NCBI GenBank assembly: GCA_026014805.1
Contig: JAOZHR010000016.1
Span: 27,283-91,282 of the forward strand
Length of the DNA: 64,000 bases
From: Candidatus Bathyarchaeota archaeon
Lineage (GTDB): Archaea > Thermoproteota > Bathyarchaeia > Bathyarchaeales > SOJC01
Direction of reading: 5' to 3'
In this document: positions 1 to 64,000 of the stretch, piece by piece
Position numbering within the stretch: the first letter of the stretch is position 1
How the letters are laid out: each line of letters starts with the position of its first letter
Notes under the pieces: model-generated
Told to the model about the DNA's origin: nothing
Databases searched by the model: none
The model's input: only the letters and a program-made list of their open reading frames with translations
Program-made: the position numbers and the translations under genes

Positions 1-50
1 GTACAGCAGTTTCTATTCGTGTGTATGCTCCTTGCGACGAAACACCTAGA

Positions 51-60
51 CCCCCCCCCC
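51..60. repeat. C10 homopolymer tract (G10 on the minus strand)
   Basis: Ten consecutive C at 51-60. The tract lies in non-coding sequence about 50 nt from the window edge. Confidence 0.9.
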
Positions 61-231
61 TCCCTATTTTTTGGTGTATACAATCCTTTGTGGAGGTTTG
101 AACGGTTGAGAATAATGACTGCTCTTCAGTGTGCGCCTGAGCGGGTTTTTCGGGTTGTGTGAGTTTTTCATTTGTGTTGTATGTGTAATTCTCAGATTAA
201 AGGAGGCGTGTGGGAGTTTGCTTTGCTGAGG

Positions 232-500
232 TTATTTGTGAAGGCTTCCTAGTCCTATGGCTGTGAATTCGAGTTTTTCAGCGAAGTCTTGTGGGTTGTA
301 TATTCTTCTTCTGTCGCCTAGGATTTCGAGTTGCCCGGGATTTTGCGGAGTTTTTGGATGAAGTCGTGGATGACGCCGTGTCGGGTTGGGCCTGTGGTGT
401 TGGGAGAGGGAGGATTACGGGTTTTTGTTGAGGTGCTGGCGTTGGCGGAGAGGAGGGCTTCGCCTGCGAGTTTGGATGCGCCGCATAGTGGAGTGGTGTG
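232..500 (-). pseudogene. Decayed middle fragment of an NAD-dependent sugar epimerase (SDR)
   Basis: Hand translation of the minus strand gives ..TTPLCGASKLAGEALLS..TGPTRHGVIHDFIQKLRKIPGN(stop). In another frame it gives QLEILGDRRRIYNPQDF..(stop). This resembles the YxxxK-to-LEILGDG middle of archaeal UDP-glucose 4-epimerase-like proteins. The catalytic Tyr is Cys, and there are stops and frame changes. Confidence 0.5.
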
Positions 501-551
501 AGAGGTGAGTGGTACTAGAAAGCAGAAACGTTGGTTTTTGAGTGTTGTTGT

Positions 552-856
552 TTACTGATATACAGAATGGTGTTTTGGTTTCCACCCTAGGGATTTGAGT
601 TTGCTGATGTCTAGTAGCATGTTTTTGACGTCACCTTTCCAGCCTCTTCCACCGTCCACGCCGCAGTGTAGGTGAGTTTTACGTTGTTTAGGCCCATTTC
701 TTCCGTTACTATTTTGGCCATTTGGGTTACGTTTATCTGATCCTCGGAGCCTACGTTGTAGATTTCAACATGGTTCCTGGCTGTTTTGTAGGCGGTTTCT
801 ATGGCTTCGCGCGCGTCATACTCCAATACTTTAATCCCAAACCCAAACCCGCACAT
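552..856 (-). pseudogene. 3' remnant of an NAD-dependent sugar epimerase, 5'-truncated and frameshifted
   Basis: ORF 611..856 reads ..VEIYNVGSEDQINVTQMAKIVTEEMGLNNVKLTYT. After a 1-nt frame change near 655-665 the sequence continues VDGGRGWKGDVKNMLLDISKLKSLGWKPKHHSVYQ(stop at 552-554). The Rossmann/YxxxK part is missing, and the neighbouring gene's stop codon sits at 858. Confidence 0.7.
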
Positions 857-857
857 T

Positions 858-1418
858 TTATTTTTGGACGATGAATAGTACTTTGAACCTGAAGGGGTTG
901 TAACTGTCGTGTCTTAGGAAGGTGAAGCCCACTTTTGATAGCATCTTTTTAAATGATGATATGGAGTAAAGCCAGTAATGGGGAGTTATTTTGGGGAGTG
1001 GTTTGCGTATGAGAAAGCGGTAGGTTTTTAATTCTGTCTCACGCAAAACGCCTTTGAAGTTGTGTATTGAAAACTTGTTGTTTGCTTGAACGACAGCGAT
1101 TTTGCGTTTTTTTGTCGTGCGCCATATTTCTTGCAATGCGGTTTGTGGTTCTGCGAGGTGCATAAGTGTTTCTATGCAAATGGTGATGTCAAAGGTTTCT
1201 GCTTTGAATGGAAGGTTTTCAGCGTCGGCTATTAAAAGCGAAATGTTGTTGAGGTGATGCTTCGTAACGATGTTTTTGACGAGTTTTACGGTTTTTGGGA
1301 AGATGTCTATGGCTACTACTTCGGCACCTTTCTGTGCTATTGCTATCGAGAAGCGTCCTGCGCCAACGCCGATGTCTAAAACGATGCTATTTTGCCAGTT
1401 GAACTGTTCAAGAATCAT
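858..1418 (-). CDS. Class I SAM-dependent methyltransferase (possibly frameshifted at its 5' end)
   Basis: Motif I VLDIGVGAGRFSIAIAQKGAEVVAIDI begins only 14 aa after the ORF start. The in-frame open sequence upstream has no start codon, and ORF 1408..1611 lies in a different frame. Confidence 0.7.
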   Translation of the reverse strand: MILEQFNWQNSIVLDIGVGAGRFSIAIAQKGAEVVAIDIFPKTVKLVKNIVTKHHLNNISLLIADAENLPFKAETFDITICIETLMHLAEPQTALQEIWRTTKKRKIAVVQANNKFSIHNFKGVLRETELKTYRFLIRKPLPKITPHYWLYSISSFKKMLSKVGFTFLRHDSYNPFRFKVLFIVQK

Positions 1419-1879
1419 TTTTTCGAATTTGGCTTGTTTCGAAAGGTATGTAGTGGGAACCCAGATGCCGAAATGCCCTTCGTGGAAATATTTTTTGGTT
1501 TCTGTTGAAATCTTTTTTCCCTCGATTTATGTTACGCGTGTGGCAAATTAAATTTTCAGTTTTGGTCTCGCGCGCGCATAGACGGAGATTGAAGTCTTGC
1601 TGCAAGTACAAACCTATGGCAGATATGATTGTGGAAGCTGCTAAGCCCCAAAAAGGTTGAATCCGTCCCTAGCTAAGACCCTAGCCATCCTAATTGCTTT
1701 ACTCATCAAAGTCAGAGTTCTCAAATGTGTATAAGCGTAGTTTTCTGAAAGAAATTGTGCGAGACCTGCACTTCAACATTTTAATTATTCTTATTCGGAT
1801 TTTGAGCAGGTTCAGCAATAGCAATTATTGCTCGCAAGGTCAGAGAGAAACAAATGCATGTGCATCAAGTCAAAATTTC

Positions 1880-2920
1880 TCAAATATATTCCCATTCAAT
1901 TACTTCATCGCCTTTGATGTTTTTTCTCGCTATTCTTCCAATTACTAATTCTAAGAATTTAGGAGAAATCCCTGTTCCAGGTCTTTTGAAAGTTAGCATA
2001 TTCCTAGTAATCTCTGCCCCTTTTGGAATGCCTTTCCGGGCAACAATGCTTCTCCGGGCATATTTCCTTGCAGGCAACTCAACATCTAATGGCTTCTTTC
2101 CCTCCTCCCCCAGAATTTTTTCTAACAGCCTCATATTCTCGACTAAGGTTCCCAAGTCATGAAAATCCATTGCATGATAATGATCGTTGTCTTCAAGAGA
2201 TTTGTCAAGAGTGAAATGCTTTTCAAGAACCTTTGCACCCAACAAAGCTGCAGTAGTTAACGTTAGCATGCTTCTATCTGGCAATGTATGATCAGAATAG
2301 CCCACCAAGTAGGTTGGGAAGGCTTTTCTAAGGTGTGTAATCATGTTTAGGTTAGCGTCTTCGTATCTTGTGGGATAACTTAAAACACAATGTAAAATCA
2401 CTATTTGTTCGTTTCCTTCTACCTCTATAGCGTTCAGGGCATCCTCAATCTCCCCAATTGTTGAAGCACCAGTTGATAAAAAAATCGGTTTTTTTTTCCG
2501 GGCAATATGTTTTATAAATGGTGTATTTGTGATGTCTGAAGAAGAAATTTTAAATGCAGGAACGAGTTCATCGAGGAAGTCAACAGCATCAAAATCAAAA
2601 GGTGTAGACATAAAAATTATGTGTTTATCCTTAGCGTATTCAGCGAGTTCACGAAATTCCTCCTCGGCGAACTTGTCATATTTTTTGAAATAGGCATATT
2701 GGCTTCTTTTAGTTTTCCAATAGGCGGGTGAAATCCTCGATGCAATTTTCTCAGCTTTGTATGTTTGGAATTTTATGGCGTCTGCACCTGCAGATGCCGC
2801 TTCATTGATCAATTTCTTGGCGAGTCCCATATCGTTCTCATAATTAACCCCAGCCTCAGCTACGATAAATGGACCACTTCTCTCATCAAGTATTTTATTT
2901 CTGACTTTAATTCGTTTCAA
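1880..2920 (-). CDS. neuB: Nonulosonic acid synthase, NeuB/PseI/LegI family
   Basis: N-terminal signature GPFIVAEAGVNYENDMGLAKKLINEAASAGADAIKFQTY. C-terminal SAF-like segment RRSIVARKGIPKGAEITRNMLTFKRPGTGISP. Confidence 0.85.
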   Translation of the reverse strand: MKRIKVRNKILDERSGPFIVAEAGVNYENDMGLAKKLINEAASAGADAIKFQTYKAEKIASRISPAYWKTKRSQYAYFKKYDKFAEEEFRELAEYAKDKHIIFMSTPFDFDAVDFLDELVPAFKISSSDITNTPFIKHIARKKKPIFLSTGASTIGEIEDALNAIEVEGNEQIVILHCVLSYPTRYEDANLNMITHLRKAFPTYLVGYSDHTLPDRSMLTLTTAALLGAKVLEKHFTLDKSLEDNDHYHAMDFHDLGTLVENMRLLEKILGEEGKKPLDVELPARKYARRSIVARKGIPKGAEITRNMLTFKRPGTGISPKFLELVIGRIARKNIKGDEVIEWEYI

Positions 2921-4583
2921 ATTTTGATTCCCAATATTTGTTAAATATTAGTTTTATGCATCTATCAGTTACTTCTCTAAGGTTAAAGTTTTTCAAAGCT
3001 TCGCTCATCTTTCGACGTAATTCATAATTATTTATTATCCCTCTCAAAGCTAATGCAATGTCTTCTTCAGTGACCCTAGATTCAATTCCAAGATCTAAGA
3101 TTCCTTGGCAAGTGTGTGAAAATAAATGTCTTACTTCCCGCTCGTTTTGCGAGATGGATATGCATGGAACGCCCATTGCTGCCACTTCGTAAATCGTTCG
3201 CCCATTAGAGGTTAATACCAGGTCTGCTTCACTCATGATTTTTGCAATTATTTCCACGTTTTCTTTTACTTCAATATTGGAACCGTTTTTCTTTAAATTG
3301 TTGACATAGGTATATAGTTCATTTTTAAAATTATAGCCTAGACCCAAAATTATCAATAAAGCAATATTTTTTAAACTAAGTGTCTGAATTGCTTTGAGTG
3401 ATCTAAGAGTAAGATTATTTGGATCAGAACCGCCAAAAAGAATTAAGATTTTATTTGCCTCTTGGTTTGTGTCGTTAGGTGGAAATATGTGAAATTCGTC
3501 TCTCAAACATATGTATTTATATCCATAATAGCTGTTCTCTGGCGGTTCAGTTTTCTCATAGAGAGCATTGATAACGAGATCTGCCTGCTTAGAACCTCTA
3601 CCTAAATCCTCAAAATTAACTACAAAAAAAGCTCTTTCTTTCAATTTCGATATATAATCAGCGGGTGTGTCTAAAATATCGTTAATTACAATCTGGGGTG
3701 AAATTTTATCCAACTGCAGAAATACATCACGTTCATTTTCAATCATTATTATTGGGTAATTATACTCAGCTACTTTCTCTATGCCAAGCTTCTTAGTTTT
3801 ATCCATAAGAAAATATATATTCTGGTTGAACATTTGGCTTGCTAATGTTATGGCTCTATAGACATGCCCCAATCCAATGGAGTTATCACCGTCGACTCGA
3901 AAAACCACAGTTATTCTTCGCAACAAATTTTCTGCCACCCACCAATCTTGGTATTTGTCTATATCGATGCTTTCATTGAAGGGAAGTTCAAACAAGTAGA
4001 TATCATTGCCAATTCGATTTTTCTTAGTAATTACGTCTCTCCGCGATATGAATAAGGCCCCAGTCTCTTTGTATATTGGATCTAAAAATTGCCGGTTCCT
4101 CCTTTCTTTAAACAAGGGAAGAAGAATACCGTCCTTTTTCCTCCAATATAGGTGAGTTTCGTTTCTTACAGTAATCAAAGTTTCTCGTTTACTATTTTCA
4201 AATTCGACTATTGCTCTGTCCAAAGTCTCTTCTTTTAGAAGAGGAGAGGTGGGCTGCATCGAAATGATATAATCATACGTTAACCCCTTGTCCTTTTCAA
4301 TATGGGTCAGGGCATGATAAATAACAGGATCTAGAGGAACATCATCTCCAGCAAGTTCTATAGGCCTTTCAACTATGTTTGCACCATAAATTCCCGCTAT
4401 TTGCATGATCTTTTCATCCTCAGTAGAAACTATCACGTCATCGACGTAATTCGAATTCAAGGCTGTCTGTATGCTATAAGCGATTAAAGGTTTACCAGCT
4501 AACAATCGAACATTCTTACGTGGGATGCCCTTTGATCCTCCCCTCGCTGGTATCACTGCCAAGATTCTGTGGCGATTATACAT
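2907..4583 (-). CDS. Fusion protein: CMP-nonulosonate cytidylyltransferase (NeuA/PseF-like) N-domain plus PseG-like UDP-sugar hydrolase (GT28-type) C-domain
   Basis: N-terminal domain: ILAVIPARGGSKGIPRKNVRLLAGKPLIAYSI. C-terminal domain: VVFRVDGDNSIGLGHVYRAITLA, GYKYICLRDEF and ILFGGSDPNNLTL. These parallel the PseG motifs (RSDSSSQIGFGH.., ALIREEF, GGTD..NL). Confidence 0.8.
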   Translation of the reverse strand: MYNRHRILAVIPARGGSKGIPRKNVRLLAGKPLIAYSIQTALNSNYVDDVIVSTEDEKIMQIAGIYGANIVERPIELAGDDVPLDPVIYHALTHIEKDKGLTYDYIISMQPTSPLLKEETLDRAIVEFENSKRETLITVRNETHLYWRKKDGILLPLFKERRNRQFLDPIYKETGALFISRRDVITKKNRIGNDIYLFELPFNESIDIDKYQDWWVAENLLRRITVVFRVDGDNSIGLGHVYRAITLASQMFNQNIYFLMDKTKKLGIEKVAEYNYPIIMIENERDVFLQLDKISPQIVINDILDTPADYISKLKERAFFVVNFEDLGRGSKQADLVINALYEKTEPPENSYYGYKYICLRDEFHIFPPNDTNQEANKILILFGGSDPNNLTLRSLKAIQTLSLKNIALLIILGLGYNFKNELYTYVNNLKKNGSNIEVKENVEIIAKIMSEADLVLTSNGRTIYEVAAMGVPCISISQNEREVRHLFSHTCQGILDLGIESRVTEEDIALALRGIINNYELRRKMSEALKNFNLREVTDRCIKLIFNKYWESKFETN

Positions 4584-4601
4584 ATCCTTACAGCCCCCAG
4601 C

Positions 4602-5324
4602 TTAATCTACGCATACTTTTCTATGCGCCGTCCGGTTGCGCGCACCGTATATGATGTCATCTTCTATATATACTCGAAATCCCTTCTCAATTAGTATGCG
4701 AGCGATTCCAGCAGATGTTTTCAGTCCGTTTCTTTGATGGTATGAAGCAACAACAATTTTGGATGTTCTCCTCAAGGTTTCTTTAGCTCCTTCTAACGCT
4801 TCAATCTCCGCCCCTTCTATGTCCATTTTGATAAAATCAACAAGAGGTAAACGCAAGTTCATTACAATGCTATCCAAGGTGTCTGCGTTCACCGTTATCT
4901 TACAGTTTGTTATGTGAGATTTATTTAACACCTTAACATCTCTAATTAGGCTATGCCCACTCGATGAGAGCCCTAAATACAGAAGCAATTTCCTTCTACA
5001 ATCCCAGACTGCTTTTTCCACAACCAAGACATTGCTCAGTTTTCGCAATCTAATATTATGAAGTAGACATCGCAAATTCTTTGGTTCAGGCTCAATCGCT
5101 ACAACTCTGCTTGCTCTTTTTGCAACCAAAATGGTGAACAAACCAATATGAGCTCCTACATCAATAACCACATCACCCTTCTGAACACGAAAGAACTTTT
5201 CATAATTATGGACTAAGCGAGGTATTTTATAACCCACAAGTTTGTCTTGAATCATGTAGCAATAACTTTTAAACAACTCGAAGGGGGTGTTGAGAGTTTT
5301 GAGTCTTCGTTTTATAGTGGTCAA
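4602..5324 (-). CDS. FkbM-family methyltransferase
   Basis: VIDVGAHIGLFTILVAKRASRVVAIEPEP and DFIKMDIEGAEIEAL. The start may be the internal Met (MIQDKL), because 5269-5324 overlaps the upstream ORF. Confidence 0.8.
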   Translation of the reverse strand: MTTIKRRLKTLNTPFELFKSYCYMIQDKLVGYKIPRLVHNYEKFFRVQKGDVVIDVGAHIGLFTILVAKRASRVVAIEPEPKNLRCLLHNIRLRKLSNVLVVEKAVWDCRRKLLLYLGLSSSGHSLIRDVKVLNKSHITNCKITVNADTLDSIVMNLRLPLVDFIKMDIEGAEIEALEGAKETLRRTSKIVVASYHQRNGLKTSAGIARILIEKGFRVYIEDDIIYGARNRTAHRKVCVD

Positions 5325-8300
5325 TTTCGATGTCTCTTAAAACTCGTTTATAGGGGTGTGCACAATTATTTTTATCTGTTGTTTTCACTGTTTTTCTAGG
5401 TGAGTTTGCCGGGACTGACCACATCGCACTATTCAGAGTCTTTTGGGGTTCCTTCTTTCGTTGTTTGATCGTTCGTTTTTTAAGTCGTTTCTCAGTTCTT
5501 CTTAAATGCAGATTCCAAGACAGCAGAAATATATTAAAAACTATTAACCACGCTATGGGTGAAAAAGTTTCTTTTAGGCTTTCCCATTCATTCCATTTAA
5601 CGGTTGGAGGATTAGTCGTGACAGGACCACTCCAAGTAAAGTTATCTGCGAAAGTGAAGATGTCTGACAAAGACGCATCGAACTCGATTGTACCATTGAT
5701 TTGCACGTCTTGACCGTATATGTCTGAACGTACCATTCTTTTTAACTTCTGAGTCAGTGATAGACCCCATGTATACGTCTCCTTGAACAAAGCTTCTCCA
5801 TCGACTAGGAAGTGCGGCTCCCTCATGTAAAATACGTGATCACCACTTATCGATAATTCTAAGTGTGATCCACAATCAACATTAATGTCGCTTCCATTAG
5901 AAAAACTCAGATAAAGAGTTATGTTGCTTCCTCCTACGGCTACTATTGATTGGTTAGTGCCCATCTGTGGGTAAAATCCCCTTCCTTGAAGTATTTTTAT
6001 GTAGGAACTGCGAATAGTAACATTTTTGCCGCCTTCAATCGAAACCGATGTGACATTTCTAAGCCGCTCATGCGAGTCGTCAGATGTGATGCTCAATGTT
6101 ACAGGATTCATTTCCGATGGAAAGATGATGGAAGAGGATTTAGCTTCAACTATACCCTCTAAAACGGCTTCCTTAAAAATCCATGTGTTGCTGTAAACAA
6201 TCCATTGAGTCTTTCCATTATGTTTAGGAAGATCTAGACCGATAGTATCTAATAGGTTTTGAAAAACAGAAAAAAACTTTTGGCCAGAAACTTCGTTCGA
6301 AAGTAACGTTTCAATCAATGGATAAATATTCACATAGATAATCTCTTTTCCATTAATGGGTGTTTTGGCTGCAAGTGGAATCAATCCTTCATCTGATATA
6401 TACCAACTCAGCGCTTCAACACCTTGGTTTACATCTAATGGAGTAACTTCAATATCAGCTGGCAGCGTTAACTCCAAATTTCTCCCAATGATTTTTGATG
6501 CGTTTACTTTCTTAATGGGAAATTCAAACTTCAATCTTACCTGAGATAATCCAGAAGACTTTGAGTCTCTACCATCTTCAGGAGGCATTTTCAGCAATAT
6601 ATTGATTCGGTAGGAGCTACCACTTCTTTCCGCAGTTACCATTCCTGCACTCGAGTTGTAGAATAGGTCGCTTCTTACGCCATCAATAGAATACACTGTA
6701 TCTATCAAGGCTTTCCCTGAGCCATTAGGTAATGTGATCGGTACATAAGCGGAACCATTGAAAATGAATAATTTTGCATCGTATTCATCATCTAAGTTGC
6801 CACATATTATTGCTTCAATGTTGGACCACCTACCCACGTCAAACTCAATCTCGTCTAGATACCATATTCCAGAGCTCGCGCAACTCTCTGTTATTCCGAT
6901 TAGTATTCTCGTGATCTTGCTCCATTGCGGATTGCCACTAAGACTTTTTGCAAACGTTAGATTGCTCATGACATATTCTCCAAAAGGGATTTTCATCGGC
7001 AAGATTACTTTTTTCCAGCCTTTCCAGCTATCTTTGAAAACGTACCAATAATAACCTTCGTCGGATAAGGCTTGAAAATAATAGTTCTTTCCATCACCAT
7101 ACCCATACCAATTGAAGATAAAGAAGTCATATGTGGACCAATTTTGAGGTGTACTGTAGACGTGTTCTATCGCCCACTTTTTATATGGTCCGTCTGCCAC
7201 ACCAATCTTCAACCCGTTGAGACCTTTGGCTTTGATGGATAAACTATCTGTCAGTTGCGGAGTGTCTACACCGCCATGCTCGTCCGCAGACCCGTGTACA
7301 TAAGGATTCCAGAACATGGATTGATTGTCGCCAACCATTGTAAAAGAGTGATCTGCATCATTATCAATAATGAACTCAACACTGCCATCTATGTTGGAAA
7401 CATTGAATTTTGTTAACGCTGTTGAGTAGTCATGAATTTGATGCAAGTATGAATCAGTTGAATTGTTCGTTAATGATATCTCGTTTACTGAATTAAACAG
7501 AGTGTTTGCTATTTGGTTATGATCATCCATATTAAGAATGATAATTTTCTCTACTGGGTTGTTCTCTAAGAAGTTTAGGATACCATCTATTGATTTCGTT
7601 TCCCACGCATTAGAAGGAACTATGATTATTTTGCTGTCTATACTTCTATCCGAATCAAGTAACACAGTGTAGTTGTATCGACCTGAGAATAACATATCAT
7701 AAGCAAAATAATAGTTGTCCGTTGTAGGGGTAGTAGGGATAATAAGAGTAACGTCACTTTTTGAGACTGGAGGGGCGCCTTCCATTCTGTAAATCTTCAC
7801 CTCAGAATTATTGTAGACTACTGTGGAATACTTAAGCAAGTGCTGAGCAAGATATCCGTTAGCATATTTCCTTTGCAGAATTTCAAGGTCTCTCTCGTGC
7901 ATATATACATATGATGGCAGAAATTCTGGATGATACAAAATTGTTAACGTTTCTTCAGGATACTTCGCGTCAAATAAAGAGTTCAGTTTAGGAGGAGAAT
8001 AGATCGTTGTCAAATCCAAATGGTCTATTGAGCCACCAGGAGCTGCATAAACAAAAGTAGGATGTTGCCTTGAACCTTGTGGATGCTCTTCAACAAGATA
8101 ATTCAAGGCACCCATTTCTTCTTCATCTAAGATCCAGCCAGATTCACTATTGACGTTTGCACGATATTTCCAATACTCCATAGTTAGAAAGGTCGAAGTA
8201 ATCCCGCTAATCGTTATGAGCCCAAGCAAAAATACAGAACAAATGATTTTCATGTTCCTAAAGTACATTAGCCTCTTTACTTTAGGTGACGAAACTCGAT

Positions 8301-10143
8301 TCCATATTTCAAGTAATGCCACCGGAGCCATCATCGAACAGGCAGAGAAAAGGAGCGGAAACAATCGCCTTTCCCAATAACCTGTTATAAAGAAGGCTGA
8401 GTTTGCAAAAGACACTATTCTAGAAAACGCTAGTGTTGAAGCTGCAAAGAAGATGAATACAGTTACTGCCTGATTTCTATAACTTTTAGCAATAACACCT
8501 ATTCCTATCAAGGCAAATAATCCGTTGATCCCTAAAAGAGTTGGATAAAGTAACAGCGGAATATTGTAAATAGGCGAAACGTCATACACGAAGAAATCAA
8601 TAGAAAAGAACCATGTAACCAAAAGTCCTATGAATAAGAATGATGAAAAAAACAAGAACGATTTGATGTGACCTAGTTTAACCGTTATGGAAACTCCTTT
8701 CCAACCACGGGATGTCAAAAGATACAAGAATGAAGTTAATCCAATCAGGCCCAGTGCATAAAATTGGGCTAATGAAAATCCTTGTTGAACGGCTAGATTA
8801 ATGGTTAGAGTTGTTAGTAATGCGACCACAAGTCCGATTGTAGTTGAGAGCAATGTATCATCCAAACGTAATCCAATTCTTGGCGCAAACATTGCCACAA
8901 CTGTCAATATAATTATAAAGATGACTAAGTATGGAAAGTAACTAAAAAAAAGGGTAACTATCAGGATGGATAAGATAGATATGTACGCCTTTCTACGCAC
9001 TCGATTTTCGCTCAGCAAATATAAAAGTGCAAAAAGAAAAACAATGCCCAATGTTTCAGCTCTGAATCGCCCCCAAACACCAATCCCACCATTTCGGCTT
9101 ATGTCCCAATAGGTCTTGAACATGGTGTCACTAAGGATGTCAAATTCAGGCAAGTCAAGGTTTATCAATTTTTCCTTGAGGAAATAAACCCACCCAAACC
9201 CAGAGAATGTTGAGAAAAGGAAAGTAGCCAATACTGGAAGTCTTTTATCTATTCCGTTGAGATACTTCTTTGCAGTAACAAAAAAGGAAAGAAGTACAAA
9301 AATGCCCAAATATGCTATTGACACCTGAAAGCTAGACATAGATGCGAATGACAAATCGTTAGAATTGAAAGACAACAAGTAGACAACCCCTAGACTGTGA
9401 TCAAACCACAAATAATTACTATTCTCGCTTATTGAACGTGCGGCCACAAAATGATCATAGGGATCAAGCCCTGGATCCAGACCCACTTCAGGGTAGATAA
9501 TCATGACATTAAATACAAATAGCCAAGAAATCAAAGCTAGAATCAATATGTCAACTAGCTTAAAAGTAGAAATGAAAGGACCATCATTTTTCTTTGAGGT
9601 TCTTTTGCTAATAAACTGATTCTTAGCAAATGACATAAAGGATAATAAAAAGTAACAAAAGCTGAGAATTAAAGCTATTTGCGATCGTTGTTCCACAACA
9701 AGAAATAGAACGGTGGAAAGTAGACCTGTTAGAAATATGCTTAAGGTGAAGGAGAAAACCGCAATCACCATAAATGAACCTTGGTTTCTAGGCTTTATCA
9801 AACGCAAAAGGACATAGCCTGGCATTATTAAGGAAACAATAATTGAGAAAATGCAGCTAAATTGAGTATAAAATTGAAAAGCGTTTGTTAAAAGAACGAA
9901 AAGGGCTACTATTACAAAAGAGCAATCAATATATAGATGTATCTTATGTGGCAATACCATTCTTACCTCTGTATTTGTAGACAACAACAAATAAATCAGA
10001 ATAACTGCTAAAATCTGAAAAACAAATAGGAAATATCTCATCCAGTGCTCTAACAGCAATAAAGTAGGTAAGGAACATAGAAAGGCAAAGAACAGCATAA
10101 AAGAATTTTTGCTAACATTCATTTTTCTCAAGTACCATTTCAA
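5269..10143 (-). CDS. Giant (1624 aa) polytopic membrane protein with a GT-C/STT3-like membrane core, an ectodomain of about 870 aa and a C-terminal TM anchor
   Basis: Uninterrupted 4.9-kb ORF. Roughly 15 or more hydrophobic helices lie in aa 1-654. A loop reads LDPGLDPYDHF (nt 9448-9465) and a helix reads FRAETLGIVFLFALLYL (nt 9043-9066). The ectodomain carries 19 N-X-S/T sequons by my count. A final TM, PIAWLIVFNIFLLSWNLHL, is followed by a basic tail. Confidence 0.8.
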   Translation of the reverse strand: MKWYLRKMNVSKNSFMLFFAFLCSLPTLLLLEHWMRYFLFVFQILAVILIYLLLSTNTEVRMVLPHKIHLYIDCSFVIVALFVLLTNAFQFYTQFSCIFSIIVSLIMPGYVLLRLIKPRNQGSFMVIAVFSFTLSIFLTGLLSTVLFLVVEQRSQIALILSFCYFLLSFMSFAKNQFISKRTSKKNDGPFISTFKLVDILILALISWLFVFNVMIIYPEVGLDPGLDPYDHFVAARSISENSNYLWFDHSLGVVYLLSFNSNDLSFASMSSFQVSIAYLGIFVLLSFFVTAKKYLNGIDKRLPVLATFLFSTFSGFGWVYFLKEKLINLDLPEFDILSDTMFKTYWDISRNGGIGVWGRFRAETLGIVFLFALLYLLSENRVRRKAYISILSILIVTLFFSYFPYLVIFIIILTVVAMFAPRIGLRLDDTLLSTTIGLVVALLTTLTINLAVQQGFSLAQFYALGLIGLTSFLYLLTSRGWKGVSITVKLGHIKSFLFFSSFLFIGLLVTWFFSIDFFVYDVSPIYNIPLLLYPTLLGINGLFALIGIGVIAKSYRNQAVTVFIFFAASTLAFSRIVSFANSAFFITGYWERRLFPLLFSACSMMAPVALLEIWNRVSSPKVKRLMYFRNMKIICSVFLLGLITISGITSTFLTMEYWKYRANVNSESGWILDEEEMGALNYLVEEHPQGSRQHPTFVYAAPGGSIDHLDLTTIYSPPKLNSLFDAKYPEETLTILYHPEFLPSYVYMHERDLEILQRKYANGYLAQHLLKYSTVVYNNSEVKIYRMEGAPPVSKSDVTLIIPTTPTTDNYYFAYDMLFSGRYNYTVLLDSDRSIDSKIIIVPSNAWETKSIDGILNFLENNPVEKIIILNMDDHNQIANTLFNSVNEISLTNNSTDSYLHQIHDYSTALTKFNVSNIDGSVEFIIDNDADHSFTMVGDNQSMFWNPYVHGSADEHGGVDTPQLTDSLSIKAKGLNGLKIGVADGPYKKWAIEHVYSTPQNWSTYDFFIFNWYGYGDGKNYYFQALSDEGYYWYVFKDSWKGWKKVILPMKIPFGEYVMSNLTFAKSLSGNPQWSKITRILIGITESCASSGIWYLDEIEFDVGRWSNIEAIICGNLDDEYDAKLFIFNGSAYVPITLPNGSGKALIDTVYSIDGVRSDLFYNSSAGMVTAERSGSSYRINILLKMPPEDGRDSKSSGLSQVRLKFEFPIKKVNASKIIGRNLELTLPADIEVTPLDVNQGVEALSWYISDEGLIPLAAKTPINGKEIIYVNIYPLIETLLSNEVSGQKFFSVFQNLLDTIGLDLPKHNGKTQWIVYSNTWIFKEAVLEGIVEAKSSSIIFPSEMNPVTLSITSDDSHERLRNVTSVSIEGGKNVTIRSSYIKILQGRGFYPQMGTNQSIVAVGGSNITLYLSFSNGSDINVDCGSHLELSISGDHVFYMREPHFLVDGEALFKETYTWGLSLTQKLKRMVRSDIYGQDVQINGTIEFDASLSDIFTFADNFTWSGPVTTNPPTVKWNEWESLKETFSPIAWLIVFNIFLLSWNLHLRRTEKRLKKRTIKQRKKEPQKTLNSAMWSVPANSPRKTVKTTDKNNCAHPYKRVLRDIEIDHYKTKTQNSQHPLRVV

Positions 10144-11191
10144 ATTCTTTTTCCCATTGCTTAACTATTATTTCCCAATCAAATTTCTCACCGTGTTCCC
10201 TAGCTTTTATTCCCATTTCACGTCTAAGGGCACAATCGCCCATCAAAATCTCTAACTTATCCATCATCTCCTCGATATTCCCAACAATGAAGCCAGTCTC
10301 GCCGTCGATAACAGTTTCAGGTTTATAATCATTAAAAACAATAGTTGGCAATCCAGTTGCAGCTGCCTCAATTGTAACCTTAGGGAAGCCTTCACGAACA
10401 GATGGAAAAAGAAAAATATCTGCCTTTTGCATCAAAGAAACAAGTTCATTTAGCGGCAAATGCCCATGAATACGCACGTTTTTGAGGTTAAATCTTTCTT
10501 TCATGTTTAACAACATTCCTTGCAGAGGACCTGATCCAACCAAGTCAAAATCCATATTTCGAAAACGCTTTGCAGCCTCAAGAACTAGAAAGGGTCTCTT
10601 TCTTTGCTGGAACGATCCTACATACAAAACGTCAAGTCTGTCCTTTTTTCTTCTCGGCAGGTAAACGAAAATCTTGGTATTGACACCAGTATAAATGACG
10701 GGTGTTTTTATATTATAATTCCTTTTCACGGTCTCTGCAACATACTTACTATTACTGTAGACGTAATCGCATTTGTATAAATTCGATCGCTCTATAAACT
10801 CAGCACACGTGCTTCGGTTTAGACCAGTTACTATATTCTCAACACTGTAAATGTTAACCTTTTTATCTCCTAATAGCTTTCTGAATGTTAAATATATGTA
10901 ACCATTGAGAAACCTTGGAAAGAAAAATAGGTCGCCTTTTTCAAAAAAACGCCGTAGTTCAGACAGGAAAGTTATAAATCTTATTGGTCTTCCGTGTAAG
11001 TTACGTGCTCTGATGCAACGAACATTCTTTTTAGTTAGAAGCTTTCTATCAGGCTTAGCCAAATAAAGTAAAGTAACATTAAACCGGGAAGAGTCAAGCC
11101 TTCTGGCCATCTCACGCGCGTTGAGGTTTTGGGCGTTATAATTATCTTCGTCGCAATAAGCTTGCATAAAGAGGCGTATCTTTTTCGTCAT
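10112..11191 (-). CDS. Glycosyltransferase family 4 (GT-B)
   Basis: C-terminal EX7E-type signature ADIFLFPSVREGFPKVTIEAAATGLPTIV. Confidence 0.85.
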   Translation of the reverse strand: MTKKIRLFMQAYCDEDNYNAQNLNAREMARRLDSSRFNVTLLYLAKPDRKLLTKKNVRCIRARNLHGRPIRFITFLSELRRFFEKGDLFFFPRFLNGYIYLTFRKLLGDKKVNIYSVENIVTGLNRSTCAEFIERSNLYKCDYVYSNSKYVAETVKRNYNIKTPVIYTGVNTKIFVYLPRRKKDRLDVLYVGSFQQRKRPFLVLEAAKRFRNMDFDLVGSGPLQGMLLNMKERFNLKNVRIHGHLPLNELVSLMQKADIFLFPSVREGFPKVTIEAAATGLPTIVFNDYKPETVIDGETGFIVGNIEEMMDKLEILMGDCALRREMGIKAREHGEKFDWEIIVKQWEKEFEMVLEKNEC

Positions 11192-11268
11192 TATATACCA
11201 TCACATTACGTGCGCGTATCGCAAAAGAATGGAAACTTTCCCACGAATGCTATCGGAAAGGATTATGG

Positions 11269-12978
11269 CTACTCCCCAACCATTTCTTTAATTAGCCCAA
11301 GAACATTCTTGGTTGCATTCCCAACATCATGCAGGTGATATTCAACAAATTCGTTCATATTAATTTCTAATTCTACGCGCGTTTTTTCGTCAAATAATGC
11401 TTTTCTTATCGTGAGTGCAACATCTTTTTCATCGTAAGCCCCTAACGCTACTCCACTTTCAACATACCCCATCGGTTCCATATGCCCTACCAAGTCAATT
11501 ATAACTACCGGCTTATTCAATATCATCGCCTCTATGGTAACAGTCGATGAAACTGTTGCCACGAGGTCGCATGCAAAAAGAGCTTCAGAAGTGTTTGCTT
11601 TAGGGTTCAAAATTAAAGCGCTATAACCCTCTTCCTGTAAGACCTTTCTATGCCATTTTTCACTGTCACATGGATGTGGCTTTATTATCGTTTGAACATT
11701 CTTCAACGTCTTCAAGGAGTTTATGGCAATTCGCAGAAATTTTTCTGATGTCGAGCGATTCTGAGTTATTAGCAGAACTATCTTCTTATCAAAATCGAGT
11801 TTGTGATCTTTAAGAAACCTCTTTTTATCAAATATTTCTTCAGCTTTCGCTAGTATGTCATATCTAGGTTGACCTGTTACTTCAACTGTGTCATTTGGGT
11901 AGTCACAATATTTGGTTAAAACATCTTTTGCATATTCTCCATAAACGGCCGTTTTATCGGGAATTAAGGTGTAATTTACTGATGCCTTCACAGAAATCTC
12001 AGAAGGAAAATGAATGTAGCCTGCATGGTGGGAATAGATAATTCCATGTTGCATAGCCAATGTTGGAATACCAGCAAGTTTTCCAGCTAATGTCGCGGCT
12101 TTTCCTATAATTGAATATTCATCAGATATTAGGATCAAATCTGGCTTCTCAACGTTTACGGCTTTCCTCAAAAGCTCTGTGTATAGGATAGTGTTGAAGG
12201 TCACATACTTAGCTAAATGATCAAAAGTAGGTTTCAATAGCCTAAATAGATTTAGGTCATTGAAATTTAACGAGTCTATGAAGTCGGGATCACTATACAA
12301 TTCTTTCCAAATTCTTTTGAACTTTTGAGAATGTTTGAAAATTCTGCTGAGTACTCCAAAAGTCATGAAAGATTCGACTGTTTTCCAGAGACCGCTATTA
12401 TATCTAGCTTTTTCAAAGAGCTTCCTCAGGTCTAGCAATTGCATGGATGCAACTACGATATCTTGATCCAGTGCTATGATATTATACTTCATTCCACAAC
12501 GCTTGATTAGATTGCCGAAAACCGAATCTTGTTTTGGGCTCTTCGACATAGGTTCATGTGCGTCAACCCAGTTAGAACCGATGATCATAATTCTGTTTGT
12601 CTTTCCATCAATCCAACTCCGTTTCTTCATCAATAGATTTCCAATAGCAAATCTTGTAATTGTCTTGGCAAAAAGAAAGAGCTTGCCAAATCGATTCATC
12701 ATACATTTCAAAATGTAATCAGTAGATGATTGAGACGTGATGCAAGACATAGCTTTTATATCTGAATAAACATGTTGTTGGTAGAACCACCATAGCGAGA
12801 TTTTGCTATATGCTAAAATTTCCTTAATATTTCTCCCCCTAGTTACTTTCAAATTCGACCATTGGTTTATCCATCTGATTAGTTTTTCATTATTTGAATA
12901 AATGGCATTCATCTTTTCTTCTTTGATATAATTGCTTTGGGCGTTATATAATCGCCCCACCTTGACTGCTGTGTGCAC
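11269..12978 (-). CDS. GT-B-like transferase with a KPHP motif (TagF/KpsS-like); candidate ulosonic-acid or glycerophosphate transferase
   Basis: 569-aa ORF. Contains IIKPHPCDSEKW and CDLVATVSSTVTIEAMILNKPVVIIDL. The start may be the Met at 12912 (MNAIYSNN..). Confidence 0.5.
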   Translation of the reverse strand: MHTAVKVGRLYNAQSNYIKEEKMNAIYSNNEKLIRWINQWSNLKVTRGRNIKEILAYSKISLWWFYQQHVYSDIKAMSCITSQSSTDYILKCMMNRFGKLFLFAKTITRFAIGNLLMKKRSWIDGKTNRIMIIGSNWVDAHEPMSKSPKQDSVFGNLIKRCGMKYNIIALDQDIVVASMQLLDLRKLFEKARYNSGLWKTVESFMTFGVLSRIFKHSQKFKRIWKELYSDPDFIDSLNFNDLNLFRLLKPTFDHLAKYVTFNTILYTELLRKAVNVEKPDLILISDEYSIIGKAATLAGKLAGIPTLAMQHGIIYSHHAGYIHFPSEISVKASVNYTLIPDKTAVYGEYAKDVLTKYCDYPNDTVEVTGQPRYDILAKAEEIFDKKRFLKDHKLDFDKKIVLLITQNRSTSEKFLRIAINSLKTLKNVQTIIKPHPCDSEKWHRKVLQEEGYSALILNPKANTSEALFACDLVATVSSTVTIEAMILNKPVVIIDLVGHMEPMGYVESGVALGAYDEKDVALTIRKALFDEKTRVELEINMNEFVEYHLHDVGNATKNVLGLIKEMVGE

Positions 12979-13081
12979 ATTACAACACTTTTCACGAATC
13001 CATGAAAGGAATTCCGCCTTAGAAATTCTCTTAAAAAATAAAGGGGAAATGTAAGACAGCAGTATATTTCGTTTATCTTCT

Positions 13082-14218
13082 TCATTGGTTTATATGAGCG
13101 TCCTTCTGCGCTAACCTTGTACATGCACTTGAACGATAAATGTGTTCCATTCTCTCAGTTATTATTTCCCAATTCAAAGATTTAAAGATCAAATTAACTG
13201 CATTCATACCGTAATCTCTTCTTAGATCTTCATCTAGAATTAACTTTTCTAGAAGATCGGCGAGTTTACCTGCATCGCCCCTCTTGAACGTTGGCATTTT
13301 TGCTGTTTTAATATAAAACTCGTTATCAAATGCATCATCTCGAGGAGGCTCATATGTGGGGGCTATGACCGGTATTCCACAAGCCATTGCTTCCAGAATA
13401 GATATCGAGGGATCTCCTGGCCAGATAGCGATATCTGCAGCATTATAGTATTTAGCTAACTTTTTCCTATATACTGTTGGAAGAAATTGTACAATCTTGC
13501 TAATCAGACTCCGATCCATAATAGAGCGCAAGAATCGCATGTATTCATCAACACCGTTTCCCACTAGTACAACCCGAAGTTTCCTAAGCAACAAGGGTCT
13601 AATTTTAGATAATGCATAAAAAAGAATTTCCAGATCTTTACCTAGCACTACTTTTCCACTATAAACTAAAAGGATTTGATCCTTGGTTATACCTAATTCT
13701 TTTCTAGTGTCATTCTTTGCCTTAATATTGGGCTTAAAAAGCTCAACATCAACACCATGTCTACTTATCACAATACGATGCTCGGAAACTCTAAAATGCT
13801 TTCGAAGCCATCTTGCAGAGCCTCCAGAAACCGCAAAATAGACATCAACTTTAGGATCTATAAGGGGAAAAATACATTTTTGGAAAAAAATGTACGCGGA
13901 TTTCCTCCATAGACCTGGACTAAATATTCCTGTGATCGAATCAACAAATAGGCAGTAGTTGAACTGCCTTTTTAGATGGGCGAGCTGAAGTAACGTCGGA
14001 TAAAAAAGGTCATGGCAATGCACAACCTCAGGCTTAAAGTCTTTCAAAACAGCTTTCAAGCCACATATAGTAAGAGGTGTATCAAATATGTCTATGAGTT
14101 GCGGTAGCCTATAGACCAATATTTCTTCTTCGATGCTTTTACCTTTTCTTTCCAGCTTCCTAGCGTCTTCGCCCAGCATGATTTCCACGGTTTTTCCCTT
14201 CCTAGAAGATGTCATCAC
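13082..14218 (-). CDS. Glycosyltransferase family 4; the conserved N-terminus extends upstream to about 14320 without a canonical start codon
   Basis: AADIAIWPGDPSISILEAMACGIPVIA. Hand translation of 14219-14320 in the same frame gives RILHVVQYFQPELGYAETYIALSQSQHGNDVAV, a typical GT4 N-terminus. Confidence 0.8.
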   Translation of the reverse strand: MMTSSRKGKTVEIMLGEDARKLERKGKSIEEEILVYRLPQLIDIFDTPLTICGLKAVLKDFKPEVVHCHDLFYPTLLQLAHLKRQFNYCLFVDSITGIFSPGLWRKSAYIFFQKCIFPLIDPKVDVYFAVSGGSARWLRKHFRVSEHRIVISRHGVDVELFKPNIKAKNDTRKELGITKDQILLVYSGKVVLGKDLEILFYALSKIRPLLLRKLRVVLVGNGVDEYMRFLRSIMDRSLISKIVQFLPTVYRKKLAKYYNAADIAIWPGDPSISILEAMACGIPVIAPTYEPPRDDAFDNEFYIKTAKMPTFKRGDAGKLADLLEKLILDEDLRRDYGMNAVNLIFKSLNWEIITERMEHIYRSSACTRLAQKDAHINQ

Positions 14219-14330
14219 GGCTACGTCATTTCCGTGTTGTGATTGTGACAGCGCAATGTAAGTCTCTGCGTATCCTAGTTCAGGTTGAAAATATTGTACT
14301 ACATGTAGAATCCTCGTACATCACGCCCTC

Positions 14331-15305
14331 CTACATCTTCGATGGTTCTGCTTCCAATCGTTTTATCAGATTATGTACTGTCAATATATCGCCACCACAT
14401 TCTCTAGTTAATTCTATTAGTTCTACAAGACGATTGAGCTTTATTCTTGCACGAGATTTGGCTCTGTTACTTCCCTCAAAAAGTTCCCAAGGATGAAAGA
14501 TTGTAACAATTATCCTAACCATCTCCTTTGAAGAAGAACCGCGCAGTTCATTCAAGAATGTTCTAAATCGATTTTCTTCTATTCCTAAAATTGGTAGATA
14601 AGGGCTAGATAGCGGAGACTTTCTTGGCATAGGGTAAACCGTTATGGGAACCTGCCATACGGGTGCTGCCCCCAACCTGCTTAAATCATCAAAAGAAGAA
14701 TGATAAGGAGTGGAGGAAAAGCCATATGCGATGTTGTATAAAGAGCTATCTGCCGTTATGCCATATTTGTGCATAATCGTTAACCATCTTCCTTCTAGAG
14801 CAAGGAATGGTGCTCTAAACGATCTTACATCTTCTCCTGAAAATTGTTTTATCAATAGAATGCTCTTCCTTAGACTCCTCTCCACTTCAGACTTGGAAAA
14901 CCAATTCCCTTTGGGCCAAAATCTTGTATAGCTCTCATGCGAAAATCCATGTGATCCGATTTCGCTGTCATGGCATAGAAGATTTTTCACTTTTTTGCTA
15001 AGAATCTTGCAAAAAACACCCTCCAGAAAATATGTTGCTGGACAAGCTAACTTGTTCATCACACTTACGGTTTCTTCCAATCCGGCTAACGCGCAATCAA
15101 TTTCATCGTGCCTGATGAGATTGCGCCAAGTCGCGAGTTTCATTTGACGCGGAGGAGGCAGCTCCACGTCAAAAGTTGGAACCAACAAAATTCTTGGGCA
15201 ATCTGCATGAAGACGTTTGAAAGTAATGGGGGGTTCTCCAACCGGTAGTTTTCTAATACTGAAAAGAATGTTTGATATCGGGATTCTAAGAATAAGTGGT
15301 AACAT
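14331..15305 (-). CDS. Polysaccharide deacetylase (NodB homology, CE4)
   Basis: LLVPTFDVE and IGSHGFSHESY motifs. Confidence 0.7.
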   Translation of the reverse strand: MLPLILRIPISNILFSIRKLPVGEPPITFKRLHADCPRILLVPTFDVELPPPRQMKLATWRNLIRHDEIDCALAGLEETVSVMNKLACPATYFLEGVFCKILSKKVKNLLCHDSEIGSHGFSHESYTRFWPKGNWFSKSEVERSLRKSILLIKQFSGEDVRSFRAPFLALEGRWLTIMHKYGITADSSLYNIAYGFSSTPYHSSFDDLSRLGAAPVWQVPITVYPMPRKSPLSSPYLPILGIEENRFRTFLNELRGSSSKEMVRIIVTIFHPWELFEGSNRAKSRARIKLNRLVELIELTRECGGDILTVHNLIKRLEAEPSKM

Positions 15306-15315
15306 ATTTGTCTGA

Positions 15316-16203
15316 TTAGAAGGAATATAGTAAATATCCTATTAACAGACCAAAGACCTGCAAAAGCTTTGCAGAAACAAATCCAGGAAGATACCTTGCA
15401 TAACGCGGATGTTTTTGAAATGATAATAAGTATAGAAGGAATACTTTTGTATAACTCTCTGATACGAATCGCGATTTTCTCGTAAAGTTTCTCAAATTCT
15501 TACCATAGTTGTACTTCTTTAGGAATTCTTTTCGAATTGATTCTGAGGTGTGATGCACAATTACGTTCTTAGCTCTAGCCACAGCATAGTTTTTTTGATT
15601 AATCTTCTCTCCGAAAACCACATCTTCGCCTATAACTAGCTCTGGGTCAAATCCTCCGATATCTTCAAATACGGAAGATCTGCAAAAGCGTATTGGAGAG
15701 TTAGGCAGATTAACCCTGTTTTTAAGTGAATAATAAGCAATTATATCGCCAAGAATTCTGCTTTTTGCAATATAGCTATTGCCTGTATCGAAAGTTGTTA
15801 CATAGATAGCATCAATTTTTTCTGAAGAACAAAGACTAACGCATTCTTGAATCAACTCAGGAGTGGCAAATTCATCAGAATCAATAAACAGTAGAAATTG
15901 ACCTGCTGCATATCTAGCGCCATAATTTCGTTGAGCAGAACGCCCGCCACCCTTGAGCAATATTCTAACTCCTCTGTGTCGCTTTACAATTTCTAAAGTG
16001 TCGTCAGTGCTAAATCGATCAATTACTATAATTTCGATATTCTTATATGATTGATTAAGGATTGAGCAAATACAATCTTCGATATATTCCTGTGAATCCC
16101 AAGTGGGTATAATTACTGAAACCTGTGCTATCGTGCCCAAAGCCAAGGATAGCTTTTCACAATTTTCATCGCTATCTTTCTTTGTGCAGCCCATCAGTTT
16201 CAC
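15316..16203 (-). CDS. Glycosyltransferase family 2 (GT-A)
   Basis: VSVIIPTWDSQEYIEDCICSILNQSYKNIEIIVIDRFSTDDT and FIDSDE. Confidence 0.85.
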   Translation of the reverse strand: MKLMGCTKKDSDENCEKLSLALGTIAQVSVIIPTWDSQEYIEDCICSILNQSYKNIEIIVIDRFSTDDTLEIVKRHRGVRILLKGGGRSAQRNYGARYAAGQFLLFIDSDEFATPELIQECVSLCSSEKIDAIYVTTFDTGNSYIAKSRILGDIIAYYSLKNRVNLPNSPIRFCRSSVFEDIGGFDPELVIGEDVVFGEKINQKNYAVARAKNVIVHHTSESIRKEFLKKYNYGKNLRNFTRKSRFVSESYTKVFLLYLLSFQKHPRYARYLPGFVSAKLLQVFGLLIGYLLYSF

Positions 16204-16673
16204 CTCGTGGAATGGGGATATAATTGTGTACGTTCAAGAATACTCTTCAACTCCAGTCCTATTACATTTATTGTTACATATCTTTCCACATTCTTTCTGC
16301 CTTTTCGACCCATCTCTCTAGCTTTTTCATGGTTCTCCTTCAACAGAAAAATTGCTTCGGCGAGTTTTTTATAGTTCCCTGGCTTAACTACTATCCCCGA
16401 GTTTGTCTCTTTTACGTATTCTGTTGGTTGCCCTTCCGCACAGCATATTATCGGCTTACCTACTGCTTGATATTCGTAAAGTTTTGATGATATCCCGAGG
16501 TATGGTTTTCCAAGATCTCTCAGCGGTAAGATCAGCGTATCGGCTTTACTTAGTAACTCAGCTACCTCACTTCTGCTGAGAGTTTTTTTCATCAGTCTCA
16601 CGTTCTTTAAGCTCAGCTCCATGATCGCGGATTCTATGTAGCTTGCAAGTTCTCCTTTTCCTTGAAGCATAAA
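16200..16673 (-). repeat. Diverged direct repeat, copy 1 (3' third of a WbuB-like GT4 gene)
   Basis: Encodes FMLQGKGEL...IGLELKSIL, which aligns without gaps to the C-terminus of the 17551..18771 product. I counted 90 identical of 146 aligned residues by hand. Confidence 0.8.
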
Positions 16674-16791
16674 CTTCGACTTGATGCCCTCTTCTAGCAA
16701 GCCCCTTAGTAACTTTATATATCACATTAGTAATGCCGTCAGCCACCCCAAGTGAAGGTGGGTAAATATATGCAACATGAAGTATTCTCAA
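16200..16791 (-). pseudogene. Chimeric, internally deleted GT4 glycosyltransferase pseudogene
   Basis: ORF 16567..16791 encodes a GT4 N-terminus (MRILHVAYIYPPSLGVADGITNVIYKVTKGLARRGHQVEVYAS) and then runs out of frame. ORF 16200..16700, in another frame, encodes only the C-terminal ~155 aa of a GT4. The ~200 central residues are absent. Confidence 0.75.
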
Positions 16792-16798
16792 TGGCTAT

Positions 16799-17554
16799 CT
16801 ACTTGCTCGTCGTTCCCACAGCGACAATAGTGGAGTTTAGATATCTGACACCAGGGACTATTTCGAGAAAACTCTCAAGCAAATATATCACTTTGACTAA
16901 GGATGGATGGAGTTTTATCCCTGCAATCTTGAGAAGCCGTGCAACAGGGAAAGCAAAGAAGAACAACCCAACATATCTTCTAACAGCAAAATCGGCTAGA
17001 CTCAGCATTTTCCGTAAAGATTCCGGTGTGAATTGCTTTTCCCCTTTTGTATGTGCTTCCATTGGGAATAATTTCCTCCCAACCGCTGACAGAGGATTAA
17101 GCAAATTAGGTTCCATGAACATGAACTCTGAGTTGTTAACCAATACTCTTTTCAGACTGCTCCACACTTGTCCAATATCGCTAAAGTGATGCAAAATAGA
17201 TATTCCAATTATGCAATCAAAAACTGCGTCTCTAAATGGCAGTTTTGCTCCGTCGCACACGATGAATTCTGCTCTAGGGCATACAAGTTTAGCGTTTCTT
17301 GCCATGTTCGCACTTATATCTACCCCAACAATATCGAATCCCCATTTAAACAACAACAAAGAAAGCCACCCTCCACCACAGCCATAATCCAAGATCATAC
17401 TTGGCCTAGCAGCCTCAATTTCAGATTTGATCAAATCAATTTCTCTGCGCCGGATAACGTTTGGAAAAACAGCGGCATCATAGCTTTCAGTTTCGCCAGT
17501 GACAGGCGAAACCTGAGCTCTGGCATATACATTGATTTCATCTTTCACGCTCAT
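16799..17554 (-). CDS. Class I SAM-dependent methyltransferase
   Basis: Motif I ILDYGCGGGWLSLLLFKWGFDIVGVDIS. The 251-aa length is typical for the family. Confidence 0.8.
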   Translation of the reverse strand: MSVKDEINVYARAQVSPVTGETESYDAAVFPNVIRRREIDLIKSEIEAARPSMILDYGCGGGWLSLLLFKWGFDIVGVDISANMARNAKLVCPRAEFIVCDGAKLPFRDAVFDCIIGISILHHFSDIGQVWSSLKRVLVNNSEFMFMEPNLLNPLSAVGRKLFPMEAHTKGEKQFTPESLRKMLSLADFAVRRYVGLFFFAFPVARLLKIAGIKLHPSLVKVIYLLESFLEIVPGVRYLNSTIVAVGTTSK

Positions 17555-18009
17555 TGTTTTCTGACCATACTCAAGATCTTCTTCAACTCAAATCCAATCA
17601 TCTTTATCGTCAAATAATTCTCTACATGCCTTTTTCCTCGTCTACCCATCTCCATCATTCGTCCAAGATCCCCCCTCAAAGAAACGACTACTTCAGCAAG
17701 CCTCTCATGGTCGCCCGGTCTGACTACTATCCCTGATTTCGTCTCTTCCACATAATCGGCTGGTTGCCCCTCCGCACAACATATTATCGGCTTTTCCACG
17801 CCTTGATACTCATAGAGCTTTGATGACATTCCGAGATAAGGCTCACCGAAATCTTTGAGAGGAAGGATCAAAGCATCAGCTAGACTTAGTAGCCCAGCCA
17901 CTTCCTCTCTACTGAAAACCTTTTCAATTACCTTAACGTTCTTCAACTTCAGCTCCCCGATCTTTGATCTTACGGTGTCCGCAAGTTCACCTCTTCCTTG
18001 AAGAACAAA
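17551..18009 (-). repeat. Diverged direct repeat, copy 2 (3' third of the intact WbuB-like GT4 gene)
   Basis: Encodes FVLQGRGEL...IGFELKKIL, the counterpart of 16200-16673. Confidence 0.8.
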
Positions 18010-18771
18010 CTCAACTCCATCATCCTTCTCTTGTACGATTTTGGCAGCTTTGAGGACTTGCTCGAAGTCATAGGCAACTGAGAAGGCCCCAGAATAAAGG
18101 ACTCGGAACTTCTTCGCTCTACCTGCCCAGTGAGATGCGTTTGGCTTGAATACGGTCAGGTCTACGCCACCTCTTACCACATACATTTTTCTTCTTTCCA
18201 CATGATATTTTTTGGAGATGTAGTCGACGTATCCTGGGCTTATTGGCGTGATGGCTTTTGCTTTCCCATACACCATTCTTGCGACAAGTTCAGCTGCCTT
18301 CGACAGCGTAGAACCTTCCTTCATGAACTCAAGGTCATACAAATCTTTCAGCAGCAGGTCATCCACATTTGAGGTTACAGGTTTTCTCTTCATTTTACCA
18401 TAGACTAGTGCAGGAATCAAGGAGATTATGTCTGGATTTGCGGCCCATATTACATCGATTTTTCCTACGAATGGTAAAGCAAATAATGACGAAATCATAA
18501 ACGACACAAATAGGATTATTCTTCTAGCTAGACCCGTCGATTCCAATGGTAGAATAAATGTTCTTACAACTCTCATTCTTCCAAAATGTTCCACTTTAAT
18601 GGGAAGCCACCTGTACTTCTTAGGTATTTTGCCATGGGGATAATGTGGGAAAGCTGTTATTACGGTGACTCGGCATCCATTCAAAACAAGGCCTTTAGCT
18701 GCATTATATGCCCTTGTTGCAGCTCCTCCCAAATCCGGCGGGAAGTATTGCCCAATTATAAGCACATTCAA
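17551..18771 (-). CDS. Glycosyltransferase family 4, WbuB-like
   Basis: N-terminus MNVLIIGQYFPPDLGGAATRAYNAAKGLVLNGCRVTVITAFPHYP, the WbuB-type pattern. C-terminal GT-B core KLYEYQGVEKPIICCAEG. Confidence 0.8.
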   Translation of the reverse strand: MNVLIIGQYFPPDLGGAATRAYNAAKGLVLNGCRVTVITAFPHYPHGKIPKKYRWLPIKVEHFGRMRVVRTFILPLESTGLARRIILFVSFMISSLFALPFVGKIDVIWAANPDIISLIPALVYGKMKRKPVTSNVDDLLLKDLYDLEFMKEGSTLSKAAELVARMVYGKAKAITPISPGYVDYISKKYHVERRKMYVVRGGVDLTVFKPNASHWAGRAKKFRVLYSGAFSVAYDFEQVLKAAKIVQEKDDGVEFVLQGRGELADTVRSKIGELKLKNVKVIEKVFSREEVAGLLSLADALILPLKDFGEPYLGMSSKLYEYQGVEKPIICCAEGQPADYVEETKSGIVVRPGDHERLAEVVVSLRGDLGRMMEMGRRGKRHVENYLTIKMIGFELKKILSMVRKQ

Positions 18772-18833
18772 ATCAATATCTCTTACATTTCAGCCGTTTT
18801 GATTTCACTCGCAATAGAACTGGGTTCCCGAAT

Positions 18834-19997
18834 CTACCGTTTTAAAATCTTTTTCAGAAGCTTTGGCCTGTACTTATCTACGGCTTCATCAACTCGCTCC
18901 TTTGTAACTTCCAACTCGTCAAAAGTCCTCATCAACGAAGGAATCCTAGGAGCGTTATGCGAAAGACACCTCTTTAACGCTTCACCTCTGGAAAGTTGTC
19001 CTTCCCGAACAAGCTTGCTGTAATGTTCATCGAATTCCGTGAATCCAACTAGCCTATAATACAGATAATCAATCAGCGGATACATAGAGTCGTCTACCCT
19101 CCAAGTGGCTGTTGTATCAGACGCTCCTTCCCAACCTAATTCTCTGCGTACGGTTGACACGACTTCCTTTTCGTTCCAGTATATGTAGTCGTAGAAGCCT
19201 AATGGAGCAATTCCCTTTGGCTTAGAAATTGACTCAAAAAGGTAGACGTACATACCTTTCACATATTCCTTAAATACAGACCAGCGAAGATTACGCCAAT
19301 TCCTTACATATTCGAGTCCAAGAAGGACTGACAACTTAACCTTGCCATACTTGGAATACATCCCCCGCTCGTCTGGGAAAACTCCCAAAAACCCCGTCTT
19401 GAAATGTTCTTGCTCAAAACAGCTATTACCTACATTGTTTCCTCCCAAAACCAAATGTATTCCGTTTTCCTTTGCATGTCTGTATATCCGAAGGTTCATC
19501 GTCTTATCACCAGCGTTCAACACAGGAACTATTGTGTTAATTGAAGGCTTCTTGAGCCACGCATGAAACTTTATCTTCGTGTTCTTCTTTGCTGTTTTAA
19601 TCTGATTTTCATCTTTCAACCACACGTGATCCACATCCAACGCGCGTGTAGCTTTCTCTATGTTTCGATAACCTTCCGGTCTAATAGCGCCGCTATCAAC
19701 TGTCAAAGCAAGAACCCTCATCTTGTATTTCTTGACTATTTGATGCAGAACGAAGGAACTGTCCCGTCCGCCGCTTATCGGAACAAGACAATCATATTTC
19801 TCTCCTGCGTTTCTGTACGCGTCTAAAACTGTGCATAATGCCTCTTCTCCATAAACCTCAACCGGCTCATAATCTAAGCAGTAGTTGCATACACCATCCT
19901 CGTCAAATTCTATTCCTGGAAACGTTTCAGGCAAAATACACTTTGTGCACCTTATCATATCACTGAAAGTCTCTTCGAAGCCCACTGGGTCAACCAT
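18834..19997 (-). CDS. N-acetyl sugar amidotransferase (PP-loop ATPase; WbuX/LfnA/AglX/PseA type)
   Basis: N-terminal Cys cluster CTKCILPETFPGIEFDEDGVCNYC and PP-loop LVPISGGRDSS. The ORF track starts at 20033. The Met at 19997 avoids overlap with the upstream gene. Confidence 0.8.
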   Translation of the reverse strand: MVDPVGFEETFSDMIRCTKCILPETFPGIEFDEDGVCNYCLDYEPVEVYGEEALCTVLDAYRNAGEKYDCLVPISGGRDSSFVLHQIVKKYKMRVLALTVDSGAIRPEGYRNIEKATRALDVDHVWLKDENQIKTAKKNTKIKFHAWLKKPSINTIVPVLNAGDKTMNLRIYRHAKENGIHLVLGGNNVGNSCFEQEHFKTGFLGVFPDERGMYSKYGKVKLSVLLGLEYVRNWRNLRWSVFKEYVKGMYVYLFESISKPKGIAPLGFYDYIYWNEKEVVSTVRRELGWEGASDTTATWRVDDSMYPLIDYLYYRLVGFTEFDEHYSKLVREGQLSRGEALKRCLSHNAPRIPSLMRTFDELEVTKERVDEAVDKYRPKLLKKILKR

Positions 19998-20020
19998 CTG
20001 GATGCCAACTCCAAGGCTTT

Positions 20021-21016
20021 TCAATTCACACACCTCCCAATGTTATCCCAGTTCTCGCGGAACCAACCCAAAGTCTTCTCCAAACCATCACTAATTTTAG
20101 TTCTAGGCTCATAGCCCAGAATTTTTCTAGCCTTTTCTATAGAAGCTCTTCTTTTCACTACCTTGTCCCAGTTTCTTTTAGGTCCTAAAACTGTTCCAGC
20201 CTCGTTTCCCGTAAGCTCGTTAATCCAATTCGCTAAGTCGATTACTCTTGTCTCAGTTTCAGAGGCTAAGTTGATAGCTTCACCCGCCGCTTCATTAATC
20301 GTCCCCAACCTAAGCGTTCCATCAACAATATCATCAACAAAAGTGAAGTCTCTAGTCTCCTCACCAGTTCCTGTGATTGGCAAGACCTTCTTATTTAGAG
20401 CCAACCAAGTAAAATTAGGTATCACGTTCCTGTACCTGCCCGGCACCTCTCCAGGTCCATAAACATTGAAATACCGCGCGATTGCCACCGGAAGCCCATA
20501 ATAGTTGTGGAAATAGTAGCAGTAGAGCTCTCCAAGCAATTTGTGAATCTGATATGGCGTGTCAAGATGAAGTGAAACAAAATCTTCCTTTAGCGGCAGC
20601 GGGGCTTGACTGCCATAAACTGAACAGCCAGAGGACGCAAACACAAATTTTTCTACGCCAACGAGATTTGAATATTGAAGCACCTTTAAAGTGCCTTGCC
20701 CGTTAACGAGCAAGTCTGTTTCAGGGTGATCCACAGAATTTTGATTTGCAAAATGGGCCGCTAGGTGAAAAACGTATTGTGGCTTCGCGGAAAAGGCATG
20801 TTTCAAATGTTCTTCGTTCAAGATGCTTCCATGAATGAACACAAGCTTGGGATGATTCGGCAAATTCCACCTATACGAAGCTGAAAGATCATCCAAGACA
20901 ACAATTTTTTCAGCATTCGCGTCAATCAACCTTCGAACCAAATTACTTCCGATACACCCAGAGCCACCAGTAATCAATACACATTTTCCTTCATAATGGC
21001 TCATAAAAGACTCCAT
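20021..21016 (-). CDS. NAD-dependent epimerase/dehydratase (extended SDR)
   Basis: VLITGGSGCIGSNLVRRL and a YxxxK (PYQIHKLLGE). Confidence 0.8.
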   Translation of the reverse strand: MESFMSHYEGKCVLITGGSGCIGSNLVRRLIDANAEKIVVLDDLSASYRWNLPNHPKLVFIHGSILNEEHLKHAFSAKPQYVFHLAAHFANQNSVDHPETDLLVNGQGTLKVLQYSNLVGVEKFVFASSGCSVYGSQAPLPLKEDFVSLHLDTPYQIHKLLGELYCYYFHNYYGLPVAIARYFNVYGPGEVPGRYRNVIPNFTWLALNKKVLPITGTGEETRDFTFVDDIVDGTLRLGTINEAAGEAINLASETETRVIDLANWINELTGNEAGTVLGPKRNWDKVVKRRASIEKARKILGYEPRTKISDGLEKTLGWFRENWDNIGRCVN

Positions 21017-21028
21017 ACTCGCAAACTC

Positions 21029-21955
21029 CTAAACGTTATAGAACTTTCGCATCCACTTTATAGTTCGTGGGATTCCCTCTTCTAATGGCACAGTAATCTT
21101 GTGATTCAAGTCTCTTACAGCTTTAGAAGAGTCCGGCTTCTTAACCCTCGTAGTAAAAGGCTCAGCCTCTCCGTATGTAACCTTAGAGTCGCTCTTCCCA
21201 AGATTCTTCAAAATCAGGTCTGATAGATACTTAATTTCATATTGCCGTTCGCTTCCAAGATTATAGACTTCGCCTGGCTTGAAGCTGTCAATAATGTTAG
21301 CGAATGTCCTGCAAATGTCCTCTACGTACTCGAATGTCCGCTTATGACCAAGAAAAACCGTGTATAGTTGATCATGCAAAGCCTTGAAAATGAACTTAGG
21401 AACAACCCCTCTATACGGCGTATAATGCTCTCTTGGACCATAAACATTAAACAAACGGACTCTAACGGTTTCTGTTCCAAACATGCCCGCCGAATTAAGT
21501 ATCTGCAACTCATTAACCCACTTAGCTATCGCGTAATCGTTCATCTGTTTAATCGGAATCTTCTCCATAACATCCTCACTCATAACGCCATCGTAGTCAC
21601 CATAGACCTCTGCACTACCGAAAAAGATCATTCGAAACTTTTTCTTCTCCTGAAGCTTGATAACGTTTTTAGTTCCCACAGCGTTCGTAAGCCACAGGTT
21701 TTCGTAGTAGTCTTCACCGTTCCATCTGCCGTACTCTGCAGCAGCATGATAAACATAATCAAAATCATGCTTCGCAAACATACGTTCAACTTGTCTAAAC
21801 CTGCCCACATCACAACGAACATAATTCTCCATCTCTGCGTGCATAAGGTCACAAGCCCAAACATCATACCCACGTTTCTCCAATTCGGCTACTAAATTCG
21901 ACCCGATGAACCCCCGCCCACCCGTCACCAAAACCTTAACAATTGACCTAGTCAA
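21029..21955 (-). CDS. NAD-dependent epimerase/dehydratase (extended SDR)
   Basis: VLVTGGRGFIGSNLVAEL and a YxxxK (DYAIAKWVNE). Confidence 0.8.
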   Translation of the reverse strand: MTRSIVKVLVTGGRGFIGSNLVAELEKRGYDVWACDLMHAEMENYVRCDVGRFRQVERMFAKHDFDYVYHAAAEYGRWNGEDYYENLWLTNAVGTKNVIKLQEKKKFRMIFFGSAEVYGDYDGVMSEDVMEKIPIKQMNDYAIAKWVNELQILNSAGMFGTETVRVRLFNVYGPREHYTPYRGVVPKFIFKALHDQLYTVFLGHKRTFEYVEDICRTFANIIDSFKPGEVYNLGSERQYEIKYLSDLILKNLGKSDSKVTYGEAEPFTTRVKKPDSSKAVRDLNHKITVPLEEGIPRTIKWMRKFYNV

Positions 21956-23027
21956 TTTTCTCTTTTAGCACCTTAACTATTCTTTCCGCAGCGTCACCAT
22001 CACCAAACGGATTCTCCCAGTTGTTGTTGCCACTGAGCATTAACTTTGTCTTATCCACAATTTCGTAAGGATCAGTTCCAGCTAGCACGTTAGCTCCGAC
22101 CTCCAAAGTCTCAGGCCTCTCAGTATTGTACCTCAAAGTTACACACGGAACCCCTAGAATACACGCTTCCTCCTGCACGCCCCCCGAATCTGTCAAAACA
22201 AGTTTAGCATTACTCTCAAGATGCAGGAACTCCAGATAATCCAAAGGCTCGACAAACGTAACCCCATTCACCTCAACATCGAACACTCTAAGCTGCTTCT
22301 TAGCTCTAGGATGAATCGGATACACAACCTTGAAACCAAACTCTTCCTGCACCAATTCCAAACCCTTCAGAATCCCGCGGAATCTTTTCTCATTATCAAC
22401 ATTCTCTTGACGATGAACCGTGACCAAAAAGTAACCCTCATCATCAACGCCAAAATGGTTATGAATGCCATCTTTCCTCTTTGATATCTCCAAATTCTGA
22501 TAAACAGCGTCAACAACCGTGTTGCCAGTCACAAAAATCTTGTCTTCAGAAATCCCTTCACCAAGCAGTATCTGCCTAGACTTCTCAGTAGGTACAAACA
22601 ACAAATCTGAACAATGATCTGCTAAGACTCTGTTGACTTCCTCAGGCATCTCCCGGTCATAACTTCTCAAACCAGCCTCCACATGCCCAACCTTAACACC
22701 AAGCTTCGACGCAGCTAAGGCCCCAGCAAGAACAGTGTTAGTGTCACCTTCAACCAAAACACAGTCCGGCTCCTCCCTCCGAAGAACCCTCTCAATCCCA
22801 ATCAGCATCCTCCCAGTCTGCTCCCCATGAGTCCCCGACCCCACATCAAGATTATACTCTGCCTCAGGCAATTCAAGCTGCTCAAAGAAAACCCGATCCA
22901 TATTATACGAATAATGCTGCCCCGTATGAAGAACAAAATAATCCAAGCCTAAACGTTCACATTCACGAATAATAGGTGAGAACTTAATAATCTCAGGACG
23001 AGTGCCCAGAACGATAGAAATCTTCAC
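21948..23027 (-). CDS. wecB: UDP-N-acetylglucosamine 2-epimerase (non-hydrolysing type)
   Basis: MKISIVLGTRPEIIKFSPII, HTGQHYSYNMD and TDSGGVQEEA. Confidence 0.9.
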   Translation of the reverse strand: MKISIVLGTRPEIIKFSPIIRECERLGLDYFVLHTGQHYSYNMDRVFFEQLELPEAEYNLDVGSGTHGEQTGRMLIGIERVLRREEPDCVLVEGDTNTVLAGALAASKLGVKVGHVEAGLRSYDREMPEEVNRVLADHCSDLLFVPTEKSRQILLGEGISEDKIFVTGNTVVDAVYQNLEISKRKDGIHNHFGVDDEGYFLVTVHRQENVDNEKRFRGILKGLELVQEEFGFKVVYPIHPRAKKQLRVFDVEVNGVTFVEPLDYLEFLHLESNAKLVLTDSGGVQEEACILGVPCVTLRYNTERPETLEVGANVLAGTDPYEIVDKTKLMLSGNNNWENPFGDGDAAERIVKVLKEKID

Positions 23028-23359
23028 TCTTGACAGCCTTCCTTCTTAATCCTTCGACACTTGAAAATCACCGTTCCCCCACGCGTGTAAGGCTCGCCAG
23101 GATCAACGCATTGAATATACGCGTGCTCTCTATCTCCAGGCTTCGACAACCCCAACCCAACAGGATCGTCACCTCTCTCCAGCACCAACACATAATGCAA
23201 CAGCGAAGAAAGCGCGTGCACACACAAAGCATCAGTCTTTCCCAAAACTATCTCAGGATCATCAATCACTATTTTATCGCCAACCTTATGCACAGGACAG
23301 TAGCCACGTATCTCGCAAACCTCTATTTCCAGCACCAAGTCACTCTTCACGCTTTGCAT
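23024..23359 (-). CDS. Small Cys/His-rich protein, TIGR04076-like
   Basis: Pattern CEIRGYCPVHKVGDKIVI...DALCVHALSSLLHYV...IQCVDPGEPYTRGGTVIFKCRRI. The likely start is MQSVKSD at 23359. There is a 4-nt overlap with wecB. Confidence 0.45.
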   Translation of the reverse strand: MQSVKSDLVLEIEVCEIRGYCPVHKVGDKIVIDDPEIVLGKTDALCVHALSSLLHYVLVLERGDDPVGLGLSKPGDREHAYIQCVDPGEPYTRGGTVIFKCRRIKKEGCQE

Positions 23360-24314
23360 TAGTTTTTTCTGCAAGCCGCAAAATAGCATACAGCGTAATT
23401 GCAGTGGACAAGGCAAAGAACCCCATTAACATGAAGGTCATTGAAGCCAACGCTATGTTCGTAACTATTTGACGTCCTACGGAGTAGATTTGCAGCATCC
23501 AAATCCCAAAAAACATGCCTATTGCCAATAAGATGATACCAGGTACTCCAAGGAAAACTAGAGGCCTTTCCTCTACAATCAACCTTACAAGAGACCATAC
23601 AACACTTGCCCCATGCCTAAATGGATTTTGCGTCGATGTCTTCTCTACACCCGAATAATTACATTCAAGCGGAACCTCCACAAGGCGTAACCCTTGCTCC
23701 TTGGCTTTGAACAAAACCTCAACACTCACACCCATCCCATTTTCAAGAAGCAACAACTTTTCCAAAGCAGCCCTACTGTACGCCCGACAACCATTCTGAG
23801 CATCAGTGATGACGCACTTCGAGGCAGCAGTAGTCAGCTTGGTAATCGCCTTTATGCCCACCCGCCTGTAAAACGGAAGCCCATTGCCACCGTTCTTCTG
23901 CATCCCATCTAAAAACCTAGATCCTATAACCACGTCTGCCTTATCGTCAAGGATTGGTTGAATCAACAACGAGGTTTTACTAACATCATGTTGTCCATCA
24001 CCGTCAAGCGTCACCAAAATGTCCGCACTTAACCTTTTTGTTTCCTTAAACAACGACTGCACAGCAGCCCCATATCCCTTGTTAACATCATGCCTAACAA
24101 CAATAGCTCCAAGCCGCTCAGCAATCTCACCGGTCGAATCTGAAGATCCATCATCACAAACCACGACAACATCTGCATACTTCTGAGCGTCCAAAACCAC
24201 CCGCGCAATACTTCTCTCCTCATTATACGCCGGAATACCAATAGCAATCAAAGGCTTCTCAACCAACACCGCGCCTTTTTCAAATTCACCCTTGACTTCT
24301 TCCACAGTCACCAA
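23340..24314 (-). CDS. GT2 glycosyltransferase, dolichyl-phosphate hexose synthase-like (AglD/DPM1/GtrB type)
   Basis: IAIGIPAYNEERSIARVV, VVVCDDGSSDSTGEIA and VTLDGDGQHD, plus two C-terminal TM helices. Confidence 0.75.
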   Translation of the reverse strand: MVTVEEVKGEFEKGAVLVEKPLIAIGIPAYNEERSIARVVLDAQKYADVVVVCDDGSSDSTGEIAERLGAIVVRHDVNKGYGAAVQSLFKETKRLSADILVTLDGDGQHDVSKTSLLIQPILDDKADVVIGSRFLDGMQKNGGNGLPFYRRVGIKAITKLTTAASKCVITDAQNGCRAYSRAALEKLLLLENGMGVSVEVLFKAKEQGLRLVEVPLECNYSGVEKTSTQNPFRHGASVVWSLVRLIVEERPLVFLGVPGIILLAIGMFFGIWMLQIYSVGRQIVTNIALASMTFMLMGFFALSTAITLYAILRLAEKTNAKREE

Positions 24315-24320
24315 TAGCTT

Positions 24321-25982
24321 CTAACCCCCGTACTCATAAACCGAAATCCTACCAGCGCTAAAAACCTCCTCAAAGCCTTGAGGAACCTTGAAACCATACC
24401 AGCCAATGTCAGTATTCCACCACACAAGCCAAAAACGACCATAACCACGTTCAGCCGCCAAACTAACTGCACCGAAAACATCGTTCTTAAAGAACACAAT
24501 AGTATGCTGTTCATCCAGAGAAAATCTAGCCCAATAGAAGAGTGCATCATGAGCCAAAAAACAAGAACTACCATCCATCGTTACATCTACCCATCGAAAC
24601 GCCTCAACCGTACCATCCACATCGCTTAAAGGAACAGCATTAGAGAGCATAGTTGAAGGCAAATAGTTCACTGTAGTGGGAAGACCGAAAACTCCACCCC
24701 TCCCGAATAATGTTGGCGAAGTCATAAAAACGAAGCCGCAAACCACAGAAGCCAACACCAACCCCTTAGCCACTCTCTTCGAAACCTTCAACGAACCAAA
24801 ATGACGAAACGACACAGCAACAGGCTTAACCGAGTGCAAAACCCTCACAAAGCCATTAGCCGCATAATAAGTCAACGGAAACACCAACATAAGCATCAAC
24901 CTGTTCCACAAGTCCAAAGCAAAAAAGGGCAGTACCAAGCAGCCGAAGGCTCCTACGCAAAGCAGAATCATCCAAGCGTCCACCGCCGGATGTCTGAAAA
25001 AACCCACAATTGCAAGAGGAAGAATCGCGACGTACAATAACGCAAACAGCGAAGCAACAGAGGCTGCCAAATCAAGATAAGTTGGATAGTACTGAACAGT
25101 GTCAACTACGCTAAGATAGTTTGTAAAGAAACGCAGCAGCCCAGAATAATGTCCCTGACTCTGAAAGACCCTCAAAACATTCGACTGGACAACGGAGTAC
25201 CTCGGAGAAATTATTGGAAAAACACTTACGACGAAGACCCCCGCAGCTGGCAAAGTGGCCGCGAGAACCTTCAGAGCCGTACGACCTCTCGCTCTAAGCA
25301 GATGTGAAGCCGCAACACCTAAGACAGACACAAACAACAGCACTGAGCCGTACTCGTGGCTAAAAACAACTAAAACCGATAAGACGCTAAATAACGCCAA
25401 GCTTTTCAAGTCAAGTTTATCCTTCAAAATCCAAGGCAGCGTGAAAAGCAAAACTCCTAACCCCAACATGTTCCTGTAAAAATGCCACGAAATCCCAAGA
25501 ATAGCAACTTGAAACGAAAACAGCCCCGCCGCAAACAAGCTTTTCCTTGCTGACCAGTTAAAAGCCTTGGTCGCCAAATAATATACTCCACACACATTTA
25601 ACCCAAAAAGCAGCGGCATAGCTATCTTTAGCAGAAGAAACGGCTCAACCCTCAACAAACTATACCCAGACACCAACAAAGCATACAGAAGCCAACCACT
25701 GAAAACTCCGCTCCAATGAGCCCACACAACCCCCTCCTCAATCCTCCAAGCATAATAAATCGTGTCAAAGCCAATCGGATACGGATAAGACAGCAGCTCC
25801 GGAATCGCCCTAACGGCCACCCCAAATGCAAACGCCATCAACAACCCAGTTCTCACCGAAGGACGAAAAGCGGAAAGCCAATTCTCAACCCTTATCACAA
25901 CAAAACTCCCATTCTTGCTACTGATCTCAAGATGCAAAAGACCGAAGACCCTGCTCAGTTTTCTCCAATTGCGTGAAGCCAT
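24321..25982 (-). CDS. Polytopic membrane protein, GT-C-like (candidate Dol-P-sugar-dependent glycosyltransferase)
   Basis: 553 aa with at least 10 hydrophobic helices. An early loop reads YPYPIGFDTIYYAWRIEEG. The start is uncertain: the annotated ATG overlaps the upstream gene by 56 nt, and in-frame TTG/GTG codons lie further in. Confidence 0.55.
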   Translation of the reverse strand: MASRNWRKLSRVFGLLHLEISSKNGSFVVIRVENWLSAFRPSVRTGLLMAFAFGVAVRAIPELLSYPYPIGFDTIYYAWRIEEGVVWAHWSGVFSGWLLYALLVSGYSLLRVEPFLLLKIAMPLLFGLNVCGVYYLATKAFNWSARKSLFAAGLFSFQVAILGISWHFYRNMLGLGVLLFTLPWILKDKLDLKSLALFSVLSVLVVFSHEYGSVLLFVSVLGVAASHLLRARGRTALKVLAATLPAAGVFVVSVFPIISPRYSVVQSNVLRVFQSQGHYSGLLRFFTNYLSVVDTVQYYPTYLDLAASVASLFALLYVAILPLAIVGFFRHPAVDAWMILLCVGAFGCLVLPFFALDLWNRLMLMLVFPLTYYAANGFVRVLHSVKPVAVSFRHFGSLKVSKRVAKGLVLASVVCGFVFMTSPTLFGRGGVFGLPTTVNYLPSTMLSNAVPLSDVDGTVEAFRWVDVTMDGSSCFLAHDALFYWARFSLDEQHTIVFFKNDVFGAVSLAAERGYGRFWLVWWNTDIGWYGFKVPQGFEEVFSAGRISVYEYGG

Positions 25983-26961
25983 GCGCTAATACAGCCTGAT
26001 TTGCAGGGGTCTCTTCTTTCCACTGATCCAGCAAGCCTTGCAAACCCATCTCCAACGAAATCTTCGGCTCATACCCCAAGCCTTCCCTTACCTTCGCAAT
26101 ATCTGCAAAACTATGCTTCAAATCGCCCACACGTGCTGCTTCATACGTGATTTCCACATGGTTGCCCACAAGCTCCACAAGAGTCTTAGCTAACTCGCTT
26201 ATTCTAACCGATCGTCCATACGCCACATTAAACACCTGACCGCCAGCATCCTTAACGTTTAGAGCCAACCAAACAGCCTCAGCAACATCAAAAACATGAA
26301 CAAAATCCCTCGTCTGCGAACCATCACCATAGACAACCAGAGGCCTGTCAGAAAACAGATTCTCGAAAAACCTAGTTATGACGCCGCTATACATGTCTTC
26401 TCTCCTCTGCCTAGGCCCATACACGTTAAAGGGACGCAACACAACAGTCTCCAACCCATACGAACGCCCAAAAGCCCGACAATAATACTCTGCAGCCAGC
26501 TTAGAAGCAGCATAAGGCGACAAAGGACACACAGGATGCTTCTCATCAACTGGAAAGTAACAGGGCTCACCATAAACGGCACAAGAGGAAACAAACAGAA
26601 ACCTCTGAACGTCGCCGTCCAAGCACGCATTCAACAGATTCAACGTACCCTCCACGTTCGCCCTATTCGTCGAAAGAGGGTGCTCCACCGAAAAGGGAAT
26701 GCTAGTTACAGCGGCTAAGTGGACAACACTATCAGCGTTCTTGACAAGTTTTTCAACAAGCTCACTGTCTTGTATGTCGCCTTTAACAAACTCAACGCTC
26801 CCACCCTCCATGTAACGTTGCAGGTTTTCTAACAGCCCAGTCGACAAATTATCAAGCACACAAACCTTACAGCCCATCATAACAAGCTTGTCAACAACAT
26901 GGCTACCGATGAACCCCGCCCCACCCGTGACAAGAACCCTCAAGTCAACCACTTTTCTCAT
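25927..26961 (-). CDS. NAD-dependent epimerase/dehydratase (UDP-glucose 4-epimerase-like SDR)
   Basis: MRKVVDLRVLVTGGAGFIGSHVVDKL and PYAASKLAAE. The start at 26961 gives an ATGA overlap with the upstream stop. The 415-aa track ORF has a spurious N-extension. Confidence 0.85.
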   Translation of the reverse strand: MRKVVDLRVLVTGGAGFIGSHVVDKLVMMGCKVCVLDNLSTGLLENLQRYMEGGSVEFVKGDIQDSELVEKLVKNADSVVHLAAVTSIPFSVEHPLSTNRANVEGTLNLLNACLDGDVQRFLFVSSCAVYGEPCYFPVDEKHPVCPLSPYAASKLAAEYYCRAFGRSYGLETVVLRPFNVYGPRQRREDMYSGVITRFFENLFSDRPLVVYGDGSQTRDFVHVFDVAEAVWLALNVKDAGGQVFNVAYGRSVRISELAKTLVELVGNHVEITYEAARVGDLKHSFADIAKVREGLGYEPKISLEMGLQGLLDQWKEETPANQAVLAHGFTQLEKTEQGLRSFAS

Positions 26962-28283
26962 CCAAACGGTTTCCCAGCGGCATCGAGAGACTGCCTTCTC
27001 TCCGCACAACTCGAGACAACAAGACAATCCGGCAAAGCTGAACCAGCTACAGCAATGACCCCCGTCTTCGGCGTTCGATTCCACTCCTTTGGCGCCCTGC
27101 AAAGAATCTTTATCAAAGCCCAAGTTGCCAAGAAAACCTGGAACGACCAGTAAGCGTATATAAAAGGAAGCCACAGCAAATCCTTAATTCTTCTCGGCCT
27201 TGTGGTGTACAGCAACGCCAGAGCCCCAGCCACAATTGAACCTGTTAGAAGGCCCCACCCGACCAAAGTTATAGCGAAGACAACCGAACTGTCCAACTGG
27301 TAGAAAACTAAGGGGCCCAGTATGTAGCTTAAAAGCGAAATAATCAGCACAAAAGGTCCCAAAAGCGTTACTTCAGCATCAAAAACTCTTAAACTAGGTC
27401 TCTCCATTAAACGCCCATACTTAAAGGCAACTTCCATAGACCCTCTAAACCACCTAATTCTCTGACGAAACATCTGAACTAAGGTTTCCGGACTCTCCTG
27501 CCACGACTGAACATCACCTGCGTACTTAATTCGATGCCCTTTCTGCGTAAGCCGCGCAGACATCTCCATATCCTCTGAAAGATGCTTCTCACTCCATCCT
27601 CCAAGGCTCTCCAAAACGCTTCTACGAATGAACTGGCAGCTCCCCTTCAAATGAACAAACAAGTTCAAAGTGTCCTTTCCCTTCAGATAACCCTCAAACC
27701 ACACAGCCTCTTCGTAAGACACAAACTTCGTGAGCATGTTAACACCTGAATTCAACGTAAACGTTCTACCTTGAAGAGCAGCAATTGTCTCATCTTGAAA
27801 ATGCTTCGCGGCATTAAGCAAAGCATCTTGCTCTGGCACATTATCTGCGTCAAACACAGCTATTATATCGCCGCTAGAGATTCTCAATGCTCGATTCAAA
27901 GCAGAAGGTTTCCCAGTGGAATCTCCCCCACGGACTATCTTTAACCGCCCACCAAAATCCTTCACATACTTCTCACAAACTTCTAATGTAGCATCAGTTG
28001 AACCATCCTCCACCACGATTACTTCAACTTTTTTCCTTGGATAATTTTGCTTTAAGAGAGCACCTAACAATCGAGGAAGAACAGATTCTTCATTCTTCGC
28101 TGGAATAACAACTGAGAACGTAGGAAGATTCTTCTCGAACACCGCCTTTCGCCCAAAAGATTGCTTCTTAGCTCCATCACGGCGGAAACTTCTAATTCCA
28201 ACTATCAACACGGGCAAGTTGTAAAGCGCCCAAGAATAAACCACGGCAGACAATACAATTAAGAGAACAGTAAACAAACTCAT
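26958..28283 (-). CDS. Processive-type GT2 beta-glycan synthase (NodC/PgaC/cellulose-hyaluronan synthase-like)
   Basis: N-terminal TM helix, then VVIPAKNEE, VVEDGSTD, FDADNV, SEDMEM and QRIRWFRG (QxxRW). Several C-terminal TM helices follow. Confidence 0.8.
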   Translation of the reverse strand: MSLFTVLLIVLSAVVYSWALYNLPVLIVGIRSFRRDGAKKQSFGRKAVFEKNLPTFSVVIPAKNEESVLPRLLGALLKQNYPRKKVEVIVVEDGSTDATLEVCEKYVKDFGGRLKIVRGGDSTGKPSALNRALRISSGDIIAVFDADNVPEQDALLNAAKHFQDETIAALQGRTFTLNSGVNMLTKFVSYEEAVWFEGYLKGKDTLNLFVHLKGSCQFIRRSVLESLGGWSEKHLSEDMEMSARLTQKGHRIKYAGDVQSWQESPETLVQMFRQRIRWFRGSMEVAFKYGRLMERPSLRVFDAEVTLLGPFVLIISLLSYILGPLVFYQLDSSVVFAITLVGWGLLTGSIVAGALALLYTTRPRRIKDLLWLPFIYAYWSFQVFLATWALIKILCRAPKEWNRTPKTGVIAVAGSALPDCLVVSSCAERRQSLDAAGKPFG

Positions 28284-28517
28284 GCCCCTCTATATCGACG
28301 GTTTAAGCTTAAGCATTTTACCTTCAATTTCTGCTAATCCCCTAACCTGCGTACTTCAGAACAAACTATCTTGCAAATGAGCATTGAATATAAATCGCTT
28401 GTGAATCCTTGGTAAAGTTGCCTCTGATTGAAATCCGAATCCAACAGCTCTCACGCAGGCGCACGATCAAAACGGGTTCGCACACAAACTAGCCTGATAG
28501 TCTAACGCGTGCACGCA

Positions 28518-28907
28518 TCATACCCTAAATGAAGACGGCGTATTCATCATGGTCACCGCTAAAAACTGGATAAACTCTTTATTACTCATCCATTCTCTGG
28601 CGGATTTGTTCCCCCACGACTGGGCGATAAGGCTTATTTTTTTAGCGAGTGGTCTACCGACTTCTCTCATCATACGTGCAACATGGCTTTCCAACGCAGT
28701 TAACAGCTTCTTTACAATCGATGTTAGAACCTTTGCCAGCAATGTGCTGCGGACCTTATCCACAACTTTTATGACTGAGTTAATCAGCCCTCGCTCCATT
28801 CCACTTAACGTCTTAAACCACACACGGCGTCTAAACGCCTTAGCCCTCAACATGATTAAACCACATCTATCTAGCGAACCCAGCTTCGAAGTCATTCCAC
28901 AAATCAC
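28518..28907 (-). CDS. Hypothetical basic, helix-rich protein
   Basis: 129-aa ORF. Its GTG start overlaps (GTGA) the stop of the upstream AbrB-like ORF. I recognised no family motif. Confidence 0.5.
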   Translation of the reverse strand: MICGMTSKLGSLDRCGLIMLRAKAFRRRVWFKTLSGMERGLINSVIKVVDKVRSTLLAKVLTSIVKKLLTALESHVARMMREVGRPLAKKISLIAQSWGNKSAREWMSNKEFIQFLAVTMMNTPSSFRV

Positions 28908-29053
28908 CTAACTCTTCTAACCCGACACTCCACCAAGTTGCCTTTCTTTAGTTTCAACGCGTCCCTAACCTCTTTAGGAATAGTTATTCTTCCCTCAACT
29001 CGCACATACACTGTGAACGCTTTTTCTTCTTCGTTGGTCAAGGTTGACGGCAA
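28904..29053 (-). CDS. Small AbrB/SpoVT-type DNA-binding protein (not in the ORF track; under 60 aa)
   Basis: Hand translation from TTG at 29053 gives LPSTLTNEEEKAFTVYVRVEGRITIPKEVRDALKLKKGNLVECRVRRVR(stop). GRITIPKEVRDALKLKKGNLVE is the swapped-hairpin AbrB/MazE/VapB signature. Confidence 0.6.
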   Translation of the reverse strand: MPSTLTNEEEKAFTVYVRVEGRITIPKEVRDALKLKKGNLVECRVRRVR

Positions 29054-29329
29054 CCATGTGTGGCGACGTTTTTCTACAATTTATGTAGATGACTTATAAA
29101 GTTTATTTATAGAACTGAATACTAGAAAAGAACTAAACCTGGTCTAGACATAACACCCACCACAGATGCACGTGTCTATCCAACAGGTAGACCAATTTGA
29201 ACCTAAAACAAACTCACCTTGAATCAAAATAACAGTTTCCATGCTCCATTCAGATTCAGAATCCAAACAAATAGAAAAGCTTTATAGAAATAAAATACAG
29301 AACAAAATCTGATTTGGAGACTGATTAAT
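29054..29329. promoter_or_regulatory. Divergent intergenic region between the AbrB-like and PadR genes, with TATA-like boxes
   Basis: An A/T box CTTATAAAG at 29093-29101 lies about 40-48 nt from the minus-strand TTG start. TTTATAGAAA at 29281-29290 lies about 40-50 nt before the padR TTG, and GGAGA sits 8 nt before that start. A GTCTAGAC palindrome lies near 29143-29150. Confidence 0.3.
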
Positions 29330-29662
29330 TTGGCACAAAAAATAGTGGAAGAATTACGTGGAAGAACAATCAAAAGTTTCTTAGACATACTAATCCTGTC
29401 GCAGCTAAGCGAGGTTACAATGAGCGGGTATGACCTCATAGCCTTAATCCACAAAAAATTCGATTATCTAGTGAGCTCAGGCACAGTTTACTCCACACTG
29501 TATTCGATGGAAAGAAACGGCCTAATCAAAGGATCCTACGATGAACGAAGAAGGATTTACGTGCTAACAAAGAAGGGCATGGAAGACTTACAAAGCATCA
29601 AACGAGCAAATGGAGAAATTAGAAACCTCATAAGAAATATCTTACAACTCAAGACAGCTTAA
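29330..29662 (+). CDS. PadR-family transcriptional regulator
   Basis: Winged-helix signature ILSQLSEVTMSGYDLIALIHKKFDYLVSSGTVYSTLYSMERNGLIKG. Confidence 0.85.
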   Translation: MAQKIVEELRGRTIKSFLDILILSQLSEVTMSGYDLIALIHKKFDYLVSSGTVYSTLYSMERNGLIKGSYDERRRIYVLTKKGMEDLQSIKRANGEIRNLIRNILQLKTA

Positions 29663-29820
29663 AGCCCAGCGCAAGTCACCAACCAAGAAATACTGTTCAA
29701 CGCGTAGATGAAAGCCTGAGCAAACTGATTCCACATACTCACTTCAACTGCAAACGTGGGAAAACACAAAAATTTAACTTCCCAAAGGCTCGATATACAC
29801 CAGCACGAGGAACTAAAGAA

Positions 29821-30216
29821 GTGCACATTGAGAAACTAAGCAAACTCCTCCCCTTCTTAATAGTGGACGGCGCAATAATCATAATCATAATTTTGTCACT
29901 ACAGCTAGACTGGATCGTAAACAATACACTATATTATTACGGGCTTCAATTCAGCTTAGGCTGGGCGAATATTTACTGGACAACCTTTAGAATAACCCTC
30001 GGACTGCTCTGCTTCACACTAGTCGCCACTACTCTAATCGGCTACTTCTCCTACAAAAAATCAAGGAACGAAATAGCAAGAACAGTTTTTGTCTGCAAAT
30101 CTTGCGGAAACGCCTTAACCAAACTCGGCGGCAACATCAGCATGAACGAAGCTTTACCGAAATTCAAAGTTCTGAAAAAATGCCCCTTCTGCGACAAGAA
30201 ATTACTAGAGAAATAA
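29821..30216 (+). CDS. 2-TM membrane protein with a C-terminal zinc ribbon (paralogue A)
   Basis: TM1, then loop DWIVNNTLYYYGLQFSLGWANIYW, then TM2. The C-terminus has CKSCGN..(26)..CPFCDK. Confidence 0.65.
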   Translation: MHIEKLSKLLPFLIVDGAIIIIIILSLQLDWIVNNTLYYYGLQFSLGWANIYWTTFRITLGLLCFTLVATTLIGYFSYKKSRNEIARTVFVCKSCGNALTKLGGNISMNEALPKFKVLKKCPFCDKKLLEK

Positions 30217-30252
30217 ACTGCAAATCGAGCTCGCTTACGAATCAACCGAGAA

Positions 30253-30708
30253 CTAACACTGACTATCAACTACGTCCCGAGGATGCCTCACATCATAGCT
30301 CCTAATCTTAAGCACCTGGGACTCACAATATTGGTCAAGAACCTGTATTTCCACTATATCTTCATGTTGCGCAACCAATTGTTCAGCTGGTGCTTCAATT
30401 CGCTCAACTTGTTGGGTTTCCGGGCGTGGTGAACGTTTGTTTCTAAAAATATAGTAAACCAGCGTGATTGACGCAACTATATTGAACCAAGACAAACCGA
30501 CAATAGCACCTGAGCTGGCCCAGTAGGGCATAGCCCATCGGTAGCTGAATCGTAATCCAAAATCGTACAAAACCCCGTGAACCAGTTGGTCTATCTGCGT
30601 TTGGCTAACCATCACCAAAAAAGAAGCCACAGCCATAACTATCAGAGCCACGACAACTGCAGATAAGTTGATGTTGATTTTCACGAGTGCATCTTCCTGT
30701 ATTTTCAT
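30253..30708 (-). CDS. 2-TM membrane protein (paralogue B, no zinc ribbon)
   Basis: TM1, then loop DQLVHGVLYDFGLRFSYRWAMPYW, then TM2. The C-terminal tail is acidic. Confidence 0.6.
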   Translation of the reverse strand: MKIQEDALVKININLSAVVVALIVMAVASFLVMVSQTQIDQLVHGVLYDFGLRFSYRWAMPYWASSGAIVGLSWFNIVASITLVYYIFRNKRSPRPETQQVERIEAPAEQLVAQHEDIVEIQVLDQYCESQVLKIRSYDVRHPRDVVDSQC

Positions 30709-30780
30709 CGAAGAGAAAAGCCCATAAGCTTTGTGAGCTTAGACTACTGTTCTGAAATCTTCGTTTTCAACACTGATTTC

Positions 30781-31317
30781 TCATTCCGATCTCGAGTTAC
30801 CTGATACTGCAAGTATCGCGTTACAGTAGGGACAAACGTTTACCAGCCTAGGCTTTCCCGATTTGAAATCAAACATACAAAGGGGTTGAGTGAAAACCTT
30901 TCCACACTTATTGCACACCATAGGTATAGCAGCAATTTGGACACCATCATCTTCCCTTACAAGTTTCTTCTCCTCCACAACTTTAGGCGCACTTTTCAAC
31001 CTAGGGGCAGGGGCAGGAGATAGACGAGGCTTAACAGCCTTCGGGGTAGGCACGATTTTACGACCCAGAATCTCATACACTATCGCAAAAACGTTTACGC
31101 ACGCAATGCCGCCCACCAACCCGAGGGCTAACTGCAAAAACATCCAATATGGTATTGCCCATTCGTCGCTGAACTGCAAACCATAGCCATACAGTGAAAC
31201 ATTAACTATCCCATCTATTTCAAAAAGCAATAAAGCTACAGCAATAGCTAACACTGCTCCAATAGCATTAACTACCAGAAGGATTTTTGGATTCCATTGA
31301 AGTTTCATGTGAATCAC
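30781..31317 (-). CDS. 2-TM membrane protein with a C-terminal zinc ribbon (paralogue C)
   Basis: TM1, then loop DGIVNVSLYGYGLQFSDEWAIPYW, then TM2. A Pro/Lys-rich linker precedes CNKCGK..CPYCNA. Confidence 0.65.
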   Translation of the reverse strand: MIHMKLQWNPKILLVVNAIGAVLAIAVALLLFEIDGIVNVSLYGYGLQFSDEWAIPYWMFLQLALGLVGGIACVNVFAIVYEILGRKIVPTPKAVKPRLSPAPAPRLKSAPKVVEEKKLVREDDGVQIAAIPMVCNKCGKVFTQPLCMFDFKSGKPRLVNVCPYCNAILAVSGNSRSE

Positions 31318-31523
31318 TAGTTACTCTGGGGGAAACGATTAAAACGTTATTATCTTGAAATAAGATGCGAAAATTAATAGTGGAAGTCATCTAGATTTCG
31401 AATAAAATCCTCTAAATATACTGGTTATTCCCAGACCATCAGAACATGGTTTTCGAATGCACATACGTCGGAACCTAGGCAGACTTGAAGCGTTTTGACA
31501 CCAAACGTCCCAGAGAAAAGGTC

Positions 31524-32552
31524 TTAGCCGAAAAACACCTCTGCTATTTCATAAAGCTTCAAATCAACAGTCTTTCGCTTACCAACAACATCCTTGAAAG
31601 GAACAGAAACAACCTCATTTCCCTGAAGAGCAACCATCCGCCCAAACCTTCCTTCATGAACAAGGTCGATGGCGGCAATTCCATATCGAGTAGCTAAAAC
31701 TCTGTCAAAAGCTATAGGAGACCCCCCTCGTTGAATATGCCCAAGAACCACAACCCTCGTCTCAACACCCATCCTCTTCTCAATCTCCCTCCCAAGATAA
31801 TAGCCAATACCGCCAAGTCTAGCATGCCCAAACTCGTCCACGCCGCTGCTGTAAACAATCTCTTTACCCCCCTTAGGCTTCGCACCCTCAGCAGCAACAA
31901 TTAAACTAAAGTTTCTACCCCGCTTCTGTCTTCGCCTAATATACCCACACACCTTACCAACATCAAAAGGCTTCTCAGGAATCAAAATAGCATCCGCGCC
32001 CCCAGCAAGCCCAGCCCACAACGCAATCCACCCAGTATGCCTACCCATCACCTCAAGAATTATCACCCGATGATGAGCCTCCGCAGTAGTATGAAGCCTG
32101 TCAAGAGCTTCACACGCAATTGAAACTGCCGTATGAAAACCAAAAGTGTAATCAGTTGCAGCCAAGTCATTATCGATCGTCTTGGGAACACCCACACACG
32201 GAAGCCCCTTCTCATACATCTTATGCGCCACTCCCAAAGTATCATCTCCGCCAATAACAACCACCGCGCCAATCCCATACTTCTCAACGTTCTCCAGAAT
32301 ACGCCGCCACCCATCCTCACGCTTAAAAGGATTAGTCCTCGAAGTCCCCAGAATAGAACCCCCGCGAGGAAGCATCCCTGAAGTTGCCTTCAAATCTAAA
32401 GGAACAAAATCACCGTCAACCAGACCCCGCCACCCATCTTTAATTCCAACAGTTTCATAGCCATGCTCCTGAATTGCCTTCCTAACGACAGCCCTAATTA
32501 CAGCATTAATCCCAGGAGCGTCCCCTCCGCCGCTTAAAACTCCAACCTTCAT
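31524..32552 (-). CDS. pfkA: 6-phosphofructokinase, PfkA family (signature residues suggest the PPi-dependent type)
   Basis: MKVGVLSGGGDAPGINAVIR, IGGDDTLG, VPKTIDNDL and EVMGRHTGW. The ATG at 32552 is preceded by a GGGGGA Shine-Dalgarno-like run. Confidence 0.85.
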   Translation of the reverse strand: MKVGVLSGGGDAPGINAVIRAVVRKAIQEHGYETVGIKDGWRGLVDGDFVPLDLKATSGMLPRGGSILGTSRTNPFKREDGWRRILENVEKYGIGAVVVIGGDDTLGVAHKMYEKGLPCVGVPKTIDNDLAATDYTFGFHTAVSIACEALDRLHTTAEAHHRVIILEVMGRHTGWIALWAGLAGGADAILIPEKPFDVGKVCGYIRRRQKRGRNFSLIVAAEGAKPKGGKEIVYSSGVDEFGHARLGGIGYYLGREIEKRMGVETRVVVLGHIQRGGSPIAFDRVLATRYGIAAIDLVHEGRFGRMVALQGNEVVSVPFKDVVGKRKTVDLKLYEIAEVFFG

Positions 32553-32569
32553 CCACTTTCTTCCCCCTT

Positions 32570-33490
32570 TCACTGCGCCTTACCTGAACTCCCGAACAAC
32601 CTCATCTTACCCTTAACAACCATCTTCATCGCTTCCTTTGCCGGACCCAAAATCTTCCTCGGATCATACTGCTTCGGCGAAGTAGCCAAGACCTCACGAA
32701 CCGCACCAGTAAAAGCCAACCTCAAGTCAGTGTCAATATTAATCTTTGAAACCCCCAAAGAAACAGCCTTCTTAATATGCTCCTCCGGTATCCCCTTAGC
32801 CCCAGCCAATTCTGCCCCATACTTCGTAGCCTTCTCAATTATCCACGAAGGAACACTAGAAGCCCCATGCAAAACCAGCAAAACATCCACCCGCTCCCGA
32901 ATAGCCTTCAACCTTTCAAAATCCAGCTCCGGCTTCCCCTTGAACTTGTAAGCTCCATGCGAAGTACCAATTGCAACCGCCAAAGCATCCACCCCTGTAC
33001 GTTCCACAAAATCTTTGGCCGCATCGGGATCTGTCAGCACCGCATCCTTCTCCTCAACCGTCGACTCCTCCACACCCGCCAGCCTTCCAAGCTCTGCCTC
33101 AACCGCGACTCCCTTCGGATGAGCCAACCCTACAACCGTCTTAGTCACGGCAACGTTCTCTTCAAAACTCAGATGAGACGCATCAATCATCACCGAAGTG
33201 AAACCCACATCAATACACTTAACCACTGTCTCTACATCTTTTCCATGGTCAAGATGTAAGGACATAGATTGGGGAACGGTTCTCGCCGCGGCTTTCACTA
33301 TTGAAGCCAAATATTCTAACCCACCATATTTGATGGCGCTCGGAGTTACCGCGATGATGACTGGCGATTTTTCCTCAACTGTTGCTTCAGTAATAGCTAA
33401 CACTGTTTCAAGGTTGTTTATGTTAAAAGCGCCGACGCCATAACCTCTAGCGGCAGCAACTGACATAATTTCTTTGTTTGTAACAAGCAT
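32570..33490 (-). CDS. fba: Class II fructose-bisphosphate aldolase
   Basis: AARGYGVGAFNINNLE, HLDHG and SHGAYKF. The likely start is the ATG at 33490 (MLVTNKEIM). Confidence 0.85.
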   Translation of the reverse strand: MLVTNKEIMSVAAARGYGVGAFNINNLETVLAITEATVEEKSPVIIAVTPSAIKYGGLEYLASIVKAAARTVPQSMSLHLDHGKDVETVVKCIDVGFTSVMIDASHLSFEENVAVTKTVVGLAHPKGVAVEAELGRLAGVEESTVEEKDAVLTDPDAAKDFVERTGVDALAVAIGTSHGAYKFKGKPELDFERLKAIRERVDVLLVLHGASSVPSWIIEKATKYGAELAGAKGIPEEHIKKAVSLGVSKINIDTDLRLAFTGAVREVLATSPKQYDPRKILGPAKEAMKMVVKGKMRLFGSSGKAQ

Positions 33491-33705
33491 GTTTTCCACA
33501 GAGATACTGTATTGAATTACGCCTATTAAAAACAATAACTAGTGCGCGCGCGTCCTTCCTTCACTTGATCTTCATTGAAAGGCAATAGTAAACCACATAT
33601 GAGACAGATATAATTTATAGAAAAAGTTGATGTACACATTCCTTTGATTGTTTGTCACGAATTTCTTGCCGTAGAGGCTTCTGTCCACATAAGATTTTTA
33701 CGAAG

Positions 33706-34125
33706 TCATTCTACAGTCTCTATTTCCAATTCAACTGTTACAGGTATTGCTTCTTTGAATATCGCTACTACAGGGCAGTTTGCTTCGGTTCTCCTCCAAG
33801 CAGCTTCAAGCAACTGTTTTCTTGCCTTAGCAGAAACGTGAATTTTGAGCTTAACGCTACTTAGTTTTGGCGAGTCTGCGGGCTTTTCGGCTTCTGCTGT
33901 CACTTCGAGGTTTGTAATTTCAATTTCGCTTTGTTTGGCTACGTCTGCAAATATTGTAGCGGCACAGTCCCCCAGCCCCATTATTGCTAGCTCTAACGCT
34001 GTTGGTCCGGTATCCTCACCTCTCTTATCAATCGGTAGATCGCAAACAACGCTGTGAGTCCTAGAGTTGTCAACTATTGTGCGAACATTTTCTATAAGTC
34101 GAGTTCTTGTCACGATTTTTGGCAT
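33706..34125 (-). CDS. OsmC/Ohr-family protein
   Basis: GPTALELAIMGLGDCAATIF and a C-terminal EANCPVVAIF. These are the two conserved Cys contexts of the family. Confidence 0.75.
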   Translation of the reverse strand: MPKIVTRTRLIENVRTIVDNSRTHSVVCDLPIDKRGEDTGPTALELAIMGLGDCAATIFADVAKQSEIEITNLEVTAEAEKPADSPKLSSVKLKIHVSAKARKQLLEAAWRRTEANCPVVAIFKEAIPVTVELEIETVE

Positions 34126-34224
34126 TCTATTTCACCATCAATATTTTCCTCTTTATCGATGAAATCATGGATGGTTATATACGTTTTTCGGTTTGATAGC
34201 CCTGCACGCGCCTTTCTACAATTC

Positions 34225-34728
34225 CTAAAAGCTGAAGTCGCACTCAAAGAATTGAAAGCCCGGCTTCCACGCGTACTCGCAAAAGTCTAAGCATAGTTCT
34301 ATGTGCCCGAGATTCTTGAAGCCTTGCCCATAAAAGAATTTTACTGCTTGAACATTTCGCGCCACAGGCTTGACGCTGAGAAATCTCACTCCCAAATTGC
34401 GTGCTACGGAAACAACTGTTTTCACTAATTGCTTCCCTATACCTTTGCCGCGGCGGGCTTTACTTACTATAAGCGGTTCCATTTCAGCTTCTTCACCTTT
34501 GACAATTAATCCTGCAAGCCCAACCACCTCAGAGTCGTGGATGGCAACCCAAAGTCGATCTGGCCCAACCTTCGCTAAATGCTCATCAAAATAATCCTCG
34601 GGGTGCTCTCCACCAATGGTAGGGTCTTCATAGATCTCGCGATGCCACTCCGTTAGCTCTCTCCATAAACCACGACATTGCGCTCTATCACCAATTTGAT
34701 ATTTACGGACCATAAAATACGGCTTCAT
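34225..34728 (-). CDS. GNAT-family N-acetyltransferase
   Basis: Acetyl-CoA binding motif RRGKGIGKQLV, 167 aa. Confidence 0.75.
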   Translation of the reverse strand: MKPYFMVRKYQIGDRAQCRGLWRELTEWHREIYEDPTIGGEHPEDYFDEHLAKVGPDRLWVAIHDSEVVGLAGLIVKGEEAEMEPLIVSKARRGKGIGKQLVKTVVSVARNLGVRFLSVKPVARNVQAVKFFYGQGFKNLGHIELCLDFCEYAWKPGFQFFECDFSF

Positions 34729-34854
34729 CCTTTTACCACATCACAGAGTTCAAAATGTTGTTGCCAATTTAAGCGATTTGCTTTAGCAAGCAGTCAAAGG
34801 AAAAATTGGATAGGTTATGCCTATATAGTCCTCAAAACGGCTGATGGCCAATGA

Positions 34855-34942
34855 TGGTGCAGAGGGTGGGATTCGAACCCACGAAGGCCTTCGCCATGAG
34901 GACCTGAACCTCACCCCTTTGACCTAGCTTGGGAACCCCTGC
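34855..34942 (-). tRNA. tRNA-Leu (anticodon CAG), type II with a long variable arm and an encoded CCA
   Basis: The reverse complement is GCAGGGG TT CCC..GGG G TGAGG TTCAGGT CCTCA TGGCGAAGGCCTTC GTGGG TTCGAAT CCCAC CCTCTGC A CCA. The acceptor stem has 7 bp (one G-U), the T-arm is GTGGG/CCCAC and the anticodon loop is TTCAGGT. Confidence 0.9.
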
Positions 34943-35081
34943 CTAAACAACTACACATAATTACAATACAGAAAATTAACTCTTACCCAACAACCCACTA
35001 AGTATGTTCTAAACCTAATAGGACATTCTGGCACAAAGGCAAACATACAGTCTTAAAAGCCACAACACACAACCATAAACC

Positions 35082-35897
35082 ATGGACTGGCTCGAAATCC
35101 TCACCGAAACCACCCAACATATAAAGGCAACAGTCACACCGCTAATTAAAACTCCCATCGCCGAAAAAACCTACGGCACAGGAGCAGGCGGCGACTTAAA
35201 AAAGCACATAGATCTCCAAGCCGAAAAAGCACTAATAGAAACACTAACCGAACACAACCTAGACTTCACCCTCATCAGCGAAGAAACAGGCACAAAATGT
35301 TATGGTTCAAAGCCCACCTATTACGTCACAACAGACCCCATAGACGGAACCACCAACACCCTAAGAGGCATACCCTTCGCCTGCACCAGCATCGCCATCA
35401 GCAAAACCCCCCACCTCGACGCCATTCAAGCAGCCGTAGTTGCAGACCTCTTTCACGATGCGACTTACCTAGCCCAAAAAAACCTCGGCGCTTACCGCAA
35501 CTACCAAAAAATCACTCCAGCACAGACAGCCAACCTAACCGGAGCCCTCATAGGTTTGGATCTTAACACCTACAAAGTCCCGGAACTGTCAGCAAAACTC
35601 AACCAACTCTTAACACAAACCAGACACATCCGTCATCTCGGAGCCAACGCGTTGGAACTCTGCTACGTAGCTGATGGCACCACGGACGCCTTCATAGACA
35701 TCCGAAGCAAAATCCGCACCACAGACATAGCTGCAGCCACTCTCATCATACAAGAAGCAGGCGGCATTATCACCACTCCCCAAAACACACCCCTAAAAAA
35801 CCTGCTAAGCCCCACAGAAAAAGTAGCTTTCATCGCCGCAGGAAACACTAGTCTTCACCAAACCATACTAAAAACCCTCGAAAAGGCACAATCTTAA
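35082..35897 (+). CDS. suhB: Inositol monophosphatase / fructose-1,6-bisphosphatase family protein (archaeal IMPase/FBPase type)
   Basis: LISEETG, TTDPIDGTTN and a C-terminal AAGN region. Confidence 0.75.
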   Translation: MDWLEILTETTQHIKATVTPLIKTPIAEKTYGTGAGGDLKKHIDLQAEKALIETLTEHNLDFTLISEETGTKCYGSKPTYYVTTDPIDGTTNTLRGIPFACTSIAISKTPHLDAIQAAVVADLFHDATYLAQKNLGAYRNYQKITPAQTANLTGALIGLDLNTYKVPELSAKLNQLLTQTRHIRHLGANALELCYVADGTTDAFIDIRSKIRTTDIAAATLIIQEAGGIITTPQNTPLKNLLSPTEKVAFIAAGNTSLHQTILKTLEKAQS

Positions 35898-36727
35898 TGA
35901 TAACACTTGTAAAAGACTATCCAGCCCTCCTCCACAAACAAAAACAACACAAAACCCTCATCATCGCAGATCTTCACCTAGGCTGGGAAATAAACCTCGC
36001 GAAAAAAGGCATCCACATCCCGTCACAAATGCCAAAAATCCTTCAAGAACTCCTTCAACTGATGAACAAAACAAAACCAAACACCCTCATAATCCTGGGA
36101 GACGTAAAACACAGCATAGTAAAAGCAGAGCCAAGCGAATGGCGAGACATACCTGAATTCTTCAAAACCATAAAAACCAGGGTCAACGACATCCAAGTCA
36201 TCCGCGGAAACCACGACGGAAACCTTAAACCACTACTCCCTCCAACCGTACAACTACACCCCTCAACAGGCATAACCCTAAACACAACAGGGCTTTTCCA
36301 CGGACACACATGGCCAGCTAAAAAACTCCTAAACTGCAAAACCCTCATAATGGGCCACGCCCACCCAACAGTTGCCTTCCGCGACTTCCTCGGATTCCGA
36401 ATAACAACGCCAGTTTGGATAAAAGCCAAATGCAACACCGAAAAGCTGGCAAGCGCATACTTAAAAGGCAAACATATCAAAACAAACACTAACCCCACTG
36501 CAATCATCCAAAAAAAATTCAACATAAAACCCAGAGTTAAGCAACTAATCATAATGCCGTGCTTCAACGACTTCCTCGGAGGACGCCCTATCAACAAAAA
36601 GCGCGAACGCAAAAGTTACATCGGCCCGATTCTCCGCTCCGAAGCAATAAACAGAGACAAAGCAGAAGTATACATGCTCGATGGAACATTCCTAGGAACC
36701 ATAGAACAACTTAAAGCGCTAAACTAG
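35897..36727 (+). CDS. Calcineurin-like metallophosphoesterase (SbcD/Mre11-related archaeal type)
   Basis: LIIADLHLG, ILGDVKH, GNHD and GHAHP. Its ATG overlaps the upstream TAA by 1 nt. Confidence 0.75.
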   Translation: MITLVKDYPALLHKQKQHKTLIIADLHLGWEINLAKKGIHIPSQMPKILQELLQLMNKTKPNTLIILGDVKHSIVKAEPSEWRDIPEFFKTIKTRVNDIQVIRGNHDGNLKPLLPPTVQLHPSTGITLNTTGLFHGHTWPAKKLLNCKTLIMGHAHPTVAFRDFLGFRITTPVWIKAKCNTEKLASAYLKGKHIKTNTNPTAIIQKKFNIKPRVKQLIIMPCFNDFLGGRPINKKRERKSYIGPILRSEAINRDKAEVYMLDGTFLGTIEQLKALN

Positions 36728-36790
36728 ACGCTGCAAAGGAAAAAATCTTATTAGATTCGTTCTCCAGTTTTACACTGAGATGAAAAAATC

Positions 36791-37387
36791 TTGTCCAGGG
36801 ACGAAAATTTTGAAAGATGGTTTAGAAGAAAAATGCGACGACCATTCTCCAGTGGATGGTTCTTTGAAGATATAGATGAAATGCTTCGTGACATTGAAGA
36901 AATAATGAACAAAGAACTAAAAGAATTCACTTCTCGCATACCAAAAGGCTACGTGAGAGAACGCAAATTGCCAGATGGAAGAAAAATCCGCGAATTAGGC
37001 CCCTTCGTATACGGCTACTCCATGACAATCGGCCCCAACGGAAAACCAGTAATAAGAGAATTTGGAAACATCCAACCCAGCAAGCGTGGACCAATGATAA
37101 AAGAAGAACGTGAACCTCTAGTCGACGTAGTAAACACAGATGGCGAAGTAAAAGTAGTTGCTGAACTGCCAGGAGTAAACAAAAAAGACATAAAGCTCCA
37201 CGTTTTGGACGACATACTAACGATTTCTGTTAACACGCCAGATCACAAATACTACAAAGAAATAAATCTGCCGACTGAAGTCAAACCAAAAAACGCAGAG
37301 ACATCCTATAAAAACGGCGTGTTAGAAGTAACGTTGCAAAAGACTGAAAAGCGCAAAGCAAAGGGAAAATCCATCAAAATAGAGTAA
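36791..37387 (+). CDS. Small heat shock protein, Hsp20/alpha-crystallin family
   Basis: VDVVNTDGEVKVVAELPGVNKKDIKLHV..LTISV and SYKNGVLEVTLQK. The track start is TTG, and an ATG lies near 36833. Confidence 0.85.
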   Translation: MSRDENFERWFRRKMRRPFSSGWFFEDIDEMLRDIEEIMNKELKEFTSRIPKGYVRERKLPDGRKIRELGPFVYGYSMTIGPNGKPVIREFGNIQPSKRGPMIKEEREPLVDVVNTDGEVKVVAELPGVNKKDIKLHVLDDILTISVNTPDHKYYKEINLPTEVKPKNAETSYKNGVLEVTLQKTEKRKAKGKSIKIE

Positions 37388-37428
37388 GCCACCTTTTTCT
37401 TACCTTTCTTGTTCGCAGCCACCCTTTT

Positions 37429-37875
37429 ATGCAATTCTTATTAATACTAATCGCGGCGAACCACTTGGCAAAAACCTCAGAGCTTGAAATACTTCAGCAA
37501 ATCTGCAAAAAAGCAGCAACTGGAAAACTAATCAAGGAGGCTGACTTGAACAAACTCTCCAGTGCCTTCGACCAACGTTTCGCAAAAGCCTGGGAAACGG
37601 TCAAAGACAAACGCGTAAAAAAGTATGTTTTCAAACCCAGCAACCGCATCGTCTGGATCGTTGTAGGAAAAGAACGGGACTATCTAATAATGCCTGCAGT
37701 TGATTTTTGCACATGTGACGATTTCTACTTCCGAGTAATGGATAGACAGATACATTTATGTTACCACCTGATAGCACAGAAGCTAGCTAAAACATTAGAA
37801 AGCTATGACTCGTATAAAGAAGAAGATAGGCTTTATAGCGTGTTAATGAAGGAATGGAAAAAGGCGATAGCTTAA
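37429..37875 (+). CDS. SWIM zinc-finger protein
   Basis: CxC..CxH pattern FCTCDDFYFRVMDRQIHLCYHLIA. Confidence 0.7.
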   Translation: MQFLLILIAANHLAKTSELEILQQICKKAATGKLIKEADLNKLSSAFDQRFAKAWETVKDKRVKKYVFKPSNRIVWIVVGKERDYLIMPAVDFCTCDDFYFRVMDRQIHLCYHLIAQKLAKTLESYDSYKEEDRLYSVLMKEWKKAIA

Positions 37876-38067
37876 ATAACCAATTGTGTTAACTATGCAA
37901 AAGGAGAAAACCCACATTGGGCATAGAAGAGTTCTTCCAAGCAATAATGTACATTTTGATGACCACGGCGTTCATAACTTTGGTGATCATTTTCCTTACA
38001 CTACTTCGCGGGCAAGAAGAAGGAACTCAATAATCAAAAAGGGAACTGTGACATAATTCCACTAAAT

Positions 38068-38322
38068 CTATTTTGCTTTATGTCTAATGAGAAAGAACAG
38101 AAGCAAACATGAAAACGTCAAAACTATAGCAAGGAACATGGCTGATAAAGCATGAGGTCCAGATCCAATCATAATTGGGATAGGGCCGACGAAAATTATG
38201 ATGCCTGTGCTAACAGAGTTGCCAGAGACAAAGCAGGAAGCCATAATCAAGATAGTTCCTGTGAAGATTAGTGAAAGGCCAACCAGAAGCAACCTAAACC
38301 CAGTTAATTGAGACATCGCCAT
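38068..38322 (-). CDS. Small membrane protein, DUF131/TIGR00304-like
   Basis: TM, then GIIIFVGPIPIMIGSG, then TM. It is a paralogue of the adjacent ORF. Confidence 0.6.
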   Translation of the reverse strand: MAMSQLTGFRLLLVGLSLIFTGTILIMASCFVSGNSVSTGIIIFVGPIPIMIGSGPHALSAMFLAIVLTFSCLLLFFLIRHKAK

Positions 38323-38337
38323 ACTTCCATGTCTTTC

Positions 38338-38595
38338 CTACAAATAGCTAAAAGCAATTTTGACGAGGAAAAGCACCACCAAAATAATAGATAGAACAAA
38401 AAGCGCTTTCACAGTTCTTCTGTCGGTTCCAAAGACTATAGGAAAAGGCCCGATGATAATTGCACCTCCACCTCCAACTTTCTTTTCACCATTTGTTGAC
38501 GAAAAAAGCAGAAAAATTACAGCAATAAAAACTACTATGACTCCTGCTAGAATAAGCATGAAACCTAAAGTCGATAAAAGAGTAGAATCAATCAT
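38338..38595 (-). CDS. Small membrane protein, DUF131/TIGR00304-like
   Basis: TM, then GGAIIIGPFPIVFGTD, then TM. It is a paralogue of the adjacent ORF. Confidence 0.6.
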   Translation of the reverse strand: MIDSTLLSTLGFMLILAGVIVVFIAVIFLLFSSTNGEKKVGGGGAIIIGPFPIVFGTDRRTVKALFVLSIILVVLFLVKIAFSYL

Positions 38596-38635
38596 TGAAA
38601 TTCACTGCTTATACAGTGAAAGGGCTAAATTCTGA

Positions 38636-38875
38636 CTATTTTTCTATAGAAATGTAGAGGATGTTATTTCCTCTAACTAAGACGCTGCCATAGTTGGCGA
38701 TTAGCTTTTCACCTCTACATTCAGTGGCACCTTCTAGAATAATGTTCATATGACCATCACATTTCTTCATGTTACCTTTATACGTGACGCCATTTTTCAG
38801 TGTTATGTTGACATTGCTGTTTAGTTGTTTCACTAAAACGTTCAAGGGTTTCTTGCTTGGCTCTAAACTGTTCAC
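38636..38875 (-). CDS. Sm-like (LSm) archaeal protein
   Basis: Sm1/Sm2 pattern: PLNVLVKQLNSNVNITLKNGVTYKGNMKKCDGHMNIILEGA and VLVRGNNILYISI. Confidence 0.85.
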   Translation of the reverse strand: MNSLEPSKKPLNVLVKQLNSNVNITLKNGVTYKGNMKKCDGHMNIILEGATECRGEKLIANYGSVLVRGNNILYISIEK

Positions 38876-39098
38876 GTTAATGACTCCTGATGAATATGAG
38901 ACATAGCCCTACCATATAAAAGTTTTATGAGAACTTGTCCCTAAGCTAGACAGCTTTCAGTTCCAAAACTTTCCCAACCTCAAGGGTTAACGCTGAACCC
39001 TGTCCCCCTTACATCTGTAATGATTTATGTGAACCTTCAAAAGCCATCGGATTGAAATCTAGCTACTGGTCTGTTGTTAATGCTTCAGTTTCCGCGGT

Positions 39099-39581
39099 TT
39101 ACCCGCCTGGTGTACCGTGGAATGGAACGTTCTTCCAGAGGATTTCCCACCAATCTTCTTCTGTTATGGCTTCTTTTTTGACGACTAACTCCATGATTTT
39201 GTTGAGGAGTTCATGGTGTTTTCTTTCGTCGACAGCTATGGACTCTAGTAGAAACTTGACTTTCTTGTCTTTTATTTTAGGCATAATTTCGCCTAGGGTG
39301 GATATGACCTTTTCTTCGTCCGCGATGTGCTTTGCGGTTATCTTTTCAAGTTCTCTATATTCTTTGTCTGTTAACGCTGGAGTGACTGTAGTGATGGACA
39401 TTGCTGCTTTGTAGATTCCGGCATGTTTTTGAGAGTCAAAAGCTATTGCACGTAAAACTTGCTTCACTAAGGGATTTCTCACTGTTTCTAGGCTGTTCGT
39501 GATTGACTCAACGATATGATGTTCCAATTTAATCTGGTCTCTAAAGAATCCCATAATTTCGTCTTCCGGCATCTCACACAT
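39099..39581 (-). CDS. Ferritin-like four-helix-bundle protein (hypothetical)
   Basis: Two half-sites with E..(E/D)xxH-like pairs: KLEHH / DSQKH and ADEEK / DERKHH. Confidence 0.4.
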   Translation of the reverse strand: MCEMPEDEIMGFFRDQIKLEHHIVESITNSLETVRNPLVKQVLRAIAFDSQKHAGIYKAAMSITTVTPALTDKEYRELEKITAKHIADEEKVISTLGEIMPKIKDKKVKFLLESIAVDERKHHELLNKIMELVVKKEAITEEDWWEILWKNVPFHGTPGG

Positions 39582-39637
39582 TCCTCCCGTTTACAATCCA
39601 TGTTTACGCAAATATAACCACTATTAAAGATAGTGTT

Positions 39638-40417
39638 TTAAAGCATTTGAGAAATTATGACTAAAGCACCAGCTGCCCAGCAATAAAGCGCAAACCAGTG
39701 AAACCTCTTTTTCATAACTACTTTCCGCAAAACTTTGAGCGATAGGTAACCCACAGCCATCGATGTCACAACACCTACAACCACTGCAATCACATCTCCG
39801 TGGCCAATTAATAAATTCAAATCGCCCGACTTCGCGATAGTCGCACCTAAAACCGCTGGAATCGACAATAAAAAAGAGAATCTAAAAGCGGTTTCCTTAC
39901 CCACTCTTCGCAGTAGCCCTATAGAAATAGTGGCTCCGCTCCTTGAAATACCGGGAATTATAGCGGTTCCCTGTGCTATTCCTACAAGCAACGAGTCCAG
40001 AAAGCCTAAAGCCTTATCGCCTTCTCTTTGTTCTGAGAAGAAAAGTAAGAAGCCAGTTGCCAAAAGAGCGGCTCCCACGACAAGCAAGTTGTCAAAAAAA
40101 GACTCGAAAAGATCTTGAAAAATGTAACCAATAACCGCGGTAGGTACACTGCCCACAATAACACAAACGCCAAGCTTCCCCTCTTCAGACCTTAAATTTC
40201 GCCTAACAAGCGCCTTCAAAACCTCTACAATGTCTCTTCGAAAGAAAGCCACAATCACAACAAGTGTACCCACATGAAGAAGAACAAAAAAAATCACAGG
40301 TGGTCGCCAACCAAAAAATTCCTTTGCAATAGCCAAATGCCCCGAGCTAGACATTGGCAACCACTCTGTCAAGCCTTGAATTACCCCAAAAATCACCGCT
40401 TCGATAAACGACGCCAT
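39638..40417 (-). CDS. uppP: Undecaprenyl/polyprenyl-diphosphate phosphatase (BacA/UppP)
   Basis: GVIQGLTEWLPMSSSGHL and PGISRSGATI. Confidence 0.9.
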   Translation of the reverse strand: MASFIEAVIFGVIQGLTEWLPMSSSGHLAIAKEFFGWRPPVIFFVLLHVGTLVVIVAFFRRDIVEVLKALVRRNLRSEEGKLGVCVIVGSVPTAVIGYIFQDLFESFFDNLLVVGAALLATGFLLFFSEQREGDKALGFLDSLLVGIAQGTAIIPGISRSGATISIGLLRRVGKETAFRFSFLLSIPAVLGATIAKSGDLNLLIGHGDVIAVVVGVVTSMAVGYLSLKVLRKVVMKKRFHWFALYCWAAGALVIISQML

Positions 40418-40610
40418 AAACTTCCCAGTTGTCCCACCACATATTTAAGTTTCCCAAAACCGCAACAGTCCCAGCTCTGATCAGAAGCCTATTCAGAGAC
40501 AAATAAAATCCCTAGAAGCGGGGCACAAGCTGAATCCCATCACGCTTATAAGAAGACATAAATAGTTTATCCCATTTGTTCTTTTGAAGTTATCACGTGG
40601 GATAATATTT

Positions 40611-40775
40611 ATGCCCCAAAAGGTTTTTTGTCAAAAATGCGGTTACGTTTTATATAACGGCCCGGACCTGAAACCGCCAGACGAAATCATACAGAAATAC
40701 GACGGAAAATGTCCAAAATGCGGCAGAAAACTATCCTCCGTACCCATAGATGTGGAAGTCAAGCCAGCAGAATAG
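40611..40775 (+). CDS. Small zinc-ribbon protein
   Basis: MPQKVFCQKCGYVLY..(25)..KCPKCGRKL. Two CxxC pairs. Confidence 0.55.
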   Translation: MPQKVFCQKCGYVLYNGPDLKPPDEIIQKYDGKCPKCGRKLSSVPIDVEVKPAE

Positions 40776-40797
40776 AAAGTTGACAAGGTGTCGTGAC

Positions 40798-41934
40798 TTG
40801 AGTAAGCAAGGACAAAAGACCCACCTCTACAAGTTTAACGCCAAAAACGGTAAAATAGTCTCCTTCGCAGAGTTTGAAATGCCAATTTGGTACAAAGGCA
40901 TAATTCCAGAACATTTGGCGGTAAGAAACAACGTTGGTATTTTCGACGTAACTCACATGGGAAGAGTAATAATCACCGGACCTGACGCCGAAGCATTCCT
41001 CAACTACGTAACAACAAACAACGTCTCCACCCTAGAACCCCTAAGCGCCCACTACTCAACCATGTGCAACGAAAGAGGCGGAATAAAAGACGACTTCGTC
41101 ATCTCACGACAAGAAAAAGAAAAATTCTTCATGGTATACAACGCCGCTAACAGAAACAAAAACTATCAATGGCTAACAAAACAAGCAACCCACTTCAACG
41201 TAAAAATAGAAGACATGTCAGACAACATAGCCATGTTCGCAGTCCAAGGACCCAAAGCCCAAGAAACGCTACAGAAAATTTCCACCGAAGACCTAAACGA
41301 AATTAAACGATTCAAATGCGGCTGGACAAAACTCGCAGGCCTTGAAGCTTTCATTTCAAGAACAGGCTACACAGGCGAAGACGGATTCGAAGTGTTCATC
41401 TGGAACACTCCCGTTTCAAACCCGGAAAAAGCAGTAAAAGCGTGGAACACAATTCTTGAAGCGGGAAACGAATTTCTCATTGAGCCTTGCGGCTTAGGCG
41501 CCAGAGACACTTTAAGACTAGAAGCTGGCATGTGCCTCTATGGCAACGACATTGACGAAAACACTACGCCCCTAGAAGCGAGAATAAGTTTTGTGGTGAA
41601 GCTGAAAAAAGAAAATTTCATAGGCAAGGAAGCCCTGCTCAAACAGAAAGCTGAAGGAGTAAAGAAAAAGCGTATTTGTCTAAAAATGCTTGGACCTGGA
41701 ATTCCACGCCCCAAGCATGAAATCTCTAAAGACGGGGAGAAAATAGGTTATCTGACAAGCGGAACCTTCTCGCCTCTATTAAAGTACGGCATCGCTATGG
41801 CCTATGTCCAAACGGAGCATGCAATTCAAGGTGAAACAGTAAACGTAAAGATAAGAAATAAACAGGCAAAAGCTGAGATAGTCAAATCACCATTCTACGA
41901 CCCCAATCGATATGGTCACGCAAGAAAACACTGA
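40798..41934 (+). CDS. gcvT: Glycine cleavage system T protein (aminomethyltransferase)
   Basis: KTHLYKFNAKNGKIVSFAEFEMPIWY, GIFDVTHMG, RTGYTGEDGFE and ARDTLRLEAG. The track ORF starts at 40750 and overlaps the upstream gene. The TTG at 40798 fits the usual N-terminus. Confidence 0.85.
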   Translation: MSKQGQKTHLYKFNAKNGKIVSFAEFEMPIWYKGIIPEHLAVRNNVGIFDVTHMGRVIITGPDAEAFLNYVTTNNVSTLEPLSAHYSTMCNERGGIKDDFVISRQEKEKFFMVYNAANRNKNYQWLTKQATHFNVKIEDMSDNIAMFAVQGPKAQETLQKISTEDLNEIKRFKCGWTKLAGLEAFISRTGYTGEDGFEVFIWNTPVSNPEKAVKAWNTILEAGNEFLIEPCGLGARDTLRLEAGMCLYGNDIDENTTPLEARISFVVKLKKENFIGKEALLKQKAEGVKKKRICLKMLGPGIPRPKHEISKDGEKIGYLTSGTFSPLLKYGIAMAYVQTEHAIQGETVNVKIRNKQAKAEIVKSPFYDPNRYGHARKH

Positions 41935-42010
41935 TGCAAAATGCTTTCGGAACCGCAAGGGAAATAAAAGAGTTTTATCAACTTGATTGAGCAAAAAGGG
42001 GACGTGACTA

Positions 42011-44185
42011 TTGGACCTTAGAAATTTGATATCACGAGAAAAAATAGTGGACGCTCTACATAGTCTATCAAACTTAAGAATCCCTGTTTCTCGTTCCACT
42101 TTGCTCACAATTTCAGCATTAACGTTAATTTTCTTTGTCGCCTTCTCTATAAGACTGTTCCCTATCCGTTGGGGGCTCGAACTCTCAGAATTCGACCCGT
42201 ACTTTCAATATCAGTTTACAGAAAAAATAGTGAAAGACGGATACTTCGACTGGGTTACGTGGAAAACGTCTGAAGCCAATCGATGGTATCCTCTTGAAGT
42301 ATCGGTCGGGCGCGCAGCTTTTCCTGGTCTTCCTCTAACCGCTGCAACCCTGTACAACATACTCTCTATCTTGGGGGTGCCCATATCCCTATACCACTTT
42401 TGCATAATATTTCCAGTTATTTTTGGGGCGTTGGCGTGTTTAATAGCGTTTTTCTTAGGAAGCGATGTTGGAGGCAAGACTGTAGGTCTTTTCTCTGCCT
42501 TCTTCCTCGCATTGAATTCATCCCATATTACAAGAACATCTATAGGATTTTTCGATGATGAAACCGTTGGAATAGGGGCTATTCTCCTTTTCGCGTTTTT
42601 GTTTCTCAGAGCCTTAGATGAAAAACGCCCCAAAAAACACTCTGCACTTTATGCCGTCACAGCTGGTTTGACGCTTGGTTATGTAACCGCCTCATGGGGA
42701 GCAGCACTCTACCCAATAGCGATGGCAACTCTCTTTGTATTTACCCTGATTTTGCTTAAGCGTTACACACGTCGCTTGCTTATTTCATACAGCATAACAT
42801 TCGGCCTTGGCTTATTTCTAGCAATTAATGTCCCTAAGAACTCCATTAGTTACCTCACTACATGGGCGATTCTGCCAGTGCTAGGCATCTTCGGTTTGCT
42901 ATGTCTTAATGAAGTGTTAAACGCCATAAGCAGCAGAAAATGGAAAATTATCTTAACTGCAGTTTTCTTTGCAACGATGATTGGTGGGTTCCTAATCCTG
43001 TCATATCTGGGGTATATGGGTTCGATTGCAGGAAAGTTTATCGGTGTCATAAATCCGACGCAGCGAGGGGCATCGCAAATATATCAATCAGTTCAAGAGC
43101 ACAGACTTACAGCATGGGGTTCTCTGTACTATGACTACGGTGTTGGCGTGCTCTTTTTCGTGTTAGGCTTGTTCTTTGCAATAAGAGACCTAACTAATAG
43201 AAACCTTTTCTTTGTTATCTTCGGCTTAACGGCATTATACTTCGCTTCTTCTATGGTTCGATTAACCATATTGTTAGCGCCCGCATTCTGCCTTCTGATG
43301 GCAATCGGAATAGTGAACTTGTTGAAACCATTCATAACCATAATGAAAGAGACGCCAAAACTAGCCCTAGGCAAAAGATATATCACAGGACATGTTGGAA
43401 AGGAATTCAGCGGATCGGTTCTCATCCTCATATTCTTGCTTTTAACACTAACCTATGCCTTTCCTTCGCCGAGAATGTATACCCATTCATACTCACCACC
43501 TACAATACTTTCCGCAAGCACCCCAATACGACCATCAGAGCCAATTACTGAGTGGACTGAGATGCTTGAATGGATGAAACTTAACCTTCCAGAAAAAGCA
43601 ATTGTCTGCAGCTGGTGGGACTACGGATATTGGATATCAGTGAAGGGGAATCGAACATCTCTTGCAGATAATGCCACTTTCAACACTACACACATAGGAT
43701 TGATAGGCCAAGTTTTTATGTCCAATGAAACCCAAGCAGTAAAAATTCTAAAAGAGCGATTCAACGGGCCCGATGGACCCCCAACACACATTCTTGTCTT
43801 CACGACATTCAACAGTCTAGGAGGCGACGGTAATTATGGTGACGAGGGAAAATGGCGATGGATGGCTAGAATTGCCAACCAAAGTGTAGCTCCTGGCTTC
43901 TATTGGGAGTCAGAAGACGAACGATCCAATACTTTCGGAAACATAACGGAGGAGGGACAGTGGGTTTGGAATGATGTGGGAAAAAACACAACAATTTACA
44001 AGTTGATGGAAACAGCAAAGTACTCTTTAGGTGGTGCTCCCGAAGAAGCACCTGACCTAGAATTCTTCAAAGTCTCCCACTTCTCGCCTGGAAACCCAAT
44101 AGCATCCCTTGGAACTTACGAAGAACAAACCGTGTACCTTTTCGCGTTGGTTGCTCTTTATGAAGTGAATTACCCCGCTGCTTGA
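42011..44185 (+). CDS. aglB: Archaeal oligosaccharyltransferase AglB (STT3 family)
   Basis: EFDPYFQYQ in the first loop, GFFDDETVG, and the catalytic WWDYGYWI motif. Confidence 0.9.
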   Translation: MDLRNLISREKIVDALHSLSNLRIPVSRSTLLTISALTLIFFVAFSIRLFPIRWGLELSEFDPYFQYQFTEKIVKDGYFDWVTWKTSEANRWYPLEVSVGRAAFPGLPLTAATLYNILSILGVPISLYHFCIIFPVIFGALACLIAFFLGSDVGGKTVGLFSAFFLALNSSHITRTSIGFFDDETVGIGAILLFAFLFLRALDEKRPKKHSALYAVTAGLTLGYVTASWGAALYPIAMATLFVFTLILLKRYTRRLLISYSITFGLGLFLAINVPKNSISYLTTWAILPVLGIFGLLCLNEVLNAISSRKWKIILTAVFFATMIGGFLILSYLGYMGSIAGKFIGVINPTQRGASQIYQSVQEHRLTAWGSLYYDYGVGVLFFVLGLFFAIRDLTNRNLFFVIFGLTALYFASSMVRLTILLAPAFCLLMAIGIVNLLKPFITIMKETPKLALGKRYITGHVGKEFSGSVLILIFLLLTLTYAFPSPRMYTHSYSPPTILSASTPIRPSEPITEWTEMLEWMKLNLPEKAIVCSWWDYGYWISVKGNRTSLADNATFNTTHIGLIGQVFMSNETQAVKILKERFNGPDGPPTHILVFTTFNSLGGDGNYGDEGKWRWMARIANQSVAPGFYWESEDERSNTFGNITEEGQWVWNDVGKNTTIYKLMETAKYSLGGAPEEAPDLEFFKVSHFSPGNPIASLGTYEEQTVYLFALVALYEVNYPAA

Positions 44186-45042
44186 AGGCGAAAAACTTGT
44201 TTCCTAAAGCGGTTGATCAACATAAGCCAAACAAACCTTTAGTTCCAAATGGGCTCGGCGTGACATATGTCCTAGTTAGTGCAGTCTACCTTTTTGTACT
44301 CTACTTTTTTGACCATGCAACAGCCTTGCCTTTAGCCGGGTGTATTTTATTCGGCGGATTTATGGGACTTCTTGATGACTGGGTAGACTTGAGATGGCGA
44401 TACAAAGCGTTTCTACCACTATTTGCATCATTGCCCTTAGCCGTGCAGAGAGAAGCAATAGGTCCCGAAGCCACAAAAATGGCGACGTATATCTTCGGCA
44501 AAATTGATTTCGGCATCTACTTCTACATCATAGTAATACCGATAATAGTCACTATAACGACTAATGCAGTAAATCAACTTGGCGGGTTAAACGGTTTAGA
44601 AACTATCTGCCCTTCTATTATCATGGTTGGATTAATGGTTACTTCCCCTAAGACCAATGTTCTTCTTTTTGCGCCTTTTCTCATCTACCTAATTCTTGCC
44701 TGCTTAAACTTTTCTGGAAAGATTTTTGTTGGGAATACTGGTACTTTCGCCGTAGGCATCACACTTGCCTCGTACGCAATCATCGCGAATAACGAACAAA
44801 CGTTACTGATTTCAATTCTACCCTTCATCCTCAACTCCTCCCTGATACTGCTAAACATTTTCTTGTTGGGCAAGACAGCCCATCTCATTCTAAAGAATCA
44901 CACACTATGTTCAGAAAACAGGCGCAGTCTGTTAACGCTAATCGCTTACTATAAACCTTTAACTGAGCGGAAACTTGTATCAGTTGTGTCGTTGCTTATT
45001 GCACTTTCAACTTTCATAGCAGTCTTTGCGTGGTTTACATGA
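44182..45042 (+). CDS. aglH: Dolichyl-phosphate GlcNAc-1-phosphate transferase (AglH/ALG7/MraY-WecA superfamily)
   Basis: LLDDWVDL and NAVNQLGGLNGLE (the eukaryal/archaeal N-x-x-N-x-x-x-G-x-N-G-L-E form). Its TTG start overlaps the aglB TGA (TTGA). Confidence 0.75.
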   Translation: MKAKNLFPKAVDQHKPNKPLVPNGLGVTYVLVSAVYLFVLYFFDHATALPLAGCILFGGFMGLLDDWVDLRWRYKAFLPLFASLPLAVQREAIGPEATKMATYIFGKIDFGIYFYIIVIPIIVTITTNAVNQLGGLNGLETICPSIIMVGLMVTSPKTNVLLFAPFLIYLILACLNFSGKIFVGNTGTFAVGITLASYAIIANNEQTLLISILPFILNSSLILLNIFLLGKTAHLILKNHTLCSENRRSLLTLIAYYKPLTERKLVSVVSLLIALSTFIAVFAWFT

Positions 45043-46115
45043 TAAAAAGAGTGTTGATAACAGGCGCTGGCGGTCCAGCTGGTGTAAACTTCACGCAGTC
45101 GTTGAAGATTGCACCAGAGAAAATGTTCTTGGTCGGCACCGAAGCAAACAAGTACTATGCCAATCTGGCATCGACTGATAAGATATATGTTGTCTCAAAA
45201 GCAACAGCCTCCAATTACATCGATATAGTAACCCAAATTATTGAAAAAGAAAAAATCGAATTTGCTCATCCACAACCAGATATTGAAGTGAAAACTTTTT
45301 CAGAGAACAGGGAAAAACTAGAAGTAAACATCTTTCTTCCATCAAAGACTACAATACAAATCTGCCAAGACAAACTTAAATCAGCTGAAAGGTGGAAAAA
45401 AAAAGGTGTCTCTGTGGCAAAAGCAATCGAGTTAAAGAACGAAGCCGACGTTGAAAGAGCCTTTGGAGAACTCGGAACCCCCCTTTGGATAAGAGCCAAA
45501 TGGGGAGCTGGAGGAAAAGGAAGTACCCCTGCAAGCAGTCTGGAAACAGCGTTATCGTGGATCAATTACTGGAAATCTCGTAACAAAGAATGGCAATTCA
45601 TTGCTCAAGAATATCTACAGGGCAGGAACATCGGATTTCACAGTCTGTGGAAAGATGGCGAGCTTGTTACATCAATGGCTAGAGAGCGGGTACAGTACAT
45701 CTATCCCCATCTTGCCCCCTCTGGAATAACTGGTACACCTTCTGTTCAACGAACAATACACGATGACGAGGTTAACGAAACCGCCACCGAGGCTGTACTA
45801 GCAATCGACCCAAGCTTCAATGGCATTGCATGTGTAGACTTGAAGGAAAACAACAAGGGAATCCCGTGCGCCACGGAAATCAACGCTGGACGAATGTTCA
45901 CAACCTCGTTTTTCTTCTCCTACACAAGCAAGAAATTGCTGAAGAGCTATCACGCAAACTTTCCCTACCTCTGCCTTAAACTAGGCTACCGAGAGCATAT
46001 TCCCAACATTCCAAAATATAACATTTTGCCACAAGACCTCTACTGGATCAGACATATCGACGCACCGGCAAGACTTGTCAAGGCGGGGAAAGTCGTTGGG
46101 GCAATGTATAGATGA
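45039..46115 (+). CDS. ATP-grasp domain ligase
   Basis: MIKRVLITGAGGPAG; mid-protein WIRAKWGAGGKGS; CVDLKE...ATEINAGR. ATGA overlap with aglH. Confidence 0.6.
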   Translation: MIKRVLITGAGGPAGVNFTQSLKIAPEKMFLVGTEANKYYANLASTDKIYVVSKATASNYIDIVTQIIEKEKIEFAHPQPDIEVKTFSENREKLEVNIFLPSKTTIQICQDKLKSAERWKKKGVSVAKAIELKNEADVERAFGELGTPLWIRAKWGAGGKGSTPASSLETALSWINYWKSRNKEWQFIAQEYLQGRNIGFHSLWKDGELVTSMARERVQYIYPHLAPSGITGTPSVQRTIHDDEVNETATEAVLAIDPSFNGIACVDLKENNKGIPCATEINAGRMFTTSFFFSYTSKKLLKSYHANFPYLCLKLGYREHIPNIPKYNILPQDLYWIRHIDAPARLVKAGKVVGAMYR

Positions 46116-46606
46116 TTGATGGCGTCGTTTTTGATTTAGAAGGAACCCTAGTTAAACTTCCTATAGACTATGAGAAGTTGTATGAAGAGATAAAGAGAGA
46201 GCTAAGGATTTCGAGAGTTAAACCGTTAACTAAAACTGTTAAGAAGTTAGACGGCAAGTCACGGGAGAAAGTTTACGAACTTTGGGAACGTGCTGAATTG
46301 AAAGCGTTACCGAACATGAGCGCCAACGATGAAGGAATGAAAATATACAAAAAACACTCCAACAAGCCCGTGGCGTTAGTTACCATGCAAGGCAAGACTG
46401 TTGTCAGAAAAATCCTTGACCACTTTCACCTATCTTTTAATGCCGTAGTCACTAGGGAAGGTGAGATAGATAGAGCGCAACAAATTAGAAAAGCCATAGA
46501 CGAAATAGGCTTGGAGCCCCACAGCGTAGTCGTGGTCGGAGACAGAGACAGCGATGAAGCCGCAGCGAAACAAGTCGGTTGCGCATTCTTAAGGGTGATG
46601 GCTTGA
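46112..46606 (+). CDS. HAD-superfamily hydrolase
   Basis: Motif I VVFDLEGTLV (Glu at the D+2 position) and motif IV VGDRDSDEAAA. Confidence 0.75.
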   Translation: MIDGVVFDLEGTLVKLPIDYEKLYEEIKRELRISRVKPLTKTVKKLDGKSREKVYELWERAELKALPNMSANDEGMKIYKKHSNKPVALVTMQGKTVVRKILDHFHLSFNAVVTREGEIDRAQQIRKAIDEIGLEPHSVVVVGDRDSDEAAAKQVGCAFLRVMA

Positions 46607-47580
46607 AAGTCTGGTATGATGCTTGTACTGGAAAACACGTAAGATACGGAGTTGCCATAGCCCAACGGCTCAAAGCTTTAGGGCACGAAGTCATACTCAC
46701 CACCAGAAAACACCCCGACACACTTGCATTATCCAAACTGCTCGGCGAAAAGTTCAAAGTTGTAGGCAAGTATTCCCCCTCTTCAGTTCAATCTAGACTG
46801 AAGGAAAGTTTGAAGCGTCAACTCGCTTTTTGTGAAATGTTCGAGAATGAACCGCCAGATTATGCTGTCTCTCACGGGTCTATCGACTTGTGTCGAGTTG
46901 CTTTCGGATTGGGCGTACCTACGATATCAACGGCTGATGCTCCCCACGCTATTGCAGCAAACAAACTTGCACTGCCACTAGTCGATGTCTTAATCGCTTC
47001 CAAGGCAATCCCTCCACGGGAATATGAGAGCTTTGGAGTTAAGAAAATCGTCCAGTTTGACGGAGTGGACGAAGTGGCTTGGGTGAAGGGCTACAAGCAT
47101 GGACCCGACGAGTACGAAAAGCCCCTAATAGTTGTTAGACAAATGGAAACCATGGCGTCTTACGCCAAGGGAAAACGCGATGCCACGGAACAGATAGCGC
47201 AGAAACTTGTCTCTCTTGGGAATGTAATGTTTATTCCACGATATGACAGAAGCCCCAGACGCGGGTTGATTGTTCCGCAGGAATTTGCTGACTCTGTCCG
47301 TCTTTCAGCTGCTGCAGATCTAGTTGTGAGTGTTGGGGGAACGATTTCTAGAGAAGCTGCGTTGCAGGGGACTCCGAGTTTGGTGATTCCCATTTTTGGA
47401 GCGTCTTACGTCAATGATTATCTTTTCAAGCTGGGATTCACATTATTCACGGTGGAGCCGAGTGAGGTTTTCAAACTAGCGAAGAAACATGTGAGTCAAA
47501 AATGGGATGTTAAAGAACGGTTGGAACTGCTTGAAAATCCAGTTGACTATATTGAAAAAATCATTAGAAAGAAACTCTGA
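46603..47580 (+). CDS. DUF354-family protein (archaeal predicted GT-B-fold enzyme)
   Basis: (M)KVWYDACTGKHVRYGVAIAQRLKALGHEVILTTRKH. The TTG start overlaps the HAD TGA (TTGA). Confidence 0.55.
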   Translation: MKVWYDACTGKHVRYGVAIAQRLKALGHEVILTTRKHPDTLALSKLLGEKFKVVGKYSPSSVQSRLKESLKRQLAFCEMFENEPPDYAVSHGSIDLCRVAFGLGVPTISTADAPHAIAANKLALPLVDVLIASKAIPPREYESFGVKKIVQFDGVDEVAWVKGYKHGPDEYEKPLIVVRQMETMASYAKGKRDATEQIAQKLVSLGNVMFIPRYDRSPRRGLIVPQEFADSVRLSAAADLVVSVGGTISREAALQGTPSLVIPIFGASYVNDYLFKLGFTLFTVEPSEVFKLAKKHVSQKWDVKERLELLENPVDYIEKIIRKKL

Positions 47581-47716
47581 TGCTGCTGAAACAATACTAA
47601 AACGAAGTTTGCGTTTTTAAAAGCAGCATTTCTATCAAATTCTGCAATCCATAAGAGCTAAATAGAGTGGAACGTCCACATCTTACAATAAAAGTATTCA
47701 TGGAGCTAAAAGACGC

Positions 47717-48457
47717 TTGAGGGTTGAAAAGGTTCTGGTTATCGGGCTGGGAGAGATAGGTGCTCCTCTTCTGGAGGTTGTTAAGGGAGTTCATAGTGCA
47801 GAAGGGTTAGACATTGAGCCTAAAGAGGTTCATGGCCCCGTTGATGTGCTGCATATTTGCTTCCCCTATAGTACAAATTTTGTAGAGACCACGGTCAATT
47901 ATATGAACAAGTTTAATCCTAAACTGACCATCATAGAAAGCACAGTTCTCCCCTTCACAACAAGCAAAATCTATGAAAAAACCCAAAAACCAGTCTCTCA
48001 CAGTCCAGTGCGGGGAAGAAAAGCCGACGGATTCAAATGGGCATACTTCACCTACACAAAGTTCATTGGACCCGCAAAACCAGAATTTGGAAAAATGACA
48101 GAAGAATACTATCAATCGTTAGGCTTCAAAACACACGTATGTAACTCTCCTTTGGAAACGGAGTTCATGAAAGTTCTCAACACCACCTATTATGGGCTTA
48201 TGATTACTTGGTTCCAAGAAATCCACCGAATCTGCGAAAAATTCCAGCTCAAAGAGGAAGAGGTAATCGAGTTTTTCAGAACAAATGAAAGAGATTCGGG
48301 GGGAAGGCATCTGCGCCCGGTGTTTAGTCCTGGAGTTATAACAGGACACTGTGTGATTCCAAACGCCGAGTTGCTGAAAGAGTTGTATCCGTCCCCTTTT
48401 GTTAAGGTTCTTCTGGAGTCAAACGAAAGACGGAAAAAAGAAGCAGAATCGAAGTAG
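47717..48457 (+). CDS. NAD(P)-binding protein, short UDP-glucose/GDP-mannose dehydrogenase-like
   Basis: VLVIGLGEIGAPL Rossmann motif. ETEFMKVLNTTYYGLMITWFQEIHRICEKF resembles the UDPGDH central helix. ITGHCVIPN is a possible catalytic Cys context. Confidence 0.4.
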   Translation: MRVEKVLVIGLGEIGAPLLEVVKGVHSAEGLDIEPKEVHGPVDVLHICFPYSTNFVETTVNYMNKFNPKLTIIESTVLPFTTSKIYEKTQKPVSHSPVRGRKADGFKWAYFTYTKFIGPAKPEFGKMTEEYYQSLGFKTHVCNSPLETEFMKVLNTTYYGLMITWFQEIHRICEKFQLKEEEVIEFFRTNERDSGGRHLRPVFSPGVITGHCVIPNAELLKELYPSPFVKVLLESNERRKKEAESK

Positions 48458-48592
48458 ACTCGCTTATTAGATAGGTGCTATGCAACAGATGAGGACCCTA
48501 TCCGCGGCGCTAAGCATTAGAAGCCGTTTTTTAAGGCTGCAAGGCAATAAGCTACAGCATATACAGATTTGCAGGGGCAAAGTCGTTTGAAA

Positions 48593-49510
48593 ATGAAAGC
48601 CATAGTGATACTGGTCTCTATGTCGCTCATAGTCTTAGAAAGACTTCTCCCAGTATCTAAGATTTGGATAATTTTGGTCCCGCCGATAGCCTTCAGCATA
48701 GTGGCTACCATTCTATCAGTTAGAAAAGGAAACTCATACCTCAATGAACTGCCAAATGTCCTAAGAGTTTTATCTGCATCCGTTGGAGCCGTGTTACTAG
48801 GCTTTTTCTCGCCTCTTTCTATAATGTCTGGGCTCTTGTTTGTTTTACTTGGTGTTTTTGCAAATGACGAAGCTGTGAGGAGGTTGTACAGGCATAAAGG
48901 GGTTATTGTGCTGACCGGTATTGACGCCACTGGAAAGTCAACGCACGCTCGCAACATTTCTTCTTGGTTAAAAGGCAAAGGTATAAAATGCGAAATACTG
49001 CCGTTCCACAGATACCTCTTTCTTGGCAAGCTTTCTAACTTGAAAAGTGGAGGAAAACTAAGCCAAGCAACGGGAAACAGGGCTCCTATAGCCAAGACTA
49101 GTAAGTTTTCTCTTATTAGACCTTACGTGGCTCTTGTTGACAACGTCATATTTTACATTCTTAGAGTGCTTCCGCACATCGTTAAGCGGGAATACGTGGT
49201 TTGCGACCGTTTTATCTGGGACAACTACGTTAAACACAAAGCTCTTGGATACAACACACGTTTTCTTTTCAGACTTTCCACTCTGATAAAGCCCCAAATC
49301 AGCATAGTTTTCGACTTACCTGCAGAAATTGCCTTCGAGAGAGTGGAGAAAAGAGAGAAGCACCTGCGATACTCAATTGAGCAGTATAAGATTGAAAGAA
49401 AGGAATTCAAAAAAATAGCGATGATGCTAAACTACCCAGTGGTCAACACGAACGAGTCAATTCAACAAACTTGGAATCGGATAGAGGCTTATCTTGATTC
49501 GTTTATTTGA
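48593..49510 (+). CDS. Membrane-anchored P-loop kinase, thymidylate-kinase-like
   Basis: Three or four N-terminal TM helices. Then VIVLTGIDATGKSTHARNISSWLKGKG (Walker A) and VVCDRFIWDNYV. The track ORF starts at 48569. Confidence 0.55.
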   Translation: MKAIVILVSMSLIVLERLLPVSKIWIILVPPIAFSIVATILSVRKGNSYLNELPNVLRVLSASVGAVLLGFFSPLSIMSGLLFVLLGVFANDEAVRRLYRHKGVIVLTGIDATGKSTHARNISSWLKGKGIKCEILPFHRYLFLGKLSNLKSGGKLSQATGNRAPIAKTSKFSLIRPYVALVDNVIFYILRVLPHIVKREYVVCDRFIWDNYVKHKALGYNTRFLFRLSTLIKPQISIVFDLPAEIAFERVEKREKHLRYSIEQYKIERKEFKKIAMMLNYPVVNTNESIQQTWNRIEAYLDSFI

Positions 49511-49632
49511 GAAAAAACAGCACAGCAGGTTTTAGTAAAATGTTTTTATCATACTTTTTGGCTAGTTAACCTGTCCGGTGATTGCTAAGAAAATGGCAAA
49601 AGTTCACGTTTGTCATGTAAAGAGATGGAGAA

Positions 49633-50220
49633 ATGAAGCGCAGAAAGAAAGAAAACGAAAGAACTATAAAGATAGGAATAGGGATTCCTTGTCACATCAA
49701 AGATAAGCATTTTTTGGAGGCATGCTTACAGGCCATTGCTAATCTTGACCCCCCGCCACATACTTATTTAGTGGATTTGAACGAGGGTGAAGACGGATTA
49801 AAGGGAATTAGAACACGTTTGTTTGATAAACTATTCGAAACATGTGATGTTGTTCTTCAATGCGATGTTGAATTTTACTTGTTCCCGGATATATTATCCC
49901 ACGTTCAAGAAAGAAAAGTAACAAGTTTCTGCCACTTAACACGAAGCCTTGTTGATATTATCAAAGTAGTAGCACGTTTTTTAAGCCCTAATCCTTGGAC
50001 AGGTTGTTATAGTTTACCGAAACATGTTTGGCAGAAAGTCAAAATATCTTATAGATGGGATGGAACAGATACGAGCATTCAGAAAATTGCAAGCAACTAT
50101 AAATTTGTGTATACCCCCAAATATTACATTCTCCGTCGCTCTCCACGTAGAATTCAAGTTGCTTTGAGTGACAAAAGTTTGCTAAAGAAAATAAGAAATT
50201 TACTACTGCGAGGGATCTAG
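49633..50220 (+). CDS. Hypothetical protein (possibly a small GT-A-like fold)
   Basis: IGIGIPCHIKDKHFLEACLQAIANL and QCDVEFY. The assignment is weak. Confidence 0.35.
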   Translation: MKRRKKENERTIKIGIGIPCHIKDKHFLEACLQAIANLDPPPHTYLVDLNEGEDGLKGIRTRLFDKLFETCDVVLQCDVEFYLFPDILSHVQERKVTSFCHLTRSLVDIIKVVARFLSPNPWTGCYSLPKHVWQKVKISYRWDGTDTSIQKIASNYKFVYTPKYYILRRSPRRIQVALSDKSLLKKIRNLLLRGI

Positions 50221-50225
50221 AGAAC

Positions 50226-51053
50226 ATGTCTGAAATAGTTGACTTTAGAGTGAGACTTCGAACACCCAGCGCATTGAAAGCTTGGGTTCCCAAACCCATA
50301 CCTCAGTTTGAAAAATACATAGACTTCTACAAGATGAAACCTCGGTTAACCTATCAAACTCCAGAGGAAACAATCGAAGAAATGCGAAGTGTAGGAATCA
50401 AAAAAGCGGTACTGTGTTCGGGTAGCGCGGAAGGAAACAAGATTCTTGCTACGATGTGTAAAGAATACAGTGATGTTTTCATTGGAATAGCAGGAGCAAA
50501 ACTCAACAAGGGAGTAATGCACGCCTACAAGGAATTAAAGAAATCATTGAGCGCGAATTTGCTCGGATTTAATTTCGGTGGACTCCTGCAAAATCCGCCG
50601 ATGGCTATTGATGATAAAAAACTCTATCCATTATATGCCCTTTGCATTGACTACGACGTATGTGCAATAGTACACTCATCGCTACACTATTACACTGGAT
50701 CGAAACTAGAACTGAACAGTCCGTTCAGAATCGACAACGTTAGTGTTGATTTTCCAGACTTGAGAATAGTCATGTCCCATGCTGGAAATGGTTTCGGAGA
50801 CTTGCCTCTAGTGTTGGCACACAGGCATCCAAACGTATACTTGGAAGTGAGCGCGTTGCGACCAAAACACTTACCACAATCATACATTAGTGCTATGAAC
50901 AAATACCTGAGCCAAAAATTCATTTTTGCAAGTGACTACCCTTTGCTGCCATTTACCATAGTGGAAGAATGGAAGCAATACGTTAAGAAAGAGAATTACG
51001 AAAGATTTTTCCACGAGAATGCAATGACCGCTCTCTTCGGTCGACGGCGATAA
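50226..51053 (+). CDS. Metal-dependent amidohydrolase-superfamily TIM-barrel protein (Amidohydro_2-like)
   Basis: IVDFRVRLRTP at the N-terminus, IVHSS, IVMSHAG, and a C-terminal ASDYP. Confidence 0.6.
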   Translation: MSEIVDFRVRLRTPSALKAWVPKPIPQFEKYIDFYKMKPRLTYQTPEETIEEMRSVGIKKAVLCSGSAEGNKILATMCKEYSDVFIGIAGAKLNKGVMHAYKELKKSLSANLLGFNFGGLLQNPPMAIDDKKLYPLYALCIDYDVCAIVHSSLHYYTGSKLELNSPFRIDNVSVDFPDLRIVMSHAGNGFGDLPLVLAHRHPNVYLEVSALRPKHLPQSYISAMNKYLSQKFIFASDYPLLPFTIVEEWKQYVKKENYERFFHENAMTALFGRRR

Positions 51054-51055
51054 CA

Positions 51056-51943
51056 ATGAAAGCGAAAGAAATAGCTTCGTTTATTGGCGGGGAACTTATA
51101 GGCAATCCAATGAAAGATGTGACGAAGCCAAGTTATTTGCATACAGCCAAAGGAGACGAGCTGACATATTGTTATCTAAAGAGTGATGAAAGAGATTTGG
51201 AAGCAATAAGCAAAACAAAAGCGGGGATAATAATATGTCAGAAGAATCTTAGAAGGAAGCTTGAACGAATCAATGTCAAGCCCACGCTGATTCTTAGTGA
51301 AGCACCAAAATACGATTTTGCCAAAGTTCTCCAAGAGTTCTTTGTGAAGGAAACACCCATGATATCTCCATTTTCCTACGTGGCTGTGAATGTGAAACTA
51401 GGAAAAAATGTCGACATCCATCCAGGTGTAGTAGTTCATGGTAATACAGTAATAGGAAATAGAGTGATTGTAAGGTCAAACGCTGTTTTAGGTGCAGAAG
51501 GACTTGACTATGGGAGAAACCAAAGAGGTGAGCTAAAAAGAATACCCCATATGGGCCATTTAATCATCGAGGATGATGTAGACATAGGAAGCAATACAAT
51601 AGTTCAAAAAGGAATACTTAGACCTACAATCATAGGAAAGGACACCAAAATTGGACCGAACTGTGACATTGGGCATGAGGTGAAAATTGGAGAACATTGT
51701 ATAATAACAGGGATGACTCTAGTGGCGGGAGCAACTGAAATAGGAGATCATACCTACATAGCACCACATTCAACTATAAAAAACAGTATCAAAATAGGTA
51801 GCAACGTTTTTGTAGGAATTGGAAGTTTGGTGATACGCAATGTTCCTGATGGAACAAAAGTGGTTGGAAGACCCGCTATAGAAATAGAACGTTTCAGAGA
51901 ACATAGAAAACGTCTAAAGGAACTGTTGGGAGAAGACATATGA
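51056..51943 (+). CDS. LpxD-like N-acyltransferase (UDP-binding N-domain plus left-handed beta-helix)
   Basis: N-domain KEIASFIGGELIGN..GDELTYCYL..AGIIIC. Beta-helix LGAEGLDYGRNQRGELKRIPHMGHLIIEDDVDIGSNTIVQKG..IGPNCDIGHEVKIG. This aligns with E. coli LpxD [55 protein letters not shown], including the catalytic His. Confidence 0.75.
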   Translation: MKAKEIASFIGGELIGNPMKDVTKPSYLHTAKGDELTYCYLKSDERDLEAISKTKAGIIICQKNLRRKLERINVKPTLILSEAPKYDFAKVLQEFFVKETPMISPFSYVAVNVKLGKNVDIHPGVVVHGNTVIGNRVIVRSNAVLGAEGLDYGRNQRGELKRIPHMGHLIIEDDVDIGSNTIVQKGILRPTIIGKDTKIGPNCDIGHEVKIGEHCIITGMTLVAGATEIGDHTYIAPHSTIKNSIKIGSNVFVGIGSLVIRNVPDGTKVVGRPAIEIERFREHRKRLKELLGEDI

Positions 51944-53328
51944 AAAGAGCCGCAATGATAGGCTTAGACGGTATGTCCTGGCACATTCTAGACCAGCTTT
52001 TTGAATGGAAAGTTATGCCGAATCTTGAAGAGCTCACAAAAGAATCACTAAGAGGAACTTTGCGATCAACAATTCCTCCAGAATCAGCTCCTGCATGGAC
52101 AAGTATAGCAACAGGTGTAAATCCAGGAAAACATGGAATCTTTAGTTTCACAAAACCCACAGAAAATTATGATGATATAAGAATCATGAGTTCCCGTGAC
52201 GTTAAATATTTAAGAATTCATGAAATGGTCGCGATACAGAACTTAACAAGCGTCTGTGTAAACCAACTTCTGACCTATCCTATAAAGAGAATCCAAAAAT
52301 CATACGTAATTACTGATTGGCTCTCTCCAGAAATAAAATATTCCCCAGAGATAAAACAATACGCGGAGAATTACCGAGGACCCACATTGAGCAAGCCGCT
52401 GCCTCTACTAACAAAAAATTGGCATTCCGAATACGTTGATGTATCAAGCCGTGTCGATACAGTCAACACACTTCTACAAAAGATAAATTGGGACTTGTTT
52501 TGGGTCGTTTATAGCGAACCAGACCATCTGTTCCATAGATACTATGATTTGGTCATGAAAAGAGACAAAAGACTAATGCAATTATTCACTAAGATCGACG
52601 AGACTTTTGGAATAGTTAAGGATATTGCTGATCTAATAATAGTTGTTTCTGATCATGGCTTCCGTAAGTATAGCAAAGGAGTATATGTCAATACTACACT
52701 TGGAAATCTAGGGTTGGCAGAAAAAGTATCACAACAAACCATTAAAAATATTTCTTGTCAACGGCAGATCGGCGAACCTAAAGTAAAATTTCGCCTACCA
52801 GAAAAGTTGAACAGATATATTTCTGCAATTCCACCACCAGTTGAAGCAATATTGCTGAAACTCTATAAACAATTTCTGAAGGCAGACATCAAGGTGGCAC
52901 TTACAACTCATGTTAACCCAAAATCATCAAAAGCATTTGCGCATGGATTTGGAATTTTTGTAAAAGAAAAAAAACTGATTGATTACGTTATCTCAATGTT
53001 AAAGAAAAAAACCTTCGTCGGAGGGATATGGAAAAAAGAAGAACTTTATGATGGGGAACAGTTGAAGGCTATGCCAGACTTGGTGATAGTTCCGAACTTT
53101 GATGGAGGATTCGCATTTCGTGGCGACGTTATCGCGCCTAAGTCAGTGATAAGGAGAGGTTTTTCTAATCACCACCCCGATGGTATCATAATACTCTACG
53201 AAAAAAATGTACGACCAGTTTGGGTAAATGGAACAAGAGTGTATGATGTCGTTCCCACAATATTGGATTTTCTTGGCTTGGATATACCAGAAAACACAGA
53301 CGGCAAAGTGATAAATTTCGCAGCATAG
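51940..53328 (+). CDS. Alkaline-phosphatase-superfamily protein (type I phosphodiesterase / nucleotide pyrophosphatase-like)
   Basis: MIGLDGMSW, TIPPESAPAWTSIATGVNPGKHGIF and VVSDHGF. ATGA overlap with the upstream gene. Confidence 0.7.
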   Translation: MKRAAMIGLDGMSWHILDQLFEWKVMPNLEELTKESLRGTLRSTIPPESAPAWTSIATGVNPGKHGIFSFTKPTENYDDIRIMSSRDVKYLRIHEMVAIQNLTSVCVNQLLTYPIKRIQKSYVITDWLSPEIKYSPEIKQYAENYRGPTLSKPLPLLTKNWHSEYVDVSSRVDTVNTLLQKINWDLFWVVYSEPDHLFHRYYDLVMKRDKRLMQLFTKIDETFGIVKDIADLIIVVSDHGFRKYSKGVYVNTTLGNLGLAEKVSQQTIKNISCQRQIGEPKVKFRLPEKLNRYISAIPPPVEAILLKLYKQFLKADIKVALTTHVNPKSSKAFAHGFGIFVKEKKLIDYVISMLKKKTFVGGIWKKEELYDGEQLKAMPDLVIVPNFDGGFAFRGDVIAPKSVIRRGFSNHHPDGIIILYEKNVRPVWVNGTRVYDVVPTILDFLGLDIPENTDGKVINFAA

Positions 53329-53596
53329 CTACGATAGAGTGCAGTTTCTCTGGAAGAGAATTTGTGAACTACAGGAAGAAAATTCCTTAAGATTAGAGAT
53401 TGATAGGTGACTGGCTTACGAAAGATGAGATCTGTTGCGGTACTCAAGCATTTTGATATTTGTTGAGTTAGTAATATTAAGATGATTAGCCTTGCAACGG
53501 ATACTGATGGGAAGCTTGTGAACTACTGAATATGAAATCTTAGGAAAAACAAAGATGCCCAAAGCTTTCTTCTGCCTCAAAATATCTAGTGCGCTG

Positions 53597-54052
53597 CTAC
53601 TCTCTTGCACGTACAATATGATTAAGCAAGCCGGCAATCCATCGGAGGCGCGATGGAAGATAGTTATGTAGTAATTCTATGTCTCGCTTTTCCACGGCTT
53701 TCAATACAATCAAAGAAAGAAGATAAACGACCACACCTACGGCTGCGTAAACAGGAAGCAGACGTAAACGTAGAACAAGAAACTGATAAGACGAGGGATC
53801 AGTGATTGCCCTTAAAAGTTCCAACGCGAAAAGTGATAGAATCATGGTTATAGACGCCGTTGCCGACTTCCATATTGCTTCTCTGTCGAACTCTATCTTG
53901 AGACTCGCCCAAAGCACATATGTTCCTAAACTAAACCCTGCAAGCGCAGCAAAAAACCTTAAAGCGCCACCCCTGTTAAGTCTGCGTTTAAATATGCTAG
54001 AGAAATGTATGAAAGAAACGCATCTAAGATAATAACAATTGCATGCATACAT
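53597..54052 (-). pseudogene. Possible 3' remnant of a Wzx/MATE-like polysaccharide flippase gene
   Basis: The 151-aa ORF holds about 4 TM helices and ends ..VVYLLSLIVLKAVEKRDIELLHNYLPSRLRWIAGLL, which resembles a flippase C-terminus. Only 190 nt separate it from rfbB, so there is no room for the other ~330 codons. Confidence 0.35.
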
Positions 54053-54243
54053 CGCACTGGTAGCTTGCTTTAATGTTGGTGAGGATGTTTTTCTCTCGTC
54101 GCCTTTCCAGTTATTTTCGAAGCGTTGGCAGGTTGTATTTTATGAATTTTCTGAGGGTTGTTGAGGGGTTTTGCCCCACTAGCCATGCATGCATTTACCG
54201 ATATGGCGTCGCAGAAGACTAGTACGAAGAAACTTGTTTGAGC

Positions 54244-55266
54244 TCATGAGCTGACGCGGAACTCAGCGCGTGGAGACTTCCATGGTGTATCAGCTTTGAA
54301 AAATCTATCTCCTAAAAGAGGATTCCACCACCATTTGTTACTTTTATACCAATCAAGCGTTTTTTCTAGACCTCTAGAGAATGCGAACGTTGCTTTCCAG
54401 CCAAGAGCTCCTATTTTAGTAATATTAAGTGAATATCTACGATCATGACCTGGTCTGTCGGGTACGTGTTTTATTAAGCCCTCTGATCTATTCAACATTC
54501 TCAAAATCTTCATTACGATTTCAATGTTCATGAGTTCCTCGCTCGAAGCGATGTTGTATATTTCTCCATCTTTTCCTTTTTGAGCCACTAAATCTATAGC
54601 CGCGCAGTTGTCTGTGACATAAAGCCAATCTCTTACCTGTCTCCCGTCACCATAGATGGGTAGAGGTTGGTTGTGGAGGGCGCGCAGTATTAGCTTGGGG
54701 ATTAGTTTTTCGGGGTATTGGAATGGTCCGTAATTGTTGGAGCTGCGGGTGACAATCACTGGGAGTCCGTATGTTTTATGGAAGGCCAAGGCAATGTGAT
54801 CGCCTGAGGCTTTGCTTGCAGAGTAGGGACTGGATGGGTCTAGAATGTCTGTTTCTTTGAAAGATCCGTTCTTTATGCTGCCGTAGACTTCGTCGGTGGA
54901 AATTTGCACAAATCTTTTGACTTCGAATCTTCTTGCGGCGTCTAGGAGGATGTAAGTTCCGTATGCGTCAGTCAAAACAAAGGAACCTGCCTCTGCAACA
55001 CTTCTATCAACGTGGGTTTCAGCCGCGAAATTTATTATCAAGTCAAATTTCTCTTTCACTAAGGGCTCTACTGCTTTTCTGTCTCGAATATCTCCGTGAA
55101 TGAATCTGTAACGTGAATCGTCTTTTACATCTTGCAAATTTTCAAGTCTACCCGCGTAGGTAAGCAGGTCAAAATTGACGATTTCTATGTCTTCATGGTT
55201 TGATAACATGTGTCTTGTGAAGTTGCTGCCGATGAAGCCTGCTCCGCCTGTAACTAAGACTCTCAT
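54244..55266 (-). CDS. rfbB: dTDP-glucose 4,6-dehydratase
   Basis: MRVLVTGGAGFIGSNFTRHML, ETHVDRS and PYSASKA. Confidence 0.9.
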   Translation of the reverse strand: MRVLVTGGAGFIGSNFTRHMLSNHEDIEIVNFDLLTYAGRLENLQDVKDDSRYRFIHGDIRDRKAVEPLVKEKFDLIINFAAETHVDRSVAEAGSFVLTDAYGTYILLDAARRFEVKRFVQISTDEVYGSIKNGSFKETDILDPSSPYSASKASGDHIALAFHKTYGLPVIVTRSSNNYGPFQYPEKLIPKLILRALHNQPLPIYGDGRQVRDWLYVTDNCAAIDLVAQKGKDGEIYNIASSEELMNIEIVMKILRMLNRSEGLIKHVPDRPGHDRRYSLNITKIGALGWKATFAFSRGLEKTLDWYKSNKWWWNPLLGDRFFKADTPWKSPRAEFRVSS

Positions 55267-55275
55267 TACTCTTTT

Positions 55276-55743
55276 TCACCCGTGTTTTAGCCATGGTGCA
55301 AGTTTCCAGTCATAAGGAATCTTCTCGGTGTCTGGGGGTAATCGGTGTTCGTCTGGTTTCTTGTAGTTGTATAGATTAGTGGGTACATTCATGACGAGGG
55401 CGGTTTCTTCGCCTATTGCTTTGAATCCATGCCAGACTTGGGGCGGTATCTTAACGAGTAGAGGGTTTTTTTCGCCGATGACGAACTCGTTGATTTCTCC
55501 TTTGGTTTTCGAATTTTTTCTGCCATCGCATAGAACGAGTTTAACCATTCCTTTTACGCAGGCTATGTTGTCTGTTTGTTTTTTATGCATGTGCCAAGCC
55601 TTCACCACTTCTGGATAGGCTGCGGTGACGTAGGCTTGGGCGAATTTTTCGAATAATTCCCAGTCGCTTCTGAGGACCTCCATTAACCAGCCTCTTTCAT
55701 CTGCAATTAGCCTCAGTTGCCTTGTAACTACTCCTTCAATCAA
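55276..55743 (-). CDS. rfbC: dTDP-4-dehydrorhamnose 3,5-epimerase family (short cupin form)
   Basis: DERGWLMEV, KAWHMHKKQTD and VWHGF. It sits between rfbB and rfbA. Confidence 0.7.
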   Translation of the reverse strand: MIEGVVTRQLRLIADERGWLMEVLRSDWELFEKFAQAYVTAAYPEVVKAWHMHKKQTDNIACVKGMVKLVLCDGRKNSKTKGEINEFVIGEKNPLLVKIPPQVWHGFKAIGEETALVMNVPTNLYNYKKPDEHRLPPDTEKIPYDWKLAPWLKHG

Positions 55744-55753
55744 TTACAACGCC

Positions 55754-56839
55754 TCACAAAACTATTCTTGAATATTCACCTACAACAAGTCTATAGCCTT
55801 TTGGGCTTTTCTGATTTGTAGTTAACGTTGTCCCAGCTCCTACGAGGCTGTCGGTTATTTTGCCTTCAATTTCCACGTAGCAGTCATCCATGACGATCGA
55901 GTTTTCTATTTCTCCTCTTTCGATTTTTACGTTGTTTCCTATGCTTGTGTAAGGACCTATGTAGACATGTTCTCCTATGATTGCGTTTTTGCCGATTATA
56001 GCAGGCCCCCTCACTAAAGCGCCACGCTTGACGACTGTCTCTTTTCCTATGGATACTCTCCCTTGGATGGAGGATTTTTCTTCAACGATGCCATCTATTT
56101 TCTTTTCAAGGTCGTCAAGGACCAGTTGATTTGCTTCCAGTATGTCTTCCACCGTTCCAGTGTCCTTCCACCATCCTGTTACAAACTTGTAGCCAACTCT
56201 GTATCCTGCATCTAGTAAGCCTTGTAGTGCCTCGGTGATTTCTAGTTCTCCCCTCCAAGAAGACTTCAAACCCTTTATCATTTTGAAAATTACGGGCGTG
56301 AGAAAGTATATTCCAGTGAGAGCGTAGTTGCTTGGTGGTTTTTTCGGTTTTTCAATTAGCTTAACCAGTTTTTCATTTTTGTCAAATTCAGCTACCCCGA
56401 ACTGCCGAGGGTTCTCGACTTCACACAGAAGAATCATTGCATCGTAGTTTGAATTCCTAAATTCTTTCGTATACTCTGCAATCTTACCTTTCAACAAGTT
56501 GTCGCCAAGATACACGATGAAAGGGCTATCGCCAACAAAGTCTTCTGTGAGGCTGACTGCTTGAGCTATTCCACCAGGTTTTTTTTGGTGAATGTAGGTT
56601 GTTTTTACGCCGAACTCTCTGCCGTCCCTGTAGTAGTTTTCGACTTTTTCTGGCAAAATGTCTCCAACTACAATCGCAATCTCGCCTACACCCGAATCTC
56701 TCAAGTCTTCTAAAACATATTGTGACATTGGCTTGTTCGCCACAGGGATTAGCTGTTTTGGACCTGTATGGGTTAGCGGTCTAAGTCTTGTCCCGTGACC
56801 CCCATGCAAGATAATCCCTTTTATTTTGTCTTTGCCCAA
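55754..56839 (-). CDS. rfbA: Glucose-1-phosphate thymidylyltransferase (long archaeal form with a C-terminal beta-helix)
   Basis: GIILHGGHGTRLRPLTHTGPKQLIPVANKPM and C-terminal hexapeptide repeats. Confidence 0.85.
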   Translation of the reverse strand: MGKDKIKGIILHGGHGTRLRPLTHTGPKQLIPVANKPMSQYVLEDLRDSGVGEIAIVVGDILPEKVENYYRDGREFGVKTTYIHQKKPGGIAQAVSLTEDFVGDSPFIVYLGDNLLKGKIAEYTKEFRNSNYDAMILLCEVENPRQFGVAEFDKNEKLVKLIEKPKKPPSNYALTGIYFLTPVIFKMIKGLKSSWRGELEITEALQGLLDAGYRVGYKFVTGWWKDTGTVEDILEANQLVLDDLEKKIDGIVEEKSSIQGRVSIGKETVVKRGALVRGPAIIGKNAIIGEHVYIGPYTSIGNNVKIERGEIENSIVMDDCYVEIEGKITDSLVGAGTTLTTNQKSPKGYRLVVGEYSRIVL

Positions 56840-57717
56840 TTTCTTTTCATCTCCTTCAAACCCTGCGCAACCCCTAAAAGCTCCATATCTATCTTTTTTC
56901 TGACTTTATCTACACATAATGATGAGTCTTTCGGTCTCTTCGCTACCCAAGCTTTCAATTCACTCATCTTAATTGGTTGTATAAAACCCGCATCGAAGTT
57001 AAAGGTTTCAGCAATCTCTAAGGCAAATTCATATCGGCTTATACGCTCACTTCCAGCAGTGTGATATACACCCTCCAGTTTTTTATCGATTATTTCAAGA
57101 ATAACATCAGCCAAGTTTTCAGCAAGAGTTGGAGAATTATAATGGTCTTCCACGACTGTAAGTGGTTTTCCTTCCGTCAAAGTTGCTATCACCCACTTTG
57201 CGAAATTCGGTTTCTCTGGATGCACACCATACAAGACGCTTGTTCTTACAATAACAAAACTTTCGCAAAGCTCTGCAACATATTTTTCTCCCATTAACTT
57301 CGTCAAGCCATAATAGTTAACGGGGTTCGGCTCATCCTCTTCAACGTATAGCCCTTTTTCACCATCAAACACGTAATCGGTTGAAACATAAACGCTTCTA
57401 GCATCCACTTCCTTGCATGTCTCCGCCACAATCTTTGTCCCTTCAGCATTCACCCTAAACGCGTGATCCTTGTTGCTCTCGCATTTGTCAACGTTTGTCT
57501 CCGCGGCTGTGTGGATTACGATGTCTGGCTTAACTTTGCCAAAAACACGTCGCACTTCATCTTCGTCTGTAATGTTCATCTTCAACGAATTCGGGAAAAG
57601 TGGACGCGTTGCATGCGTCGGATAGACTGCATATTTTTTCTCTGCTTTATCAACGATCTTGCTTCCCAAAAGCCCACCTGCACCTGTGACTAGAATCCTC
57701 CATTCTCTATCCTTCAT
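56821..57717 (-). CDS. rfbD: dTDP-4-dehydrorhamnose reductase
   Basis: ILVTGAGGLLGSKI, STDYVFDG and YGLTKLMGE. Confidence 0.85.
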   Translation of the reverse strand: MKDREWRILVTGAGGLLGSKIVDKAEKKYAVYPTHATRPLFPNSLKMNITDEDEVRRVFGKVKPDIVIHTAAETNVDKCESNKDHAFRVNAEGTKIVAETCKEVDARSVYVSTDYVFDGEKGLYVEEDEPNPVNYYGLTKLMGEKYVAELCESFVIVRTSVLYGVHPEKPNFAKWVIATLTEGKPLTVVEDHYNSPTLAENLADVILEIIDKKLEGVYHTAGSERISRYEFALEIAETFNFDAGFIQPIKMSELKAWVAKRPKDSSLCVDKVRKKIDMELLGVAQGLKEMKRNWAKTK

Positions 57718-57757
57718 AAGAAACAGCTTCTACCAATTAACGCGAACCTGCAATTTT

Positions 57758-58525
57758 TCAGCTTATGTAAGTGGTTTTACCTTCTTCGCCCTTACGTATT
57801 TTCCTCGCGTACTTTTCTCTTCGCGCCTCTATCTGCCGCATCTTCTCCAAGATCTTGTCCGATTTTACAATCTCATTATTCAAGTCATCCAAGCTAACGG
57901 TGATTTCCAGCATTTTTTGCAGAATAATGATAATACTCTTAGCGGCTTTAGGGTCTGGAAGATAGCCACGAGTTTCTCCCAAAAGACATAGCGCCGGAAT
58001 ATTTTTGAACTTTGCCATGCCAACGAGCAAGCCTGCTGTTCCCACTATGGGGTTTCCTGGGGGACTGCAAAAGGCGCCTGCTTTAAGGGCTCTGTTTATT
58101 GTCTCGGCGTCTGTGGCGGTGGCAACAACCTTAGGTATCTCACCAGCTTCTTTGCGGTAGCCGCCAACGGTGATTATAGTTTCTACCTTGTTTTTCTTGG
58201 CAAAGTCTAGAATAGTTTCAGCAATTTCGTATTGCCCCTCAATAGTCTGAGCCTGGCTGTCACCAGTGAAAAAAATAACATCATTGCCTTTCGAGTTTTT
58301 CCAGTAGTGAAACTCGCCGCGGAGAAGGCGAACGTTGCCTTTCTTATTTACAATGACGTAATATGGGAAGTGAGGTGAGTGGAGGAGGGCGAATTTTTCA
58401 GCTTTTAACTGCTTAACTAGATAGCGAGTGGCGATTCTACCAACCATTCCTAGGCCTGGGAGCCCTTCAATGAGGACAGGGTTCTTGGGGTTTATTTTGG
58501 ATATATCTTTGATCATTGTTTTCAT
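57758..58525 (-). CDS. PAC2-family proteasome assembly chaperone
   Basis: NPVLIEGLPGLGMVGRIA and its position in the conserved archaeal cluster. Confidence 0.75.
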   Translation of the reverse strand: MKTMIKDISKINPKNPVLIEGLPGLGMVGRIATRYLVKQLKAEKFALLHSPHFPYYVIVNKKGNVRLLRGEFHYWKNSKGNDVIFFTGDSQAQTIEGQYEIAETILDFAKKNKVETIITVGGYRKEAGEIPKVVATATDAETINRALKAGAFCSPPGNPIVGTAGLLVGMAKFKNIPALCLLGETRGYLPDPKAAKSIIIILQKMLEITVSLDDLNNEIVKSDKILEKMRQIEARREKYARKIRKGEEGKTTYIS

Positions 58526-58691
58526 GCGTGTGATCCTTCCTTTTCAGGGCTATGCGGTATTTGGCGTATTTGTCGTTTGGAGAGAATTTTGCGGGGTGGG
58601 GAATGTGGACTTTGCCACCACAGTGAGAGCATTCTTCCGTGTTTAAGGTGTAGCGAATGCATTTTTCGCATTTTCTCAGAAGCCAAACCAT
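58467..58691 (-). CDS. nop10: H/ACA RNP protein Nop10
   Basis: LRKCEKCIRYTLNTEECSHCGGKVHIPHPAKFSPNDKYAKYR. A 22-aa tail overlaps the PAC2 start. Confidence 0.8.
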   Translation of the reverse strand: MVWLLRKCEKCIRYTLNTEECSHCGGKVHIPHPAKFSPNDKYAKYRIALKRKDHTHENNDQRYIQNKPQEPCPH

Positions 58692-59488
58692 TATTTTTCC
58701 CTTTTGAAGCTGCCTTCTCCACCTGCTTTCGAGATTGTTTTTATGGCTGCTTCTGAGGCTTTTTGGATTATGGTCTCGGCTTCTTTGTAGTTTTCAGCTT
58801 CTATCTTTAGGCGGTATTTTGGAGCTGCAATGGTGTAAATGTGGATCCTCGCGGTGTTGGGAGTCGGGGTTTTTTGGGCCGAGTGCAGAGCCTTTTTGAT
58901 TATGTTGACGCCATCAGATTTTGTACTGGTGAGTTGGAGAACTCCATTAATTTCGACTAGTGGAGGGCGTATTTTTTCTTTCGCCAGTTCAGCTAAAGTC
59001 TGGGCGATATTGAGGGGAACGCCAATTTTTATTAATGGTTCAGAGCCTTGACGACTTGCATCTTCGAGAGCCGTGTAGACATCACCGTAGATTTCTTCCA
59101 TGGGGACGACTGCTTTTTCTGTAATCTCCTCAAGAGGTTTGTTGAGTTTTTCAGCCGTAATGCGTAGGAAAGTTTCGGCTTTGCGATCGTGTTTGAAAGT
59201 GTAGATTTTATCTATGCGTTCACGTTTGTTGACACGTTTACGAGAAAGGTCTATGTGCTTCTTATCCGGATCAACTCGAAGGACTTTGAGAACGAGTTTT
59301 TGGCCTTCACGGACATGGTGGCGGATGTTACGAACCCAACTTGTGCTGATTTCGCTTCGATGCAGGAGTCCTTCCTTGTTGCCATATTCCTCGAGGGCGA
59401 CGTAAGCACCATAGTCCATGACCTTTTTGACTGTGGCGAGGACGAGTTCGCCTCTTTCTGGCCATTCGGGTTTTCGGATTATGGACAT
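58691..59488 (-). CDS. eif2a: Translation initiation factor aIF2 alpha subunit
   Basis: S1 domain PERGELVLATVKKVMDYGAYVALEEYGNKEGLLHRSEIS, followed by helical and alpha-beta domains. Confidence 0.9.
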   Translation of the reverse strand: MSIIRKPEWPERGELVLATVKKVMDYGAYVALEEYGNKEGLLHRSEISTSWVRNIRHHVREGQKLVLKVLRVDPDKKHIDLSRKRVNKRERIDKIYTFKHDRKAETFLRITAEKLNKPLEEITEKAVVPMEEIYGDVYTALEDASRQGSEPLIKIGVPLNIAQTLAELAKEKIRPPLVEINGVLQLTSTKSDGVNIIKKALHSAQKTPTPNTARIHIYTIAAPKYRLKIEAENYKEAETIIQKASEAAIKTISKAGGEGSFKREK

Positions 59489-59500
59489 CGTTACGCAGCC

Positions 59501-59701
59501 TCACTCCATTATAGCAGTAATTTCACCGTTGATTTTTGCTTTGCCTCCTGTTGGAGTGGCAAGGGTGATTTTACATATGTTACATTTTACGGTGTTAGTT
59601 GGGTTGCTATAGATGAGTTGTTCGTTGCCGCAATCTGGGCAACGAACGCGGATGAAATAGGATTTAGGCTTAGGAATTAAGGTTTCCCAATCTGTGCTCA
59701 T
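59501..59701 (-). CDS. rps27e: Ribosomal protein S27e
   Basis: FIRVRCPDCGNEQLIYSNPTNTVKCNICKITLATPTGGKA zinc ribbon. Confidence 0.9.
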   Translation of the reverse strand: MSTDWETLIPKPKSYFIRVRCPDCGNEQLIYSNPTNTVKCNICKITLATPTGGKAKINGEITAIME

Positions 59702-59704
59702 TGT

Positions 59705-59989
59705 CTAGGCTTGGCCTCCGATAGTTAATTTTCTCAGGCGAATGCCCTTTTTCTGGATGATAAAGCCACATTTTTTGCACTTAAATTTGAGAGTTTGTTT
59801 TTTGGTTGTTTTGGCAAATTTTTTCTGGAGAGGCCATCCTTGCCCGCCGTAGCCATGTTTTTCTCTTTTATGGCGGCGGGCGCCGACAGCTAGGGCGCGG
59901 CGTTTTCCAGCCTTGTAAAGGCTTACTGAGTGTTCCGTGTGAACTTTACATTTTGGACAGTACGTGTTTATTTTTTTGGGGAAATCCAT
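59705..59989 (-). CDS. rpl44e: Ribosomal protein L44e
   Basis: TYCPKCKVHTEHSVSLYKAGKRRALA...GYGGQ...KCKKCG. Confidence 0.9.
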   Translation of the reverse strand: MDFPKKINTYCPKCKVHTEHSVSLYKAGKRRALAVGARRHKREKHGYGGQGWPLQKKFAKTTKKQTLKFKCKKCGFIIQKKGIRLRKLTIGGQA

Positions 59990-60389
59990 ATTTGTGCACG
60001 CGCGTGCTTGTTGCGTTTAGGTTAAAAACAAAAACCAACCATATAAACATTTAACAACTTATGCCTTATTGGATTTGGTGAGCAAAACAGAAGAATTGAA
60101 AAGTTCTCAAGAGAAAATTTGGGCTATTTATGGACATTAAAAGAACAATTTAAAATCTTTAATCAACGAATCCTATCCGCAGTTTTTCTATTTGATACCT
60201 GCTTGACCAAATAAAATCTGGAAAAGATATGGATGTCACGTGCACATCTTTAAGTCTTAACTATCATTTTCGGAGATTAATAGAATGGCCTAGTCTAAGC
60301 GTCACACATAAACGCCACGACTTACCGAAAATCTTTTTCACCACCATACACATTACAGACATCAAACACAAACAGGAGCATCCAAAACC
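59990..60389. promoter_or_regulatory. 400-bp AT-rich divergent intergenic region (rpl44e <-> dcd)
   Basis: No ORF in the track. There is a perfect 12-nt palindrome GCACGCGCGTGC at about 59996-60007 and a CACGTGCAC element near 60238. The strand composition changes across this region. Confidence 0.35.
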
Positions 60390-60914
60390 ATGTGTATCCT
60401 AGGCAAAGACAAAATCTTCAATCTCATAGAGCAATACCGTATAATCTACCCCTATGATTACCAGCTCCTCGACGGGGATGGCTATGTCCTCACCGTTAAA
60501 GAAGAAACCACCCTTAACTACCTAGAACACCAAAACATCATCAGCTACGAAATAATATTCACACCACCCAACCTCGTAGCCCACCTCACAGCTAAAAGCA
60601 AATACGGGCGCATGGGGCTAAGCTTCCTTAACGCCGCAAAAGTCCACAGCGGCTTCATCGGACGCTTAGCACTAGAAATCGTCAACCTCAATAACAACCG
60701 CAACCCCATCACAATAAAACGAGGCGACCCCTTCATGCACATCGAATTCATAACCCGCGAAGGTGAACCATCCCCCTACACAGGGCCTTATCAATTCCAA
60801 TACCTCACAAAAGAGGAAAAACAAATGTATATCCCCATCCTAAAGAAAGTTTTCCCAAACTATGAAGAATTAGCAAAAAAATGGTTCAAAAACAAGTCAC
60901 CAGCAACCCTCTAA
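60390..60914 (+). CDS. dcd: dCTP deaminase / dUTPase-superfamily protein
   Basis: KSKYGRMGLSFLNAAKVHSGFIGRLALEIVNLNNNRNPITIKRGDPFMHIEF. Confidence 0.75.
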   Translation: MCILGKDKIFNLIEQYRIIYPYDYQLLDGDGYVLTVKEETTLNYLEHQNIISYEIIFTPPNLVAHLTAKSKYGRMGLSFLNAAKVHSGFIGRLALEIVNLNNNRNPITIKRGDPFMHIEFITREGEPSPYTGPYQFQYLTKEEKQMYIPILKKVFPNYEELAKKWFKNKSPATL

Positions 60915-61003
60915 CTGTTTTTCTCGACCCAATTCATATTTTCAATTCATAACAGTCATAACAAACTATCACAACAAACGCTTTAAATATCAGCGAAATC
61001 GCT

Positions 61004-61519
61004 ATGCAGAAGGGAACAGCAGTGAAAGCAAAAAATTACCGTAAAGTAAAAGGTCAAGCTTACACAAGAAAAAAGTATGCCAAAAGCTCACCACCCTCAA
61101 AAATCACCAAGTTCACTATGGGCGACACAAAAACAAAATTCCCAGTCAAAGCCAAGCTAATCTCGCTTGAAAAAGCTCAAATCCGCCACAACGCCCTAGA
61201 AGCAGCAAGAATAGCCTCAAACCGCCATTTATCAACAAAACTGGGAAACAACTACTTCCTACGAATCATGCCTTACCCACACATTATCCTAAGAGAAAAT
61301 AAAATGATCTTCGGCGCCCACGCAGATAGACTGCAAGACGGTATGCGCGGAGCATTCGGCAAACCCATAGGAATAGCAGCACGAGTAAGACCCAATCAGC
61401 CAATAATAGTTGTAGGTATAAACGAAGATTCCATAGAAACTGCAAAACATGCCCTAAAACTCGGCCAAGCAAAGCTCCCAATGCCCTGCCGCATAATAAC
61501 CGAAAAAGTAGGAGACTAA
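61004..61519 (+). CDS. rpl10e: Ribosomal protein L10e (uL16)
   Basis: YTRKKYAKSSPPSKITKFTMGD and FGKPIGIAARV. Confidence 0.9.
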   Translation: MQKGTAVKAKNYRKVKGQAYTRKKYAKSSPPSKITKFTMGDTKTKFPVKAKLISLEKAQIRHNALEAARIASNRHLSTKLGNNYFLRIMPYPHIILRENKMIFGAHADRLQDGMRGAFGKPIGIAARVRPNQPIIVVGINEDSIETAKHALKLGQAKLPMPCRIITEKVGD

Positions 61520-61524
61520 CAGCC

Positions 61525-63966
61525 ATGGGCGACCCAACGGAAGAAAAGCTTGTACTATGGTTTGAAGAATTAACGAAGAGCGATATTCCAACAGCCGGTG
61601 GCAAAAACGCAAACTTGGGGGAAATGATACAAGCAAAGGTTTCCGTCCCCCCAGGATTTGCTATAACAGCCCAAGCGTACAAGAAGTTTATAACCGAAAC
61701 AAACATCGCTCAAAAAATATATCAAATCATTAAAGAAACCATTACTGATACTGATGACCCTAAACAATATCAAGAAGCCTCCAAAAAAATCAGAAAACTC
61801 ATTGAAGCTACAGGAATACCCACAGAAATAGAGGAAGCTATCAAAGCCGCCTATCGAGAATTAAGTGAGAAAACGGATACTACAAACCTCTCTGTGGCTG
61901 TTCGCTCTAGCGCAACCGCTGAAGATTTGCCAGATGCTTCTTTTGCGGGGCAACAAGAAACTTTTCTAAACGTAAAAGGACCAGATGAACTGGTTAAGAA
62001 AACGATTAAATGCTGGTCAAGCCTTTTCACTCCCAGAGCAATTTTCTACCGAACCGAAAAAGGATTCAAACACGAACAAGTCCTCATAAGCGTAGGCGTC
62101 CAAAAAATGGTGAATGCCCGCTCGGCAGGCGTTATGTTTACAATAAACCCTGTGACTGGTGACCGAAGCCAAATAATCATCGAAGGCACTTGGGGCCTCG
62201 GTGAAGCGGTTGTCTCAGGCGCAGAAACTCCCGACCATTTTGTAGTAGACAAACAAACACTCGAAATAATCGGGAGAAAAATAGTGAAAAAAACAGTAGA
62301 GTACGTCCGCAACCTAGAAACTGGAAAAACAGAGAGTGCTGGGGTGCCTTCAGAAAGACAGGACAAACCTTGCATTACCGATGAGGAAATTCATAAATTG
62401 GCTCAACTAGGCAACCAGCTCGACCAGCATTATGGCAAACCTCAAGACGTCGAATGGGCTATGGACCGTGACTTAGTGTTTCCTGAAAACATTTTCATTG
62501 TTCAATCGAGGCCTGAAACCGTTTGGAGCATAAAGGAGAAAGAAAAGGAGCTTGAAGCAACCGCTGCACCAAGGCAACTCTCAGAAATGAAAGTTGTTGT
62601 TAGAGGCATTGCGGCGGGGAGAAGAGATATAGGATTTGGCGTGGCAAAGATTGTTTTCACGCCTGAAGACGCCTCAAAGTTAGTTAAAAAAGGAGACATA
62701 CTTGTTACACCCATGACTAACCCAGATTTTGTGCCTTTCATGAAACTTGCCAGTGCCATAATAACGGATAAAGGCGGCGTCACAGCCCACGCAGCAATTG
62801 TAAGCCGTGAGCTAGGCATTCCGTGCATCGTAGGTACAGAGACAGCAACCAAAGTTATGAAGACAGATGAAGAATATACTGTGGATGCTTGGAACGGTGT
62901 GATTTACGAAGGCATAATACCGAGCCTTGAAGGACCAGCAGCCTCAATGGTCAGCACGGGTTCCATTTCAATGGTTCAATCTGCACCTGTGACTGCCACG
63001 AAGATTTTTATGAACCTTGGAGTTCCAGAAAAAATTGATGACTATAAAGATCTACCTTTTAATGGTATAGGACTTATGCGCATTGAGTTTATTCTCGCCA
63101 GTTACATCCGTGAACATCCACTGTACTTGCTTGAAAAAGGCGAGGGAGACAAGTTCGTCAATAAGCTGGCAGAAGGAATAGCTAGAGTTGCAAGGACAAT
63201 TCAGCCTCGACCAGTGGTTGTTAGGTTTAGTGACTTTAAAACAAATGAATACCGAGATTTGAAGGGGGGCGAAAAATATGAAATCGAAGAAGCCAACCCG
63301 ATGCTTGGTTGGCGAGGAGCAAGCCGCTACATAAGTCAATGGTACGAGGGGGCATTCAGACTGGAGTGTAAAGCTATTCGCAAATGTCGTGAAGAGTGGA
63401 GGCTCAAGAATATCTGGGTCATGCTTCCAGTGATAAGAACCTTGTGGGAAGCCAAGAAATGCCTTGAAATTATGAAAGAGGAAGGGTTGGAAAGTTCTAG
63501 AGACTTTCAAGTATGGTTTATGGCTGAAACTCCTTCCATAGCGATAATGGCAGACAAGTTCTCAAAGCTCTGTGACGCCTTTTCCATAGGCTCAAATGAC
63601 ATGACTCAGGGCATCCTAATGATAGATCGAGATTCCGAAAGACTAGGACAAATGGGCTACTTCGACGAACGAGACCCGGCAATCAAGCGCATAATCGCAC
63701 ACTTGATCAAAGTAGCCCACGAAAATGGAATAACAGTTTCCATCTGTGGGGAAGGCCCCTCAAACCTGCCAGACTTTACTGAATTCCTAGTTCGTTGCGG
63801 TATCGACAGCATCTCCGTAAATAACGACGCCGTGATAAGCACCCGACAGCTGGTTGCAAGTATTGAACAGAAAATCATATTGGAACAAGCAATAGAGAAC
63901 CGGAAACAAGTGCAAGAGAAGGCAAAAAAGAAGGCTTCACAAAGCCCTGAATGGACTCTTGAATAA
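61525..63966 (+). CDS. ppsA: Phosphoenolpyruvate synthase
   Basis: GGKNANLGEM, phospho-His loop TDKGGVTAHAAIVSRELGIPCIVG, and the C-terminal PEP-utilising TIM domain GSNDMTQ. Confidence 0.9.
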   Translation: MGDPTEEKLVLWFEELTKSDIPTAGGKNANLGEMIQAKVSVPPGFAITAQAYKKFITETNIAQKIYQIIKETITDTDDPKQYQEASKKIRKLIEATGIPTEIEEAIKAAYRELSEKTDTTNLSVAVRSSATAEDLPDASFAGQQETFLNVKGPDELVKKTIKCWSSLFTPRAIFYRTEKGFKHEQVLISVGVQKMVNARSAGVMFTINPVTGDRSQIIIEGTWGLGEAVVSGAETPDHFVVDKQTLEIIGRKIVKKTVEYVRNLETGKTESAGVPSERQDKPCITDEEIHKLAQLGNQLDQHYGKPQDVEWAMDRDLVFPENIFIVQSRPETVWSIKEKEKELEATAAPRQLSEMKVVVRGIAAGRRDIGFGVAKIVFTPEDASKLVKKGDILVTPMTNPDFVPFMKLASAIITDKGGVTAHAAIVSRELGIPCIVGTETATKVMKTDEEYTVDAWNGVIYEGIIPSLEGPAASMVSTGSISMVQSAPVTATKIFMNLGVPEKIDDYKDLPFNGIGLMRIEFILASYIREHPLYLLEKGEGDKFVNKLAEGIARVARTIQPRPVVVRFSDFKTNEYRDLKGGEKYEIEEANPMLGWRGASRYISQWYEGAFRLECKAIRKCREEWRLKNIWVMLPVIRTLWEAKKCLEIMKEEGLESSRDFQVWFMAETPSIAIMADKFSKLCDAFSIGSNDMTQGILMIDRDSERLGQMGYFDERDPAIKRIIAHLIKVAHENGITVSICGEGPSNLPDFTEFLVRCGIDSISVNNDAVISTRQLVASIEQKIILEQAIENRKQVQEKAKKKASQSPEWTLE

Positions 63967-64000
63967 GCACTGCACCCTCCCTTTCACAAGGTATTCCTCT

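Follow-up and report, generated by a model that had tools for sequence, protein, structure and literature searches.

A giant membrane protein of Bathyarchaeia is probably a GT-C-fold glycosyltransferase of a new archaeal family

Archaeal surface glycans outside AglB N-glycosylation are poorly understood, especially in uncultured Bathyarchaeia, ammonia-oxidising Nitrososphaerota and Asgard archaea. The largest gene in the 64-kb stretch of bathyarchaeal DNA analysed here (the window) encodes a giant membrane protein and lies in a cluster of glycan genes, which raises the question of what this protein does. An earlier note, made from the sequence, had described an STT3/GT-C-like membrane core without the WWDYG motif, preceded by about six helices and followed by a sequon-rich ectodomain and a C-terminal anchor, and had left three options, namely a divergent GT-C transferase or polymerase, a catalytically dead STT3 relative, or something new. 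The present analysis supports this overall layout, and among the three options an active transferase is tentatively favoured. We think it rather likely that the product is an integral-membrane glycosyltransferase with the GT-C fold, which acts on the outer face of the membrane and represents an archaeal family so far uncharacterised; the family is probably a new one within GT-C and probably glycosylates a surface glycan outside the cell.

The open reading frame (ORF) is genuine and does not stem from two genes joined during assembly. Called mechanically, it spans 5269..10143 on the minus strand and has 1624 codons from a TTG at 10143, as had been reported for it. By sequence comparison, the true start is probably Met8, an ATG at 10122, which gives a gene at 5269..10122 (minus strand, to the stop): the N-terminus aligns with homologues from Met8 onwards and is conserved there, so that the likely product has 1617 residues. 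This ATG overlaps by 11 nt the stop of an upstream GT4 glycosyltransferase gene (10112..11191, minus strand; Pfam Glycos_transf_1, E 2e-26). The NCBI annotation (P0001, 1455 aa) starts at aa 170, which is too short since six conserved helices are lost; the database annotation is thus N-terminally truncated. NCBI's different, shorter start, and a C-terminal tail that reaches into the upstream end of the next ORF, might suggest that two genes had been fused by an error of assembly or annotation, as the earlier note had considered for assembly; this is extremely improbable, however, as the fusion of membrane domain and ectodomain (at least 300 aa) is conserved in 143 representatives with at most 50% mutual identity, 119 of which also have the C-terminal helix, and as a 59%-identical relative (P0002) can be aligned over aa 8-1547.

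Homologues come from many samples and phyla. A profile search retrieves 777 homologue clusters (50% identity), the lineages being Bathyarchaeia, Nitrososphaerota and Asgard archaea, and the members are annotated 'hypothetical'. The former statement that no family could be assigned to the whole protein holds in one respect, as neither the models of Pfam and NCBIfam nor the sequences of the PDB match it over its whole length (the sole signal is a sub-threshold CBM_11 match at aa 996-1050) and no Pfam or NCBIfam model covers the family; it does not hold in another, as the protein is no orphan.

The GT-C-like membrane core occupies aa 196-668 (8140..9558, minus strand), on the evidence of Foldseek, hhalign and AlphaFold2 (AF2) topology, and 13 membrane passes are counted in it from the AF2 helices and the positive-inside rule. 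When the AF2 model of aa 8-900 (pLDDT 79.6, pTM 0.81) is compared with the PDB by Foldseek, the top match is STT3A (8b6l_I, E 1.4e-4, prob 1.0), a chain whose identity as human STT3A is supported by a separate look-up, and the second is mycobacterial AftA (8if8, E 2.8e-3, prob 1.0). The target-normalised TM-scores are 0.45 for STT3A and 0.43 for AftA, and the TM-scores to both are modest (0.36-0.45, rmsd 12-17 Å). The remaining matches, with many transporters among them, have prob ≤0.35 and TM about 0.1. STT3A and AftA, both GT-C glycosyltransferases, are the only credible PDB matches of this predicted structure. At the profile level, hhalign gives a weak alignment between the family (124 members) and AglB/STT3 (120 sequences), with a score of 43 (P 3.3e-4, probability 38%), above all 14 reversed or shuffled controls (scores 16-27, P ≥0.035). 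Both results bear out the proposed GT-C/STT3-like character of the core. One family member matches Pfam PTPS_related, a family of the GT-C clan, at a sub-threshold 4.7e-4; searches of Pfam, NCBIfam and the PDB with the protein and with family profiles find no GT-C family that matches by sequence. The model displays three GT-C hallmarks as given in the AftD paper: the first core helix gives way to a pair of juxtamembrane helices, a break in the third core helix coincides with the conserved FSGFGW motif, and the last core helix runs on into an alpha/beta domain.

Ahead of the core lies a six-helix membrane module (aa 8-175; 9619..10122, minus strand), defined by the AF2 model and homologue conservation, in agreement with the roughly six helices in about 200 aa that had been placed before the STT3-like part. 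The module contains the family motif (F/L)PGYVLLRL and an invariant Gly109. Sub-threshold matches to DUF1616 (PF07760) recur on the equivalent region of homologues, one with E 0.0018 and three further members with a best E of 0.0069; in three members the part around the PGY motif is matched to the start of the DUF1616 profile. These matches involve the N-terminal helices and the first third of the profile only, and their 9.7-18 bits are far below the gathering score of 31.6 bits; the window protein itself has no DUF1616 match. DUF1616 comprises archaeal membrane proteins of unknown function, among which HVO_2173 of Haloferax volcanii is a multi-pass N-glycoprotein, so the resemblance explains nothing yet.

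Where could the active site be? In the core, the first loop on the outer side (aa 218-271; 9331..9492, minus strand; AF2 helices and conservation) contains the two juxtamembrane helices (aa 227-237 and 245-258). Asp227 (codon 9463-9465) stands at the start of the first of them and is invariant in 124/124 representatives; STT3 likewise has an invariant Asp in its first outer loop, and Asp227 is the candidate catalytic base. A genuine AglB is encoded in the window at 42011-44185 (STT3 profile, E 2.1e-36), with EFDPYFQYQ at aa 60, GFFDDETVG at aa 179 and WWDYG at aa 535. The earlier note had paralleled the loop LDPGLDPYDHF with the first of these motifs; the Asp of this parallel is the invariant Asp227, and the loop lies at aa 222-232 and not 226-232. 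In the best local alignment to AglB, which is not significant (P 0.3), D227 falls on D62 of EFDPYF. The second parallel, between R-A-E of GRFRAETLG (aa 358-366) and the D-D-E of AglB, fails as a family feature, for the consensus at this site is R-P-x-T and Glu363 is found only in the window protein and its closest relative. The spacing of the two motifs, estimated as about 135 against 120 aa, is measured as 136 aa in the giant protein and 122 aa in AglB.

In the penultimate core helix, at the end that topology places outside, conservation delimits Glu591-Arg-Arg593 (8365..8373, minus strand) within the motif TGYWExR, where E591 and R593 are each kept in 122/124 representatives (98%). Glu591 and Arg593 are putative active-site residues that may bind a metal or a phosphate; in a greedy extension of the hhalign alignment, E591 falls with low confidence on the Glu of AglB SVQE, which corresponds to the TIXE/SVSE Glu that oligosaccharyltransferases have in their fifth outer loop. 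D227, E591 and R593 are among the polar residues kept in at least 98% of members, and the topology would put them on the outer face. After the last helix, a regex search of aa 640-900 finds no WW, W[WYF]D or WWDYG-like string, as had been noticed before; FVYAAPGGSIDHL stands at aa 697. The DK and MI motifs of STT3 are also absent.

It is very unlikely that the membrane domain lies outside the GT-C fold and serves the cluster glycan as a polymerase of the Wzy type, resembles an O-antigen ligase, or acts as a transporter or flippase. It would account for the 19 membrane passes predicted ahead of the ectodomain, for the low-probability transporters in the Foldseek list and for the lack of a recognisable Wzx or Wzy in the window. 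However, Foldseek reveals no transporter or Wzy fold, the two cases that the earlier note had named: the transporter matches are those with prob ≤0.35 and TM about 0.1 (WzxE, prob 0.10), neither WaaL, Wzy nor SEDS occurs in the top 50 matches, and no Wzy_C-type Pfam match is found. Moreover, the invariant polar residues map to the outer face and not along a transport path.

The ectodomain begins with a membrane-proximal alpha/beta domain (aa 674-884; 7492..8124, minus strand; AF2 secondary structure and conservation), which is part of a conserved block (aa 8-885) and in which Pro729, Glu730, Asp752 and Asp832 are conserved among the 143 representatives. A beta-sandwich region follows (aa 888-1274; 6322..7482, minus strand), including a CBM11-like module according to Foldseek (CBM11, 1v0a, E 6.8e-6, TM 0.67), with further matches to CBM22, CBM27, CBM4 and GH50 agarase modules. 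The Pfam CBM_11 match, sub-threshold in the window protein, reaches 4.4e-8 in one homologue. This region roughly coincides with the variable insert of the family (aa ~885-1210), and other members have Laminin_G_3 or CBM_11 in the same slot. Further on, a C-terminal beta-rich domain with long strands (aa 1302-1511; 5611..6240, minus strand; AF2 model) lies inside a block conserved in homologues (aa ~1210-1560) and finds no structural match.

The protein ends as formerly described, with a transmembrane anchor (aa 1527-1547; 5503..5565, minus strand; hydropathy and AF2 helix), present as a hydrophobic helix in 119/143 representatives, and a Lys/Arg-rich cytoplasmic tail of 77 aa with 22 K/R (5272..5502, minus strand; composition and alignment). 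Even against the 59%-identical homologue the tail shows no conservation, and in other members the tails have 6-30 aa. The count of 19 N-X-S/T sequons in the ectodomain is confirmed, out of 20 in all, against 9.9 predicted from composition; this enrichment (1.9-fold in the window protein and 1.7-fold at the family median) fits an exposed ectodomain, which is probably N-glycosylated by the separate AglB.

Is the window protein itself still an enzyme? The family shares a conserved motif H-x-(P/S)-E, whose His is kept by 96% and whose Glu by 91% of members; neither residue is found in the window protein, its sequence at this site being Y-F-P-Y (aa 402-405; 8929..8940, minus strand), with Tyr at both 402 and 405 and the sole Tyr405 among 124 representatives, so that it could be impaired. 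How this site relates to AglB depends on the mapping: hhalign sets H402-x-P-E405 on the AglB helix and loop with the D-D-E motif, whereas helix counting puts D-D-E at the R-A-E site. The two tyrosines, together with the very large, sequon-rich, CBM-bearing ectodomain and the unusually long tail, would suit a catalytically dead GT-C relative kept as a glycan-binding surface scaffold or envelope anchor. We hold this to be distinctly unlikely, as D227, N581, E591, R593 and the glycine/proline framework are retained and the gene is still translationally coupled to GT4 in a biosynthetic cluster. In addition, an acidic residue at 363/364 occurs in 3/10 members without an acidic 405 versus 2/114 with it, a pattern of non-independent events that hints at relocation of the acidic residue rather than at its loss.

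An active transferase is also in line with known systems. In AftD, the GT-C core precedes an alpha/beta domain that is soluble, CBMs of the beta-sandwich type and a beta domain with a structural role, after which a single helix leads back into the membrane. Both AftD and ORF12 of Citrobacter youngae, the founder of GT136, are GT-C enzymes in which CBMs serve to bind the glycan acceptor. The giant protein has the same overall layout as AftD (related systems: EmbA/B/C and AftA, the latter being its second-best structural match), with a CBM11-like module and membrane re-entry; by analogy with AftD and Emb, its acceptor would likely be a complex glycan as well. However, it has no sequence similarity to AftD, Emb or AftA (no Arabinose_trans or AftA Pfam match and no PDB sequence match), six extra N-terminal helices, 13 core passes by our own count versus 11 in AftD, and one helix after the ectodomain versus five. 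It is archaeal, and there is no sign of arabinose or of an acyl carrier protein partner.

In the three-component systems of extracytoplasmic glycosylation (GtrABC-like, with ORF12 among them), the GT-C enzyme bears its CBM at the C-terminus and acts outside the cell on a glycan that is already complete, and the donor is a polyprenyl-phosphate sugar from a GT2-type synthase. A synthase of the same type is encoded in the co-directional cluster of the giant gene (23340..24314, minus strand; PDB and NCBIfam evidence). Its closest PDB entry is 5mlz (E 3e-13), a dolichol-phosphate mannose synthase from Pyrococcus, with ArnC next, and its PpgS-, AglJ- and Dol-P-hexose-transferase-like NCBIfam matches are all below cut-off. 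This GT2 is a possible source of a lipid-linked donor; it lies 13 kb from the giant gene and adjoins a different multi-pass protein (24321-25982). GtrABC-like enzymes differ from the giant protein in being much smaller and bacterial, and no flippase, the dedicated small one included, is found in the window, a point against the favoured reading.

The genomic context of the homologues points in the same direction. The gene is inside a glycan cluster in 13/13 homologue loci; GT4 genes are its most constant neighbours (22/74 neighbour ORFs in 8 loci) and also flank the homologue in five metagenome loci. Flippases, methyltransferases, a pyruvyl transferase and epimerases are further members of these clusters. 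No own AglB lies within 10 kb at the homologue loci, and no other recognisable ligase or polymerase is found in the clusters.

These neighbourhoods, dominated by GT4 enzymes that build oligosaccharides, would also agree with an STT3-derived oligosaccharyltransferase or ligase, which would transfer the cluster oligosaccharide en bloc from dolichyl-pyrophosphate to an S-layer or other surface protein, O-linked or at non-sequon sites, beside the canonical AglB. STT3A is the best structural match, and the sole profile signal is that to the AglB family. We nevertheless regard this reading as rather unlikely. AftA matches almost equally well, the protein lacks WWDYG, DK and MI, and its proximal domain does not resemble the C-terminal domain of AglB (prob 4%). 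Furthermore, the carbohydrate-binding modules of its ectodomain point to a glycan acceptor. Compared with STT3/AglB in general, the giant protein appears by predicted topology to have the same 13 passes in its core and, beyond the last of them, an alpha/beta domain as well; it has no STT3 (PF02516) HMM match and is ~900 aa longer, and a second motif of the D-x-D or D-x-E kind is not recognisably conserved in its family, with H402-x-P-E405 as the hhalign candidate for this place. A broader proposal, speculative and in our estimate also doubtful, is that TACK and Asgard archaea use this family as the ligase or polymerase that their Wzx-type pathways for surface glycans lack so far on the outer face. 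It would be STT3-related but with lectin modules in place of the sequon-reading WWDYG domain, and it would attach or extend lipid-linked oligosaccharides as a whole, on acceptors that are glycans or non-sequon proteins. If true, archaeal envelope glycosylation would have a second branch beside AglB that had escaped notice.

For the favoured outer-face transferase, the following scheme can be proposed. In the cytoplasm, the GT4 and GT2 enzymes of the cluster would load a dolichyl-(pyro)phosphate carrier with a sugar or a glycan; the product, the presumed donor, would then be flipped to the outside. The 13-pass core would bind this donor at the membrane surface, with Asp227 as the putative base and Glu591 and Arg593 as putative ligands of a metal or phosphate, and the alpha/beta proximal domain would close the site. 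The CBM11-like beta-sandwiches may hold a glycan acceptor rather than an Asn-X-Ser/Thr peptide, possibly a polysaccharide of the cell surface or a glycan carried by a glycoprotein, while the C-terminal beta domain and the anchor helix would tie the ectodomain to the membrane, as in AftD. Such an enzyme would add a new family to the GT-C superfamily, would extend to archaea the design of mycobacterial AftD (a GT-C core with lectin modules and membrane re-entry), and would help to predict and to engineer the envelope glycans of archaea. In Bathyarchaeia, Nitrososphaerota and Asgard archaea, the family regularly accompanies glycan clusters rich in GT4.

The window cluster also contains pseudaminic/neuraminic-type sugar genes and methyltransferases, the products of which may modify the glycan in this genome. 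The link to a pse/neu cassette that the earlier note had drawn is specific to the window genome, NeuB or PseF being encoded at 0/13 homologue loci. One homologue cluster (L012) has two paralogues of the giant gene.

The longest ORF in the window (minus strand, 5269..10143; 1624 aa when read from a TTG) is as the earlier note had described it: the 19 ectodomain sequons, the C-terminal helix at nt 5503-5565 and the following 77-aa tail (22 K/R) were all recovered, and nothing resembling WWDYG occurs beyond the last helix. Since homologue N-termini align with the protein from Met8 (MNVSKNSF...) onward, the probable start is the ATG at 10122, which shares 11 nt with the stop end of the upstream GT4 gene. 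The identical NCBI protein, NWE91_03890 from a Candidatus Bathyarchaeota MAG, comprises 1455 aa and begins at aa 170; this public entry is N-terminally truncated, as its start drops six helices conserved in the family (window 9636-10122, minus strand). Searches of the sequence in Pfam, NCBIfam and PDB returned nothing that spans the protein, the sole match being a sub-threshold CBM_11 at aa 996-1050, and family profiles found no match in these databases.

A word-indexed search yielded 19 homologues and little was gained by repeating it with a profile. When a profile of the membrane domain was scored against 1.84 billion cluster representatives, 777 matched at E <= 1e-3 and 360 at E <= 1e-30, nearly all of them 1200-1500 aa long with a complete membrane domain. 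BLAST against homologues shows conservation over two stretches, aa ~8-885 and ~1210-1560, with a variable insert between them, and a C-terminal hydrophobic helix is present in 119 of the 143 representatives having an ectodomain, followed in the family by a tail of usually 6-30 aa. This common layout excludes an assembly fusion of two genes, which the earlier note had held out as a possibility, and makes an artefactual ORF extremely improbable. A scan of species-representative genomes, queried with a three-sequence alignment (the window protein as sole query gave no relatives), located the family in Bathyarchaeia, Nitrosopumilaceae, Nitrosocosmicus, other Nitrososphaerota, Promethearchaeota and Thorarchaeota. 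No NCBIfam model matches any of 37 diverse members and literature searches found no description of the family. It is the family that is unnamed and has neither a Pfam nor an NCBIfam profile, the fold and general mechanism being of a known kind. Its members join six N-terminal helices, which weakly resemble DUF1616, to a GT-C core, lectin modules and an anchor at the C-terminus; the family is spread over TACK and Asgard archaea and offers a lead for archaeal envelope glycobiology.

The best-supported reading of the window protein is an outer-face GT-C glycosyltransferase. For a confident AlphaFold2 (AF2) model of aa 8-900, computed from 19 sequences (pLDDT 79.6, pTM 0.81), Foldseek found two credible matches in the PDB: chain I of 8b6l, an entry that includes human STT3A (E 1.4e-4, prob 1.0, target-normalised TM 0.45), and AftA, 8if8 (E 2.8e-3, prob 1.0, target-normalised TM 0.43). 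The other matches were transporters at prob <= 0.35 and TM about 0.1, and no Wzy, WaaL or SEDS structure occurred in the top 50, which speaks against a polymerase or transporter of non-GT-C fold and leaves that identity very improbable. GT-C hallmarks named in the paper on mycobacterial AftD recur in the model: its first outer loop contains a pair of juxtamembrane helices, the conserved FSGFGW motif interrupts its third core helix, and its last core helix runs on into an alpha/beta domain.

Profile comparison was made with AglB, the genuine oligosaccharyltransferase of the window (42011-44185, plus strand; PF02516, WWDYG at aa 535). A 14-sequence family alignment gave no hhalign signal against the single AglB sequence (prob 0.14). 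Local hhalign of 124 family against 120 AglB/STT3 sequences reached a score of 43 (P 3.3e-4, 181 columns, probability 38%), against scores of 16-27 (P >= 0.035) for two reversed and twelve block-shuffled controls. This match backs the GT-C fold independently of the model; alone it is suggestive and not conclusive, its probability being only 38%. The 14-sequence hhalign also paired T-Y-x-D-I-G-Y-G of the family with AglB WWDYGYW, a chance resemblance located in a mid-core loop and not after the last helix. The protein fails the STT3 profile, is devoid of WWDYG and does not belong to the STT3 family; nor does it join any arabinosyltransferase family by sequence. An OST-like enzyme performing en bloc transfer to proteins is an unlikely alternative. 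AglB itself matches eukaryotic STT3A over nearly its full length (E 9e-85), whereas its match to solved euryarchaeal AglBs is confined to a short C-terminal region around WWDYG, and it is therefore a eukaryote-like STT3.

Combining AF2 helices with the positive-inside rule predicts six helices at the N-terminus (aa 8-175) and 13 passes thereafter (aa 196-668), the two parts being linked by a cytoplasmic loop rich in K/R. This count supposes that aa 384-419 form a hairpin with an H-x-P-E motif on its outer turn, in which case all K/R-rich loops would be cytoplasmic and the ectodomain outside. Over 124 representatives of <= 50% mutual identity, G109, D227, P529 and G538 are conserved at 100%, E591, R593 and G647 at 98%, H402 at 96%, E405 at 91% and N581 at 90%. 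D227 opens the first juxtamembrane helix, in the loop LDPGLDPYDHF (aa 222-232) that had been likened to EFDPYF of AglB (aa 60). The likeness is supported by the best N-terminal-restricted local alignment, in which D227 falls on D62 of the AglB motif, this being not significant (P 0.3) and serving as a consistency check only. The second likeness, between GRFRAETLG (aa 358-366) and the D-D-E loop GFFDDETVG of AglB (aa 179), fails at the family level, where the consensus is R-P-x-T, and the window protein shares Glu363 with its 59%-identical relative alone. Instead, hhalign maps the AglB helix and D-D-E loop onto H402-x-P-E405 of the family, and greedy extension places E591 on the Glu of AglB SVQE with low confidence; a helix count from the core start would favour the R-A-E site over H-x-P-E.

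Positions 402 and 405 are each Tyr in the window protein, and here a dead enzyme kept as a scaffold has to be weighed, a reading that appears distinctly improbable. An acidic residue at 363/364 occurs in 3 of 10 members without an acidic 405 and in 2 of 114 with one (Fisher 0.0035; about two or three independent events), which hints, without proof, that the acidic group was perhaps moved rather than lost. Both the window protein and the member closest to it have lost the H-x-P-E residues (8929-8940, minus strand) and uniquely carry R-A-E-T for the family R-P-x-T (9052-9066, minus strand); two further members without Glu405 have Glu at position 364.

The AF2 model that covers aa 655-1575 (pLDDT 80.7) resolves into an alpha/beta domain (aa ~674-884), in which P729, E730, D752 and D832 are conserved, followed by beta-sandwiches (aa ~888-1274), a set of three helices, a domain built from long beta strands (aa ~1302-1511) and, last, the anchor helix. 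Its best Foldseek match is CBM11 1v0a (E 6.8e-6, TM 0.67), further top matches being CBM-like modules of GH50 agarases, CBM22, CBM27 and CBM4, and the variable slot of homologues holds CBM_11 (best E 4.4e-8) or Laminin_G_3 (best E 2.7e-22). Similarity of the proximal ectodomain to the AglB C-terminal domain was not significant. Sequons exceed the composition-based expectation (19 versus 9.9; family median 1.7-fold), in agreement with a putatively exposed, N-glycosylated ectodomain. As an outer-face glycosyltransferase, the protein would transfer a lipid-linked sugar or oligosaccharide to a glycan acceptor gripped by its own lectin modules. Its closest architectural parallel is AftD, where a GT-C core is followed by an alpha/beta domain, three CBMs, a beta-sandwich and membrane re-entry by one helix; a functional paradigm exists in the founder enzyme of GT136, which uses a polyprenyl-phosphate sugar donor and a CBM in post-polymerisation glycosylation.

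The gene is part of an extended cluster of co-directional minus-strand genes (~600-28300) encoding GT4 and GT2 glycosyltransferases (one GT2 having dolichol-phosphate mannose synthase as best solved relative), methyltransferases, a deacetylase, epimerases, a NeuB/PseI-like synthase, a PseF+PseG-like fusion and a WbuX-like amidotransferase. Homologues likewise lie among glycan genes in all loci compared (five metagenome and eight genome), with GT4 accounting for 22 of 74 neighbour ORFs beside GT2, epimerases/dehydratases, methyltransferases, Polysacc_synt flippases, DUF2079 proteins and a pyruvyl transferase. NeuB, PseF and AglB homologues are absent from all 13 loci; the co-occurrence with pse/neu genes that the earlier note had proposed to survey is thus negative there, and the link is peculiar to the genome of the window. 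One Nitrososphaerota MAG locus (L012) carries two family paralogues, of 1532 aa (1770-6368, minus strand) and 1166 aa (9878-13378, plus strand), separated by ~3.5 kb within a single glycan cluster, a pairing that fits enzymes of differing specificity better than a single structural anchor.

Near these paralogues lie two paralogous multi-pass proteins of ~700 aa (mutual identity 42%). In three Nitrososphaerota loci, the family gene is closely followed by a convergent gene for a conserved, mostly soluble protein of ~650 aa (L007:13616-15604, L009:13767-15734 and L013:7914-9848, all minus strand; mutual identity 49-71%). Within the window, a 553-aa protein (24321-25982, minus strand) with about 10 predicted passes and YPYPIGFDTIYY just past the first helix has no match in Pfam, NCBIfam or PDB; its gene is directly upstream of the dolichol-phosphate mannose synthase-related GT2 (23340-24314, minus strand), and together the two resemble a lipid-sugar synthase with a second unrecognised outer-face transferase. 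By hhalign the 553-aa protein matches the family of the 1624-aa protein weakly (P 0.007, in a segment with an S-H-E motif) and the AglB family with P 0.03. The PseF-like cytidylyltransferase and PseG-like domain are fused in a single 558-aa ORF (2907-4583, minus strand) adjoining the NeuB/PseI-like synthase (1880-2920, minus strand), all NCBIfam matches of both being under trusted cut-offs. Finally, a 399-aa ORF (18834-20033, minus strand) with no Pfam match resembles the NCBIfam WbuX N-acetyl sugar amidotransferase (E 3.8e-44, below cut-off), which suggests a possible acetamidino-type sugar modification in the cluster.

Follow-up and report, generated by a model that had tools for sequence, protein, structure and literature searches.

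The three small membrane proteins encoded beside a padR gene in the window (the whole 64,000-nt stretch of Bathyarchaeia DNA analyzed here) are, by sequence comparison, real paralogues, and the large, unnamed family to which they belong occurs in a single order of Bathyarchaeia only. The ancestral conserved unit at this locus is a C-type gene followed by a B-type gene, usually downstream of PFK and FBA; padR is a recent insertion that is seen in this strain only and is not part of the system. We propose, with a probability of roughly 0.5, that the family supplies a pairing hairpin anchor that presents a cytoplasmic docking ribbon and is probably linked to the cell envelope, with PadR standing outside the system. 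Bathyarchaeia are among the most abundant sediment archaea, are essentially uncultured, and have an envelope and membrane biology that is almost unknown.

The padR gene and the three open reading frames for small membrane proteins that a sequence-only reading had listed were all found where it placed them. The padR gene (29330-29662, plus strand) encodes a 110-aa PadR-family winged-helix regulator. The A-type paralogue (29821-30216, plus strand; 131 aa) consists of the hairpin module, a very short linker and a predicted C4 zinc ribbon (aa 88-127, nt 30082-30201, plus strand), and it converges on the B-type paralogue (30253-30708, minus strand; 151 aa), which has the hairpin module, an acidic linker and a degenerate half-ribbon and is the conserved downstream partner of C. 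The C-type paralogue (30781-31317, minus strand) is 178 aa long when translated from the GTG at 31317; database homologues use the ATG at 31308, which gives 175 aa, and the Cys numbering used here follows the 175-aa form. It combines the hairpin module (31054-31290, minus strand; aa 7-85) with a disordered basic linker and a predicted C4 zinc ribbon. Genes for a PfkA-type PFK (31524-32573, minus strand), directly upstream of C, and for a class II FBA (32570-33535, minus strand) lie on the same strand as C. Beyond padR, an AbrB/SpoVT-type gene (28904-29053, minus strand; PF04014 1.4e-06, TIGR01439 1.3e-07) overlaps the gene for p129, a 129-aa basic protein (28518-28907, minus strand), the AbrB-p129 pair spanning 28518-29053, and a gene for a 441-aa membrane GT2 glycosyltransferase is found at 26958-28283 (minus strand). 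The layout described earlier, with one paralogue after padR on the plus strand and two converging on it from the minus strand, is true here but is confined to this strain; what is conserved is the C-B unit.

Pairwise BLASTP comparisons gave E = 2e-11 for A and C, 7e-14 for A and B and 1e-14 for B and C, and the invariant columns in the alignment of the three proteins (D, V, L-Y, G-L, F-S, W-A and Y-W) match the motif from which the three had been called paralogues. Hundreds of homologues across many genomes share the motif, which therefore lies far beyond chance. A word search returned 174 homologues, and at E ≤ 1e-3 the family comprises 687 clusters (50% identity), 459 of them at E ≤ 1e-10. 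The C-type makes up 96 of the first 120 homologues and is the founder of the family as well as its most widely distributed form; A orthologues are 69-90% identical in relatives and 46% identical in taxonomic family f9 (L041). The family was present in 21 of 41 relatives, at three to eight copies per genome, and the positive genomes in broader samples (27 of 301 genomes drawn at class level, 11 of 401 drawn at phylum level) all belonged to the order of the window.

The earlier statement that the family could not be named still stands. Searches of the module against Pfam, NCBIfam, PADLOC and PDB by sequence gave no significant family match, a Foldseek search of PDB with the hairpin returned nothing with E < 1, and the literature searches made here found no description of this family. 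Matches of the module to MotB (E = 0.019) and to somatostatin receptors were rejected as noise from transmembrane (TM) composition. One member matched DUF7300 below threshold (E = 8e-4; 19.5 bits, cut-off 27), and this domain is not one of the 25 most frequent matches of the 147 members scanned.

The AlphaFold2 (AF2) model of C consists of two long helices (aa 7-41 and 48-85) joined by the six-residue turn GLQFSD (aa 42-47), with a pLDDT of 87-95, and of a disordered linker and a beta ribbon. The shared motif had been described as an extracytoplasmic loop; it does lie at the outer face, but in the model it is the tip of a hairpin of two long helices rather than a free loop. The tip motif of C reads D32..V35...L39-Y40..G43-L44.F46..E49-W50-A51.P53-Y54-W55, and the tip consensus, LY.YGL.FS..WA.PYW, is aromatic and highly conserved. 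Hydropathy and the positive-inside rule give an N-in/C-in topology, so the ribbons are predicted to be cytoplasmic. The tip residue before the invariant Trp is Asp or Glu in 95 of 103 C-types and Arg in all 13 B-types; among the representatives, ribbon-bearing proteins never have Arg or Lys at this position, whereas ribbon-less proteins have Arg in 10 of 21 cases. In other members the hairpin lacks a ribbon, is joined to ABC or archaeosortase proteins, or is repeated in tandem, 46 of the 146 representatives carrying two hairpins. The AF2 model of one tandem protein had a pLDDT of 90-96 for both hairpins, and its best, weak fold matches were single-chain four-helix bundles (about 180 columns, TM 0.54-0.59). 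Most tandem proteins have Glu as the tip residue of each module, which indicates that charge complementarity at the tip is not a general rule. An interpretation of the tandem proteins as fusions of a B-like with a C-like module (a Rosetta-stone test) was discarded, since the two modules resemble the C-type in 44 and 45, respectively, of the 46 proteins.

Two of the three paralogues had been credited with CxxC..CxxC ribbons on variable linkers, and these were found: A has them at Cys 92/95 and 121/124 and C at Cys 132/135 and 159/162, on linkers that differ in length. The two conserved CxxC knuckles predict that both tails form C4 zinc ribbons. In C, the pre-strand and ribbon occupy aa 120-170 (30799-30951, minus strand): DGVQIAAIPMVCNKCGKVFTQPLCMFDFKSGKPRLVNVCPYCNAILAVSG. 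All four ribbon Cys are invariant in the 96 C-types, and the mean column entropy among family-f1 C-types was 0.27 bits for the ribbon compared with 1.08 for the tip, 1.8 for the TM segments and 2.76 for the linker, so that the ribbon is near-invariant though C-type proteins are only about 50% identical overall. Such conservation of one part far above the rest of a protein usually marks an important interaction. The AF2 model of C places short beta strands at 130-160 of the ribbon (pLDDT 70-80). Pfam ribbon models were matched only below threshold (Zn_ribbon_8, E = 0.054; Zn_ribbon_3, 36 of 147 members, best 2e-4; DZR, weakly). A search with the ribbon by itself gave matches in this family alone and in no other context. 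A distant soluble protein with a related ribbon, encoded at locus L033, offered no clue to function. The fifth Cys of C is replaced by Val in family f9 and by Ser in three f1 members and is therefore not a zinc ligand.

The tail of B had been called acidic in place of a ribbon. B indeed lacks a full ribbon; its tail, however, aligns with the C-type ribbon and is thus a degenerate, truncated half-ribbon. Its C-terminal peptide (30256-30297, minus strand; YDVRHPRDVVDSQC-COOH) stops at the Cys that opens the second knuckle and aligns with the second half of the C-type ribbon. In 17 B-types the terminus is ...DV.HP..V.DSQC-COOH, with D, V, H, P, D, S, Q and C invariant. Each knuckle of B keeps no more than one Cys, and the divergent B-types of L023-L025 have lost the first of the two, which rules out a zinc site of its own built from these residues. 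A metal site or disulfide shared by the fifth Cys of C and B's terminal Cys was not supported: at L043 the C protein has Ser while B still ends in DSQC. The calculated charges of the cytoplasmic parts are +2.6 for the C linker, +3.7 for the C ribbon and +5.7 for the A ribbon, and -2.1 for the B linker and -2.2 for the B terminal peptide.

In about 11 of 16 family-f1 loci, B comes next after C. Loci with this order on one strand are L021/22, L023, L024, L025, L027, L028, L030, L006, L008, L011 and L043, and the two genes overlap by 4 nt in L021/22. C occurs without B at L004, L005, L009/L017, L010 and L045. PFK and FBA upstream of C are conserved in family f1 only and are missing at f9 loci; we read this linkage as inherited synteny for that reason, and a functional linkage was rejected on the same ground. 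The A-type gene, the AbrB-p129 pair and the GT2 gene are frequent neighbours of the C-B core, and in relatives the AbrB-p129 pair is transcribed divergently from the A-type gene. In family f9, genes for sugar-nucleotide enzymes lie near module genes.

In the mechanism that we propose, the hairpin is a portable membrane anchor that most likely pairs as a four-helix bundle. C and B would form a heteromer that presents their cytoplasmic parts on flexible linkers, C offering its near-invariant basic C4 zinc ribbon and B its acidic, invariant C-terminal peptide, and ribbon and peptide together may form a docking surface for a putative conserved cytoplasmic partner. A is a third paralogue, with its ribbon held close to the membrane. 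The argument for pairing is drawn from the tandem proteins, from the C-B linkage with its overlap and from the opposite charges of the tips and tails; that for a docking surface is drawn from the low entropy of the ribbon and the invariance of the B peptide. Against pairing of C with B are the C-like character of both modules in tandem proteins, the loci with C and no B, and the negative Cys covariation test at L043.

The same data bear on a reading in which the paralogues are independent anchors that do not interact, are partly redundant and carry different cargo, the aromatic tip binding a lipid head-group or an S-layer or envelope component. The abundance of Tyr, Trp and Phe at the tip, next to conserved Asp and Glu, is what one typically sees in segments that lie at an interface or contact a ligand; the module has also been joined to many cytoplasmic or membrane parts that are unrelated to one another, and some genomes have C without B. 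The duplication of the module within one polypeptide in nearly a third of the representatives argues against this reading, as do the close linkage of C and B, whose reading frames overlap in L021, and the opposite charges that the two carry at their tips and tails. We regard the reading as unlikely.

The basic character of the ribbons could alternatively mean that the proteins are membrane-tethered factors whose ribbon binds DNA, RNA or a transcription or translation factor, perhaps after release by intramembrane proteolysis, so that membrane state is coupled to gene expression. The positive charges of the C linker and of the C and A ribbons agree with this idea, and the extreme conservation of the ribbon would suit a universal partner, be it a nucleic acid or a core machine. 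A fourth, ribbon-less paralogue in the genome of the window lies directly upstream of a rhomboid protease gene on the same strand, and one JGI record is labelled 'predicted Zn-ribbon and HTH transcriptional regulator', a label only. However, Pfam and NCBIfam searches turned up no DNA-binding domain, HTH or otherwise, one small ribbon is seldom enough for sequence-specific binding, and the rhomboid adjacency involves one paralogue, which itself has no ribbon. In many members, moreover, an acidic tail, ABC ATPase, permease or archaeosortase takes the place of the ribbon, so that what the family has in common is the anchor rather than nucleic-acid binding. A nucleic-acid-binding role is, in our view, unlikely.

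Domain fusions point to the envelope as the place where the paired anchor probably works. In three genomes (G009, G011 and G021), an ABC ATPase whose gene follows those of an FtsX permease and a second ATPase carries the hairpin at its C-terminus; in P0227 the hairpin is fused to the N-terminus of a MacB_PCD-FtsX permease, and in P0186 to an exosortase/archaeosortase (E = 2e-31). The genome of the window has no ABC or archaeosortase fusion of the hairpin, and A, B and C of the window are free-standing and have no ABC neighbours. From the fusions and the gene neighbours, the family is probably linked to cell-envelope biogenesis or maintenance. The fusions come from other genomes, and the neighbours are not obligate. 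The module had been interpreted earlier as an envelope-sensing or stress module under PadR; the envelope role remains plausible through the fusions and neighbours, but the part of the interpretation that was built on PadR fails.

A bolder version of the paired-anchor reading would make the C-B pair a lineage-specific membrane-to-cytoplasm coupling device. Its four-helix bundle would read the envelope or outer leaflet through the aromatic tip, and the C ribbon, gated by the B peptide as a mimic or competitor, would recruit or release a universal machine; the hairpin would have been re-used as a regulatory anchor for MacB/FtsX systems and archaeosortase. This version is speculative and, we think, quite improbable. 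If it were true, the pair would be a signalling or adaptor module of a new kind in archaeal membranes.

The frequent proximity of the GT2 gene raises the question of a dedicated partner in glycan synthesis. The GT2 and p129 genes lie beside module genes in six genomes (G000, G001, G009, G017, G018 and G023) and three loci (L027, L036 and L042), in several arrangements that cover taxonomic families f1 and f9. Of 11 genomes with both a GT2-p129 unit and the module, 7 have the unit about 1.5 kb or less from a module gene, and a GT2 orthologue adjoins the module in 6 of 9 genomes with both. The p129 and GT2 genes are adjacent to each other in 12 genomes, and p129 is a tight partner of GT2 rather than of the module. 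On this basis, the paralogues might be PgaD-like accessory subunits of the neighbouring GT2 glycan synthase that, along with p129 and AbrB, dock onto the enzyme to regulate or stabilise it. Against this, a GT2 orthologue (E ≤ 1e-40) is missing from 12 module-positive genomes, four genomes (G028, G031, G039 and G040) have GT2 and no module at the threshold of the module survey, it is p129 and not the module that tracks GT2, and the C-B pair lies far from any GT2 gene in L021-L025. The phyletic pattern rules out GT2 as an obligate partner, and we consider an accessory role in GT2 function very doubtful.

The identification of the 29330-29662 product as PadR was confirmed by a match to PF03551 above the gathering score (E = 1.3e-10, 41.6 bits, cut-off 27, profile positions 1-74 of 75); NCBIfam PadR models also matched, below their equivalog cut-offs. 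PadR as the organising regulator, in contrast, was not borne out. The gene is carried with its own TATA-like element on a strain-specific segment of about 500 bp (29225-29725, plus strand), which is replaced by about 19 bp in G001, of the same genus, and in metagenome contig L028, as determined by blastn and junction alignment; the flanks are 87% and 94-95% identical in G001 and L028. The more distant loci L027 and L045 also lack the segment, and no relative examined, including L021-L025, has padR beside module genes. The best PadR homologue in G001 (35% identity) is encoded on another contig, and the closest homologues anywhere (45-48% identity) have no module gene adjacent. A repeat scan around the segment found no terminal direct or inverted repeats. 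These results exclude PadR as a conserved partner of the module. The segment brought padR between the AbrB-p129 operon and the A-type gene, and PadR may at most be a local regulator of A that was added later.

The view that PadR acts as a repressor of the small membrane proteins on either side, or is itself sequestered by these, while the outer loop senses the state of the envelope draws on an intact padR with its own TATA-like element lying 158 bp upstream of A on the same strand, on the pairing of PadR regulators with membrane-linked partners elsewhere (PMC11237479) and on the plausibility of regulation of A in this one strain, but it is most improbable and is refuted as a conserved system: the segment is absent from every other family locus, A keeps a TATA-like element in the conserved flank downstream of the insertion, HAAS domains (DUF1700, DUF1129 and DUF1048) were not among the 25 families most matched by the 147 members scanned (E ≤ 0.1), and the outer tip is a six-residue turn rather than a sensor domain. 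A regulon inferred from this single genome would have been wrong because padR is a recent hitch-hiker.

Defining the hairpin domain would improve the annotation of hundreds of 'hypothetical' proteins, and the C ribbon provides a concrete handle for finding the partner. Several known systems resemble the module in part. HAAS-PadR-like wHTH dyads, in which PadR controls membrane proteins that are Psp/Lia envelope-stress partners, have been described in bacteria (PMC11237479). The locus of the window is similar in that a stand-alone PadR winged-helix regulator lies beside small membrane proteins, but A, B and C have no HAAS domain at E ≤ 1 and PadR here does not co-migrate with the partner genes. 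The ATP-synthase c-subunit and the TM hairpin of GtrB/ArnC, which were the best Foldseek matches (all E > 1), share two long antiparallel TM helices with a short turn, a type of hairpin that usually acts as an oligomer, but the likeness is generic and not significant; in the family described here, however, the turn faces outward and carries a conserved motif, and there is no ion-binding carboxylate within the membrane.

PgaD is a small two-TM accessory subunit of the GT2 synthase PgaC and has no zinc ribbon. It resembles the module as a small two-TM protein with a cytoplasmic tail encoded near a membrane GT2, but co-occurrence of GT2 with the module is not obligate and no sequence or fold relation was found. 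MacB/FtsX-type (type VII) ABC systems are connected to the family through relatives in which the hairpin is fused to an ABC ATPase or a MacB_PCD-FtsX permease, whereas A, B and C of the window are separate proteins and the hairpin has no detectable similarity to FtsX TM helices. Generic zinc-ribbon small membrane proteins, whose function is unknown in nearly all cases, also have a cytoplasmic CxxC...CxxC ribbon tethered by one or two TM helices. The proteins described here differ from them in that the hairpin is a distinct conserved sequence family, the ribbon of C is near-invariant, C-terminal and set on a long disordered linker, and the half-ribbon of B is degenerate.

The four genes of the locus lie where the sequence-only reading had placed them: padR (29330-29662, plus strand, 110 aa), which encodes a PadR-family regulator (Pfam PF03551, above threshold, E = 1.3e-10), A (29821-30216, plus strand, 131 aa), B (30253-30708, minus strand, 151 aa), and C (30781-31317, minus strand, 178 aa from a GTG codon; database homologues start at the ATG at 31308, giving 175 aa). 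The proposed paralogy of the three small membrane proteins held for every pair (A/C, 2e-11; A/B, 7e-14; B/C, 1e-14), the shared motif equals the invariant columns of their alignment, and the zinc ribbons expected in two of the three were found in A and C, with two CxxC knuckles each. A fourth paralogue of 216 aa, with a B-like core and a long acidic tail, is encoded on contig C23 of the same genome (locus L013, 3949-4599). Its gene is followed after 57 bp, on the same strand, by one for a rhomboid intramembrane protease (4656-5297; PF01694, E = 1.2e-23), and its other flank holds a gene for a low-molecular-weight phosphotyrosine phosphatase.

An exhaustive profile search over 1.84 billion cluster representatives recovered 687 family members at E <= 1e-3, of which 459 reached E <= 1e-10. 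Whole-genome searches detected the family in 21 of 41 relatives, 27 of 301 genomes at the class level and 11 of 401 at the phylum level; throughout these samples the positive genomes, with three to eight copies each, were confined to the order of the window (families f1, f2, f6 and f9), and named homologue records read 'Candidatus Bathyarchaeota archaeon'. For the hairpin module (the shared two-helix transmembrane unit) there is no model in Pfam, NCBIfam or PADLOC, a PDB sequence search gave no significant match, and Foldseek returned just generic helical hairpins (E > 1). We put the probability that this is a real and unnamed family at about 95%.

Hydropathy and the positive-inside rule gave A, B and C the same topology: the N-terminus is inside, the segment between TM1 and TM2 is outside and has 0-2 K/R, and 5-6 K/R follow TM2 on the inside. 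Because the N-terminus and the part after TM2 are thereby placed inside, the ribbons are predicted to be cytoplasmic. An AlphaFold2 model of C from a 96-sequence alignment (mean pLDDT 72.7) showed helices at residues 7-41 and 48-85 joined by the six-residue turn GLQFSD (pLDDT 87-95 throughout), followed by a disordered linker (90-124) and a small beta ribbon (pLDDT ~70-80). The segment first described as a conserved extracytoplasmic loop is thus conserved and on the outer side, but the model makes it the outer tip of two transmembrane helices that form a tight hairpin. Similarly, the tail of B is acidic as claimed but does not replace a ribbon: in an alignment of all three subtypes it is homologous to one (VEIQVLDQYC...SYDVRHPRDVVDSQC aligns with VEIAALPMVCNKC...MFDFKSGKPRLVNVCPYC), and the last residue of B corresponds to the first of the two Cys in the second knuckle. 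More divergent B-type homologues have lost the first Cys, yet all 17 B-type sequences share the invariant C-terminal peptide DV.HP..V.DSQC-COOH. Among the 96 C-type homologues, which are ~50% identical overall, mean column entropy was 0.27 bits in the 40-residue ribbon, 1.08 at the tip, 1.8 in the TM helices and 2.76 in the linker, a pattern that tightly constrained interaction surfaces typically show. Searching with the ribbon alone recovered it nowhere outside the hairpin family. In a family-f6 genome, a soluble 160-aa protein without the TM module (L033, 4715-5197) carries a C-type-related ribbon (CPSKKCGKVVTEPLKMVDL...VCPYC) and then a second Cys cluster (CPHYLGYL...ECLTCPETIKC).

Among 146 representatives, 83 have one module and a ribbon, 46 have two tandem modules (29 of them with a long C-terminal domain), 16 have one module alone, and one has a ribbon only; further variants carry long acidic tails. 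Fusions include an ABC ATPase that ends in a module and whose gene comes after those of an FtsX permease and another ATPase; a 1117-aa permease (P0227) with two modules at its N-terminus, ahead of MacB_PCD and FtsX domains; and a 917-aa protein (P0186) in which two modules come after an exosortase/archaeosortase domain (PF09721, E = 2e-31). In two genomes (G009, L015, 58-4198; G011, L014, 3818-7994), this ATPase fusion is 716 aa long and shares an operon with an FtsX-like permease and a separate ABC ATPase; its N-terminal ~400 aa form an unassigned domain, which precedes the second ABC ATPase domain and the C-terminal module. It would be a membrane-anchored second nucleotide-binding subunit, unusual for a MacB/FtsX-type system. 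A recurrent architecture of ~420-440 aa (L016, 3298-4539; L035, 4364-5629; L036, 4377-5645; L037, 4454-5722; alignment A7) has two tandem hairpins and two extra TM helices, together with a soluble alpha/beta domain that is conserved and spans ~170 aa. This domain had no Pfam match, its sole weak fold matches were H-NOX/V4R-like (Foldseek E ~0.04, probability 0.97-0.99), and it may bind small molecules.

Exact protein look-up showed the order FBA, PFK, C-type, B-type on one strand in four divergent loci; the C and B genes overlap by 4 nt in L021 and L022, and a 5-kb insert separates PFK from C in L023. When all fetched loci were surveyed by tblastn, B followed C in ~11 of 16 family-f1 loci and PFK lay immediately 5' of C in ~10 of 16. 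The PFK linkage was absent from the family-f9 loci surveyed, and we therefore regard it as inherited synteny. A-type genes are found in the genus of the window, in L027, L028 and L045, and in family f9 at 46% identity, where one converges on a C-type gene (L041). A 4-TM variant of 155-176 aa, consisting of the module and two more TM helices with a Trp-rich segment, is encoded immediately 5' of C in an f1-like contig (L027, 5388-5900) and in two family-f9 genomes (L040, 4634-5164; L042, 5081-5548); it may be a partner older than B.

Just before the invariant Trp, 95 of 103 C-types have Asp or Glu, and all 13 B-types have Arg. The linker and ribbon of C are basic (+2.6 and +3.7), and the linker and terminal peptide of B are acidic (-2.1 and -2.2). 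Tandem duplication of the module is common, and an AlphaFold2 model of a tandem protein had pLDDT 90-96 in both hairpins, its best weak fold matches being single-chain four-helix bundles (~180 columns, TM-score 0.54-0.59). The idea that tandem proteins are fusions of a B-like and a C-like module came out negative. Both modules of these proteins mostly have Glu at the tip position. The fifth Cys of C showed no covariation with the Cys that ends B. We tentatively propose that C and B pair, the hairpin serving as a portable membrane anchor. C and B form the ancestral unit, which would be a heteromer; its basic zinc ribbon and its acidic peptide, both invariant and both facing the cytoplasm, would together be the docking surface of some conserved partner. 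A is a third, ribbon-bearing paralogue. A cellular role in envelope biogenesis or maintenance is tentatively suggested by the fusions and gene neighbours, with slightly less confidence than the pairing.

A second recurrent neighbourhood consists of a membrane glycosyltransferase (GT2, 26958-28283, 441 aa), a basic, helical protein (p129, 28518-28907, 129 aa) and an AbrB/SpoVT-type gene. Of the 11 genomes that have both this unit and the module, 7 carry the unit no more than ~1.5 kb from a module gene. GT2 as an obligate partner of the module was rejected because 12 module-positive genomes have no orthologue; it is a frequent neighbour. p129 immediately adjoins the GT2 orthologue in 12 genomes of several taxonomic families (among relatives, G001, G009, G011, G017, G018, G023, G024, G025, G031, G039 and G040), some without the hairpin family, and thus looks like a dedicated partner of GT2 rather than the toxin of an AbrB toxin-antitoxin pair.

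The sequence-only reading had suggested a PadR-linked envelope-sensing or stress module. We compared 26001-34000 by blastn with a same-genus genome (G001, L030) and a metagenome contig (L028). The flanks at 28516-29224 (87% and 86% identity, respectively) and 29726-33542 (95% and 94%) are separated by only ~19 bp in both; therefore, 29225-29725, with all of padR, is extra in the window. The segment holds one intact regulator gene and a promoter-like element, precisely placed in an intergenic region, without terminal or other repeats, transposase or integrase. In the more distant L027 (~70% DNA identity) and L045, AbrB-p129 adjoins the A-type gene and padR is likewise absent. The best non-self PadR match among 12 genomes was 45% identical (G005), that of G001 was 35% identical and on a different contig, and the contigs of the two closest homologues carried no module gene; no linkage across genomes was found. 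The TATA-like element of A (~29768-29777) lies within the conserved flank, and padR has its own at ~29280-29290. By these alignments padR is a strain-specific insertion, a late add-on, and PadR is very probably no part of the hairpin system.

The nearest known system of a PadR with a membrane partner is the HAAS-PadR dyad (PMC11237479). There the HAAS domain defines the partner and PadR travels with it, whereas A, B and C have no HAAS domain and PadR does not co-migrate with them. Membrane-tethered zinc-ribbon proteins of unknown function are common. The hairpin module is an undescribed, sizeable, order-specific domain family of unusual modularity.

Follow-up and report, generated by a model that had tools for sequence, protein, structure and literature searches.

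A probable aglB-anchored N-glycosylation island with a conserved head and a swapped tail in an uncultured Bathyarchaeon

Gene content and layout of the aglB locus

We analysed a window of 64,000 nucleotides from contig JAOZHR010000016.1 of a Candidatus Bathyarchaeota archaeon. Eleven open reading frames lie between positions 42011 and 53328, all on the plus strand, as an earlier note on this DNA had reported (Table 1). The first five are joined by four successive 4-nt overlaps: TTGA at aglB/aglH (44182-44185), ATGA at aglH/ATP-grasp (45039-45042, given the ATG at 45039 as start, the longest frame opening at GTG 45030), ATGA at ATP-grasp/HAD (46112-46115) and TTGA at HAD/DUF354 (46603-46606, homologues placing the DUF354 start at TTG 46603 and not at 46579). 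An ATGA overlap (51940-51943) joins the LpxD-like and phosphodiesterase (PDE) genes. The five overlapping junctions described previously are thus all present in the sequence, as two TTGA and three ATGA. The 195-aa gene (Unk195) and the Amidohydro_2 gene (Amh2) are 5 nt apart, and Amh2 and the LpxD-like gene 2 nt. Wider gaps follow DUF354 (136 nt to the short dehydrogenase), the short dehydrogenase (about 111-135 nt to the kinase) and the kinase (122 nt to Unk195). Each of these three gaps contains AT-rich stretches, and the run therefore likely comprises several transcription units.

Table 1 Island genes and flanking features, in window coordinates
Feature	Position	Strand	Evidence and remarks
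BacA-type polyprenyl-diphosphate phosphatase	39638..40417	-	PF02673, E 2e-73; upstream flank, lipid-carrier recycling
GcvT aminomethyltransferase	40750..41934	+	PF01571, E 3e-91; conserved left flank, outside island
AglB oligosaccharyltransferase, STT3 family	42011..44185	+	PF02516, E 2e-36; WWDYG motif
AglH-like GT4-family polyprenyl-phosphate HexNAc-1-P transferase	44182..45042	+	PF00953 (Glycos_transf_4), E 2e-20
ATP-grasp carboxylate-amine ligase	45039..46115	+	PylC-like_N / ATP-grasp_3; "CPS-like" PRK12767
Small HAD-IA phosphatase	46112..46606	+	Profile matches; motif I DLEGT
DUF354 protein, GT-B fold	46603..47580	+	PF04007, E 3e-42
Short UDP-sugar-dehydrogenase-like protein, 246 aa	47717..48457	+	PF00984 (UDPG_MGDP_dh central domain only)
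Membrane-anchored thymidylate-kinase-like P-loop protein	48593..49510	+	PF02223, 42 bits
195-aa protein (Unk195), small uncharacterised family	49633..50220	+	At mosaic junction
Amidohydro_2 protein (Amh2)	50226..51053	+	PF04909, E 6e-23; DFRVR replaces HxH metal motif
LpxD-like left-handed beta-helix (LbH) N-acyltransferase, Bathyarchaeia-specific clade	51056..51943	+	NF002060
AlkP-superfamily NPP/PhnA-like PDE, cytoplasmic	51940..53328	+	PF01663 (Phosphodiest), E 4e-31
Wzx-like Polysacc_synt flippase remnant, residues 366-528	53603..54079	-	tblastn with L004 flippase
rmlB-rmlC-rmlA-rmlD, dTDP-rhamnose synthesis	54244..57717	-	Pfam; convergent with run
PAC2-family protein	57758..58525	-	PF09754, E 7e-44; conserved right flank of island

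The family assignments made in the earlier note were borne out for every protein except Unk195, which it had called a small GT-A-like protein: Unk195 matches no Pfam or NCBIfam family, and its hhalign probability against GT2 is 5.6%. Its own family comprises 36 representatives, most of 180-215 aa. Profile searches of the eleven proteins also agreed that no aminotransferase is among them.

In the head of the run, the AglB translation contains WWDYGYW and the AglH-like protein has about 6 transmembrane (TM) segments. The ATP-grasp gene adjoins HAD and/or DUF354 genes in many Bathyarchaeia loci, and the HAD gene lies directly 3' of it in the loci inspected; HAD motif I is DLDGT in 21/31 orthologues and DLEGT in 9/31. 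The AF2 model of the DUF354 protein (pLDDT 94) matches GT1-family glycosyltransferases in Foldseek (E about 1e-11), with MurG at rank 46 and LpxB missing from the top 50 structural matches, and the protein shows a weak match to the GT1 donor motif. DUF354 probably acts as a glycosyltransferase in building the conserved core of the glycan. Since the top TM-score of the model (0.73) is with UDP-GlcNAc 2-epimerase, however, it may instead be an epimerase or a hydrolase. An earlier survey found few glycosyltransferase catalytic residues conserved in DUF354 (PMC4520260). The short dehydrogenase aligns to positions 103-299 of the 413 of TIGR03026; it retains the Cys-containing motif, with GHC[LVI]IPN conserved among homologues, and lacks the C-terminal UDP-binding domain, so it may act on something other than a nucleotide sugar. 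The short form is found in 46 of its 48 Bathyarchaeia homologues.

The tail opens with the kinase, a 305-aa product according to the NCBI annotation, with about 3 N-terminal TM helices in a TM scan, a GIDATGKST P-loop and a DRF motif. It matches PDB thymidylate kinases (E 4e-6) and scores 37 bits against the dTMP-kinase equivalog, whose cut-off is 83. For Amh2, the best PDB match is the uncharacterised BB4693 (3IRS, E 3e-23), which carries DFRLR; the metal-binding motif of the amidohydrolase superfamily is usually HxH, and the RxR-type motif is kept in the orthologues of L004, L012 and L038 (loci of the comparison below). PF04909 represents the decarboxylase/lactonase/hydrolase branch.

The LpxD-like protein falls just below the cut-off of NF002060 (203.6 versus 207 bits), and below those of TIGR01853 (194 versus 242.5) and PF04613 (27.2 versus 30.8). 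The histidine of its IGHEV motif is conserved and aligns with that of E. coli "IAHNV", the catalytic His239. Its clade comprises about 63 clusters at 57-96% identity, the next relatives reaching at most 41%. The PDE gene is translationally coupled to it through the 4-nt overlap. The PDE has no TM segment in a TM scan, and its AF2 model (pLDDT 88) matches PhnA, SPAP/PafA and NPP1/3/5/7 in Foldseek. D10, D195, D238, H239 and H411 are invariant and H199 nearly so; position 49 is Ser here and Thr in the majority consensus. The PDE has thus retained the ligands of its bimetal site and a Thr/Ser at the nucleophile position, and both enzymes of the pair appear, from their sequences, catalytically intact.

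A conserved head is joined to exchangeable tails

The locus was compared with about 90 Bathyarchaeia loci. The gcvT gene lies directly 5' of the AglB gene in L001, L004, L006-L008, L010, L012, L013, L038, L073, L084, L085 and L089, and the order gcvT-AglB-GT4-ATP-grasp-(HAD)-DUF354-short dehydrogenase recurs in the same loci, L038 excepted. Among the 28 species-level loci with at least 6 kb on both sides, AglB is near DUF354 in seven, and conservation of the head is therefore limited to a sub-lineage. DUF354 itself occurs throughout Bathyarchaeia, with or without LpxD, an LpxD orthologue being present in 1 of these 28. The BacA-type phosphatase gene is likewise upstream in L007, PAC2 forms the right flank in L001, L007 and L085, and the rml block is found in L004, L007, L038 and L089. 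Intact flippase genes (526-537 aa) occupy the equivalent position in L004, L084, L085 and L089; the remnant in the window is without the first 365 codons, and the island may therefore be partly decayed in this genome.

Behind the head, the tails differ. L001 continues with GT1, LbH, PIG-L, Hexapep, PDE, sulfatase and methyltransferase genes; in L007 a single unassigned frame separates the head from the flippase and rml genes; L087 and L089 carry the kinase, GT2, PDE276 (minus strand), GT2 and a methyltransferase, L087 adding a radical-SAM gene. L084 and L085 have GT1, LbH220, LpxD-like and PDE genes, and L004, L012 and L038 have GT1, Amh2, LpxD-like and PDE genes, the L012 sequence stopping at the LpxD-like gene. 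At the DNA level, L087 is 95% identical across 44756-49617 and unrelated beyond, with a wholly different tail after the kinase gene. Homology to L087/L089 stops at 49617/49611, whereas that to L004/L038 begins at 50239 (L004 matching 41062-47571 and 50239-53318). The 195-aa gene, which has no homologue in the 90 loci compared, lies exactly between the two blocks, at a recombination junction. The island is thus a mosaic whose modules were inherited independently, and does not encode a single pathway.

Outside the head, the only stable linkage is the LpxD-like/PDE pair, which adjoin in the window, L004, L038, L084 and L085; the two families co-occur on contigs, at least 23 cluster pairs having contigs of equal length. 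Amh2 is beside the LpxD homologue in just 3/7 related contexts and absent from L084, L085, L086 and L093. A PIG-L de-N-acetylase is next to the LpxD-like gene in L086 and in the bacterial locus L091, and a second LbH takes the deacetylase place in L084, L085 and L093. In L002, a more distant homologue lies between ATP sulfurylase and APS kinase. Kinase homologues are confined to the nearest strains, L087-L090, where GT2 genes are next to them and the LpxD homologue is absent.

Alternative readings of the run

The earlier note had seen Raetz-pathway logic in the run, which would yield an acylated, phosphorylated glucosamine (glyco)lipid, with Amidohydro_2 in the place of LpxC as de-N-acetylase, the LpxD homologue as N-acyltransferase, the PDE in that of LpxH as UDP-sugar pyrophosphatase, DUF354 in that of the GT-B protein LpxB and the membrane kinase in that of LpxK. 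The shared strand, the membrane-anchored P-loop kinase and the LpxD homology with its conserved histidine speak for it, as does the NPP-like PDE: NPPs bind UDP-sugars, and 6f30 (NPP3 with UDP-GlcNAc) is among its Foldseek matches. The LpxD similarity is, as that note held, the sole direct homology to a Raetz enzyme: we obtained no match to the LpxC, LpxK, LpxH or LpxA families, and no LpxB-family match among the eleven proteins. By profile, Amh2 is a PF04909 member with RxR for HxH, the kinase, which has a DRF motif, resembles Tmk and not LpxK, and DUF354 is a generic GT-B protein, without LpxB among its closest structures and widespread irrespective of LpxD. In the neighbourhood check, the supposed analogues were unlinked in other genomes: the kinase homologue is beside no other LpxD-like gene, and Amh2 is often missing. 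The run itself is split by three gaps and a recombination junction. Because the analogues are unlinked elsewhere and the profiles misfit, two outcomes that the note itself had named as refuting its reading, we reject this pathway as highly improbable.

Two narrower readings concern the tail. The LpxD-like enzyme could N-acylate a UDP-amino sugar from which the NPP-like enzyme would release N-acyl-sugar-1-phosphate and UMP, a formal parallel to the formation of lipid X. The amine would come from an upstream partner that varies among loci, PIG-L in some relatives and possibly Amidohydro_2 here. The pair does adjoin in all the close relatives examined whose contigs extend far enough, both families co-occur on contigs, both enzymes look intact, and PIG-L accompanies the LpxD-like gene in L086 and L091 and also occurs in the L001 tail. 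However, the AlkP/NPP fold fits a phosphatase, phosphonate hydrolase or phosphotransferase equally, the L002 context suggests different chemistry, Amh2 is without the usual metal motif, three loci have a second LbH instead of a deacetylase, and the acyl donor and long chain are putative; we consider such a unit unlikely. Somewhat less so, yet still doubtful, is that the tail makes an unusual nucleotide sugar (e.g. an acetamido/acyl-amido uronic or deoxy sugar), which a transferase from another locus would add to the glycan. In that case the kinase would recycle thymidine nucleotides for the dTDP-rhamnose genes, and the LpxD-like protein would be an ordinary N-acetyltransferase using acetyl-CoA. 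The LpxD-like protein also matches NeuD/PglB/VioB-type sugar acetyltransferases (TIGR03570, E 7e-28), its nearest non-Bathyarchaeia relatives are in polysaccharide-type clusters, the rml genes adjoin the run, and the kinase has a Tmk-type P-loop and DRF motif. Against this, the cassette has no aminotransferase or 4,6-dehydratase to supply the amine, and the kinase is far below the dTMP-kinase cut-off, with TM helices atypical for Tmk.

A proposed route to a decorated N-glycan

The locus is probably an aglB-anchored N-glycosylation island between gcvT and PAC2, in which the core is conserved and the decoration region hypervariable. Bathyarchaeia are uncultured, and the glycan is predicted here from genes; we draw on gene families, mosaic structure and linkage, and infer the substrates and the order of steps. 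The most likely role of module A (42011-48457, AglB to the short dehydrogenase) is to assemble the conserved core at the reducing end of a dolichol-linked glycan. The GT4 enzyme would load HexNAc-1-P onto dolichyl phosphate, and the DUF354 GT-B would add the next sugar. The short dehydrogenase would make a uronic acid, whose carboxylate the ATP-grasp ligase would amidate with a phospho-amine, the HAD phosphatase then removing the phosphate from the amidated product. These last two steps are modelled on the Campylobacter capsule, in which Cj1438C amidates a uronic acid with a phospho-amine and the HAD protein Cj1435 dephosphorylates the product (PMC11800379); Cj1438C is of the TupA-like type, whereas the ATP-grasp protein here is PylC-like/ATP-grasp_3.

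Module B (48593-53328) would be a strain-variable decoration region, comprising the Tmk-like kinase, the 195-aa orphan and the Amidohydro_2/LpxD-like/NPP-like cassette, whose relatives are other and more distant strains than those that have the kinase. N-acylation of an amino-sugar nucleotide is the probable role of the LpxD-like enzyme; ACP is generally absent from archaea, and the donor is therefore likely acyl- or acetyl-CoA. Its NPP-like partner probably acts on the N-acylated product by cleaving a nucleotide or phosphate ester. This evidence fits the fallback offered in the earlier note, an N-acylated or amidated sugar assembled on dolichol phosphate, which AglB would use. Taken together, these data are best read as showing no hidden lipid-A-like pathway, and the island as an ordinary-in-kind protein-glycosylation cluster of an uncultured Bathyarchaeon.

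Gene content and junctions of the aglB run

The earlier note had described 11 plus-strand genes headed by aglB and aglH with five overlapping junctions, and this organization is borne out in the sequence. All 11 ORFs lie on the plus strand between 42011 and 53328, and five junctions carry 4-nt stop/start overlaps, two of them TTGA and three ATGA. Three intergenic gaps of 111-136 nt interrupt the run. The starts of the ATP-grasp gene (ATG 45039) and of the DUF354 gene (TTG 46603, as in homologues) differ from those of the longest ORFs. G+C goes from ~0.43-0.44 in the head to ~0.39-0.41 in the tail. The source of the window is a Candidatus Bathyarchaeota MAG. The named relatives of the DUF354 protein are all Bathyarchaeota/Bathyarchaeia, and the kinase, 195-aa, amidohydrolase, LpxD-like and phosphodiesterase (PDE) products are identical to NCBI proteins MCW3985580-84 (locus tags seen among them: NWE91_04115, _04120 and _04130). 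Pfam and NCBIfam agree with the family calls made previously, apart from the 195-aa protein, whose 'GT-A-like' label found no support.

Genes of the aglB run, with coordinates in the window
Product	Coordinates	Strand	Remarks
AglB	42011-44185	+	STT3, PF02516 E 2e-36; WWDYGYW in translation
GT4-family HexNAc-1-P transferase	44182-45042	+	PF00953 E 2e-20; 4-nt overlap with aglB
ATP-grasp	45039-46115	+	Pfam PylC-like_N / ATP-grasp_3
HAD-IA	46112-46606	+	motif I DLEGT
DUF354	46603-47580	+	Pfam
Short UGDH-like, 246 aa	47717-48457	+	match confined to positions 103-299 of the nucleotide-sugar dehydrogenase model (413 positions)
Thymidylate_kin-like kinase	48593-49510	+	~3 N-terminal TM helices
195-aa protein	49633-50220	+	no family match
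Amidohydro_2	50226-51053	+	PF04909
LpxD-like LbH protein	51056-51943	+	NCBIfam, Pfam below cut-offs
PDE (NPP-like)	51940-53328	+	PF01663 AlkP superfamily; no TM segment

A conserved head and exchangeable tails

The run was compared with 80 loci of Bathyarchaeia at species level, each surrounding a DUF354 homologue, and with 13 further loci that surround other homologues (L001-L093); the first 90 of all these were scanned with the window's proteins. None of these 90 loci contains the full 11-gene order. The head, in the order gcvT-AglB-GT4-ATP-grasp-(HAD)-DUF354-short dehydrogenase, is repeated in L001, L004, L006-L008, L010, L012, L013, L073, L084, L085 and L089. Across 65 loci, the gene preceding DUF354 encodes a small LbH acetyltransferase in 17, a HAD protein in 16, an ATP-grasp protein in 14 and a GT4 in 12, and the short UGDH-like gene is the most frequent other neighbour (15 of the 28 species-level loci with at least 6 kb on both sides). 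L010 and L076 show typical Bathyarchaeia DUF354 neighbourhoods although their records bear the titles Krumholzibacteriaceae bacterium and Acidoferrum sp.; mis-binning of these contigs into the two MAGs is the probable cause.

Kinase homologues were found only in L087-L090, where the kinase gene is followed by a GT2, a reverse-strand 276-aa PDE, a second GT2 and a methyltransferase, L087 adding a B12/radical-SAM gene; these four loci lack an LpxD homologue. The Amidohydro_2/LpxD-like/PDE cassette is also present in L004, L038 and L012 (the L012 contig stops after the LpxD-like gene), preceded in all three by a GT1 that the window lacks. The Amidohydro_2 position is taken by a 220-aa LbH protein in L084 and L085, and in L086 and L093 an LbH gene is followed by the LpxD-like gene, with a convergent PIG-L gene in L086.

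DNA homology to three of these loci breaks inside the window. L087, a metagenome contig, is 95% identical to it over 44756-49617 and unrelated beyond, with a wholly different cassette past the kinase gene, a case of strain-level glycan cassette swapping. L089 is 80% identical over 40546-49611, and its match picks up again in the rml genes and in what remains of a flippase gene. L004 is 76% identical over 41062-47571 and again over 50239-53318. Because homology breaks at these points, the window is a recombinant that joins a 'kinase-type' left part to an 'LpxD-cassette' right part. The 195-aa gene is an orphan at the seam, with no homologue in the 90 loci, and the truncated flippase lies on the far side. 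We rejected the idea that the 195-aa protein is a truncated version of the GT2 of L087/L089, with which it shares neither DNA nor protein similarity; members of its family (36 representatives, one fused to a methyltransferase) are mostly 180-215 aa long, indicating that the protein is full length. Profile alignment gave no support to a GT-A relationship.

The run is flanked in 5' by a BacA-type carrier phosphatase gene (minus strand) and gcvT (plus strand), and in 3' by a convergent block comprising a 151-aa ORF, rmlB-C-A-D and a PAC2 gene. The 151-aa ORF (53603-54079, minus strand) retains residues 366-528, or the last third, of a Polysacc_synt flippase of Wzx-like type, of which relatives carry a full-length version of 526-537 aa at the same position. 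The 5' 1.1 kb of the flippase gene is gone beside rmlB, which suggests that the locus was rearranged recently and that the island has to rely on a different flippase.

A second and larger glycan cluster occupies the minus strand in the first 28 kb of the window (1880-28283). It encodes NeuB, a CMP-transferase fused to GT28_C (PseG-like), three proteins each of GT1 and GT2, three SDR epimerase/dehydratases, a methyltransferase, a CE4 polysaccharide deacetylase and a bona fide UDP-GlcNAc 2-epimerase (21948-23027). This content points to a polysaccharide with nonulosonic acid. A 1624-aa ORF of this cluster (5269-10143, minus strand) has no Pfam match at E <= 1e-4, nor do ORFs of 553 aa (24321-25982) and 399 aa (18834-20033). 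In a 569-aa protein (11269-12978, minus strand), residues 341-494 match Glyphos_transf (32.5 bits), Epimerase_2 (30.2 bits) and LpxB PF02684 (30.0 bits, gathering score 22.6), the last being a weak match that overlaps the other two and the sole LpxB-family match in the window. These residues probably form a generic GT-B domain at the C-terminus of a transferase of capsule or nonulosonic-acid type; the protein is unrelated to the run. One tRNA gene (34858-34942, minus strand; RF00005, 44.6 bits) is the sole Rfam match at gathering level in the window.

A Raetz-type pathway is not supported

The earlier note had seen in the run an echo of the Raetz (lipid A) pathway, with analogues of LpxC, LpxD, LpxH, LpxB and LpxK. 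As a system, this pathway is not supported: no protein of the run matched LpxC, LpxB (GT19) or LpxK, and the components are not co-inherited, an outcome that the note itself had set as refuting. Rather than travelling together, they fall into separate modules, and the LpxD-like and PDE genes are the only stably linked members of the supposed set.

The proposed LpxC-like de-N-acetylase has no LpxC match and is a PF04909 protein with DFRxR in place of the HxH metal ligands usual in its superfamily, a motif kept in its orthologues. The PF04909 members known from characterization act as decarboxylases, lactonases or C-C hydrolases. The motif replacement and these known activities make a metal-dependent de-N-acetylase an unlikely role for this protein. 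Its best structural relative, BB4693 of Bordetella (PDB 3IRS), shares the DFRxR motif and was solved without an assigned function; a literature search on BB4693/3IRS returned nothing relevant. The kinase, proposed for the LpxK role, has a Tmk-type P-loop and a DRF motif and matches thymidylate kinases alone, although it scores 37.4 against the 83.25 cut-off of the Tmk equivalog TIGR00041 and has 305-313 aa with ~3 N-terminal TM helices, as opposed to the ~200 aa of soluble Tmk.

The DUF354 protein, proposed as an LpxB-like GT-B, does not match PF02684, and LpxB is outside its top 50 Foldseek matches. Its model (pLDDT 94) is a generic GT-B that matches GT1-family transferases (E ~1e-11), with the best TM-score for UDP-GlcNAc 2-epimerase (0.73) and MurG at rank 46; a profile search gave a weak match to the GT1 donor motif. 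DUF354 has been described as a 'predicted GT' with poorly conserved catalytic residues (PMC4520260). Searching the PDB with the DUF354 and PDE sequences yielded nothing useful. That DUF354 might supply the pathway's UDP-GlcNAc 2-epimerase is less likely, since the gene at 21948-23027 encodes a bona fide epimerase and the sequence similarity is to GT1 donor sites.

A paired LpxD-like protein and phosphodiesterase

The LpxD similarity claimed in the note is borne out by the LbH homology and the catalytic histidine; the protein stays below the curated LpxD thresholds and has no lipid A gene context. The protein is ~30-35% identical to bacterial homologues across 93-98% of its length and shares with LpxD the LbH core, the C-terminal helix and the active-site histidine, its IGHEV aligning with IAHNV of E. 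coli and IAHQV of C. trachomatis; in E. coli LpxD this catalytic LbH residue is His239. By contrast, it is 45-50 residues shorter, scores under both NCBIfam cut-offs (TIGR01853, 194.3 against 242.5; NF002060, 203.6 against 207), matches the N-terminal uridine-binding domain PF04613 weakly (27.2 bits, gathering score 30.8), and belongs to an archaeon without an outer membrane. Precomputed PF04613 matches exist for many members of its clade and are missing for some. Inspection of the window, L004, L038 and L084-L086 revealed neither lpxA, fabZ, lpxB nor other lipid A genes. The clade is tight, with ~63 clusters at 57-96% identity and next relatives at 41% or less. Its nearest outgroups sit in polysaccharide-type clusters beside PIG-L, a second LbH, or KASIII and ACP, as in a bacterial locus with the order GT4-PIG-L-LpxD-like-MT-GT56-DegT-PglD and in another with KASIII-ACP-x-LpxD-like.

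The LpxD-like gene lies next to the PDE gene in L004, L038, L084, L085 and the window, where the 4-nt overlap was verified, and the size of the longest contig is equal in at least 23 LpxD-like/PDE cluster pairs. A literature search found no paper linking LpxD to Bathyarchaeota, nor any on the LpxD-like/NPP-like pair. The PDE model (pLDDT 88) matches phosphonoacetate hydrolase, SPAP/PafA phosphatases and NPP1/3/5/7. D10, D195, D238, H239 and H411 are invariant and H199 nearly so; together with Thr/Ser at position 49, these residues may be read as AlkP-type bimetal ligands and nucleophile. In L002 (16651-20537), a more distant PDE homologue (466 aa) lies between ATP sulfurylase and APS kinase, with a TauE exporter-like gene next, hinting that this AlkP subfamily may handle sulfate or phosphosulfate chemistry in some genomes.

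The LpxD-like enzyme would most likely N-acylate an amino-sugar nucleotide, and its NPP-like partner would process a nucleotide or phosphate ester of the product. A reduced 'deacetylate, re-acylate, cleave' mini-pathway in the tail stays alive because PIG-L de-N-acetylases recur beside LpxD-like or LbH genes in relatives; we nonetheless regard it as unlikely. We also consider it quite improbable that the members of a dedicated Bathyarchaeia clade of LpxD homologues, each with a cytoplasmic NPP-like enzyme as its constant partner, act jointly with that partner to turn a UDP-amino sugar into a lipid-X-like N-acyl-sugar-1-phosphate. In this reading interchangeable de-N-acetylases (PIG-L or the RxR-type Amidohydro_2) would supply the amine, and the hexosamine that ends up in the glycan or glycolipid of the archaeon would be N-acylated instead of N-acetylated.

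A probable N-glycosylation island with a proposed core-building head

The evidence best supports reading the run as an N-glycosylation island anchored by aglB, in which a conserved head builds the core and a hypervariable tail serves decoration, like O-antigen loci; the full Raetz analogy is not supported. In the head, GT4 would initiate on dolichyl phosphate, the DUF354 GT-B, sole GT-fold protein of the run, would add a second sugar, the short dehydrogenase would oxidize to a uronic acid, the ATP-grasp protein would amidate with a phospho-amine, and the HAD protein would dephosphorylate. The HAD carries DLEGT as motif I, shared by 9 of 31 orthologues; since 21 of the 31 have the canonical DLDGT, the Asp+2 to Glu change appears to be a sub-clade substitution, not a family trait. 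The short UGDH-like proteins (~245-310 aa), found in the window, L001, L004, L038 and L084-L090, lack the C-terminal UDP-binding domain; 46 of 48 homologues are short, and most keep GHC[LVI]IPN, taken to hold the catalytic Cys. In the majority of Bathyarchaeia loci their gene neighbours that of DUF354.

The amidation and dephosphorylation steps have a precedent in Cj1438C and Cj1435 of C. jejuni, with a different ATP-grasp subfamily (PMC11800379). The HS:2 glucuronamide module (Cj1441 UGDH, Cj1438C, Cj1435) likewise co-locates an ATP-grasp, a small HAD and a UGDH-like protein in a glycan cluster. The window's ATP-grasp, however, matches Pfam PylC-like_N and ATP-grasp_3, not the TupA-like domain of Cj1438C, the dehydrogenase is truncated, and the run lacks a PLP enzyme for amine phosphate. 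The likeness is one of analogy only. A literature search on the threonine-adding enzyme AglU of Methanococcus found nothing. For DUF354, a ~325-aa GT-B encoded close to GT4 and AglB, the likeness to Agl24, Alg13-Alg14 and MurG, GT-B enzymes that add the second sugar once the GT4-family enzyme has acted, extends to a Gly-rich N-terminal loop followed by His (T9-G10-K11 invariant, then a majority His) and to MurG among its structural matches. DUF354 nevertheless has TGKH rather than the GGxGGH loop defined for these enzymes (PMC8993221), and GT1-family and epimerase structures fit it better than MurG; it is at most a candidate member of this group.

An archaeal agl cluster with cassette-like variability is already known as a kind of system. 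As in agl clusters of Methanococcus, Haloferax and other Euryarchaeota, STT3/AglB with WWDYG is followed directly by a GT4 HexNAc-1-P transferase. Around the two lie sugar-modifying enzymes, the nucleotide-sugar genes rml, a BacA carrier phosphatase and the locus of a Wzx-like flippase, with a content that changes from strain to strain. However, the ATP-grasp, HAD, DUF354, short UGDH-like, LpxD-like, NPP-like and Amidohydro_2 proteins are not characterized Agl enzymes, and the flippase is truncated here. With O-antigen and capsule loci the run shares kept flanks (gcvT...PAC2, rml block), abrupt ends of homology, a variable part that is lower in G+C, remnants of genes at the junctions, and cassettes that differ in strains 95% identical elsewhere, although it belongs to an archaeal AglB-dependent system and not to a bacterial pathway of the Wzy or ABC type.

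Bathyarchaeia, uncultured archaea that abound in sediments, have to our knowledge no described surface glycans and no known glycan structure. Our comparison defines a conserved core module beside AglB (GT4, ATP-grasp, HAD, DUF354 and short UGDH-like), a candidate maker of a conserved inner glycan. Between near-identical strains the outer part is exchanged, much like in bacterial O-antigen loci, a pattern that suggests diversifying selection, for example by viruses. With the tempting link to lipid A removed, the archaeal LpxD-like/NPP-like pair stands as the one real oddity of the island, and as a small, well-defined biochemical target.
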